A DNA stretch of 59,287 bases, counting the filler, from Platydemus manokwari (taxonomy: Eukaryota), in the NCBI GenBank assembly GCA_037951405.1. It is 5 parts of 5 records of this genome, joined end to end, with 100 filler letters (N's around TTAATTAATTAA, not from the genome) between each part and the next. Parts side by side here need not be neighbours in the genome. Positions count along the whole stretch, not along the records: positions 1 to 21,332 come from JBBMOY011366981.1; 4 more parts are not named here. One strand, given 5' to 3'. The notes beneath the pieces are model-generated. The model was given only the letters and a program-made list of their open reading frames with translations. It did not search any database and was not told where the DNA came from. Within the stretch, counting starts at the first letter, position 1. Every line of letters begins with the position of its first letter. A program made the translations under genes and the position numbers. This document shows, piece by piece, positions 1 through 59,287 of the stretch.

Positions 1-519
1 CACAATAATAACAGATACTTTTAGTTGACTTTAATTTCAAAATTATTTTGTATATATTGTGTGACTTTTTCCGTATCCGCGTGACACTGCATTTGTGTGT
101 GTGTTCTATCATTTCTCAAATTTTCTCCGCTGATATCCGATTTTGTTTTTTTAGTTTTTATTGTGTCTCCGTCGAGGATGAAATTACTACTTCGCGTTCA
201 ACCCATCCCTCTTTTTATCATTTCAATCTCATCATTGTTGATCTGCAATACTTTTCCTTTATAATTTTGTTGAGTAAAAATTCCAGAAGTAATTGTTTTA
301 GATGAAATAACTTGAAGCGAAATTGACTGATATTGTACGGTCAGTTGTGCACTTGTCGAGTGCTTTCAATTTGCGAATTATGGTCGGATTATTTGATCAA
401 TGTTAATGAATTGGGATTTCCTCTACAAATATTGATGGCCTTTCAACTTTTGCTATAATGTTCTTATTAATTTGTATTTCAATGTCTAAAATTGAAAAGG
501 AATAAATATGCAAGCGAAA

Positions 520-790
520 ATTATAAAATTCACTAATTCAAAAACAGCTTAAGACTTATCAATTTTAGTAATAGTTTGTAAAAAATATCTCGTGCAAAAA
601 TATAGAAACTTTACTTAATATCAAAACAGAACAGCAATGAAGAACTTTAATTCCACAATCAAAGTCAAATCTCTACAAGTGACAATATTTATAATAAATA
701 CTTTGTTTATAATCTACTACCTCTTTTTATTTTGTTAGTTTCAAGGAATGAGTCATTTATGTATATTGTATCATTGTAATATTGTAACTC
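520..790 (+). repeat. Unassigned dispersed repeat family A, copy 1 (3' part)
   Basis: Core 'caaaaatatagaa...ttccacaatcaaa...ctctacaagtgacaatattt...tcatttatgtat' recurs at ~13090-13265 (+) and as the reverse complement at ~1915-2100 and ~5140-5340. Confidence 0.85.
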
Positions 791-1859
791 TTTATTAAAA
801 AATAAAATGAATATATCTGAGCTTACATTAATAAATGTTGAGTGTTCAACCGCATAAATTTAGAGATATAATTATTTTTGAATTTTCGGAGAACTTTTCA
901 GATGAATGTAGAATATATAAAAATAAATTCTTTGTTGTAACTGTGACTTCTAAAATAATGAAAATTTTGAATCCTTCTGACTTTAATAAACCAAACATTA
1001 CAAAGCAAAATTAAATTAAATAACCAATAATTAAATATCCGTTATTTGTGGCGTGTCATATATCATATAAATTATCGGTGTTATTGACGTATTTTTACGT
1101 TGCATTTAATGACGTTTTCTTCGGCTGACATTTGTTTCAATCTTCTTTATTACCCTTTGTTTGTTATTGAATAATTTGTATAATTATCTTGGATTTATAT
1201 TTTTTACAAATTTTTATTAAAAAAAAATTATAGTTTTAAAGAGAAATATTTAATAAAATTTATATTTTGTTTGGTGGATCACAATAACAGCCAAATATCC
1301 ATGAAAAAAATTCTTATAAGGAGGTTGCTAATATATTTTATACAAAAAATTCTCACGAAATTCAATCTTATAATTTAAAAGCGTTGGGTAAATAAGCTTA
1401 CTTCAAGAACTGAAACGTTAAAAATTAATGAAATTAATGAAACATAATAGCGAAAAGGATAAACATTTTTGAAATAAATTATTTATAGTGAAAAATTTGC
1501 AGTTGGTATTAAACTATTATCAATTGTTTTAGTATATAATATCACTTTTCTGCAAATTATGAGAAAATAAAACGATTACTTTACTTATAAAATATATGGT
1601 TTCATTCTTTTATATTTATAATTGAGTCCTTATTAATTTGAAATAATTTTTAATATAGGGTTAATGTTAATATCTTAATTAATTTATGGTTATTTATTAA
1701 TAAATGTTTCTCTACTTTTTTCGAATGAATTCCATACAAATTTTATAATTATTTCGACTTTTACTTTTTAATTTTTTTTTATTTATCAACGATTGTGAGC
1801 ATATCATCAAGAATTTTATTTTTTTGTTTTGATAAATTGATCAAAAACCAAAATATAAA

Positions 1860-2110
1860 CTAAAATTATTACAATAACGTAAAATACATTCAATAAAATT
1901 CACAATAATGATTGATACAATATACATCAATGACTCATTATTGGGAAGTTTCAAAATAAAAAGACGAAGTAGATTAGGAGCAAAATGTTTATTTTAAATA
2001 TTGTCACATGCAGAGCTTGGAATTTTGATTGTGGAATTGCGCTTTTTCATCACAGTTCTGCTTTCATATTACGAAGTGTTTCTGTACTTTTGAACTTTTT
2101 TTCAATGAAA
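1860..2110 (-). repeat. Repeat family A, copy 2 (inverted)
   Basis: 'aaatattgtcacatgcagagcttggaattttgattgtggaa' is the reverse complement of the family core. Confidence 0.85.
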
Positions 2111-3774
2111 AGGCTTTTAAAGGCTTTTATATCGAAAGGAAATGAATTTGCATCAGTCAAACCAAATAATACCAACCATTAATCGATACATGAGGAAGAA
2201 TGTAATAGAATAAAAACCAGATTTAGTATCTCGAAAACCAATAATAAGGACAAAATCAACTAAAAACATTGACGGGGTGTGTCTGGGCTACTGGGCGCCT
2301 CAACATCGCCGCTCTCTGGTGCAAATAGCACATCTATCTCGAAAAATTCACCACACCGTTTTGATCCAATTACCTGATTCTCTGACATATCATATCATCA
2401 GATATCTTTTAAATATTCATCCCAAAACCAAAATTTAATTTCATCAATCAATTGTTCGTCTCAAGCACTGTAAATAGCAAACGTCTACATTCGAACTTTT
2501 AAAAAGTTCATTCAGCCGCAGAGGTTATTTTCACACTGACCAGAATCGTGAATAAACACTGGATCTTTACTTGGTACCAAACACAAATTCATTGAATTTC
2601 CATTATCAGATGTGCGTTTTCAAAATAATAGATACGATTGGATTCTAAGCCATTCAAATTGCAAATGGTCAAAGCCTCAATGATGAAAATTGTCTAATAA
2701 TCGAACTTCGAAAATTTGCAAATGAACACAGTGACTCAGTTTATGAAGAAATAATTGACTTGGTAATAGAAGATGACAATTGCAAAACAAAACATTGGAT
2801 GCACAAGTTAGTGGATAAACCACTTCCTACTACATATTTCATTCCATCAAAAACTGTACTGAAAAACAAACTGAAGAAATTACCAATATTCTCAGTTTAT
2901 ATTTCACAGAATACTCCATCTCAACTAATAACAATCTAAAAGACAACAAAGACTACATTATTGACAAATTCAACTTTAAACAGTTCAGAGATACAAACTA
3001 CGTTCCCTCAATCACCAATATTGCCAGCTCTGTTTGTGTATTCGTTTACCCACGTATCAAAACAACCAGTTTAATTCATCATACTGAAGGATCAGACCAA
3101 TGAAATAAAAGTCAATCCTAGGCCAGCAAATTTACAGAATATCTGAACACATTTTTCAACACTTAACAGATTCATCAAATGTAAAAGAAATCTTTTCCAA
3201 ACTTACTAATAACGCAATATAAATTTGAATTGATCAATTTCAGTAACAATTGACAAAACTTTCAAGTTCAAATCTAATCATCCATAAACAATCATGAGGT
3301 AACTCATTAAAAAGACACTTGATGCAACTCCCATGATGAATAGTAAAATATCGATACAGGGCATTAAAGCCTTCGTCAGAACAGAAAAACTCGTTCACAA
3401 CATGTGATCCAAGATTCGTCAATCAATACCGTCTTTGATGACAGCTGTAAATATATTCCAGTTTTGAAAAAAAGGATTAAATTAAAGATGCCAAATACGT
3501 TTACTGCTTAGTTCATCCTAAATTCTTCTATCTATACTTGATAATCATCGACCTTGGCATATGGGAATACTATGTTCTTTAATCATTATCTGCAAAGAAT
3601 AATGAAAATCTCTTCATGTAGTGCAGTGACATTGTTAAAAAGCTTATGGAATTTGCAATTATCAACGTTGCTTGAAAACTCGGTCAAAATGAATGACTTC
3701 ATATCACCAAAAGATCTTTTCAACCATCTACTAATATGCGGTTGCATTGAAACCTATGTATCGGAATAACTGCT

Positions 3775-4115
3775 AATGGATTTGAACAATCCAAATATAT
3801 CAGAGAAATTTGAAAGTTGCCTAAACTCTAAATTGTTTACAAACATCTACACCAAAAGATTGAAAATAATCTTATAAACAAAGCCTTCAATGAAATTCAG
3901 AATGATAAATTGTAACTCAATTCTTGCAACATGCATTGAGGTTGATTCAGAATCAATGAATATTATCATGGCACCGAATATTCTAGTTCGACCAAAAAAC
4001 ACAATATAATACAAACCATACTTGGGTAATAATAAGGATTTTCAGCTTCCAAAAAAAACCAAAACTTTGTCTTTTATTCAATTCTAAGATGAAGCATACA
4101 ATTGACAAAATATTC
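3775..4115 (+). pseudogene. Decayed unknown protein-coding segment, family B copy 1
   Basis: Aligns by eye with 7875-8215. Shared peptide MDLN..SxKFExCLNS...KAFNE..ND...TILGN...FQLP, with stops and frameshifts. Confidence 0.65.
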
Positions 4116-5109
4116 ACTAATTCGAGCAATGTCAAACCAATGGATATTAATTTTCATTTCTAACTTAAATTTTCTCTATCACTTTCTTATTTCTTTTGAA
4201 TTGAAATGAATCATTGAAGATTTCTTTATTAGATCATTAAAATATTGGTCATTTGTAATGGATAATGCTCTTATTTATCGTTAGTTTCCTGTCTAAATTT
4301 GGCCATTAAATATAGTTTTTTCTGCAGGTTTATCTGAAACACTTTATCACGTAATAAATATAAACTATTTCGGAATGTGCACAACGATTCATTTCCATAA
4401 AAAAGTTTTTGAATGAACAATTATTAATAATTTTGAAGAAATCGACGTTTTAAGATCATTCCATCCATCAGCCAACGGATGCTTATAATAGTATGTTATC
4501 AAATAAAACTATCGAAAAGATTATTATAATATGCAGTATGTTAAAATAGTAAATCAACACATCAAATTTGTCCCTGAAAAATATTTCATTACGGCTCAGA
4601 TTGAATTGTAATTAATAATGTTGCCACCAAAATTCTGAATAACTAAGTAGTTGTTAAGGTCTAAAACGATTATATATTATGGTCAATGAATTCAGAATTA
4701 TACGACATGTTTTTGAAAATAAGGATTATTGAGATAAAACGATTAATAACGTATGTCTTTATTAATAATTTATTACCGATTTCACATTGCCGCAAATTTA
4801 AACACTATACAGGTTGGTATGGGCAAAAATTGAGTTAAATTAAATTAAATTTGCTATTGATGATAAATTTCTCAGAATAAATTAATTCAGAATAAATCTT
4901 TTAGTCTTTGCTAATTGGAAATACCTTTTATTAATATGATTTAATATCTTAGTTAATTTGGGGTAATTTATTATTATTAAATTTTATATATTTTAATTTA
5001 TTAAAGACTGTAAGCATATATTTAATTATATTTTTATATTATTATGTTAAATTGATAAAAATTAAATATAAATAAATAAATATAAATATAAACTAAACTT
5101 ATTACACCA

Positions 5110-5700
5110 AAAAAATAATAAAATACAAAACAATAATTATAACAATATACGTTAAGGACCCTTTATTGGATTGCTACAAAATAAAAAGATGTATTAGATG
5201 ATAAACAAAAAGTTTTTATTCTAAATATTGTCACTTGTAGAGCTTGAAATTTGATTGTGGAATTTCATTTCTTCATTAATGTTCTGCATTGATATTACCT
5301 AAATTTTCAATATTTTTGAATGAAAAGTTTGTTACAAAATATTGCTGAAATTGATAACCTTTATACTGTTTTTAAATGAGTAATTTTATAAGTTTCACTT
5401 ACATATTTACTCTTTTTCGATTTAATTGATGATTCATATCCAGATGTTAGATTTGTTTTTTTCTTGTCATTCTCTTATTTTTCATTTCTGATAATTTTGA
5501 AAGACGGTAAAACACTTTTTCTAAACCTTCGATGAATTAATGTCAAAAATAATTTTCTAGTGAAATTTAATTAAAAACATTGCTAGTGGATTAAACAATC
5601 AACTTGAATCATGCATAAAAACAACCGAATCCGCATGTTTGCTGAGTTCTAATTTCTTTTAGCAAATATATGTTTGAGATTTTCACAGAATTAAGTTGAC
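5110..5700 (-). repeat. Repeat family A, copy 3 (inverted, long)
   Basis: Reverse complement aligns with ~12720-13280 (e.g. 'aacaaccgaatccgcat' vs 'atgcggattcagttgtt'; 'tttctgataattttgaaagacgg' vs 'ccgtcattgaaaattgtcagaaa'). Confidence 0.85.
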
Positions 5701-5879
5701 CACTTTCCTAATATAAAGCCCATTAAATAATTTAATATTATATAAAAATGTAAAAAGCTTCACGAATTCGGATCTGACGTGTTTTTATAAGATCCATGCA
5801 ATCAAAATCATAATGTTTCTAATACTGTCATTTGCTTATTGGACTAAGGTAATACGGGTAGTGACCCTTTAAGCTAAAA

Positions 5880-6090
5880 AGACCGAAGTACGTCTAGAAT
5901 TAAACAAAACCAATGCGCAGAAATCAGAAAACGCTTAAGGAAAATTCTATCTTTACCACAACAAGCTGCATCTAGAAAGGTCTACATAAATTCAAAGAAT
6001 AGCGATGCAGAACTATGTGATCTGTTTGACGAAGATCATGGACAGCAAATTATTCAAGCATACAAAGTGCTAAATTCACGAGACATTATG
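5880..6090 (+). mobile_element. Non-LTR retrotransposon fragment (R2/NeSL-like post-RT thumb region)
   Basis: Translates RKILSLPQQAASRKVYINSKNSDAELCDLFDEDHGQQIIQAYKVLNSRD. This resembles the RKWLxLP...lY.p...GG.GL.......A.kLLnS.D pattern of R2/NeSL clades. Confidence 0.55.
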
Positions 6091-6129
6091 CTAAATTCAT
6101 GAGACATTATACTAAAACTAGCGCATGTT

Positions 6130-6470
6130 GCACAAATTGTAAAAGCGAAAAAGTGTTAACGTACTACGCCTGCCACAGAGTACAGTGCATATCGAGAAAT
6201 TATCCAACACCATAGGTGTCGTAGATGTCATTACCAAGGGCATAATGATAGTGAATATTATACGAATCTAGAGAGAAAAGAACAATAAAGATTCAAATAC
6301 CAACAAGGGATATCAATAAACCAACGAAGGATCGATCACAGACAGAGTACCGTAAGAAGACGGTCCATAAACAGACAAAATCAAGGAATGGTGAACCGAA
6401 ATAATAGACATGTAGCTGCAGTAGAATAGGAATTGAATTTGAATGCAGCATAGAACACCCAAACTAGATT
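6130..6470 (+). mobile_element. Degenerate Gypsy gag fragment (zinc-knuckle region)
   Basis: Clear paralog of 17385-17735 ('tacgcctgccac', 'cgtagatgtca', 'agtgaatatta', 'gaatggtgaaccgaaataatag'). Confidence 0.85.
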
Positions 6471-6959
6471 AAAATTAAGATTTTTGATGGAACCGAACAT
6501 TAAAAATTCTGTAGTTGTATTCCAATCTGAAATAGAAATTTTACAAAATCAAATTGAATAAAAAATGAGTTATTTTAAATTGAAATTTAAAAATGTCATG
6601 CAAAATAATCAAGATATAAATATGCTTTTAAGAGTGTGCAATGTCGTTCAAATGCAATGTCAATTTCAAATCAAAATATATTTGGAAAATACAATAAAAT
6701 ATGAAAGGAAGAAAATGAAAAAAAAGATGCTGATAAAAAAAATTAAGAAAACCGTAAAAATCTGTCACTGTTTTGTCACATTTTGTATATTTAATTGTGT
6801 AAATATACAAAATGTGACAAAACACAAACATACACCTAGCACTGCTAAATATACTGGCATCCATGTCAAGACAAGAGCAGTGAACAATATGTAGTTGTGC
6901 TTTTCGAAAACAAAATCAGAAGATTAATATAAAATGATAGGATCACGTGGTATAGAAAA

Positions 6960-7432
6960 TGTTCTCTCAAGATCTCGCTGAGTAACTAAATATTTGACTA
7001 AAATAAAGTCAGCATCAATTCTTTAACCATTTCTCCCATTATGTGCACCTGTATTCATGAATTGGAAAAGAATCTTTGTTGAATTCTCTGAAAAACAACC
7101 AGAAGAACTTAAGTCACCAATGACATTTTTGTATTATAATGGCTCAAAACCTGATCGAAAAAAACCCACGAAAGAACCAAAACATGAAAACAGTCAATTG
7201 TTAAGTTAACATCAAACAATAGTATAAACGAGATCTATTACTAAAGTTAAGTTGGGTCTTTTAAAAACAAAATTAAAAGAAAATTGGAAAGTGATACGAG
7301 CACTAAGCAACGACGATATCATCTCAAGATATCGACGAGTAACTACACATTTGTCTGAAAATAAAGTAGCATTAAATCTGAAACCAGTTTTCTAAGCATG
7401 ATCGCGTGTATTCATAAATGAAAAGAGAATCA
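6960..7432 (+). repeat. Diverged direct duplication (~115-bp units at ~6960-7075 and ~7320-7432)
   Basis: 'tctcaagat...gagtaacta...aaaataaagt.agcat...tgtattcat...agaatc' occurs twice, about 360 bp apart. Confidence 0.7.
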
Positions 7433-7609
7433 TCAAAGATATCTGTAAAAAAATAAATGGTCTGACAGAATAGACATTTTGGAGACAAACTTATTCTAGC
7501 GTTGGCTTCTGTAAGCAAATATCAATTTGAAAACTTCACGAAATTAAGCCGATCAATTTCATTTCAAAAGACACTATAAAGCGCAATGAATACCTGAATA
7601 AAATTTCAT

Positions 7610-7740
7610 TGACATTATTCAAATAAAACAGACTTTCCAATTATTTAATGAAGCGGGAAACAGAGGTTGTAGACTGCATTCTTCGTTTCCCGGAAATTGT
7701 TGTTGTTTGCTAACGCTATATGAATAATTGCACAGGCAAT
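7610..7740 (-). repeat. Repeat family A, 5' portion (inverted)
   Basis: Reverse complement 'gaaacgaagaatgcagtctacaa...ggaaagtctgttt' matches ~12570-12632 'gaaacaaagaatgcagtccacaa...agaaagtctgttt'. Confidence 0.7.
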
Positions 7741-7874
7741 TTTCATAAATAAACGTTATAAATAGTGATTATTTTCAAATTTTGATAAAATTTGATAGAC
7801 AGAAAACGAATTTTTTAGTCAAACCATATACAAATATACATTTATATTGAAAACTATGCATTTTGAATATTGTC

Positions 7875-8215
7875 AATGGATTTGAACTTCGATGATTTAT
7901 CAAAGAAATTTGAGGATTGCCTAAACTCTTAATTGTTAACGGTTGTTTACACCAAAGGTCGAAAATAATGTCAATAGCAAAGCCTTCAATGAAACAAAGA
8001 ATGATGAATTGAAATTCAATTCCGACAACATGTACAAAAGTTCATTAAGTAACAAAGAATGCTATCCTGGTTTCAAATATACAAGTTTAAACAAAGAATC
8101 CCACAGCTCAATAGAAACTATACTTGGGTAACAAAACTACTTTTCAGCTGCCTTAAAAATCAAAAATTTGCATCTTATTCAATACAAAGATGAAACACAC
8201 CATTGACAAAATATT
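7875..8215 (+). pseudogene. Family B copy 2
   Basis: Paralog of 3775-4115; includes ORF 7943-8131. Confidence 0.65.
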
Positions 8216-8498
8216 AATTTATAAAAAGTCCAGTTTTTCAAATACCTACTTCAGCATCCGAAAACTGGCCAATTCTTCAAACATGTTAAGACAACTCAAA
8301 ATACATTAAATAATTATCTGATCAGTAAATACTTGTAATCAATATAATTTTCCTTTTATCCAGATTTCCAAGTTAAAAATTGATCAGAAACATAATGATC
8401 TGGATCAAATTTTTTATACTTATATAACTATTCCTATTGCATCAGCTAAAATATTTACATCTTTCTTTAAACATAATATATATGAATGTGAAAATAGA

Positions 8499-8749
8499 AG
8501 AGAACAAACGCAAATAAATAAACAGAGTTTACATAATTTAATGAATGAATGGACTCTGACCATTGCAAATCAATATGACTATGCATACAAAAATAATAAA
8601 GAAGTTGAAGTTACTAATCAAAGTGATAAATATTCACGAAGGTTTGATAATATGTATCCAGAGGATCAATTTGCAAGTGATATTATGAGAATATGTTATT
8701 CTAATAGAAAATACTAATTTGATAAATTTTAATTATAATGCTGTTATGG
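8499..8749 (+). repeat. Recent ~250-bp duplication (family C), copy 1
   Basis: Near-identical to 15907-16157. Reads EQTQINKQSLHNLMNEWTLTIANQYDYAYKNNKEVEV... Confidence 0.9.
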
Positions 8750-8774
8750 AAGAACGAATAAAATGGTAAAATTT

Positions 8775-9030
8775 TAACAAAATGTTTTCTATAAAGTCAA
8801 AATCTTATCGTTAGTGTCTATACAATGGCAAAACCGAAATTAAAAATAAAGGGATTAAAATCAATAAAGAAATGAATATGGATTTATTTAAAAAAAATTA
8901 TTTTATAATAAAAAAGATGATAGAGATGTAGTGTGTTACATATATATTGTTAAAATACTATACATTTGTAAAACTTTTTGAGTTAATAAATATTAATATT
9001 CTACAATTCTCTTTCGCAAAGCATCACGAG
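8775..9030 (+). pseudogene. Probable C-terminal remnant of protein-primed family-B DNA polymerase (Polinton/adintovirus)
   Basis: KMFSIKSKSYR*CLYNGKTEIKNKGIKINKEMNMDLFKK resembles the pPolB 'F....pKxY.....gk...K.KG' motif. Confidence 0.45.
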
Positions 9031-9099
9031 AAAATTTAGAAATAGCTCGATTAATTTTCAAAATACTACCTATTTTTAATGATTAAAATGTGAAAGAAT

Positions 9100-9830
9100 C
9101 CCTTTCTTCAGTGGACAAATATGCAGAAGCAATGCAAATTATGTAAAATTTGAGAAACAAATTCATATTAAATTATGGTGATCCTGGTGTAAAATAGGAA
9201 ATAAAATCAGATTTAATTTACACAGGATAGTTATTTTCAATTGGGACAATTCTTGTCGATATATACAAGACGTCAGTAATAACACTATATAAGATGGTTG
9301 GGACACTTTATTAATAACCGTCAGAGTCCATCAAATAATTTTCAAAAAGTGTAGAAATTTCCGTGGCTGAAATTAACATAGAATATAAATAAGAGGTCTT
9401 TAAGAAAATATTCATCAAAGGGCTTCTTAATAAGAGCTACAAATTTGGACTGAAGTAATTGAACCAAAAGAATATAGATGAAACCGTCAGACTTATCAAG
9501 GAAGAAACTAATGTCTCGAAACCAGAATCCGAAAATTTGGATGTGCTGTGATTATCTGAAACAAATAAAATCAGACGAGAAGGACATCATTGGCAGATTA
9601 AAGGCTTAGAATTTAAGGCCAAGCATAAATAGCTAAATTAAATAAGCGCCAAAACTCTTTGAAAATTAGATTGCAAGAAAAATCAATAGACGACGTAATT
9701 TGTTTCAAGTGTAAACAAAAAGAACATTATGCTCTTTTTTGTAAGACAATTGAATGTTTTCAATGTAGTGGTCCCCATCTGCAAAGATTCTGTGGTACAG
9801 AAGACAAAAACTCAAATAACAAATAAAAAA
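9100..9830 (+). mobile_element. Degenerate retrotransposon gag (second family) with two CCHC knuckles
   Basis: ~9690-9800 translates DDVICFKCKQKEHYALFCKTIECFQCSGPHLQRFCG. Upstream KIFIKGL is typical of Gypsy gag. Confidence 0.7.
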
Positions 9831-9959
9831 GCATCAGATCAGATGAGGACAATGCCTCAAACTTAGATACACTTTCTGAGAAAGATTGTAATATGTTGAA
9901 TATGTGTGACCTGTCTTCGATATAGGTGTCCGTTGACTAATTTTTTCTGTGACCTGATT

Positions 9960-11400
9960 AGTTAATGATTTGTTAATTTATCTTAATATTCTTGCTACTG
10001 GACTCATTTCTATTTGTTCTCCTTGAATTATCAACTTTAAATTACTTCTCTCATAGTACCCAATGTTTATGAGTTTTTATTACTTTCATATGTTCTATCA
10101 TCCGCTGATTCCCAAGTTTGTTGATTTCTAATATTCGATTTTCTTATTATCTATACTATGCAAGATCAATCATCTTTACCAAAAGATCTTTGTCCATTAT
10201 TGCCATTCTACCATATCTAGGCAAAGCTACCAAAGTGATCATTATTATTTATAATCTTGAAATTTCTCTCATATTAATGAAAATTATTCCGTACACTATT
10301 TTTATTATTTGCTGTTATTATCGCTATTATGTCGGTGTAATCATCGATGATTCGATGCATTATCAAGATTGATTGTGATTTTTTACAATTATATTCTTCT
10401 ATTTCTCCATTTACTCGCCTTATAATCCTATTAGGTAGGTTATTAATAATGCTTGCAATATTATTATAAACTTAGAATCTTATAAGACTTTCATGTTATA
10501 ATTGTGCTTTTACTTAGGTAATACTTGCGCTATTTCTTTTTGCACAATTATTTTATTGACTGGACTTTCTAAAAATTGTAGTGTTGCTGACGGTTCACCG
10601 AGTATCTTTTCATCTTCGTTTATAATATTAATTACTTCTATTGCGCTCTCTTACTAGATATTTTTTTTCTTCTTTATTTGTTTTAATCCTAGTTTTATCA
10701 GTACAATGATCTATTGCTTGTCTATACATTCTCTTATTTTTTTCTACAACGTTGATTTTGGCATTAAGTGCTTGTAAATAAATTTTCTCATCTATTTTAT
10801 TTTTGTGATTGAATTCTCTTATTGTCTGTGCATGTATTTGATTTTTCTCTAATACGCGGATTTCGTCATTAAGTGCTTGTGTTTTTTGTTTAATCCTACA
10901 TTCTGGTTCATCTAGACTGTCTTCATGTCTTTCTCTGCTTTCACAATTACTCAAGTTTATCATCAGCTGTTCTTCATCTTCCATTCTTATTCCACAAAGC
11001 TATACTGGGTATGTGATCACATCTATTGTGTTTAGCGCATCTATCCTCTTCTTTCATCAATATCCGTTTACAATAAAGTGCGATGTTTGTTGATTTTCAC
11101 TCTATTTTATGAACAAATTGCTCTGCCATTTCCCTTATTAATTTTTTCGTTCTCAACTATTTATATCCTGTTCTATATTTTACTATTTTCTCTGTGTATC
11201 GATCGATAGTCATTAATTTCCAATTATATGACACACTGTCTTTCATTGCTGATCAAATCTATAGTTATTTCATTTCGTCTGAATTTCATCAAATTATAAT
11301 GCTTGAATTGGTTTTCATTATTCAATATTATCAACACTCAATCTATTTTGTTTTCTCATTTATGATAGGTTTTCCTCGGATAATTTCCTGGCCTACTCTT
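9960..11400 (-). mobile_element. Decayed coding tract, probably retroelement-derived (coiled-coil ORF 10628-10984)
   Basis: Strong purine bias on the minus strand, similar to the Gypsy at 45.3-49 kb. Interrupted E/K/R-rich frames; no diagnostic motif. Confidence 0.35.
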
Positions 11401-11419
11401 TCACCTTACTACATATTTA

Positions 11420-11800
11420 TCTGAAGATCTTCTGCATTGTGAACATCAAGACTGATTTAGAGATCTTTTGAATAAATTGTGATGAGTGCAATGTCATCAT
11501 ATGCAATAACCCTGATTTTGTGTTTAATAGTTGATAATACCGGACGCTAACAACTTCAATGGTTGCAAGGACCGGGTTAATGACTTGAGGGAATAAGAGC
11601 ATTGACAGTGAACATCCTTGCGTTACTCCGAAATTAAGTAGATATACGTTAGATTACATTCAGAAGGGCGTTGTGCTTAATGCAGCACTTATATTTTATT
11701 CCGACTTTTTGTCCAAAGCTTAGAATTTGACTATCCACTGTAGCAATCGATCCTCTGGTATTATAATGAATAGTTTGTAACTGGAATGGGGTAGAGCAAT
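11420..11800 (-). mobile_element. Non-LTR retrotransposon reverse transcriptase remnant
   Basis: Minus strand reads LNFGVTQGCSLSMLLFPQVINPVL, then after a frameshift IRVIAYDDIALI. These are the GVxQGxxLSPxLF and degenerate YADD motifs. Confidence 0.75.
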
Positions 11801-12028
11801 TAGACTTCAATTTGAAGTATTATAATAATTATCTAAATATGGTTTGGGGATATAAAGAAGATATAAAGAAGTAATCGAAGATATTGAAAAGGGATATAAA
11901 AGAAGATGTAAAAGAAGAGATAATGGAAATGTAAAAGAAGATAATACAAGATAGAAGTATTAGATTTTTCGTGTAATGAAATATGTAGAGTATTCGATAC
12001 AGATACAATTAACGAAATCAAAGATTTT

Positions 12029-12225
12029 AAAGAAAGGGGGATGTGAGATATTTCAAATGAATAAAATTTTATATAAATTAAAATTTAAATTCTAATTTTA
12101 TATAAAATCATATTTGTGTAGAATTAGATTTATTTGTTTTAATATTTGTATTTAAATTGATTTGTGGTGCCTTGACTTTTCAGTTCGTTTTTAATGTGTG
12201 GTTTTTAAAATGGTAGCGGCTAACA
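12029..12225 (+). mobile_element. Polypurine tract (12029-12041) plus 3' LTR (12042-12225)
   Basis: AAAGAAAGGGGGA is immediately followed by TG... and the segment ends ...GTAGCGGCTAACA. That end resembles the LTR end (TTAGCAGCTAACA) preceding the PBS at 16752. Confidence 0.65.
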
Positions 12226-12479
12226 ATTAAGACTAACGAAATGAATCTCAATCAAAGAAAATGTAGGTACAAGGAATAGTTAATAATTTCTAAATACTGA
12301 TTGATATTAGAGGGAATCTGATTGGCTATTAATATGTACATTTTGTTAATCTGATTTCCTTTTTAATGCTTAAAACTTTGATAAACTATTTAATTATTAT
12401 TATTTATTATTTATTTTATTATTTTCACATTTTTCTAATGTTTCATCGTTCATATTGTTTTGAAAAAAATTTGGAACAA

Positions 12480-13300
12480 TTCTGCAATTCCGTTAATATA
12501 CCTGTGAGCAGCAAGCAAATTTCTGAAAACAACAAAGTTGAATTGAGGAGCGTTAGTTCATTAATAATGAAACAAAGAATGCAGTCCACAAACTCAATTC
12601 CCCTTCCATAAAACAATTAGAAAGTCTGTTTACTACGAATAATATATAACATACTATTATATCGTGAAAGTGCTCAACTGAATTCTGTGAAAGTCTCAAA
12701 CAAATATTTGCTTATATAAACCGCTGGAATTAGTTTTTAGCCAAGATGCGGATTCAGTTGTTTAATTTATAATGTATAATTTATTTATAATTGAATTTCA
12801 TGCTTTGATCCAGTAACATGATTTTTAAATAAAATTTAGGAACTAATATTTGGCATTAATTTATTTAGCTCAAAATTGCTTTCTGAGCGAACGTTTAAAC
12901 AAAGTGTCAAACCGTCATTGAAAATTGTCAGAAATAACGAATACGAGAATGAGAAAAAACGAACGTAATATCTGGAAGTAGAACATAACTCAATTCGAAA
13001 AACGTAAATTTGAGAGTGAAAATTATAAAAATCTTATCTTAAAACAGTATGAAACTTACCAATTACAGCAATACTTTGTAATAAGTTTTTCGTTCAAAAA
13101 TATAGAATCTTTACCTATGTCAAAGCAGAACTGTAATGAAGAACTTGACTTCCACAATCAAAATTCAAAACTCTACAAGTTACAATATTTAGAATAAACA
13201 CTTTGTTTATAAGTTATTACGCCTTTTTATTTTGTAACTTTCAATAAAGAATCATTTATGTATCAATTATTGTTTTGTATTTTATTTAATGCATTTTATT
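12480..13300 (+). repeat. Repeat family A, longest copy
   Basis: Spans the segments matched by the copies at 520, 1860, 5110 and 7610. Confidence 0.8.
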
Positions 13301-13346
13301 GTTATTTTATGAAGAAGTTTAAAGAACTTAAATTTTTAAATCAAAA

Positions 13347-13800
13347 ATGGGAACTTTTGACACAAACCAAATAGAAGAATTAAAAAAGATTGTTTCTTTG
13401 AAAAATAAAATAAATACTGAGGCCGAAGGAACCAATATTCTAAAATTTTATTAAATCAGGGTATTGCCGAATTTGCTAAACCTTTGTTAGCACTCATTGT
13501 ACAAAATCAAGAAAACAACAATTAGCAATTGAAGAGTGAAATACAAATATCAAAGTCATTGAAGGAAAATATATAAAAGACAACGAGGTAAAACCAGGGA
13601 GGTATATTGAACCATAAATATTTGATCAAAATACTGATGAATTATCCGCGCCCAGTATTATCCACACATTAGAAAAAAAAATTTAAATAAAGATTTTCTA
13701 ATTTTAAAATTTTAAAATACAGAATTTTCGATTACAGAATCCGATAATAAAAATAATTTTAAATATTCCAGTAGTGGAACTAACTTTGAGATTACCATTA
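13347..13800 (+). pseudogene. Decayed Polinton/adintovirus-like gene upstream of the capsid (paralog of 30830-31150)
   Basis: MGTFDTNQIEELKKIVSLKNKIN...IAEFAKPLL. DNA/peptide similarity to 30920-31130 ('gaggtaaaacc.g...tatattgaac'; FKI.N.E..IT.S.dKN.F......FEIT). Confidence 0.55.
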
Positions 13801-13854
13801 AAAAGAAGATTTATATATCATTAATATTTTATCAACAACAGCACCAAATTTAAA

Positions 13855-14545
13855 TAAACATATTGATATTATTTATGAATTTCAACAAACTTCAGATCCT
13901 GTAGATATTTGTAATAGTTTCTTAAGATATGAAAATGAAATTGAATTAAAAATGACAAAATACTGCTGGTGTAGAAAAAGACGATAATGTAACTTTTTTT
14001 CGTGATTTATTTAATTCTGTGAGATTAACATTAAGAACACACGAATTTGAAAATATTATAAGATCCATCTGTTGAAAGAATTCGAGAGTTGACATCATGG
14101 ATTCCAGATAAAACTATTGAACATCCAAAAAGGACAATAAATCATTCAGAAGAAAAGCCTTTTATAATTCAAAAAGCATGTTCAAAGCAAGATTTCCATT
14201 AAAACACATTTGAATTTTTAGAAAGATTGGCCATTTTTTTGATGATGATTAAATTAACCTTAAACAGAAATACAGATGATAAGAAAATATTTTACGGAAC
14301 AAAAGGAGAAGGAAAATTAAATACCAAATCATCATTGTTGTATCCTCGAATTAACTCTAAATTCAGAGAATGAACTCAAACTCAAAGAATGAATACAAAC
14401 TGATAAACCAATTCAAGTTAATTATTTAAATAGGCTTTCAAATCTAATTTATATTTCTGAGTGACAAACTTTCACATGGCAAGTAACTTTATTAAAGAAT
14501 AGACCAAGATATATTATAATTGTTTTCAAAGATGTACAATAAAAG
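13855..14545 (+). pseudogene. Polinton/Maverick-adintovirus major capsid protein (double jelly-roll), frameshifted
   Basis: Ordered motifs: YEFQQTSDPVDICNSFLRYE / LFNSVRLTL...FENI / SWIPDKT / SFRRKAFYN / FKARFPLKHI / IKLTLNRNTDDKKIF / PELTLNSENELKL / PIQVNYLNR / FTWQVTLLKNRPRYIIIVFK. Confidence 0.8.
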
Positions 14546-14719
14546 TATGAAATAGTTGATCCTATGATGTCATTTCAGATTCATAAGAATAATTTAATAA
14601 CTTTATTGTCTGCTAATCTCGAAATTTGTTTATCTCGTTTGATGGACGGATTCAGATCCTGTGTGTCACAGGTTTTATAAATAATTTGTAATTTTTATCA
14701 TTGTAAATTTAGTATGCGT

Positions 14720-15240
14720 ATCAGGAAAGTTAGGCGCACGATTTTGGTCGATAGTAACACATTGCCTTCAAGAAAATATTAATGATAATGAAGAATTAAT
14801 TCTCACAAATGAAGAGGTAAAACATTCGATTCAAAAGTTATTTGTTTTTTATTATTATTATTTAACTCACAATTGAGTTGGAAAATATTAAAACTTGGCT
14901 TAATAAATGTCGATTTTCCGATCCCCGGTGCATGAACTTTATATGAAGTTCGGAAATCACACTCAACCAATAGCAGAGATATATGGGCAATTATTGGAAT
15001 CCCTGGTTTTCAAGTTAAACAGATCAGCTTCAGAAAATGTCACAAAAGGTACTTACTGAGTCACGTCACATTTTTATGGTCTAATAATTTTTAAATACTT
15101 TCTAATTTAACTCAGGCTTGTTCCAATTAGTGCAAAAATATATTATGATGATAATTATATATTTATTAAAATGTGGAGCAATGTTGCTATTTTGATCAAC
15201 TCTTTGATCTTATGGAATCCTATAATTGTATTGATTAGTA
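14720..15240 (+). pseudogene. Possible spliced host-gene fragment, unknown product
   Basis: Open frame MSIFRSPVHELYMKFGNHTQPIAEIYGQLLESLVFKLNRSASENVTK ends at AG|GTACT. A ~67-nt intron runs to CTCAG and the next exon ends at |GTAAGT, but the frame is disrupted. Confidence 0.3.
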
Positions 15241-15906
15241 AGTATTTCATTGTTTCCAGTTTTTTTTAACGGATAATATATCAATTTAATTATGTTTCAA
15301 AACACGGGATAAAAATATCTAAATTCTAATAAGAACTCAGATAACTTTGATTGGACCACATTATTCTTTACCTATGTCATTATTCTTTGTCTATCATTCT
15401 TGATGAAATAATAAGATAGTGAGTAATACGAAAATCAATATTGGGAATTATTTTATATAGTAGTAATATTAGAAATTATGATAAATAAAATCATAATAAA
15501 TAAATCCGTGTAGAAAAATTATAATATATATATAAATGTGTGCGAAATTAAAATTAATAATGTAGGTGGATTTATTATTATTATTAGAGCAGAAAAAATA
15601 TTTTTATAATCCAATAGGGAAAAAGAAAATAATAAAATTCATTGAATTTATCAATATAACTTTTAATATATGCGTAATTTCATATTCACGGTATTCTTCA
15701 TAGAAATTTTAAAATACAATAGTTTTTGCAATATATTTGTAATTGTAAAATAGTTTAAATAATGATTTTAAATTAGAGTTTCTTAAAAAATTTTTGCCGA
15801 TCAATGGTCAACAGAATTACTTAATCTACTTTGCAAAGGAGACAAAAGTATCTCTCAATTAGCCGGTAATATCATTTCATTACACAAAAATGAATGAAAA
15901 AATGGA

Positions 15907-16157
15907 AGAGAACAAACCCAAATAAATAAACAGAGTTTACATAATTTAATGAATGGATGGACTCCGACCATTAAAAATCAATAGGACTATGCATACAAAA
16001 ATAATAAAGAAGTAGAAGTTGCTAATCAGAGTGATAAATTTTCACGAATATTTGATAATATGTATCAAGAGGATCAATGTGCAAGGGATATTATGAGAAT
16101 ATGTTATTCTAATAGAAAGTACTGATTTGATAAATTTTAATTATAATGTTGTTTTGG
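15907..16157 (+). repeat. Family C duplication, copy 2
   Basis: Near-identical to 8499-8749. Confidence 0.9.
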
Positions 16158-16736
16158 TAGACCGACAAAAAGAAATAATGAAGATCAGTTGAGGAAAACG
16201 GTCGATTAAAATCAGAACGATCCAATCGTATCTATCACGAAAAGATGATGGCAAAAAAATAAATTGAAGTTAGAAATTTCATTCACACAAAAATCATAAC
16301 GATATCGAGTATTATTTAAGGCAATCAAGTGACAACCAAAATCCTGTTAGGCTAAAGGAAAATCTAGCTGAAATTAAAAATATTCCGGCTGGTGAGAGAA
16401 TTTCATTGAACCACAAAAATGTTGGCAAATTTGCCAATATTCAAAAATGAAGAACAAAATATAATCTTAATTTTTAAAATTAAATTTAATAATTTACAAA
16501 AAATATTTTTAATTGATTTTACTAAAAATACTTAATGTTTATCTTATTCAAACAATTATTGTAACCTCTCAAAATTTAAAAAATTAATTTATTTAAAAAA
16601 GGAAATTAAAATGTGTTGAAAATAATTTTATATTAATTATTAAAGAAGGAATATTTGTTTAGATAATCTGTAATATGAAATATATTTTTACACGTTGAGA
16701 ATTATAAGTTTTGAATATAGTATAAAAATGAAGAGG

Positions 16737-18830
16737 TGTTAGCAGCTAACATGGCGACCACGCACGTGGATGCGATCCTAAGGCTCGATGTTGCCAGACA
16801 GATTCAAACTGGGGGATAACGCCGAACACTTTATTAAAAAATGTAATCGATAATTAGAGGCTGGGAAAATCCCAAAGCATGTCCAATACGCTATCGTAGT
16901 AGCAAGATTAGACGATTGCTTAGTAGAGCAATTTGAGACGAGGACGCCAAAATGGAGTAAGAGGACAGACTGAAGAAGGCGTTTGACCAAAAGAAGTCAT
17001 TCGCTCAGGATTGGATGGAGGCCCTAAGGTTCAGAAGGAAGGCCGCTTCGGCGGACGTATATTTTTAAAAAGTAGATAAACTGGTGGAAGACATATTGTC
17101 TCACAATATAACTAAAGAGAAGTTAACTGTTTTCCTCTTGGTGCATTGTGCAGATGATATGTAGCTTGAGAAAGAAATTAAATTTAGGGATATTGTGGAA
17201 GTGGATCAAATAAAGAAAACCGTAAAAATGCTAGATAAAGTAAGAAATAAAGAAAGAGAAATAAATACGGTGGAAGCCGGAGAATGGACCACGATAGTCA
17301 GAGCACAACCAAAACCCAGGGCTCCCGAAAGAAAAGTAGATAATAGGACGTGCTATAATTGCCAAAAACCAGGCCATATAACACGAAATTGTAAAATCGA
17401 GAAAGTAGTGACGTGCTACGCCTGCCACCGAGTAGGTCACATAGCGAGAAATTGCACAAATGTCATAAAGTGCCGTAGATGTCAATACAGAGGACATCAC
17501 GTGAGTGAATATTACACAAACATAGAGAGAATGAGACAACAAAGGTCCAACTACAAGCAAGAAACATCAATAATCCAGCGAAGGTTTGAACACAGACAGA
17601 GTAATAATAGAATAAACAAAAATAGACAGGATTTCAAAGGACAAAATTACAGAATGGTGAACCGAAATAATAGGTAAGTAGCGGCGGTCGAACAAGAATC
17701 GGATTCAGAATACAACGAAGAATACCCAAAAGAGAACTCGCCGATTTCAGGATAGTGAGTCAGGGCAATACACTAAACAATAAATCTCAGTCTGAGCAAG
17801 ATAACGAGAGTATCAGTAGTCATATTGATATTTATAATATAACTAATTTAAATAAAATAAACTAAATAAAAACTAAAATAAACAAGCAAGGCAGTACCCA
17901 GAACATAAAAACTGGAAAGTAGAAAAACAAATTGTAACCGGTAAAAACGATGATATAGAATCAGGAAAGAGAGTACAATGGAAAGTTGTAAAATTTATAA
18001 GGAAGATGATTGACAAGGTGATAGAAGAACAAAGAGATGAGAAAATAGTAAGAATATTAACGATCAAGGAGTTAAAGTTTCTCCATATTTCTTATGATAA
18101 AATGAAAGGGAGACCGAGCATAACTATTAAAATAGAGAATAAAGAATTTGAATGCTTGTTAGGCACGGGCGCAAGAGGAAATATCATGGATAAGACGGTA
18201 TTAGAGAAACTCGAACAAGTATAAATAGAATATACAAGTATAAGTTTACGCCGTGCCAAAGACAGTAGATTAGAGGTTGTTGGTAGGATAAGAATAAAAG
18301 TCAAGTTAGGAAGTCAGTTCAAGACGATATCATTCATAATAATTGAGCACATGAAACGGAAGATTATAGGCGGAATAGAGTTTCAAGAAGAATTTGGATT
18401 AGAGTTAGAATGGAAAAAGAACTCTCAGAAAAAAGAAACAGAACTAAACACCTCTATCTATGAGATAACAGCGAGATTTGGTAGGGATATAACCAATGAA
18501 GACAGATTCAAGAAAACAAAAGAATGTCTTGCGGTGAAAGAAGGATCTCGTTTATGGGGAATATTAAAGGCGAATAGTGATGTATTCATGGCAGATCACT
18601 GGGACATCGGTAGACTTGGGAAATGCATATTATCAGGTAGAGCTTGACAAAGAATCACAAGAAAAAACAGCATTCTGGACGAAAGAGAAGAAATACTGTT
18701 TTACACGGATGCCGTTTGGGATCGCAGCAGCACCAGGAACATTTCAAGAATTGATGACAAAAATATTATGGGATAAGAGAGAAAAAGGAGCCATGGTATA
18801 TTTGGACGACATATATACTTATATTACACA
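16737..18830 (+). mobile_element. Ty3/Gypsy LTR retrotransposon, decayed and 3'-truncated (LTR end, PBS, gag, protease, partial RT)
   Basis: ...CA|TGGCGACC PBS. Gag has CYNCQKPGHITRNC, CYACHRVGHIARNC and a third knuckle. Protease is CLLGTGA (LLDTGA with D lost). RT reads DLGNAYYQV...RMPFGIAAAPGTFQ...VYLDDI. Confidence 0.95.
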
Positions 18831-18871
18831 GAAACAATTATGTATCTAAAAATGAATACAATAAGCCCTGT

Positions 18872-19261
18872 GTGAATGAATTGATTGAGAAAGAAAAACC
18901 CCAAGATATTGATTTGTTCAAACCAGGATGGAGTTCGTGGACAGGTCCAGGATATGAGGATGCGGATAAGAAGAGGAAAATGAAATTTAAAATCAAAGCT
19001 TCGACACTAAAACGCAAAGATATGAAACCACAAGTTTGGATCAAAAAAGGTGTGAATGATGAATTGAACAAACATTTGATCAAAAAGATTCCATTTCCAT
19101 ATAATACTGTCGAACAGTTTAACTTGTCGAGGAAGGAACTCGTAAGTAGAACTTTCAATCTCGCCACTGTCCATCGAGAACTTGTCAAGCCGAGATTTAT
19201 TAATAAGGCTGGTCAACCGATTTATCCCATTCACAAATACGAGAAAAAGAAAATGAAATAA
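18872..19261 (+). pseudogene. UTP14: UTP14 (U3 snoRNP/SSU processome protein) C-terminal fragment
   Basis: EKPQDIDLFKPGWSSWTGPG...RKD..PQVWI...IPFPY...QF...KPRFINKAGQPIYPI matches the conserved Utp14 C-terminus. No upstream exons or clear acceptor are visible. Confidence 0.85.
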
Positions 19262-19968
19262 TGTATATTTGCAAATATAGTCTTTTAACTTTTAATGATA
19301 TTTGATTAGTTGATTAAAATCTCAATATGAACAGAAAAACAAATATCGAATCAAAATATGACACTCTTGACCTCCTTTTCTTAACTTAAGCCAATATTTT
19401 ATATATTAGTACAAAATTTTAAATATTCCACAGATTTCAGCATGAAAAAGTGAAACTTTTTGACACAAAAAAATTAAATACTTTATGAAACTAAAGGAAT
19501 GTTCGAATTGATGCATATCTATTGACAATTTTCTTTAATTTTTTCTATTCCTAATATTCTAAACCCTATCAGGAGTTGTTAATAAATACAAAAACTAAGT
19601 TGTTTTACTCTGGAAAATACAATTAATATCTTTATTAGTTCACAATATAAACAAACGCCACAATCGACATTGAGAATTGGCATTCATGAAAGGAATGAAG
19701 AACAGATGCTATTCGAATCTTCCAAATGCGTTCAAAAGACCAATAAAAGGTTTTTAGTGCATTTAATCATAAACATAATAAACGATATAATTTTCATTCA
19801 ATGAATTTGCAAATTAATACCGCTGAACATTGCAAACGAGTTATTTAATCATTTTAGCGAAAATATTTCAAACCATATAATAATTCTTAATATATTTAAA
19901 TTCATACAAAATAAAGCTGATGGAATTCTTGTTGACCATAACAAATTCTTATAAGTAAACCTACGTAC

Positions 19969-21170
19969 CTATGTGATATTCTTTATCAAATAACAGAGAA
20001 AAGATGCTATAAAATAGATATGGCGAATATAGGTCTTTAAGGAGAATTTGATATGAAAATAGAGACAAAACTGAGAAAATCAAAGATTTCAAAGAAAAGA
20101 AGTGGGAGAACATTTTAATACTTTTATAAATATTTTGTAGTTATTCTAAATAATAAAACAAATTAAAGATACTTTTAAATAATTTGGTTGAATATACTTT
20201 TTTTGGTTGAAAATTCTACTGATTCGTTTCGAATCCAATTTTACGAAAAAGCAGCAGCTAACATATTTATAGCATTTCTAAAATCCAATTCCCCTTTATA
20301 GTTATATTAAGAGATATAATAATGAATATAAATTATAATTAATAAATCTGATAACTTTTGATACATATAAATATTACGAGAAGTTTTGAAATGTTATTCA
20401 ATCGAGTTTCTTATCCATTTTAAGCTATTTATCACTTAGAAGATGAATACAATTATTATTAACAAGTTTATTTCAAATTTTATTTATATATTTGATTGGT
20501 CAAAAATATTCGACAAATAACTCACTTTCAGATCAAGCGAAGCATTGATTTCGAGAATTTTATCCAGAAGCCATAGAAATGATTGATCGGAATACCAGTT
20601 CTGCTGATCAATGATTGAATGTATGAAGAATTTGACCAAAGTTTCTTGTCGATCTTTATCACTATTAAGCATGACTAGAGATGAACAGAAAGAATTTCCA
20701 ATGCAAGTCAATACAGGTCCAGGAAACTGTTTTGTGATGAGACTTTTCACCATGTTATAATACGTATCATCAGCGTGGATAATTTGCTTTAAAATCGCAA
20801 CAAAAATATCGTTGCCAAGCAACAATGTCAATCGAGTTGTTGGTGAACTAATGATGATCTGGTATAGCAATTCTAAAGAAAGTCGATATTGCTGGTGACG
20901 TGAAACCAGATTTTGAATTATCTTTAGCATATTGTTGTCCACGGACTGATTATCTTGCCAAGTGGTAACAGCCATGTACATAGCAATCGGATGATTGCAG
21001 CGGTCTTGTTGAGCGTCGGATAGTGCTTGAATCCAGTCCGATGTATTCAAAACGGAAGATGGTTGCAAAAACATAGCATCGTTTACTTTGTAGCGTGTAG
21101 AAGGATGTAAGCGCAATCGAATGCAAAGACTCAAACACCACGCATGAAATGATTGGTCTTGAAAAGTGTC
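19969..21170 (-). CDS. EPG5: EPG5 (autophagy tether)-like internal exon 20526-21170, plus a possible further exon ~19969-20120; partial gene
   Basis: A 645-nt open exon bounded by TTTTCAG| and |GTGAGT. FHAWCLSLCIRLRLH and FFIHSIIDQQNWYSDQSFLWLLDKI resemble EPG5 'WAWNLILRLKLH' and 'FW.QAL....WY..Q.ILFLMD' as recalled. Confidence 0.6.
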
Positions 21171-21255
21171 CTGAAAAATAATGATTCATTTTAATCAAAC
21201 ATTTGTAAAGATTGAAAAGCAGAAATATGTAAAATTTTTTGAGCTTTTAGGTCAC

Positions 21256-21332
<77 letters not shown>
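21256..21332 (+). repeat. (AAT)n microsatellite at contig end
   Basis: Directly visible. Confidence 0.98.
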
Positions 21333-21432
21333 NNNNNNNNNNNNNNNNNNNNNNNNNNNNNNNNNNNNNNNNNNNNTTAATTAATTAANNNNNNNNNNNN
21401 NNNNNNNNNNNNNNNNNNNNNNNNNNNNNNNN
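21333..21432. other. Artificial contig linker N44-TTAATTAATTAA-N44
   Basis: Identical 100-nt spacer with six-frame stops, found four times. Confidence 0.98.
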
Positions 21433-21459
21433 TTATTATTATTATTATTATTATTATTA

Positions 21460-21509
<50 letters not shown>
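21433..21509 (+). repeat. (TTA)n microsatellite at contig start
   Basis: Directly visible. Confidence 0.98.
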
Positions 21510-21511
<2 letters not shown>

Positions 21512-22016
21512 AGTTTAAAATATTACCAGATGATTTCAAGTCAAGGACCAACCACACTTGTTTTAGTCACAATGCTCACAATAGGAAAAATATAAAAAAT
21601 CTGTATCTGGTTATTATATTATGGTTGAGAAAAATTACTGCCTGAGTTATTCACTCAGTGATAAATATAAGACTCAAACGAGATGAACTCGCATAAAATA
21701 TTTGGAAATTATGAATAGAATTGACCCATTTGTCAAAAGATACTTTCAAGTAAAGATTATAACTAGATTTGTGCAAGCTCCGATGACACCGCTCAAAGTA
21801 TCACAATCAAATCACATTCAATAAGTCATTCCTCATTCTGATGTCATAATGACAAGGCGATAATTGTCAGATAATAATTATATCATGTTGTATAGTTTGT
21901 GATACGTTTGTGAGTGACATTCAAATCAGGTGTCAAAACTCATTGACAGCACCAAAGAATTCTCATAATTTTTTTATGTTTTTCGAAAGAGATTTATAAA
22001 TCAATTTATTTGAACA

Positions 22017-23396
22017 GTCAAAATAACACCAACAATATTGATATCTGATCTAATTATTAGTTCAATAACAGTTCACATCATGATGAACTAATCAAATTCG
22101 ATATACATGTTCACCTATATTCTTTATTTTGCAATCTTTTTCCAAGTCGTTCAGGGTGATTGGTTGAAGAGATCTATTGAGAATATCCAGTCGACAATCT
22201 TTATTTGTTAGATTCTTTTTATTTCCACAAATCTTTATTTTGAAATTGTAAGGATCGGAATTGGTCTCGTTTCTGAACAATAAACGTACATAGAATTGCA
22301 ACAGTGGATTATTATCAACGATTACCGAGCTAGAATCGTAATATAACTCTGTAATAACCGAGCTTGCCAATGGAGGATATATTTGATTGAAGCATTTTAA
22401 ATGAGAGAGAAAAGCTGCTATTGTGTCATCATGTGCAAAATATCCAATCAGCTTATATCCGGATTTGTTCGAACGAAATGATTTTGCTCTTGCTATCATA
22501 TCATTCACCATTTTTCTGATGAGAGGACCACCTCGAAACTTTGTGAGTTTGGTATTCGAAAAAGAGATAATCTAGTAATAAACGATCATTTGTTTGCAGT
22601 TTTTTATTATGTCTGTTTTCACCCATTTAGGAAGTTTGAGTTTCCTATACTTCCAGATGAGAACATGATCACAAATATTCCAGGCCATACGAATGTCGAC
22701 ATTTGAAGTATCTAAAATATCAATATTATTCCATTCAATCGAAACTACCAACATCTGAGATAAATATTTCTCATCTCGAAATGATACAAGAATGAGAAAT
22801 AGTTAAATGAGATGTAACGATTTCAAATACGCGCACTTGTTGCTTTCTCCAATACTTTGAAAAATGATGAATACCGACGGATGATGGATTGATATTTCTT
22901 CGATTCGAATTCTCTTAATAACAACATTTCGATAACAGGACAGTGACTCGTCATGTTTAAGAGGAAATCATAGAATGTTGGAACAATGTGGATTGGTACG
23001 AATTGATTTTCGAATAGAGTACTCATACTAGCAAGGCCACTCATAATTGTTCTATCAGTATCTGTAGACCTGATGTAAACAGTATCCTACAATTGCAAAT
23101 GATTGATATCAGACAATGATGATAAAACAAATATGAATTACTGGATGAAAGACCAATGGGATCGAATCTCTATATTGCTTTCTCAGATAAGTTCCGAACT
23201 CTTTCATTTCCCAAATACCTTTGTCTGTCAATTGACCGTAACCTTGTGTCCATAAATATCGATATGGATCAGATGGTAAATCCCAGAACGGGGTTCGATC
23301 CCCATGTCTCGTTAATGTTTGGATTTGAATCAATTCTCGACAACAATGCAGTCCAAATGAAATAAATATCACAAATAAACATTTGATTACACGCAT
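22017..23396 (-). CDS. Histidine acid phosphatase (lysosomal/prostatic ACP type), multi-exon, with in-frame TAG at 22572-22574
   Basis: Signal peptide, RHGDRTP motif, GQLT..G, YIRSTDTDRTIMS, LPKW, RGGPL and catalytic AHD. Exon 1 is 23142-23396, intron 23087-23141; a second intron lies at ~22712-22836 and a possible last intron at ~22051-22113. Confidence 0.9.
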
Positions 23397-24134
23397 TTGG
23401 TTATTAAATATTATAAAAAATAATGAATTGTTCTCTCATACAGAATTTTATAATAATAAGTAAATGTTTTTTATTGGATCTCAAATCAAGATTTGATTGA
23501 ATTAGGTTTTATGGCAGTGTAGTTGTGAGTTAGGAAATAAATGCGTGCTTTGTACTAAAAGCCATTTAGAATAATTATCATTATTATTAATATTATTTTT
23601 TTTATTAATATTATGATTATTCCTATTATTTTTTAAATTGTTATCAACATCCACATAATTTTTAATAATTTATCATTGCTATTACTCTGATTGTAAAAAA
23701 CATAATTATTAATATAATATTTATGTTTTATAATTATCGGCTCATATTATATTGGTTTATAATTATTTTATTTAATTTGGTTGACTTGACAACGTGGGGA
23801 TCTTCATTGGCCTGTATGATGACGAAACTATTGGAATTCTCAAATTTAAATCTAAAAGTTTCATTTTAAAGTTGAATTTGTTTGATTGTCGATTTTTGTT
23901 TCGGTCGATTTATCAAAACCAACAATCGTATTAATTGTGGTAAGATGATGTGTTAGTTTCGCCTCCGAAGGCATAATCATTGAATTATATCTGATAACTG
24001 TCAGTCAACTATTGTGAATGTTTATCATTGATCATCCCAATTAATATCACAACTCAAGTCAGTCTATAAGTAATATATAAGAATGAAAAACAAATGGGAC
24101 ACGAAAAAGATAAGAAAAATTTGGTAAATTAAAC

Positions 24135-24975
24135 AATGCGTTACCAATACCTCTGACGTGTTACCATTGGCTGAGTTCTTTCTGTTCTTGTTCGAAATTC
24201 TTGTTCCAAATTGGTGTAACATTATTTTTCGTGTTGCCCTCGATATTGACATTTTTTACACCTGATTATATTGGCGAAATTTCTGGCTATGTAGGCCCTT
24301 TCATGGCAAGTATAACACCTTACAACCTTCGGAGTATTACAGTTTCGAGCTCTATGACCTTGTTGTTTGCAGTTGATGGAAGTCTTGGTTTTCATTTTTC
24401 TTAAATGCTCCTTTGGCTAATGATTTGTTTTTTCGTCTTGTTATCTAATCATCCGATGTAAGAGGATTCACATTTTTTACTTCCAGAACTTCAATTTGGC
24501 TTTTTATTACCTTTTAAAACTTCGGTAATTGAACAATGTCCTGCATTTTTATCTCTCTCCAAATCCTCAGCCTCTGAACAATGAACTACCAGGAATACGA
24601 CCAGATCTTCTTACATTGTTTCTCCACAATCTTTTCAATTTTATCAAAATAAAACATAGGCAGATTCGGACTCCCTTCGGTACTGGAGGTCTCTCAACCA
24701 ATTTTGAGCCAATGATCTTTTTTGAAACCAGACCTTTAGCAGTCTTTGATTATAATCCTTAATTTCATCTGGAACTGTATCGTATTGAGAGATCGCGCTC
24801 TGATATAATAAGGAAATTACAACCAGATTCCTCATTGATTTGGTTTCTTTGAAAATATCAAAGTATCGATTACAGCTTTTAATAAACTGAACGACATGTT
24901 TCTACTCGTCTGTGTTTTTCAGGCACAGGTCTGCTCAAAATCGCATCCATGTGCGCGGTTGCCATGTTATAAGCT
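24135..24975 (-). mobile_element. Gypsy LTR end/PBS/gag remnant, same family as 16737-17740
   Basis: TATAACA|TGGCAACCGCGCACATGGATGCG vs GCTAACA|TGGCGACCACGCACGTGGATGCG. Shares FIK.CNR, FLVVHC and CKQQGHRARNC/CYTCHE knuckles. Confidence 0.88.
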
Positions 24976-27189
24976 ATCTTCCTCGTTTAAATTCAATTTA
25001 ATTTTAAATTTTTTAGTAATTCAATATCATTTCAAAATATTTTTTTAATTCTTGAAATTATTATTAAATCATTAAAATTATTATTAAATTATTTTTATTT
25101 AATTATTATTGAATATATTTCCTTCGCAATTATCATTATTTTTTATTATTATAACTAATATAATTATTAGCATTATTATTTCTGTTAATAATTATACAAT
25201 TATTACCATTATGTCATTGTTATAATAAATATAATCATCAATATCATTATAAAAATTTATGTAATTCAATAAATATTTATTGATAATCAATATTCTTTAT
25301 TTGTTATATTTTAAATCGAATATTTGATTTGGCCATTTTCATTTATTCGAGTATCGATTCTTATAAGATGAGTTGAAATATTCTCAAATCTAAGATGAGT
25401 GGAGATGCCAAATAATTCCCATGTATTCTCAGATGGCATAATGATCGAGATATTGGAAACATTATTGATAAATATTATCACATAATTTAATTATTTATTA
25501 GTAAATTAATATTCCAACCAGATGAATTTCATCAAACTGTAAAAACTATGGGTTTAAAGATTAATATTTTCTTCTTCATCCAAACATTCTCCAAACCGAC
25601 TTTCTTTCCTGGAATATTGTCAAAATATCGATTATTATAATTACCAATTTATATATTATTATTATTCCAATCGTCATTATTATTATCATGATTTTATGAG
25701 TCGTTTGATGCTCGCTGCCCATAGAATATGAAATGACAACACCCACACACCTCATTGATTGTTTATTCAGATATTCTTAATCAATACAAACTATTCTGTG
25801 TATCAATCAAACGAGCAGCACAAACTATTTCATTGAATAATTTTTCTAAAAATTTTATAAAGCCAATCAATATTAGCTTGTCAGTGCTGTATTGCTTTTC
25901 TTAATCATTCGGTGTAATCGATTTATTGTAGCAAATATGATTTGAATTCTTGAAATATTGATTTATCGAAATTAATCGAATATAAAACATGTCTAATTTC
26001 TCAAATTATCAAACTGCTAGATTGATGGGCTGGAAATGTTGACAATATTGATGAATGTGTGCTCATGGAGTTCCATGTTGTCGAAATATATCTCTGTAAT
26101 ATCAGACGATTAAGTAGCACATCGTTAGAATATAAAGAGATTTAATTATTTGGTTAATGCAGTGGTTTGAGGAATCATAGTGTGACTTGGTTTATGTTTT
26201 GTTTGAATTTTATACTCACTGAATTGTTGTTGAATCGATCAACGTTCTTGATATTATTGAATTGGTTGTTTGATCCATTGGTCGATGTTTCAAACAAGGC
26301 AGAGCAGTCGAATAAGAGCGATCAAATTTCGGACAATCTTAGGATTGAATGAGTCATAGTCTGTCCTTTATTCTGAAATCCGGAATAAATTGCTGGTGAA
26401 GTTTTCCAAGTTTAATTTCATTTGTTCAAGAACTCGATCAATATTCATTAAGATTTAATTTTAATAATCTATATTGAATTATATTGATTATCGTGTTATA
26501 AAATCTCAAATGTGATTAGCGATATAATGATGATCATTAGGATGATCTAGCAATTGATTTTTTATAATCAACAACCCTCGCAGGCATATTCTCAAACGCG
26601 ACACGGTTGGGCCTATACAGTGAAGCTAATTTTATGGTAGAATATTTCTGTAATCGAATTTATGACGTCATAAAAAATATTACTATGGAAATTTACTACG
26701 GAAAGAAGATAAGCATTTTTACGAATTGTCTTGGAAACAACATCAATCGATAAGTTCGAAATATTAACAACTTAGAACAAAATGCCCCTCTGTTTGCTAT
26801 AACTTTAATAATATTGATGGAACTTATATGGAAACAAAATGAAATGACATCGAGAACTCACAGCTCACTGATCACTGATGTCAGAAAATGGGAACTATTC
26901 AGAAAATATTATTGGCCAATCTATCATTCATCGATAATATGAGTTGTCAACCAAAAATTCAAGATTTTTCATTTTTCGCTTCATATTTTATGTCAACAAC
27001 AAATACAAATGAACTAAATCAATATTTGTATCATCAATGAGTCATTAGCAGCCACCACGTTGAACCACAAACATCTCGAGATGAACTGCACAAGCACACT
27101 GATAACACCATTCTAGAAATTATTATTGTATTAAAATTTATCATATTTCTGGGTCTATCTCAGCATTAGATTTATCGATCACAACCAAA

Positions 27190-28645
27190 ATGACCAATTA
27201 TGATAAAATGTGGGAAATTTTGGAACAATATCATTTTGAAGTGGAACCTAACCTAACCGTTGTTGTGCGCTGCACTTTCTGTAAGAATTTATTGATCGAT
27301 GCTTGTCAAGGACCCTGTGGTTGTCTTTATTGTTGCCATTGTATAGAGAAATATTTGGAGAGTGGTGAAAAGTGCTGTCCTGGAACCAATCTTGCTTGTG
27401 ACTCAATTAGGCTGGATATGGAAACCAATATTACAAGGGATAACAATATAAACCATAAAATATCCCAATTGCAGACAAAATGTCCGTCCGAATCGTGTAA
27501 TTTTGTTAACAACTTAATTGAGGTTTGCAATCATTTGCAGATATGTGAGAAAGTACCCACGTTTTGTCCCTATCGATCAATGGGGTGCCTTATGAAACCG
27601 ATGCTCATTGATAAATTGGCTGAGCATTTGCAGATTGAGATCTATTCGCACAACAAGTTATTGGTCAAATGGATAACGAGAATGCAAAGCCATACTTCGT
27701 CATCAAATGACGAACAAATCGACAAATCGATGGAAAGTCAATTGGAGAGTTTGTTTGAGAAACTATCAATAGTTCTTTCCAAGAAGCAAGTACCATATTA
27801 ATTATTAATTGAATTTCATTACACTCCGTGTTCAGCTGCTTTTCAAGAATATATTGAATGAGATGGAAGAATTGAAAACGAAAACTTTTGAATTTGCTGG
27901 AATGACCAAATCGCTAAAAGAAATCAATGAAAGACAAAGCAGTGAAATTGCTCTGATGAAAGAAAACAATAACAAGAAAGTCGATCAATTTCATCGGGAA
28001 ACGCACATGGGAATCAAGAATTTGAAACAACAGTTGAAAGATCATGAAGCAAGTATGAAGAAAAGAGAGGTAAATTTTATCAGTAAACTCCGTTAATGGG
28101 AAACTCCATATATTTTGTAGACCGAAATGTTGAATTTGAAGCTCAAAGTCAAGAAATTAGAGGAGAGATCAAAGAGACCGGGTCACTCTGTGAAATATTC
28201 TTTGGAGAAGATTGTTAAGATTGCTTCATTCAGATGGAGTATTGATAACGTGAAAGAAATCAGAAGTGATGGAGAAGAAATGATTTATAGCGATTTTTTT
28301 CATACAATTGACAAGGATTATCGAATGAGAATTTGGATGTATCCCAATGGGAACGGAGTTGATCTTGGTGACAACATTACCATGCAATTGCTTGTTTGGA
28401 GTAATGAGGCGGCAGCTTGTCACGGGTCATTTCCATTCAAAGCAGATGTCTCCTTGTCCATAAAGAATGCATTGAAACCCGATAAGTGTTGCTGCATCAC
28501 TCAGCTTTGTCTTTTCGAAAAGCCAAATATTTTTCTTTATAGCATTTCAGATGCCTTTCATTTTAATTATTTTCAGCTCAATCTGGCTGGAGTCTTTCAG
28601 AACAATATTGTTGTGATTGAGTGTGCTTTATGGATTTATAAATAA
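27190..28645 (+). CDS. TRAF-family protein (RING - TRAF zinc finger - coiled coil - MATH), 3 exons, ~452 aa
   Basis: Exons 27190-27789, 27836-28069 and 28121-28645 join in frame across GT-AG introns of 46 and 51 nt. MATH motifs: FRWSI, YSDFFHT, YRMRIWMYPNGNG, FPF. Confidence 0.92.
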
Positions 28646-29219
28646 ATTATCGTTTTATTGTTACCCTCATTTATTATTATTAATCTCGTTGCTATTAGTA
28701 ACTCTGTATATACATACATCTTAGTTGGAGCTTTCCGAATCACGAGATGCTTACTCCTTTAATAAAAGAAATATATGACCTTGTGATGTTTCGAGTCATT
28801 TAATTCAAATGCAACCAACAGTGCTAAAGCAAGTCAAAAATATGTTAATAAAAAGCAGGATTTCTTTTGTGAAATTAATTCCTGATTTCGACATGGTATT
28901 GGGTGATTTGTCATTCCTGAATTGTTGTTTTGATTCGAGTTACTGAGATTGGCCAATCAATTATTCATTATTGAAGTCACACAATAATCGATATGGAAAT
29001 ATCGGTAATCAATTATTTTCTTATTTTATTTACAAATCCATTGCTTAATAAAAAATCCAGTAAATGTGCAGTTCAATAAACCTTTGGGGATAATCTTGGA
29101 ATAAATATCCGAAAATTTCGATAGCTTATAATTCCAAATTTAATCTGAACTCGTCAAAATCTTTGCTTATTTTACTGTCGAACTTTTAAAAGTTTCAGTT
29201 TCAAAATCATCCTCACAAA

Positions 29220-29400
29220 CATCGTTATTTCTGCACACACATTTTATCCTTTACAGGTCGCTTTTATATGTAAGAAAATAAGCTCGATTTATATTTTCAA
29301 AGGGTTTCTCATCTTTAAATTGTAATACAAAATTTTCTTCTAATATTAATTTCACAAACGCACTATCGGTGTTTGAGTAGTGCACTTCATATTTTCTTGA
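29220..29400 (-). pseudogene. Possible decayed family-B DNA polymerase palm fragment
   Basis: KYEVHYSNTDSAFVKL resembles vIYGDTDSvFV. Downstream RIKCVCRN resembles KG..cVRRD. Confidence 0.33.
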
Positions 29401-30726
29401 TACATTTTGCTAATCTTACATATGTATGTATATAAGTAAACGGAAAAGGCTGAAGTCATTGATTCGATAATCCCGAATAGTATGATGACTATTATATTAA
29501 TAAGTGGTCACTTTTACTTTTTTATTGATCACACTTGTTTCATGTTTATCATTAAAATACCCGTTATATGCTGTATTAAAGCTCTGCTAATCAATTGGAC
29601 ATATGATCCAGAGCAACGCTGAATACTGAAAAGGTGGAATTCAATAAAAATTACAAGATGACTGGTAATTAACCTGTATCGAGATGTTTCCAATTACCGA
29701 CATCAACTGTGATATTTATTGCGGTGATCTCTATTTTATGATGGTGTTTTTATACTCATATTAATGGATGCTGATTTCCTATATTTAATAATAATTATTA
29801 TTATTATCGTTGTTAGTCATTACAAAAATATAAATTTTTATTCACAAATTCATGATGATTTCAGTTCTCGGGAAAAATAATATAATCGATTTTGTGTCAA
29901 TCAAGTTTTATTATCCTTTATTAACAATGACAATTTATTTTTATATCACGTTCATAATGTGATATATTTATTAAAATAATACATCATTTTGTGATCCATA
30001 ATAAACTAATTATCATAATAAAGTGCTACACATGCGAGATAATAATACCATGATAAATGGCAACACATCTCAGTGTTTACTGGATTAAAATCACAATAAA
30101 ATGTTCGATATTATCAATATTATATTTTATTAAGTCAATAATATTGTTCTACCAGAATATTTTTAAATATCTTTCCTTTTTTGCGGATATTCTCGCCGGA
30201 GTGATTTTTATAATATTGATTATTTTCAATTACATGATATTCGTTGGGAAAGTTCCCCCATGTATCTAAATTTGTGGCTCAAAATAATTACCACAGCAGA
30301 GATGGAAAATGTTAATTTTGGATTTCATAATATAATCATTCATTGCTGGGTTCTTGAGGTATTGATTTCATAATCCACTCTTTTTATATTTTTTTAAGAT
30401 TCTAATCGAACTCCTGTAGCATGTATTTTCTATGTGGTACTTGTGGTATTTTTGTATGTTTTGTTGGTCGTTTTATTGCAAGAATTGGTTCATTGATTTT
30501 GCGTGGTTGATCATCGCCTACAATCAATGCATTATGATCATACCACGCATTTTGGTTTTTTATTTCTCTTCATCTTTTTTACATTATTATAAAAATTACA
30601 AATGTATCAAATTATAAATAATAAAAAATGATAAATATATTATAATGATAAATATATTTACATTTTATCGGTATTACACATAATCCAATATAAAAATAAT
30701 TCAACTGACTCAATACGTTTTTTATA

Positions 30727-30826
30727 NNNNNNNNNNNNNNNNNNNNNNNNNNNNNNNNNNNNNNNNNNNNTTAATTAATTAANNNNNNNNNNNNNNNNNN
30801 NNNNNNNNNNNNNNNNNNNNNNNNNN
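30727..30826. other. Artificial contig linker
   Basis: N44-TTAATTAATTAA-N44. Confidence 0.98.
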
Positions 30827-30829
30827 AAA

Positions 30830-31290
30830 CATTTAAAAGCTATTGAAAATAAATAGGAAAATATAAATAAAGCTATTGAATCGAGAGATATTGAATTAAT
30901 AAAACATATTTTAGAAAATGAGGTAAAACCGGAATATATTGAACACGAAACATTTCCAACGCAATTATTTGTAAAATCTATTATAGTAACGTTAGAAATA
31001 AAATAAATAAATAACAATAGTTTTGCAAATCTTTAAAATTTATAATATAGAAATTTTGATTACAAAATCAGAGGATAAAAACTACTTTGTATTTGTTGGT
31101 GATGGATTAAAATTTGAAATCACTGATGATTTATTAAACATTATTTTGGACAATTAAAACGCAAATAAAAATGAAAGTTATCGAAACTTATTTTGAAATG
31201 TTAGAAAAAACCAATCAACCTAATTTAAATACTTACAAACATGGTAAATATTTACAAATTTACAAAAGAAAAGAAAATTAAAGAAATGGA
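30830..31290 (+). pseudogene. Polinton/adintovirus-like gene, paralog of 13347-13800
   Basis: FKIYNIEILITKSEDKNYFVFVGDGLKFEITDDLLNII aligns with the segment at 13700-13795. Confidence 0.55.
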
Positions 31291-31349
31291 ACAGGTTTAC
31301 AAAGCGAAACTTATTGTTTATAAATCCATCGTTAGCAGACGAATAATCA

Positions 31350-31810
31350 TAATAAACTGTAGTCTTCACCAATTATGAATTCAATAGATATAAAATTTTA
31401 ATTTCTGTTGGAATATTATGTATTTTAATAATTATTTTACCTGCGCTTCCTGGAACTGGAATTTTTCCTGTAATTACTTTATATTGTGTTGATGGAACAA
31501 ACTTATAAACAATAAAATTAACTCTTTTAGAGAAAGTTTTTATATAAATAGTTAAAAAGAAGATCCATAGAGAAATTTATGAAGCAATAAGACATGTAAT
31601 GGAAAAACTATATATATTCCAACTAAAAGCTTTGGACAATAACATAATTAATTGATGAAGAAATTTTTTTTAGATTTAAGATAAGAATTTTAAAGATTAA
31701 AAATATAAATGAAGTTAAGAATGAGAAACGGATACAAAAAGAAGCTAAACGTAAGCATGTTAGAGAATTAAAGGAACAATGTCGAGAAGAATTAACAAAA
31801 TTAAAAAAAT
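31350..31810 (+). pseudogene. Adintovirus/Polinton membrane-associated ('GasderminX'-like) gene remnant
   Basis: A hydrophobic stretch (ISVGILCILIIILPALPGTGIFPV) is followed by KKKIHREIYEA...KALDNNII.DEE. This matches the recalled K.KH..I..lA......KAL.D..Is.EEF pattern. Confidence 0.5.
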
Positions 31811-31949
31811 TAATATGTAAAAATTAATTATCGTAAAATGTACGAAGTACCTTCAGGTGACTTTCGACAATGTCAAATTTGATATGTACTAAACTATTAG
31901 AAAAACTTTTAGCGGAAATTTTAAACGTAAAAATTGATATTTATCAAAA

Positions 31950-32430
31950 TGTTTAGAATACTATCAGGATTATCACCAAAAAATTCGTTATAATAAGAAA
32001 GAATATTCCTAACAATAATGGTGACAGCAAAAAGAATACAATCAAAATCATAAACAATATATTAATGATTACCAGAAACGTAGATATTAAAATTTTTATC
32101 AAGTGAGAATAAAAAGACATCTAAAAAATTCAATACGACGAGCAATAATCGAAAATATTAATTCCCAAACTTTATATAAATATTTAAGTTGTTCAATCGA
32201 TAAATTAAAGGGTTGGTTAGAATATCAGTTTGGCGAGAATGTGTCTTGGGAAAGTTATAAAAATTATTGGCATATTGATCATGTTTTACATGTAAGTAGA
32301 TTTGATTTTACAAATGAAGAATATTAGAATATGTTTTAATTGGAAAAATCAACGTTTAGTTGATAGCGAAAATTTAGTGAAAAGTGATGAAATTGATGTA
32401 GAAATGATAAATGATCGAATGATCAATTCG
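31950..32430 (+). pseudogene. HNH/endonuclease VII-like nuclease of NCLDV/phage/Polinton type
   Basis: YLSCSIDKLKGWLEYQFGENVSWESYKNYWHIDHVLHVSRFDFTNEE, then after a frameshift ICFNWKN....ENLVKSD. Confidence 0.8.
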
Positions 32431-34759
32431 TAAATTTTTGAAATGGATTAACTAAGGGAGATAAAAAATTGTGAATTATCATTTAAAGTGGTTAATTTAA
32501 AATCCAAAAGGTTAACATTCTTTGGTAAAACTGAAAGTTTTTGTATTTATCTCATCTTCACAGATAAATCCTTTTGATCGAAATTATGTAATGATAATTG
32601 ATATGTTTTCAATACTTATTTATCAATCATGCTTATCAGAATCAGTTCTTATAATATATCGAAAGTAATCCTCATTAATAAATAAATATTCTTTAAATAA
32701 GTTATCAGACGATTTTACAAATATCTTCAGGACACAACATCTTTCGCTTATAAATTATTGGTATTAAACAATTGTTAATTTGTATTAAATAAATATCATA
32801 TTGTTAAGTGTTGTTCATTATCGACTGACTAATTTACACCACCTAATTAACTGTTAGTATTAAGATTCTTGATAAAAACATCAAACTTTTAACTATTTTC
32901 AATTAAAAGCACAAAAATCGTCGATAATAAATCGTTGATTGGAGACGGAGTAAATCCACCAATTTAATTTCCATCAGAATTATTATAATAATTATTATAA
33001 TTTCTAATATAAAAATGAATTAGGTTACACATTGAGATAAATCGAGAAAGTGAACTCCAAACAAGACATATGTCCAAGACTGCAAATTATACTGAAGTCT
33101 TATAATAACGTTTCATAAAATTTATGTATACATCTAAATAAGTATTAAAATAGACTTTAATCTTTCAAATTATTTATATGAAAACAGTGTATATATCTGG
33201 AAAATTTAATGCCAATACCGACACAATGACTCACGTACCATTATTGAAGATAAAATATCATAAGTCGAGAGAGTAGAAGTATTTGTTGATGTTATAAACA
33301 ATAAAGAAGAGTTGATAAAAAATTGCATTGGTTTTTATCAAACAAAGTCTTGATGTTATATCTTCAAAGTACAAAACAAATGTGAATTCTTTACAATTTT
33401 TCCAATATATTTACGAATTCCATGGGGTCATAAGATGTAATCTGTTTCTGAAGAAGTTCAAAACACGGATACTGAAATCATATTCCACTATTTTAAAAGA
33501 CTTCGATTATACAAGCAATTGTTATACACAAATCGATCAATGTTTTTCCTTTTTAAAGAATTTCAACCATGTAGTTTACTGCAACAAATATTTTATCAAA
33601 CAAATACGTTTGAAATTTGATCCACTCAATAATGTTCAGATAACGAACTCCAGTCTCGTTGGTATAGATTTTAGAATAAAATAATGTTCTCATTCTCAAA
33701 GTCAAAATTTTTACTTTTCAATCAACTTTTATCTTTCAGCGATTTTGTCATTTTATTTTTTGGGTTTTTATTAATTTTTCCAATTCTGCCTGAGGCTAAA
33801 AAATTTTTGTTTTAATTTTTTCTGATTTTTCATACGACTTTTATACTATTTTCTTATTTGGATTATAAATAATTTATTTTATTATTTTATTTTTCCTATT
33901 GATTTATAAAATCATTTTCTTTTTATACTCGGGCATTTTTCTTTACCTTCATTGCAAATCCACCCCCATTATTAATAAGATTAATCCCCCACATTATGAA
34001 TAATATATTTCATTTCTGAGTATTTATTGATTATCTTCCTACATTTTTTATATTATTATCATTTTATTATTTCAGATTTTATTAATTATTTATATTATAA
34101 ATTAAATTATATCGGCAATATAATTTATAATAACCAAATCTAATAAAACAAACAATAATGATTGTTTTAAATATACAAAGGCCAAATAATAATTTTGATT
34201 TCCATTATTACGTAATAAAATATTAGAGTCATTAAAAAATTGGCGCAATGTGATAACAACAATTACAACTGTCCATATCGACGAGGTTGATAGAGATATG
34301 TGTTATGTACTACTAACATCCATTAAAAGCATAAAGCGTATTATCGTGTTCTGTGATTATTCCAAAAATATGCCAGAAAGTTTCGAGCTACGAAATCATA
34401 TAACCGAAACAATAGATAATTTATTAAATAAAGAATCTATTGAATTCTGAACTGATGGGATAAATAATTTTCTTAGAATTGATCAAAACGATAAAATTTA
34501 ATAAATCCGAATTTCACGAACAAATTGATGACTTGTCATAGCGAAACATTTCAAAAAATTCACTCAAATTTTAAAAATCAATAGAAACCTGATTCTGACG
34601 ATTATAGCAAGCATTTTATTAAAATTAAATTTTACTGGGTTGGTTATATTAATTAAAATATCGAAAGTGAAAAAATCAAATAAGTTTATTTTTATAAAAA
34701 TTGATATGTTGAAGCTTTTTATTGAAATATTGTGAAATGTTTTAAACGAACTTATATAT

Positions 34760-36717
34760 TTAGTTATTTTTATTATTTTGTTTTTCTTGATGTTCTTTAT
34801 TTAAATTCAGACCCATTTGAGTATTTACAAATTCAGTAGCTTCTTTAATTTCTTTCTGTCTTTTTTCTTCATTCCAATTCAATTCTTCAGCCATTATTTC
34901 CGAAATTCTAGGAATTAATTGGTTGGCAATCTTTGAATCAAGGAAAGCAAGTCTTATTCTTCTAGCAATAACATCAACAACAGTGCATGCATATTCTTGA
35001 CAAGCATATCTCACTTCTTCTTCAATATATGGAAAGTCAACGTGCAAAAGTTTCCTTTCAACTCCACCTTGATTATTGTTTGACTTTGATAATTTTAAAA
35101 CTTCCGTACTTTTTGTACCATATGTTGAAGCTAAGTGTTTAGCTACTTTGATATTTAAATCATATTCTTGTTTAAGAGTGATATAATAATTTTCATTGTA
35201 ATCATGAGCTCCTTCTAGCAACAATCCTTTTGTAATACATTGTTTCTTTTCAATACCTACAATCTCATAAATTTTATCTACAGCTTCTTCAGCCATTTGT
35301 CGATATGTTGTAAATTTACCACCAGCAATTGTTATTAATCCATCTTGTGAAACTTCAATTATATGATTTCTTGCAATTGATTGTGTATCTTTACTGTTGA
35401 CATCTTTGACTAATGGACGAATTCCTGACCATGCAGATAAAACATCTTCTCTCCTAACCTTTATATCTTTATCAAAATAATTTTCCACTTCACCTAATAT
35501 AAATTGAATTTCTTCTTCAGTTGGTATCGGAGAATTCGTAACTTGACAAGGTGTATCAGTAGTACCTACAATTGTTCGGTTTTGCCAAGGAAGGAAAAAT
35601 ATAACTCTTCCATCTTTTGTTGATGGATCTAAAAGTCCAACTTTATCTGGACTGTAATAATCTGGTAAAATAATGTGAGTCCCTGAACTTGGTTGGCATA
35701 TAGTTGTCTTTTTACCATCCACCATATTTCTAACAGAATCTGTAAATGGGCCAGTAGCATTTATGACACATTTTGCTTTAACTTGATATTTTTTTCCGGT
35801 TAATAAATTTACTACAACAGCACCATTGATCTTTTGTGTATTTGAATCTTTAGTCAACGAAATAACTTCCGTATAATTACTCACTACTGCTCCATAACGA
35901 ATAGCAGTTAAAGCTAAAGATAAACACATTCTTGCATCATCTTGTTGTCCGTCGTAATAAATCAATGAACCTTTCAGATTTCTTTTATTCAAAATTGGAA
36001 AATCTTCCAATGTTTGCTTCTTATTTAGAAAGTAGCTTGCTTTCAATATCTGAGTTCCTGATACGATATCATATAATTTAATTCCTGCCCAATAATAAGG
36101 TATCTGCCACCATTTATAAAGTGGTAACATAATTGGAATTTCAGATGCTATGTGGGGAGCAATTTTTATGAGATTAGCTCTTTCATTGAGAGCTTCCATT
36201 ACCATATTAAACTGTTCAATATCGAGATTGAATACAGCTTTTTGTAAATATCTAACACCTCCATGAATAAGTTTTGTACTACGACTTGATGTTCCACTGG
36301 CAAAATCGTTTCTTTCAACTAAACATGTTTCTAAACCTCGACTAGCAGCATCTATAGCTATTCCAGAACCTGTGGCTCCACCACCAATTATGAGTACATC
36401 AAATTGCTTTTCCATTAAATCTTTCAACATTTTTTCTCTCTTGGGTAATGATTTCTTGAATTTTTCCATTTCGGTAAAAGCAATGCTAGTATTAATCTAT
36501 AATTATGAGAGATCATATTTATATTTATGATTTAATTAAAAGTATTACTTCTGCTTTTCTGAATTCCAAATATTTCGGTACAAATTGAAGAGAAGCCAAA
36601 GATGTTATTGCTGCAGCTGTTCCAAATTTAAAAAGTTTTTTAAAATCTAAGAGATTATTTTGAAATAAAAATATTATTATTTAGTACAAGTAACTCACTA
36701 TTTCCAAATCTGAACAT
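34760..36717 (-). CDS. GPD2: Mitochondrial FAD-dependent glycerol-3-phosphate dehydrogenase, 3 exons, ~617 aa
   Basis: Motifs IIGGGATG, SGTSSRSTKLIHGGVRYL and DGRVIFFLPW. Exons 36699-36717, 36549-36646 and 34760-36496 join in frame across two 52-nt GT-AG introns, adding the presequence MFRFGNNFKKLFKFGTAAAITSLASL. AATAAA lies ~37 nt after the stop. Confidence 0.97.
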
Positions 36718-37271
36718 TCTTGCTAAAATAATTATTAGATGATGGTTATTTAAACAATTAATTTTTTTTAAAATTTTCCTTGTTTTAATTATCTCGGTCT
36801 TAAATATTAAAATTTAAAAATATTTCAAAATTAAAAATTAATAATTCATTTATTAATTTAAAATTTTTTAAAAATTTAATAATTAAGATTGAAAAAGTAT
36901 AACAGAATTTGTGGATTTTGTAATTTTCTAATTATAATTTATTAATTTAAAATTGTGCATGTTTTAATCATCACATACCAATTTGATAATATCAAACAGT
37001 TAAATAAATAATATTTAATTTCTTTTTAATATTTCCTGTTACTGTGTTCTTGCTTGAATTGATTGTGTTATTTTTTATTAAGGATATTTAGAATAAATTT
37101 ATTAATATTTAATTGGAATAATTATTATTAAATAATAAAAATTTAAACATTATGCAATAATTTATATTTATTTCAGCAAATCATTGACATAAATTCAATC
37201 CAGCAAATATCAAGTGTTACAATGAGCAGAAAAATTTAAAATTCAAACTTCAAGAATAAATTTAGTAAGTA

Positions 37272-38190
37272 TTGGGTTGGTGCTTAAGTTCGTGATTTTC
37301 TTAACATTATAACAAATGCATACTGATCAAGGATAAAAACCATGCTAAAAATTTCTGATAACAGAATGAATTTATGAAATCTTTATAAAAAACTAAAACC
37401 ACAGTGTTAATTGGTGAGATATTCTCTACCACAATGGATCATTTCCTTCCACCGTTTTGGTAGTTTGTCAATTTCACGTTTTTAGAAGCTCGCTGATTTT
37501 TGGTGGAAAAACTTGTCAATCTACGTTGTTATTGCTTCTTCGTTTTCAAATGTGAGACCAGAAAGATCGTTCGATATGGAATGGACAAGATGAACATTAT
37601 GTTGGATTAAGTCGTACGAATATGAAGGATAGGGAAGAACTACCCAGCCAAACTATTCAGTAGCCAACTTTGCCATTATTGCGACATGAGGCCGAACATT
37701 GTCATACTGTAAAATTATCTACTTCTTATTGGTCCTCTTTGCTTTGATTGCAGTGTTAACTCGGTTGAGTTGTTCACAATAAAGTTCGGCATGGATTATT
37801 TTGATTCTTGGCAATATTTCGTAATGTATAATACCAAATTGGTCCCACCAAACACACAACAAGATTTATCGTTTGTGAACTTTGGGTTTCGCATGTGATT
37901 GTGCTTGCTTTTGAGGACTGACCTAACCTTTCTGTGTTTCAAATTTACACATGTGTGCAGTTTGTTAACTGACTACCTTTTCTCCATAAACGCAACAAAT
38001 CATCCTCCATCTTTTATATGTTGATTAAAACAGAAAAGGAGTTTTAATGAGGATAATGAAAGTGAAAGTTAGTCTAAAATGATTTAAATAGACAATCCAG
38101 CTGAATGAATATAACTCAAATCAGTTAAAACAAGAAATTGGTGTATTCTTTGCAACAAATAAAGCCGCGCGAATTTATGAACCAACTTAA
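37272..38190 (-). mobile_element. Internally deleted mariner transposon with both TIRs and TA target duplication
   Basis: TA|TTGGGTTGGTGCTTAAGTTCGTG ... CGCGAATTTATGAACCAACTTAA|TA. Minus strand reads LLCVWWD, QYDNVRPH, GWVVLPYPSYSYDL and IDKLPKRW. Confidence 0.92.
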
Positions 38191-39964
38191 TATATATAAT
38201 AATATTAATTTAAATTTGTACTTTTTAAATTTGTTTATTATTATGCTCTTAGTAATAATCTATACCAATCCTTGGTGCAGAAAAATATATAATCATTATA
38301 TATAACGAAAAGCATTATATATAATAGTTATTATATATTATCATTATTAAATATATCCATCATTATATATTTTCGATTAATTTTTATATTTAATTATTAT
38401 TTTTTTTATAATACTCATCTGTTCGCTTTGTTCATCACAGAATAAAAATTAAAACAAAAATTATAAAAAATCAGTTGACACTTTAAAAAATTGCTGGAAA
38501 TTTGAATAAAGGCATCAAAATAAATATTTTTAGAATTTTCTTTATATTTTATGTTTATCGATTAAATTGAAAAATAGTTAAAAATTAATTTTAAAAACGA
38601 CACGCATCTCATGCAAGCAAATATTTTTTGAAATGAATGTTTTAAAATAAAGTGTTTTTTCTCCACAGTACCATTAAAAAAATTAATTAATAAAATAGGG
38701 TTTATTTTAGATGTTAATCAATTCAGAAAATTCTAAAACACTCACAAAATTTAAGAGGATGTTAAATTTTTTCAAATTTACATGGGATTACAGAATAAAA
38801 AATTTCATTCACAAAGCATAGAAATTTATCTTTGGACTTTTATTTATCTGTGACTTTAATGGAACAAAGGAAGGGTGGATATATAAAAGAATCCTCTAAA
38901 AGATTATATTTTTCACTTATAAAATTATGAAAGAAACTGATACTAAAAATATCAAAGCAAGAAAAGATTACATTAAACATATTAGGAATACAGAAGAAAA
39001 TATAAAAATTAGAAGAAAACAACAATTGCAAAACTATGGGAACTTGGAAGTATTTTAATAATTTATAAACCATCAAAATTATAAAAGTAATTATAATGAA
39101 TTTTTGACCAGATCATCTAATATCCTTACCAAATATTTCTTAGGTTTTTATATTCATGGTGTGATTCTTGAGCTAATAAATCTTCATCTCGTAGAGGGAA
39201 GTTACCTCCGTCTCTCAAATCTGTGTTGTTGACTTGTTTATGTTTCTTCGTCTAATTTCTCAAAATTTTTCTTATTTGCGGAATCCCTAGCTTTTCTTCC
39301 AGCCTTGAAAAACTCTTGAACTTTGTTCAGTTATCTTTGATAGCTCTGACCTAAAACAATTGGATTAGAACTGGGATTTCTTCCTTTCATCTTTGTTAAA
39401 CCTTGATCTAATAGAATCTTTTCTTTCACAATACTTTAAAAAATCTTTCTAATTTTTATCTAAAAGTTGGATAAATTATTTATTTGGATACATCATGTGG
39501 CGTAGATATTTTATCAAATTCTATTTTCCTATTGATAATCTTTTGTTTGAATTAGTTGAATATCTAATTTTTCAGCTTAGTTATAATTATTAATAATTCT
39601 ATCAAAACTCTGTAGAGATTCTTGAAGAATCGTGCCCAGTTCACTAAAAAATCTACCGGAGTTTTTAATTTAAACTTTTGAAATGAAATTCTCCAAGATG
39701 ACAATAATTACTAAATTTATTTAAAAACTTATTATTGGTAACATATTGTTTCAAGTCTCTTTCCTCAAAATCAAAATATTTTAATTGAGCAGTTATATTT
39801 GCATTATCATTCGTACTATTTGTATGATATTCAAACCTTTTATGTTTGGCTTTATTAGATTTAGAAATCTCCTTATTACAAATCTCACATCAATAATACA
39901 ATTTTATAACTAAAAATTGGTGACCGTAAGAAAGGTAAATTCATTATTTTTTTGAAATCAAAGT

Positions 39965-40150
39965 AAAATAATATTTAATAATCATGAAAATATTTCTTTT
40001 TCTTCTAGAATGTTAATTGTTGGAAGTCCTGGATGTGGACAAATACAGTTACTTTTTAAAATGTTTTTAACAGCAGGATTTTTAGATTATGATAATTTAA
40101 TAATATTTTCAAAAACTGTTTATCAAGAAGAATATCAAATTTTATATCAT
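39965..40150 (+). pseudogene. A32/FtsK-like genome-packaging ATPase N-terminus (Polinton/adintovirus), cut by the contig end
   Basis: RMLIVGSPGCGQIQLLFKMFLTAGFLDYDNLIIFSKTVYQEEYQIL resembles R.LI.G.SG.GKT.LL...LDY..L..f.KsL.Q.EY. The Walker A Lys is lost. Confidence 0.8.
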
Positions 40151-40250
40151 NNNNNNNNNNNNNNNNNNNNNNNNNNNNNNNNNNNNNNNNNNNNTTAATT
40201 AATTAANNNNNNNNNNNNNNNNNNNNNNNNNNNNNNNNNNNNNNNNNNNN
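40151..40250. other. Artificial contig linker
   Basis: N44-TTAATTAATTAA-N44. Confidence 0.98.
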
Positions 40251-43200
40251 ATTTTATGTAGTTTTAAAGTAAGTCGATAATTGTAAATATTGTTGTTGCA
40301 AGCTCAATAATAATTAAAAATTTGTTTTTTAAAATTAAAATTTGAAAATTAATTGTACTTAAAAACTTTTATTTAATTTTCACCACCAGAATAATTTTAA
40401 ATCATAGAATTTTGATTTAAACTAGGTATATCATCGATTCATTATGTCATCTATAAAGTTTTCATCATAAAAATTCAATTGTAATGATTATTTTACAATT
40501 TTGGAATTTTAAAACAAGGTTTGAATTCGGATATTCAAAGATGATTTCTGTGATTAAACAAATACAGCATTATCCAAATTAGCAAATCTGACAAAATTTT
40601 TATTTGTTAATATTCAAAGTATAAATAAATAGATACATGAAGAAAATGTTGATCGGTTTCTTTGATTGAGAATTCTGGATTATTTCGCTTTTCAATGAAC
40701 ACAAATTTCTTATGTTTGCCATCTGATATTTTTAATGTTGTTTTTTATTAAAGATTATTTCATGTTTTATTTTGAACTAATTAATTCTAATTTCATTTAT
40801 TATTGAAATCAAAATACAATTGAACATCACTGAAATGATCCTGTATTGAAATTCATGAATTATAAAATGATGTATTCGGGATTACATAGGATACTGAAAG
40901 GACTACGAATCTGATATGTAGATAGTGTATCTGAGAAAATGATTTAGGATTCAATAATCAGACATTTATAATTCCTAAAAAAATTATTTCTGTAAATCTG
41001 AGCATTTTACGCATTAATTTTAATTTCACATTAATAACATTGACGTCTATAAATTTGTTTTCGTATAATTACATCACGATTTATAATTATTAATATATCC
41101 ATTAATTGATTTTTTAATGACACTGGATATTTCAACAGATCAGTATTTAATTCATCTCAATCATAACACTAATTAACAATGAACTTTATTTTTATGCCAA
41201 ATCAACATTGGATTAGTTGATCAATGAGCCACTTCATAATTAAAATTTGTATGTTTTGATCATAGAATTTTTCGTTATGAATCGAAGACTTTGAAACGAC
41301 GGTGATGAGGGCTTTAGAATATGTTTGGACGTTTAAAATCATTCATTGATTCGTTATAAAGATTTTTACGATCATCAAATGATGTTTTACTGAAACTTTT
41401 CGTTTTCTCTAAAAGCTCGAAAGACGTTAATTTGTCCAAAGAAATTTAATCAGTGCTGCAAGGATATTAAAATAACAAAATTAATAAAAACGTAAAATAA
41501 ACAACGGCTATGAGAAATAGGATTCGTAACATTGAACATAGGTTGATAAAAACATTTTTGGTAACACTTAGAAGTAGAAGACACATTAAATAAACAAGAA
41601 AGACCAAAATCCGTAACTATATAGAAGAAACAAACATAATGTATCAAAAAATAATCTACAACTCTTAAATAACTATATAAGCAAGAAATAAGGATCACAA
41701 GGACGCAATCTCAATACATGGTAGACTCAATTCCATTATATTGTGATATTGTTTGTCGCAATTCATTTCTATCAAGACACAACAATGATTATAATACAAT
41801 TATTCTGTTATTTTGACAATTTCAAGCCACAATATCATGATAGCGACGATTGAAGTAGATAATTTGACACCTTATCATTATATTGGAAATTGATGACATT
41901 TTACAACATTGCTGATTTCTGATTAATGCAATTTTGTGATTATAGCAACAAGTTATTGTTTTAATTGAAGATCAACCATAGAATGTTTCTATGATTTCAT
42001 GAATACTTTAAATCAATAAATATAAGTCTAGGAACATCTTTTCATTTTCATTTTTTTCTACCGAAAGTTGACTTGTAATTAAACGGAATGCCTTTATCAT
42101 CATCATTGATGGTGTTTCAAACAACTTAGAATTTTAAGTAATTGTGAGAGATTGTAAAATTCTTATTGTATGAAACGAAATAAATCATTGTCCTCTGCTG
42201 TCTTGTTTTCATTACCATGTTTATGATATTATTATTAAAACGAAGTCCAATCTGTTAAGATATCCAAGACATTGACATTAATTATTTATAAGAATCTTCA
42301 ATAGTATGTTTTTAATTAAAGATAGAGATATTCAGAAATAATTTTAAAATTGGATGTATTATTTTTACTTAAAAATGGTTTAGGTTACCTGATAGTACTC
42401 AGTTCATAAAGTGGTAGTCTTCTTATAATTTGAGTTTCACACAAAATAAAAACACAAAATAGGCAATTTTAAAATTGCATTCAAAATAACGCCAATGCTG
42501 GATCTCTAAGATAAGATTCAAATTAATAATTGATGTCAAACCAAATTAGGACTTCATTCAGAAACGATTTTGTGATATCAACGCAGAATCTATTTATGAT
42601 TGTACAGTGATATGCAATCTTCGCCTACATTAACACTTAAATTTTAGCAAATAATTTGATAAAATCAATCTTGCTTGTTTGTAGTTTTTCCTGAATTACC
42701 AAACGACACTGTTTTGCCATTCTTTAATATTTATTTCTCGGACTTCATCCATTTGGTGCACAAGGAAATTCCTTCATTTCTCGCTAAGTTATTATTAATT
42801 TATAATAATCAGCTTAATTATGATATTCGATTATTTCTATCTACACCGATTATATTGTTTCCTTAATAATTTGTTTTAACATTGATATTCCTATTTTAAA
42901 AACGTGTTAGTTATTTATTCGTATTCACTGATTTCTAAATTATTAATTATTATGTCCTTATTGGAAACCCATGTCCTACTTGAACGATCGTTTACTTCTA
43001 TTTAAGATTTTGTTCAATTTTCTGTTAATAATCCATAATTATTATTTCACATTTGGTTAAAATTTTTATTAATTATTGAAGGTTAATATTTCACATCTGG
43101 GGTTTTTCTTCTTAATTTCGTGCTTTACATCAATACAAGCAGATATGTTCTTCAAAACTATCAGTAAAATAACGGGTTATTTAATACAATTCAACAAAAC

Positions 43201-44530
43201 CCTAGATTCGTAATATTAGAATTTCTATTGAGGGAAATTCTTTAAAAATGTGCACAAAGATCTGAATCTTTTTTTCAAAGAAAGATTATTTGAAAACATA
43301 ATAATAGTTCATATTTTCATTCCAATAATTTGTAAGCTACAAATAATTGAAAATTTTACATAGAAATTGCTAATTTCAATAACTTATCTCCATTTTAATG
43401 GAACAGTTGTTATTGGATCAAACCAAAGTAAAAATATCCACCCACAAACATAGAAAAATGTTATCCACCTTTAAACTAATTATGTTTTTTCCATAAAATT
43501 TATGAATAGATAAATTAAGAATCATCCACCTCATTTTTAATCATCAAAGATTGTAGTTTTTATAAAAAGCTCGGATTTATCCAAATCTCTTACGAAATCA
43601 AATAGTGTTGTTCTTAATATTATAGCAAGACGATTCTTAACTTTCCAATTCATTAATATTAATTACGGCTTAATAAGAAATTCGAATTATCTACTTATTC
43701 AATAAAGTTTTCCATATACATATTTATTATGCTTGAACTTCCTCTTCTTTTAACTCAGTCGAATACGATTCTTCAACCAGGAACATATTTGGATGCGATG
43801 CTTTTCAACAACTCCGAGAAGAGTACAACTTAAAATTTTTCTAACAATATCACTTTAATCTCTACACTAGTTTACATTATATTTAAAATCTAAATGGTCT
43901 TTAAGAGCCGCATAACATTTTAAGACATCGAAATAAATAAAAAATAAGCTTATGAATATTGACATATATTCATTGAAACAATCTCTTCATGCACAATCCA
44001 TACATTTATCTTTTTAAATAACTAAACTGATAAATAATTGATGCATTGTAATAAATGCCAGTTTATGTGAACGTGTTATTAATATTTAATTTGAGATAAG
44101 CTTTAATTGTATCGATAGCTGCATTAAACAAAAAAGTTGTGTTGCGGCTGATTTTATATATTTTGCTGGTTCTAGGGGCTTCAACAACTGATTTGACGAC
44201 CAATTTGCTGGAAAATGATTTGATTTTAACATAATAAGTAAGCACAGAGACACCGAGTTGCTATGGACATGAAATATAATTAAGCGGTTATGAAATCCTG
44301 CTTTAATAAGCAACGTATAGAATAACAAATGACCTATTTAAATGTTTAACTTTAGTGTCTACAAAATCAACTTTGGTTACCATGTACTGATAACAATTTC
44401 GTTAATTTAGAGAGTGGTTACTGAAACAAAAGGCAAATATAAACTCTCACAATATTTAATATTAAAAAGAACAACAAAAATATTATTTCAGTGTCCCGTA
44501 CCTCGCCTCAGCGATTAACAAGAACATCCG

Positions 44531-45300
44531 TGTAACGAACGAAGATATTTAATTACAAAAGCAGAATTAGTTGTCGACAGTCGATAAATGATTAACAATT
44601 AATTTAATATATCATAAATGATTATTAATGTTACAATTAATTATTAATTACTAAAAGTAAACGTTAAATGAAATCAGTGAAAATAACTTTACTTCAAAGA
44701 ATTAACTCTTACTATGTTTTTGGAATTCCAAAAAAGACAATCAGTTGATCCTAGCAATTGTAGACAAATTCCAACGATGTATTCAAAAAGTGAGGCTTGT
44801 ATACTATCCGCTAATGTTTTATTGCGTTCTTCTATTTCCGTCCGTCAAAGTCTTATTAATTAATGAATAGATTCCAAAAGTTCGATTTATTTTTCGCTGT
44901 GGTTAATTGTGGTGGCTCACCGATCGACCAGCGCTGCTATTTATTGTCGGCTGATCGCACTTATTTTTCTCACTTAAATAAACCGGGGATTTTCTCAAGT
45001 AATTCTACTTGATTTTTTTAATGGACTATTTTCTCGTGGTCCATTCCGCACATTTAATCTATTTAATTAACTATTTTGTTTTGTCACGATTTCTTTACTT
45101 AATCGTCTACCTTTCCCACGATTATTTTTAATTAACCCAATTTACTTTATTTTGCACTTTTATATTTTGTATTTTTCTTTATTTACTTATTTTATTTGCT
45201 TTTAATTTCATTTATTACACTATTTTGTTTTATTATTAATATTATCATTATTAATATTATTGTTTATCCGTTCTGTCGACACATATTCTCCGCCTCTGCC
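44531..45300 (-). mobile_element. Putative 3' LTR (~44531-45283) and PPT of the minus-strand Gypsy element
   Basis: On the minus strand, purine tract AGGCAGAGGCGGAGAA precedes TGTGTCGAC..., and the segment ends ...GTTCGTTACA. Confidence 0.55.
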
Positions 45301-45629
45301 TATCTCGTCCGTATTCACAATCTTATAAAATTACACAATAAAAATTGTTTAACAAAATAATAAAAAATGATTCACAACAGTTAAATTACACCAATTGATT
45401 ATTGTTGTTATCAAAACTGTTAACAGCAATTCATAATATTAAGAATCAGTTTTTAGTTATTGATGAAGCAATAATGCTGGATTGTCCTCCTAGAGCGTTC
45501 TTCTTCTGATCAGACTATAATCAAGGTTATTTTATGTTTTAATTTGTAGGGTTATATACTATGTTTTATGTATGTTTTTACTATGTAGGGTGCTAAATAT
45601 AATATGTACACAAAATGTAATGTTTGATT

Positions 45630-47473
45630 AGCATATGTCAGGAGTTATGTCATCGATAAAGACAATGACCTCTTGTTCTTCTTTCATTGTCAATGTTTTC
45701 CTCAGGAAACTCAGGCTTCAATCTAATGCCTCAAAGAGTAATTTTCTCTCGTTTACTATAGGGTTTATAGGTATCTCATTTATCCACTCCCGTCCTTCAA
45801 CCATTCTCTGCTCTATTGCAAAAATGGACAGGAGGTCTGATACGCTAATTATAGCGCTTCTATAACTTCCTAATGCTATAATCCTTCTTTCTCAGTCTTA
45901 TCTTTAGGGAAGATAGGGCTTCCACATCATGATTATCAGTCCCTATCCTAATTGTTATCCTTGGGGTTGCAGCGTGTATTATTAATCGGTGTGTTTCTAT
46001 GGGGTTATGCTGTAACAGTTCCTCCAGCTGGAACCGTGTTTGGTTTATTGAATATATTATGGTAAAGACTCGGTTACTTTTTGTTGGGTAGTTCCCTTGA
46101 TTATAGACTGTTGTACTGCTCTGTAGAAGCGATTGGGGTAGCTTGCTATTTGGGTTTGTTTTACGTACAAGGCTGAAATACAATACATTAATCTTTATTT
46201 AAATGTTAATTATAGGTGAATGACAGTGATTGATGACAACGCTTACTCTATTTATTGTAATGGTTGACTCTCAGGAACGATTCCTCCTCTGCAGTGGCTG
46301 ATATCGCTATTAGGTCATAATCTCAGCTTCAGTCTTTGCTTTGCTGATTCATTTTATTTAATTTTATTAATTTCACCATATGTTCATTTTATATTTAAAA
46401 TGATACATTTTAATTACTGTTACTGTTTATAGGTGCCGTTTGCATTTTATTTTTTCATATTGAGTTTATTATAGTTAACATTCATAGCTTTATAAATAAC
46501 ATTTATATTGTTTATAAATATCAATATTCAGACACTAGCTATTTACACAACCTATACTTTCGTTTACAACTCCGTCTCCAAGACCCCATCATACGTGGTG
46601 ATTTGGGTCAATATCTTCTTCTTATTCTAATATAATTTCCCGTCAATATTGTTGCTGTAGTCATTGTTACGGCCAAGATTACTCCTCCTATTATAGTCAT
46701 TATAGTTTCCAATGAAAATGCAACTTCCTCGGCACTCATGGTCGTCGCCTGATACTCTTTTATTGTTGTGGTTTGTTTTTCACTTGTTGTTGTTAGCATT
46801 AATTTTGTTGTTTACTATTCCTTTCCCTGCTTGTATATAATCTTTTGTCGTGATGTACTTTATTATCTAAAGTTATTCCTCCTATCTGTTCATAGAAATA
46901 AACGTCAACTTTGATTTTTGATTGTTCTACCGGTACCATTGTTTGCCCTTGTGTTCCATTGGTTATCACTACCTTTGCATTATTCATGTAAACCCGCGCC
47001 ACTAGACATTCCATTTTTATCCATATTATCTCTATTCCCGATTTTTTTGATTTAACGTACACTCTACCCTCTATATCTGGCGTCTGTACTACCACTTCTC
47101 TTGGTTTTTTTTCCATTGTTATTTGTAACTGATAAACTTCCCTGGCTTGGACCTTCCTTATCCTTATCTTATGGTCATCAAATGCCTCCATGTGTAGCAT
47201 GCGGTTATCCCTATTGCTTTTACCACAGCATGACTTGCCTTTAATATTTTCCTTCTTTCTTCTGTCACTGCTTCTCTTTCTTCCGCATATTTTTCCGACT
47301 TCTTCTACTAACTTTACCTTTGTTAACTGTGATTCTCTTAATTGTTCTTCTAATTGTCTTATTCTATCTTCCTCCTCTATTAATTCATTGTATATATTTT
47401 CTTTATCCACTTGTTCTAGCCATGACTGCTCTTCTTCGTTTTCTTCTCTTTGATTTTCTATTACCATTATCAT
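45630..47473 (-). CDS. Accessory ORFs between integrase and 3' LTR (224 aa; 63 aa with Thr-rich stalk and TM helix; 107 aa plus continuation)
   Basis: ORFs 46799-47473, 46608-46799 and 45860-46183 lie on the pol strand. The TM segment IMTIIGGVILAVTMTTATILTG is followed by the basic RIRRRY. Confidence 0.55.
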
Positions 47474-47512
47474 TTTCTGAGTTGCTTTTGGGTTTTGTCG
47501 AAGTTTATTCTT

Positions 47513-49015
47513 TTATTCTGGTGTTGGTGTGTCTTCTGCTTTCTTACATCGGTTTACATGTACCACCGTTGGATCCGCGTTCTTATTTTTAATAATATAT
47601 AAATTCGTATCGGTGACTTTTACTACCTTATACGCCCCTTTAAATGGTCGTTGTAATTTTGGCGTTAGTCCCTTTTTCGCTTCCGGGGCGTATACTCTCA
47701 CCTTATCACCTACCTTAAAATTATGCTCCTTTGCCTTTTGGTCATAGTAATCTTTATATTGTCCCTGTCTATATTTGTTACTTAATTGCGCCTTCTGGTA
47801 CACTTTACTTAATCTTTCCTTAATTATTGTAACATATTCTGGCTCTTCCATCAGCTGTGATGTCGCTGGTAAATAGGTTAGATCTATTGGTAGAAACGTT
47901 TCTCTTAAATACATTAGATAAAATGGTGAATATCCCGTTGTTTCGTTTACTGTTGTATTATATGCAAACAAGCATGGTCTTATGTATTTATCCCAATCGT
48001 TTTGTTGATAGTTTACAAAATTAGATAACATATTTGGTAGCATCTGGTTAAATCTCTCCTCCAATCCGTCAGTTTGTGGATGATATGGGAATGTATTTAG
48101 CTTCTTAATTTTAAATAACTCTGTTGTTTCTTGTATAAAATTACTCAAAATATCCTTTCCTCTGTATGTTAGTATTTTTCTTGGTGCTCCGTATTTAAAT
48201 ATTATCTCTTCTACCAGTATTTTTGCTATGGTTTCCGCTTTATGGTTTTCTGTTGCAAACGCTTCTGCTGTCCTGCTGAAATAATCTCAAAAGACTGTTA
48301 TATATTTATTCCCCTTAATTGTTGTTGATAGTGGCCGCATGACATCCATGGCATATAATTCCATTGGCATTGTTGCAGGAGGTATTGATTTCAAGGGAAC
48401 TTTCCTTTTTCTTCCCGTATTTCTTCTTGTTACACACAACATGCATGGCTTACACCATTGTTCTATACCCTTATTCATATTCTCCCAATAATATTTCTTC
48501 CTTATTTTTCCTAAGCTTTTCTTCTTGGATAAATGTCCTCCCAATGCTCCATCATGGTACACTAATAACAACTGTTATTGCATCTCTGCTGGTATCAACT
48601 TTAGTAAATTTACTCCATCTTGATATTTCATGATTCCATCCGCTGTTATCTGGTATCCCGCCGTTATCATTTCGTTATCCGTGATTACTCCTGTCATTTT
48701 ATTTTCTTCTTGCCTTCTTATTATATTCCTTCTAATCTTTTTCAGGCGGATGTCTCTTATCTGTGCTTCCTTGACCTCTTTCTCTCCTGTTGCTTTTAAC
48801 ATGTTATTCACAAAGGCTTCCACCGCATTTATTTTTAATATTGATTTTTCCTCCTTATGCTCTGGTATTTGTGATAATGAATCTGCATTCGCGTTTGATT
48901 TTCCCGATCCGTACACTATTTTTATGTTATTATATTTTATTAGTCTGCTCGATGTGTCCTTAAGCTTCATAAGGCTTTCTAATGGCTTGTGATCAGTTTT
49001 TAATGTTATCTCCGT

Positions 49016-49017
<2 letters not shown>
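47513..49017 (-). mobile_element. Ty3/Gypsy pol remnant: RNase H end, integrase (HHCC, core, GPY/F)
   Basis: TDHKPL...NANADSLS; HDGALGGH...YYW...C..C; YHPQTDGLEERFN; WD..I...LFAYNT...TTGYSPF; FKGAYKV. Several frameshifts. Confidence 0.95.

Positions 49018-49069
<52 letters not shown>
49018..49069 (+). repeat. Compound (CA)n(TA)n microsatellite truncating the Gypsy pol
   Basis: Directly visible. Confidence 0.97.
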
Positions 49070-49139
49070 GTCTAAACTCCTTCGACGCGAATATTATTTC
49101 CAAACACTCTCTCTATATTTGAATAATTCTTTTCTTCTC

Positions 49140-49239
49140 NNNNNNNNNNNNNNNNNNNNNNNNNNNNNNNNNNNNNNNNNNNNTTAATTAATTAANNNNN
49201 NNNNNNNNNNNNNNNNNNNNNNNNNNNNNNNNNNNNNNN
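49140..49239. other. Artificial contig linker
   Basis: N44-TTAATTAATTAA-N44. Confidence 0.98.
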
Positions 49240-49343
49240 ACTCATTTTGAACCACAATTTTTGTAAACCTATCATAGTTTTGGCCCTTCAAATTTTAAAA
49301 AATCAGCAATGTGGCCTTTGCTGAAAAAGTTTGGAGACCTCTG
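49240..49343 (+). mobile_element. hAT (Charlie/Buster-type) transposon terminus
   Basis: ...ATGTGGCC...AAAAAGTTTGGAGACCTCTG, reverse complement CAGAGGTCTCCAAAC (cf. CAGGGGTCTCCAAAC TIR). Followed by the 8-mer ATTTATAA with a central TA. Confidence 0.7.
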
Positions 49344-51101
49344 ATTTATAATATCGATTCAATCCTTTAGTTGAGAGTTATGATAGGATTATGTTAATAA
49401 GGACCTATTAGTCGGTGGACTAATTGTAAATGATCATGAATTTGTATTCAGTGAGTAAGGTATCTGAATTCACAATTGAGCCAATTATTGAATGGAGAAT
49501 TCTAGATCTTATCTGATACTGATAAATAGAAACAATTAGGAAACCTGCCCATCATTGTTGGAGTTATCAATTGTTTTCTCAACAAATCTTCATAATCATT
49601 ACAAGTTATAAACGGTTTCCTATAATATTGTGGTGCCATATTAATAATTGTTTAAATTATTTTTCCCATTTTATTTGTATTGATGAAGTTGAAAATAGTT
49701 TGGATTTATAATTCTACTTATTTGGAAAAATCAAATTTGATGAATCAAGTGGGACCTTAATGTGGGACCAATTAGCTAATTATAATGAATATCATAATCA
49801 TAATATTTAAGGAAACCAAACTCACAAATAAAAGGAATTAGCTAAAAATAATAAAATAACAAATATTTATAAAAATCATCAAAAATCTGTCCAAATAATG
49901 ATTTTTAAACAAATATAAAAAATTATTCATTCGAAATGTTTCATTTGTCATTGAAAATATTTTCACCATTTTATAAACAAATTGTTGGAGTAAATGTTGC
50001 GTGAAATAATTTTCCCGATTTTTTATTAGCAAAATATAAATATCAAGCACAAATTGTTTTATTTTATAATTTCATTTTTATTAAAATAATTTTTCAATTC
50101 GAGACTGCTAGTTACCTGAACATTAAGCCGTTTCTTTAGCAATAACGTCAAATAAATTGGGATTTCATTACTGTAATATATTTAAAATCAACTCCAAATG
50201 GATTGTGATCCTCAAGAAAAACCATAAATACTCTCAAAGGCTAGAAAATAAACGGAATTCAGAAAACAAAACGACAAGTGTTATCAATTTTATAAACATT
50301 CCTGAATTAATCATCAAGACAGATGAAAATTTTCTGTATAATATAGGCGATTAGGATATATGATATAATGGCTGGTTTGCAATATTCGAGCCATCAATTT
50401 ATGCTAGTGACTAAAATTTTTCTAAGAGATAAGCTCATTTATATCAAAACGGATGAAAGATTTTTTCCCAATATTCCATCAAATAGATGTTCAAACATAT
50501 GTTTTGTATAGGCAATCGATAAAAACAGCCTTATCCTCATTGAAATTAAAGATGGAAATTTTCTCAAAATACTCTCCGCACTTTCTTCAATTAACTCATA
50601 AGGTTTATTTCAATAACGTATGAATTGATAGTGGGGTCCTGATTGTAAATTCAGTCCAAGAAGTAATACATCTATCTCCGTAGCAAATTTTTAAACTCAA
50701 CTGAATAGATTTTCAGTAAACTCTGATAATTCGATAAAACATAAATTTGACAATTTGGAAGTGATTATGTTTTAGAAATTTTGTTTTTGATTTCAACACA
50801 CGAAATGTGAATATTTTCTTTAATTAATATTGTTAGACAAATATAATTATTTGTTTTTATGAATTATTTTTTAACTTTATTATTTGGGTACTTTTCTGAA
50901 AGGTTTTAAAAAGGCAAATATGCCACTACCAAACGCGTGCGCTTTCGCTACCTGAATGCGTGGCTCATATAATTAAATAATAAACTTGATTGTAAACATC
51001 AGTGTAATTATGTTCCATGTGAAAATAATATATTTTCAAAATTGACATCTTTACCGTATCCATTATATAGTGTTTTCTAATCGACAATGATTGTTTCATA
51101 G

Positions 51102-51308
51102 GATGACAACAATCACAATCAAACTAAACGTAAAAGTATTTATCAAATTGAAATACATGACATTCAATGCATCTATCAATGGCTCAAACATGTCTCCTTG
51201 GATTCATCTAAGTCCCTCCCAATCGATATCGAGAATCCAGCTCAACTCATACTAGATGCAGAAGCCCTCTGCAAATCGTTCGACAAAAGTGGTCAATACG
51301 ATTTTTCG
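51102..51308 (+). CDS. Exon resembling the helical domain C-terminal to JmjC in KDM2/JHDM1 demethylases; partial
   Basis: A 207-nt open exon, TTTCATAG|...|GTAAGA. IEIHDIQCIYQWLKHVSLDSSKSLPIDIENPAQLILDAEALC resembles KDM2 FELEGLRCLVDKL....KKCVPTGIED..ALI.DVK.LL. Further candidate short exons lie at ~51758 and ~51911. Confidence 0.5.
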
Positions 51309-54300
51309 GTAAGAATTAACAAAACTATATAATATATTATTTATATCAAAATTGAGATATTATTAACCAATTATCAGGTTCATATTTTTATCATTTCATC
51401 AATGTTGTCATCGAATTATTTATTCCTTAGCAATTATATATTTATAATATTATAATGCCTGCAAGTGTATTCATTGGGGATAAATTTGCTTATTCTTGTT
51501 TCATGTAACCACCAGGGTATAAATTTCGAGCATTATCGATTTTATTATATATCTGATATTTTATTATTATCTGATATATTTCATAATTTTTCTTGGTTTT
51601 CATGAAAACAGGTCTATTTGATGAGTGAAAGCAATTATTTTGATGTTTGGATATGTTTTATTCACATTTGACATTTGTATATGGTCTCGAAAGATATTTG
51701 TTTCTTTAATTCGTGCATTAATAAATCATCTTTTATATTTTATAATTTTCTCTTTAGGACAACGACGAAGCAAAATCTGATCACAGCAAAGTGTTGAAAG
51801 ATGATGAAATGTTCTCAAATAGTAATTATTTGATAAATATTTTTTCAATAATTTCACCTTTATGAATCGATTTAAAAATAACCAATTAATATTAATTTAT
51901 TAATAATAGGTTTATTGGTGGATTCGAATCCACTTCCATTTAAAAGACCATTTGGTCACGTGTACTTGTTACAATTATTTATTATCAGAATTATTTATTA
52001 TCAGACTCTTAGCTACAGAAATTTCATCATTTTTTGAAAGATACTGTGATTGATAGCTTTTCCATTACATGAATTGAATTCTTAATTTTAAACAAGTTTC
52101 ATGGTATTTAGTGTCATTGGTTTTTCATTCTTTGTGCCATTCTTATACATTTCTATTGATTTTGGAGTACCTTTATAGCATTTTCTAATTTTCCGCTAGA
52201 AATTTTTTATTTCAGAATTCAAAAAATGCCATTGCACGCATTCAGTTCTATTATTTACTCTTCTAAGCACATTGAAATTAATTTATTTTTAAAATTTTAT
52301 AAAAAGATTGGCTTCTGTAATCGATGATGTTTTAAACCAATTGAATTGATCGTATTTGAAATAGAAAATGTATAAATAAATATTTGATTTCAATGAATCT
52401 CACCATAAAGTGTCACTTGAGATTGGTGTATTATTTAATCAAAATTTTGTCTGTCATCTGTTGCATTGTGTCAATGGATAATTCTATTAATCGGCTCATT
52501 GTGTTACGATTGATAATACAATTGTTAGAATTGCACTCGAATATCCGAGAATTCAAACAGACCTCGTCGAAATATATGAAATTGGAACTCACACCTCTTC
52601 TAATGAAAAATACGAAACATGTAAACAACAGAAAATCATTTAAAGTATGAAAATAATTGTGTTGAGATGAGAAAGAGAAGGCATTATGAAAATAATGATT
52701 TAGAAAAGAAAAGTTAAAACAGAATTGACTCATGCAGCCGAAATACCTCATCAATTGTTTTACCAAATCACTCAGCGAACCGGATCCAGACAAATTGTGC
52801 GACCCGATAGGCTTGTAGAAAATCCCGTTAATAAATAAATAAATAAATTTGTTTATATATATATTGAATGCTTTCAATGATATTGGAATGAATTCTGCAG
52901 CATTTTTGCATTTTTATAGTTTTCAGTGTATTGTGTTTTATGAAATGAACAATTTAACACTTTTACTTTGTTGGATGTTTTTTTTGTGTATCAACAGTTC
53001 TCATAGGCAATTACATTGTAATTATTTATGCCATTGTTATTTATTTTTCATTTCTATTGGTTGATGTTTGATATTATTAAAGGAGAGATGTTTTGCTTAT
53101 TTATATATTAATTTATTCAAATATTGCCACGACAAAAATCCACAGAAATTTGACTCAAACAACATTATTTTAAAAAGAATTGGAATGGTTTATTTAACGA
53201 GATTTTACTAGGCGTCAGATATATATACATATATAGCACAAAACGTTGTAAATACAAATATTATTTTCGGTAAAATAAATATCCTGAAGTCTGTCTCAAT
53301 TCCACAAAAGGTTTTTCTGGTTATTTTCTTTTAACACAAATTTCAAATGTTTCGATGCTCAGAATTTACTTTCTCAACTTTGTGTTGATATATAATTTGA
53401 TTTACGTCAAATGTTCCAAATTTGATGTCACAGAATGTTGTGTTCTTGGATGCTGAGTACACTTTACTTATAGGTAGTTTTTTGCTTTGAATTCGTACAG
53501 GTTTATTCTTGTCTTAGTATACTTTGCGAGATAATAATTGGTTTCATTAATTCGTGTTTTTGTTTGTTACTGCTACCGATATCGTAAAATATTGAAAACA
53601 CAAATTGCTAATATAAACCAACGAAGTAACGGAATGGTTGGGTTTTGACATTTGTAGAATTATGAATGTGAATATGATCAGAAATTTTGATAAAACAAAA
53701 AATAATAATATCATAAAATGATAATAGGTTAATCACCGTCTCTGAGAGTAATAATAATATTTATAAATGCAAATTCTTAACAATGAATAAATTCATGGAA
53801 AAATCAATAATCTTAGAAAATATTTCAGCATGATAGATAATAACTACTATTGTTTATTTCAATTTAGAGTTTTGTTTTTGACTTAGCTAATAAAGGCCAC
53901 AACTGTATTATAACCTATTTTGGATGTTAGTTCCGTCTCTCGTTCTATTTATTGTATAAGGACAGTGATGAACTATCCATTTGTGTGATTGTTTTGTTAT
54001 AAACTAATAGCACTTGATAAATGACATTCTTTAACTATTTTTTTAATGACATCTGCTTATAAAAGTTAGACAAATAAAAATTTAATGAAATGACAATGAA
54101 CTTCATTAATAATGACAATAAATGAAATGAAGCTATTAGCTATACCTCTTATATTTTCCAGTAAATAATTGAAATATACTTATTACTTTTGGGGTCTTAT
54201 AAATTAAAATGTTTGGGGACAGCAAAATTCCTCCTCAGTTTTAAGCAGGTTTTCCGATGATGAACTACCCATTAAAATCAGAAGGTAAAAGCCGAATAAC

Positions 54301-57300
54301 AATAAAGACATTGAAGAACAAAAGAATTCTTTAGGGAACCAAAAAAATAGTTAATATTAAGAAAGGAATAAAACGTCGATGATTGGCAGAATCCAAATCA
54401 AACAATTTCATACTAACAACCAAAATCAACATGATGTGACAAAAATTTGATATTAACTTAAATCTTTAATTTTGGATTATGTCGAGAATATAATACAAAA
54501 TGATAATGACAATAATACAATGATAATATATAACAGAAACTACTTTCATTAAAATATTCAGCCCACATAAGTTGCCCAGACATCCCAGCTTACACATACT
54601 ATAATTTAATTTTCATATAATCAAATTAATAAATCACATCACCATGATGAATTAATGCGTCACAAGGGCAACGCTATTGGGGGTATTCAATCACCATAGT
54701 AAATTTTTTAAAATTAATAAAACTGCCAGGATAAAGGCAAAATTTTTTTCTAAAATCATAATTACTTTCACACACACCCACAGAGTGAAGCAATATATAA
54801 ATGAAGACAAATGATTGAATTGGCCCACAAAAGTTTATTACTAATAAGTTAGACATTATTTATCACTCTATTTCATCGAAGTGCTCAACAGAATTTGTCT
54901 TTCTTCATCACACGGATTAGCGGAATTACGGTCATTTGCAATTACTATTGGAAATCATGTCCAAGTCTCCGTTACTGTGAATAGTATTAGAATTAATGTT
55001 TCTCGACTGTGTTTAGAAAGCGGAAATTCTCGCCGATACAGAAGGAACCTCTTCTAACTCCAAACAAATAGTGATGCACGCGTTAAATTTGATTATTTTC
55101 ATCAGGACCAGAGTATAAAACCGCAAGGATTTGTACTCGGTGCCACATCTAATCTAACTCGCGATCCTTGGTACAAAGTCGAAATCATTTGTATAACAGA
55201 GTCGTTACTCTGCAAAGCCGCAAAGGTTTGAATTCACTAAAATTAAAGCAACTAAAATCATATCTTCTTTAGTTTTTCGTCCGAAGTAAGGCAGCATGTA
55301 GTTCGTTATGTCGGTTTGTTTCACAACTCTTCTGGGCATAACATTTCCTTCTGTTAATCATAAAGCATCACGCATTTGTTAATTTTTATTATAAAAAACG
55401 TATTCATCTTGTTATTTCGTTATTTTATTATATTACTATTTTACTATCCGAATTAGACACAACGTAATTACCGATTAAACTCGGATTATTGGTGGAATCA
55501 TCAACTTTTATATCATAATCGAAGTAGAAATACAACACGCCGAATAAGACAAAATTCCCATTAAATTGAAAAGTGAAAATTTACTACTAATTCTAAAGCT
55601 AGAATTAAATATATTTGTTTGAGGAAAAATTATTAAAAATTGTATTTGAATTTGGAATTCAAGATTTTAAAGGACAATGAACGAGTGGAAAAAGGTCAAG
55701 TAATTAATCATTTTAATAAAATTCAACTACCATAAAAAGAAATGGAATCGGATTGTGATGATTATGAGCTCATTTCTGAGGATGAAAGATTTTTAGAACA
55801 GTTATCTATAATTTATCTATCTATATTTTTGATCGGCAACCTTCGTTCTTTTCTATGACTTAGGTGTGATTTTTCTGGTTATCCTTATGTTTTGTTTTGA
55901 ATTTTCGATACTGATCCCGTCTTGAGTAATAATTTATTAACGTGTTCTATTATGATTTTAGTTGTCTCTGCTGATGAGTTGATCCTGTGATTCTTTGTAG
56001 TTTGAATTATAATTTATTGTTGGTTAATATCTAACACATATAAGAACTCAAACTGTTGAATTTCATATTAGATTTTGACCTATATAAAACTAATAATAAT
56101 ATTTAATTCTTGATGAAAGATGTTTACACTGCTGACGAGTTAATCAATCACCGGAGTTCTGATAACCATCAGGTAGTATTGATGTTCTATCACCTCGACC
56201 ACTGTCTACAACTTATTTGAGGAAAAAGAGGTGCAATGCAGTGTAAATTTTAAATAACTCTATCGGTATTGACAACTCTTGCACCACTAAAAAGGCAATG
56301 AAATAACACTCATACTTGAAATTGAGAAATCTATAAATGAAATGAAGTTTCATATTTGATCAAGAACGACAGCTCTAATCACCAATATTTATTAAATGTT
56401 GAGAAATTACCTAAGGTTAATATTATACAAGATGGTGTCACTTAACAAACAATCGATGATTTTGAAAGTTAGTGATTTATAAGACTCCTTTGTACTATTG
56501 TTGGGGTTTTATAAGATGCGATAAGACTGAATGAAATTAAAACGAAATTTTGGTGTTAAAAAAATAAGATAAATAATAACTAACGGATTTAATATAATAT
56601 AAAGGTAAGTTGCGATTTGGTTCCCAACAGAATCTGTTCCAATCAGATACGCAGAAAGTGTTCAAATCACTTTCAACCTATAATAATAATATTTAAAATA
56701 TAGATATTGGTAAAATATGATTCTTCCTGAAAATGTTAAAATCAAATTATCAAATAAAATACGTTAATTCGATAAAATACGTTTATTAACAAATCAAAAT
56801 TTAAATGTACACTAAAAGGTACTGATGTGGACGATCAGATCCATTCAGTAGAACAATCAGGTGTGCCTAACTAATGGGCAAGATACCCCTGTGGATAAAA
56901 AAGAAGGTTCGAGATAAAGTTGAACTTAATAGGTTTAAAACAACACATAGCTATCGAAATAGCTGTGGGCGCGTAATAAAAATAAACAAATTTACTCATC
57001 ATTGTCATATAATTTCAAATTGTCAGATTGAAATAAGATAAAATGGTTTCTGAATAATAGTCGGGAATCCTTGTGAATAGCTTCTCTGATAGATGACAAA
57101 TTGTTTTGTAAATAAAATTGCTTAAACTGCGAGAATGAAAAAGTGCAATCAAAATGAATTTGCTTGATCTTATATACTGATTTTGTAGGTCGCATGCGTC
57201 ATTCTAGTGTGTTTATTTTTTGTTCTCATTTGTTTCTAATTTTAGAAACGCTCTAGACGTCATGCCTAAATTCAGCAAAAGCCTACTGTTTTTAGCTACT

Positions 57301-59287
57301 TGAGTTGCTAAATTGACCTACACTATTGTTAGCAACACTCTATTTTTTCTTTTGACCTTGGAAAGTTAAAACAAAAGAATTTGTTGCGGATAAACAAAAT
57401 CTTTGTTTTATTTATTTTTGAAATAATTTTCTGTAAAAATTTTTTTTATTCTATTTATTTTCATTTTTTCTTTTGAAATTAAAAAATTTTTAAATTTAAT
57501 TTTTTTTTATATTTTTCAAATTCTTTTTATTCTTATATATTTTTATTTGTATTTTATGTTTTAATGTTTCGGGTAGGGTCGGATTCCACAGTTCTGATTT
57601 ATTATTTTAATAATAATTTCAATTTATAGAAGTATTCATATAGTGAACCGACATTTTTATAAGTGTCGTATTTATTAAATAGACTGATAATCGAGAGGGT
57701 TGATTTGAATTTAAATCAGATCAATCTTAAAGAACTCACCGGTGTTGGGAATACTAACGTATAAATACCAAAACCCAACACACCGATAATAATCATTTTA
57801 TTACTATGCACCTCTACAATCATATATTAACACAACGAAATGCAATCATATATTGAGGAGAAAAACACAACAATATCAAATAAAAATTATCTATAACAAT
57901 ATTTAAAACTATTGTTTATATTTTAATTATAGTCAGATGTGTTTCTTAGACTATCGACCACCAATTCCCAACACAAGATTGGTTAAAAACACTTCAATAT
58001 AGAAATTAATCGGATTGTTAGAAGTTGATTTTTATTAAATAAAATAATTGACTAGCAATAATATTTTACATGAGATGATTAAAGAAGATTTTATAGCTTC
58101 TCTCACGATTAATACATTTTTATAAATTTTGAGCTGCTATTCATATTTTTACACAGAAAAATTTGCAAATTTACAATTCAAGCGTAATTTGCGAAGATCT
58201 GTTTGAATATTTTACTGCCCAAGCTGTATATGAAAAGATATTTGAATCATATTGATTGTAATCCTTTAATCTTAAAAGAGACGGTTGAATATAATTTTAT
58301 TTGTTCACGACTTTAAGGGCGCAATACGATATATAATATCTATGAAGCTTGTGATAACCTTCGTGTCATCGTTAAGTTAGCCTCCCCTGCATTTTTGATA
58401 AAATCTCCTGATGACAATTTTGATTAAACGTTTGTGTACAGTTGATTTGAGTATTGAATTGTTGAGATTTCGGCCCAACAATTAATTTACACTGAAAAAT
58501 CATGTACAGCATTATATAAATTTTATAACAATGCACGAGAATACGTATGCAATGTGCATTAACTTTTATTGTATTTATTTTTATTTGATCAGGGTGAATA
58601 TTTTATATTTTAACAACTCTCGGAATATTTGAGTGAAAACCAGCTTGAAATATTGATATTTATAATAATTATTATTTATACGTAAAACAATAATATTAGT
58701 TAAACCCACCTAGATCAAGTCCATTGAAATTCGCTAAATAATAAATTAATTTATAAAATATTAACACGCAATAATATCGACAAATGAATTTCCATTTATT
58801 ATCGCGCTCATAAATTCTGTTACATAATAAAATAATCACTCGATTTAATTTAACCGAGAGAGAATTTTCTCTGTGTAGCAAATTTATTCAAAGATATTTT
58901 CTCTCACCAGAGAATAAATTCCACCGAAAATAATAAATTCACTGGTATTAGATTTAATCACAGTGAAAATGGAGCGTATTAACCGTCTCTTTATCCAGGA
59001 GTTGTTAAGGCTTGTCATAAGTTGATGTATAGTGTAGTTTTAAAATCCATTTGTAATTTTTTATTATATTATTGTTAATCGGCTTTGTATTTGTGTCATT
59101 ATTAATAAACATTTGTAGTAGCAAGTTTAGTTCTTAATCATATAGAGATCATAGACTTACTGTTCATTGTCATTGGTATTAGCATATCAGGTGTACCGGT
59201 ATGAAATGAACGTTAAGATACAAATATGTTGGTAGGGAAGATTTGTTGTGAACAAGCCTTAATTTTTATTCTGTTTGGTTGGAATGA

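Follow-up and report, generated by a model that had tools for sequence, protein, structure and literature searches.

The flatworm Platydemus manokwari carries the fossil of a double-jelly-roll major capsid gene, which is very likely the remnant of a Maverick/Polinton-type integrating DNA virus (Polintoviricetes, adintovirus) whose germline copies decayed neutrally. The fossil was found in a stretch of 59,287 nt from assembly GCA_037951405.1, in the following called the window. The window has a GC content of 20-36% per kilobase and consists of five pieces (1-21332, 21433-30726, 30827-40150, 40251-49139 and 49240-59287). These are joined by artificial linkers with stops in all frames, and adjacency across the linkers is meaningless. 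An earlier note on this DNA had proposed a fossil major capsid gene of the Polinton/adintovirus type. PF21738 relatives, ordered profile matches and the double-jelly-roll fold modelled for an intact relative bear out this identification, and the fossil very probably derives from a Polintoviricetes element. It is, however, smaller and more broken than the earlier note described, and it can make no capsid protein. A summary of the main features is given in Table 1.

Table 1. Features of the window; positions count along its full length.
Feature	Position	Strand	Basis
Repeat family, four copies in both orientations, 70-81% identical	489-799, 1767-2095, 4982-5716, 12657-13309		
Candidate pPolB-like tail	8701-8931	+	motifs
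Decayed 5' part of a different gene, stopping abruptly at the capsid start	13347..13797	+	homology to second copy
Fossil double-jelly-roll major capsid gene	13798..14551	+	phmmer, PF21738 in relatives, tblastn, profiles, frameshift-aware alignment
TRAF-like gene (RING, MATH), intact, 453 codons, introns of 46 and 51 nt	27190-28645	+	Pfam
Second decayed copy of the upstream gene, piece 3	30842..31125	+	nucleotide alignment
HNH endonuclease remnant, piece 3	32040..32330	+	45 phage records, best E 1e-9
5' end of A32/FtsK-type packaging ATPase, piece 3	39947..40150	+	homolog search, PF04665
Artificial linkers (N44 + 12 nt + N44)	21333-21432, 30727-30826, 40151-40250, 49140-49239	.	identical

A full phmmer scan of 1,835,955,588 proteins with one frame of 13820-14599 as query returned 10 matches at E <= 1e-3 (best 5e-16). 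Five of these relatives contain PF21738, the double-jelly-roll family, four of them above the 27-bit cut-off and one at 26.0 bits. The other five are fragments of 45-152 aa without a PF21738 match. A profile search gave 13 matches among 7,998 candidates scored, 11 of them with PF21738. Searching the window with the relatives by tblastn resulted in four to five ordered capsid blocks distributed over all three frames. Hence the order of the capsid motifs reported earlier stands, while the count of nine came without a list. The collinear pieces end at about 14470-14530, near the motif quoted in the earlier note.

The lack of a match to double-jelly-roll profiles had been named as an argument against the capsid; the results do not bear it out. 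A profile built from 14 relatives picked out three segments of the capsid region in order, at 61.5, 29.1 and 24.0 bits; the next best value in the window was 3.0 bits and the best in 6 null windows was 7.0. With a profile of six relatives that are absent from the results of the window query, the values were 63.1, 28.2 and 23.2 bits at a null maximum of 4.8. In both cases the signal includes a frame that was never used as a query (23-24 bits vs null maxima of 4.8-7.0). The third frame was seen by tblastn, yet reaches only 1.0-1.5 bits with these two profiles. A profile of three distant relatives alone gave 9.1 bits on the fossil and is barely above its null maximum of 8.2; the connection of the fossil to the distant relatives therefore goes via an intermediate clade. 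The frameshift-aware alignment of the fossil scored 282.5, compared with at most 33.3 in 12 nulls.

The fold was evaluated in silico using the intact relative P0004, for which a model with a pLDDT of 80 and a pTM of 0.84 was obtained. It matches Vp54 of PBCV-1 (E 2.4e-14, TM about 0.6), the capsids of Sputnik and mavirus (TM about 0.5-0.6 overall) and many viral major capsids in BFVD. The likeness to Polinton-like virus and virophage capsids is at fold level only, with 8-14% identity. PF21738 fits the relatives far better than a virophage-type capsid, for which one of six shorter pieces of the capsid region gave a weak Pfam match (E 0.028). Direct Pfam scans of the fossil missed PF21738, and six whole-frame translations of the capsid region gave 0 families. 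Likewise, a word-indexed search for homologs of the last capsid segment retained none of 16 candidates, a PDB sequence search with the first alignment found 0 of 177,635, a prokaryotic genome scan with the capsid profile confirmed 0 of 9 pattern matches and a phage tblastn with the relative P0013 found no match.

The frameshift-aware alignment covers 13802-14551, which corresponds to profile positions 28-296 of 431; similarity possibly extends weakly to about 14620. Within this region there are three in-frame stops of two types (14390, 14462 and 14540), five frame changes (near 13962, 14065, 14121, 14209 and 14348) and 25 deleted profile positions. The fossil lacks the start as well as the last third of the gene (~135 codons), and when the missing third was sought with the profile throughout the window, nothing exceeded 3 bits. 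Judged from the model, the preserved part would comprise the larger portion of the first jelly roll, followed by the three strands with which the second begins. A capsid start at 13347, as given in the earlier note, is wrong. This position is the ATG of the upstream gene, and capsid similarity begins at about 13798.

The upstream gene probably belongs to the same element as the capsid. It has a second copy at 30.9-31.1 kb as noted before, with 140 of 179 aligned bases identical and an alignment score of 82 (null maximum 42 in 200 shuffles). Overall the two copies are about 70-78% identical. The second copy runs on into other sequence, and the profile search of the window detected no capsid behind it. 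By its motifs the upstream gene may be GasderminX/PZ-like. Scans for GasderminX or other families gave no library match, so that the GasderminX label of the earlier note is left unconfirmed.

That the capsid adjoins the upstream gene is correct, but "directly downstream" in the sense of a native gene order is probably the result of a deletion, as similarity drops at the junction. Comparing the upstream locus with the second copy, there are 56 matches in the 84 bases ahead of 13797 and 40 in the 84 bases past it, the latter being slightly above the 95th percentile of random pairs (median 33, 95th percentile 38, maximum 45). In all eight relatives checked the first capsid motif is found at residue 16-29, and there is no ATG within 100 bases before this motif in the fossil (13700-13800). 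A deletion that fused the upstream gene to the capsid is thus likely, and it is not proven because similarity past the junction slightly exceeds the null 95th percentile.

In a tree of 15 rows, only 3 of which are outgroup rows, the fossil falls inside a separate close clade (SH-aLRT 99.2, bootstrap 99), its position within the clade being weakly supported. The same clade contains the intact capsids P0003, P0004 and P0010-P0014 (from ENA, JGI and Logan). Unlike the truncated fossil these are full length (422-448 aa), and they are 35-39% identical to it over about 230-236 residues. This figure is somewhat raised since the rows built the profile, and the 30-42% found for the 11 close-clade rows are inflated for the same reason. 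Identity to the three distant rows is 21-26%, and single capsid pieces reach 55-64% identity to relatives. The six intact relatives with contig data are located on contigs of 2.0-9.2 kb, the close relatives overall on contigs of 0.5-9.2 kb. The close clade has PF21738 in common with P0017, P0018 and P0020, and its match to P0017 has an E-value of 3e-33. P0017 and P0018 look like classical group 1 Maverick hexons, and Maverick Group I is presumably nearest to the fossil capsid. The nearest Atlas clusters of P0013 (score 0.97-0.98) are double-jelly-roll or unnamed and eukaryote-associated. Preplasmiviricota, Arthropoda or Nematoda are commonest among these neighbours, labels which do not give a host range.

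The capsid branch is divergent and may be unnamed. Capsid groupings are set out in PMC10120064 and 10.64898/2026.10.13.758929, and no paper naming this clade was found by text in the literature, although supplements or Repbase may hold it. Whether the fossil is the first link of an undescribed, deep-branching Polintoviricetes capsid lineage to an animal germline is a tentative and rather unlikely reading. If true, that lineage, to date represented by nothing but nameless genes on short contigs, would be placed beyond the Group I/II and Alpha/Beta clusters known so far, and viruses of this kind may still circulate intact in the host group.

The 5' end of the packaging ATPase on piece 3 is a real remnant, as the earlier note had held. 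Two of nine candidate homologs were retained, both with PF04665 (E 7.5e-24 and 2.3e-19), and the 64-residue query is 80% and 69% identical to them. The remnant is interrupted by an early stop, its Walker A motif is damaged, and the sequence breaks off where the piece ends. The relative with 80% identity suggests that close kin may still exist. No significant second ATPase copy was found in the window. A possible piece at 883-1011 was not accepted (E 0.003 with P0021, E 4.2 with P0022), and of 18 in a prokaryotic genome scan for the ATPase one was left, on a Bacillota contig (24% match), which was taken as unrelated. Head to head with the ATPase, at about 39100-39900 (-), there is a decayed zinc-finger frame for which Pfam gave only zf_UBZ (E 0.11). 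To judge by its motifs, this frame may mark the beginning of a pPolB gene.

The HNH remnant is likewise supported by the phage records listed in Table 1, several of which are annotated as HNH endonuclease; family-library scans of it were blank. From its position it would be part of the same element as the second copy of the upstream gene. The pPolB-like tail reported at 8775 could not be confirmed, as Pfam, PHROGs and phage tblastn were blank. It fits motifs that we presume to be those of pPolB (8.7-8.9 kb). Short decayed pieces are often missed by such scans, the true ATPase piece among them. The candidate tail lies after a repeat of 282 nt (8482-8763), which recurs at 15890-16171 with 91% identity.

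The selected stretches that were scanned held no integrase tied to the capsid locus. Their sole rve match, at 47.5-48.6 kb, is in an LTR-retrotransposon-like context and on another piece than the capsid. Cysteine protease and single-jelly-roll penton gave no match in these stretches, scanned without sensitive family profiles. On piece 1, neither terminal inverted repeats nor a target-site duplication tied to the capsid locus were found; the nine pairs that bracket the capsid there (13-17 nt, E 0.09-5.6) are at chance level. The ends of the element are probably lost. Terminal repeats are also absent in 2,166 of 3,511 vertebrate Maverick loci (PMC8097293).

The earlier note had combined the capsid with the ATPase and the HNH remnant. 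Each of them is real, but nothing ties the ATPase and the HNH remnant to the capsid. The capsid is on piece 1, while the second copy of the upstream gene, the HNH remnant and the ATPase are on piece 3, and with linkers between these pieces they are unlinked to the capsid. A single element comprising capsid, ATPase and HNH was therefore rejected, with linkers and a host gene in between. Between the second copy and the ATPase on piece 3 there are a host gene and a remnant of mariner type, which makes at least two and probably three insertions in the window.

The fossil resembles Mavericks in several ways. Its relatives carry the double-jelly-roll PF21738 capsid, an A32 ATPase is present in the same genome, though on another piece, and the host is an animal. 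The Maverick capsid PY has been reported with a fold like that of PBCV-1 Vp54 (PMC4028283), as is the case for the P0004 model. Its degraded state is also like that of 96% of the 3,511 vertebrate Maverick loci (PMC8097293). In contrast to Mavericks, the capsid locus yielded no pPolB, integrase or protease and no terminal repeats. Furthermore, PW and penton precede the capsid in vertebrate Mavericks (PMC8097293), whereas the gene before the fossil capsid is not recognisably either of the two. A beta adintovirus relic on human chromosome 7 (PMC8502044) is likewise a pseudogene of the hexon, damaged by nonsense mutations and frameshifts. Both loci are beside a possible GasderminX-like remnant, a label that for the present locus is putative. 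Assignment to the beta class depends on the PolB type (OTU-PolB) and on hexon/penton clusters, with the Terrapene hexon as reference; GasderminX and Cupiennin are its accessory genes.

As is established for the family, the ancestor had a linear genome that was packaged into an icosahedral capsid by the A32 ATPase, replicated by a protein-primed PolB and integrated by an rve integrase. Of this gene set, no more than the capsid and the ATPase, the latter on a different piece, are seen. We suggest that germline integration of a Maverick/Polinton-type virus in this AT-rich animal gave rise to several copies, which would then have decayed neutrally. The region 13.3-14.6 kb, with two thirds of a capsid gene behind half of another gene, would be the surviving scrap of one of them. 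An internal deletion may have fused the upstream gene with the capsid, and a later deletion or insertion may have taken the capsid 3' third. The capsid's own piece holds retrotransposon remnants, and animal genes are found intact elsewhere in the window.

The claim that the genome was "colonised repeatedly" goes beyond the two or three insertions observed. These can be explained by the spread and decay of one family, because the other repeats in the window are 70-81% identical, as would be expected if a single expansion had been followed by neutral decay. That related viruses invaded several times independently, which would be compatible with the identity of the fossil, appears somewhat doubtful. 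In its favour, identity between the copies of the upstream gene is no higher than about 70-78%, and the ATPase is 78-80% identical to its nearest relative vs 55-64% for the capsid pieces, which could mean different ages. ATPases may, however, simply be more conserved than capsids, and one capsid and one ATPase copy in the window allow no tree of copies. The fragmented, AT-rich assembly with homopolymers near some of the breaks would also be in line with an intact or recoded viral gene affected by assembly errors, or with free viral DNA co-sequenced with the host. Both appear extremely unlikely, as the locus has three in-frame stops belonging to two types, has lost 25 profile positions and both ends, and shares its piece with retrotransposon remnants. 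Host genes in the window are moreover intact, namely an open frame of 578 codons and a spliced gene of 453.

An origin from another Polinton-like group (gossevirus-, PaM1- or aquintovirus-type) instead of a true Maverick is improbable as well. It would agree with the mere 21-26% identity of the capsid clade to the three distant relatives, with an HNH gene of phage relationship beside the second copy of the upstream gene and with the high mosaicism described for Polinton-like viruses (10.64898/2026.10.13.758929). Yet the clade shares PF21738 with P0017, P0018 and P0020, the first of these at the E-value given above, and Maverick-type capsids have been reported almost only from animals (PMC10120064), to which the present host belongs. 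A decayed germline copy of a Maverick/Polinton-type virus remains the best explanation of the locus.

A lone fossil of this kind is of minor importance. That Polintons carry capsid genes has been established since 2014, with full-length capsids in 46 of 72 Polintons, split ones in 13 and capsid-bearing elements listed for Schmidtea mediterranea, Hydra and Nematostella (PMC4028283). Decayed copies are the rule. Degraded adintoviruses are found in many animal germlines (PMC8502044), Mavericks are expanded in Dugesia (10.64898/2025.12.11.693146), and coral genomes contain hundreds to thousands each (PMC11131425). The fossil rather serves as a marker, as it documents a divergent capsid clade in the genome of an animal and singles out an assembly in which a search for intact elements would be worthwhile. 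If the clade is unnamed, it would broaden what is known of the diversity and hosts of Polintoviricetes in an invertebrate group and provide hosts for orphan capsids.

The surroundings of the locus contain further genes and repeats. Besides the TRAF-like gene, the window carries an acid phosphatase and the glycerol-3-phosphate dehydrogenase frame of 578 codons (Pfam), as well as LTR-retrotransposon and mariner-type remnants. The TRAF-like gene scores 0.93-0.95 with cnidarian, arthropod, rotifer and chordate clusters alike in the Atlas, which does not settle the host lineage; with about even odds it resembles planarian genes. One copy of the four-copy repeat family ends about 40 bases before the upstream gene, and Pfam was blank for this copy. 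The regions at about 11300-11700 (-) and 14750-15050 (+) are possible non-LTR retrotransposon remnants flanking the capsid locus; Pfam was blank here too, and a LINE directly behind the capsid is our guess from a motif. An open frame of 233 codons at 20487-21185 (-) without a Pfam match is probably a host exon. Opposed AAT and TTA microsatellites at 21256-21509 mimic a 127-nt palindrome across the linker, which is a joining artefact. At 18568-19258 (+) a reverse transcriptase fragment is directly followed by the C-terminal part of host Utp14 (PF04615, E 1.6e-22), a retrotransposon abutting or carrying a piece of a host gene.
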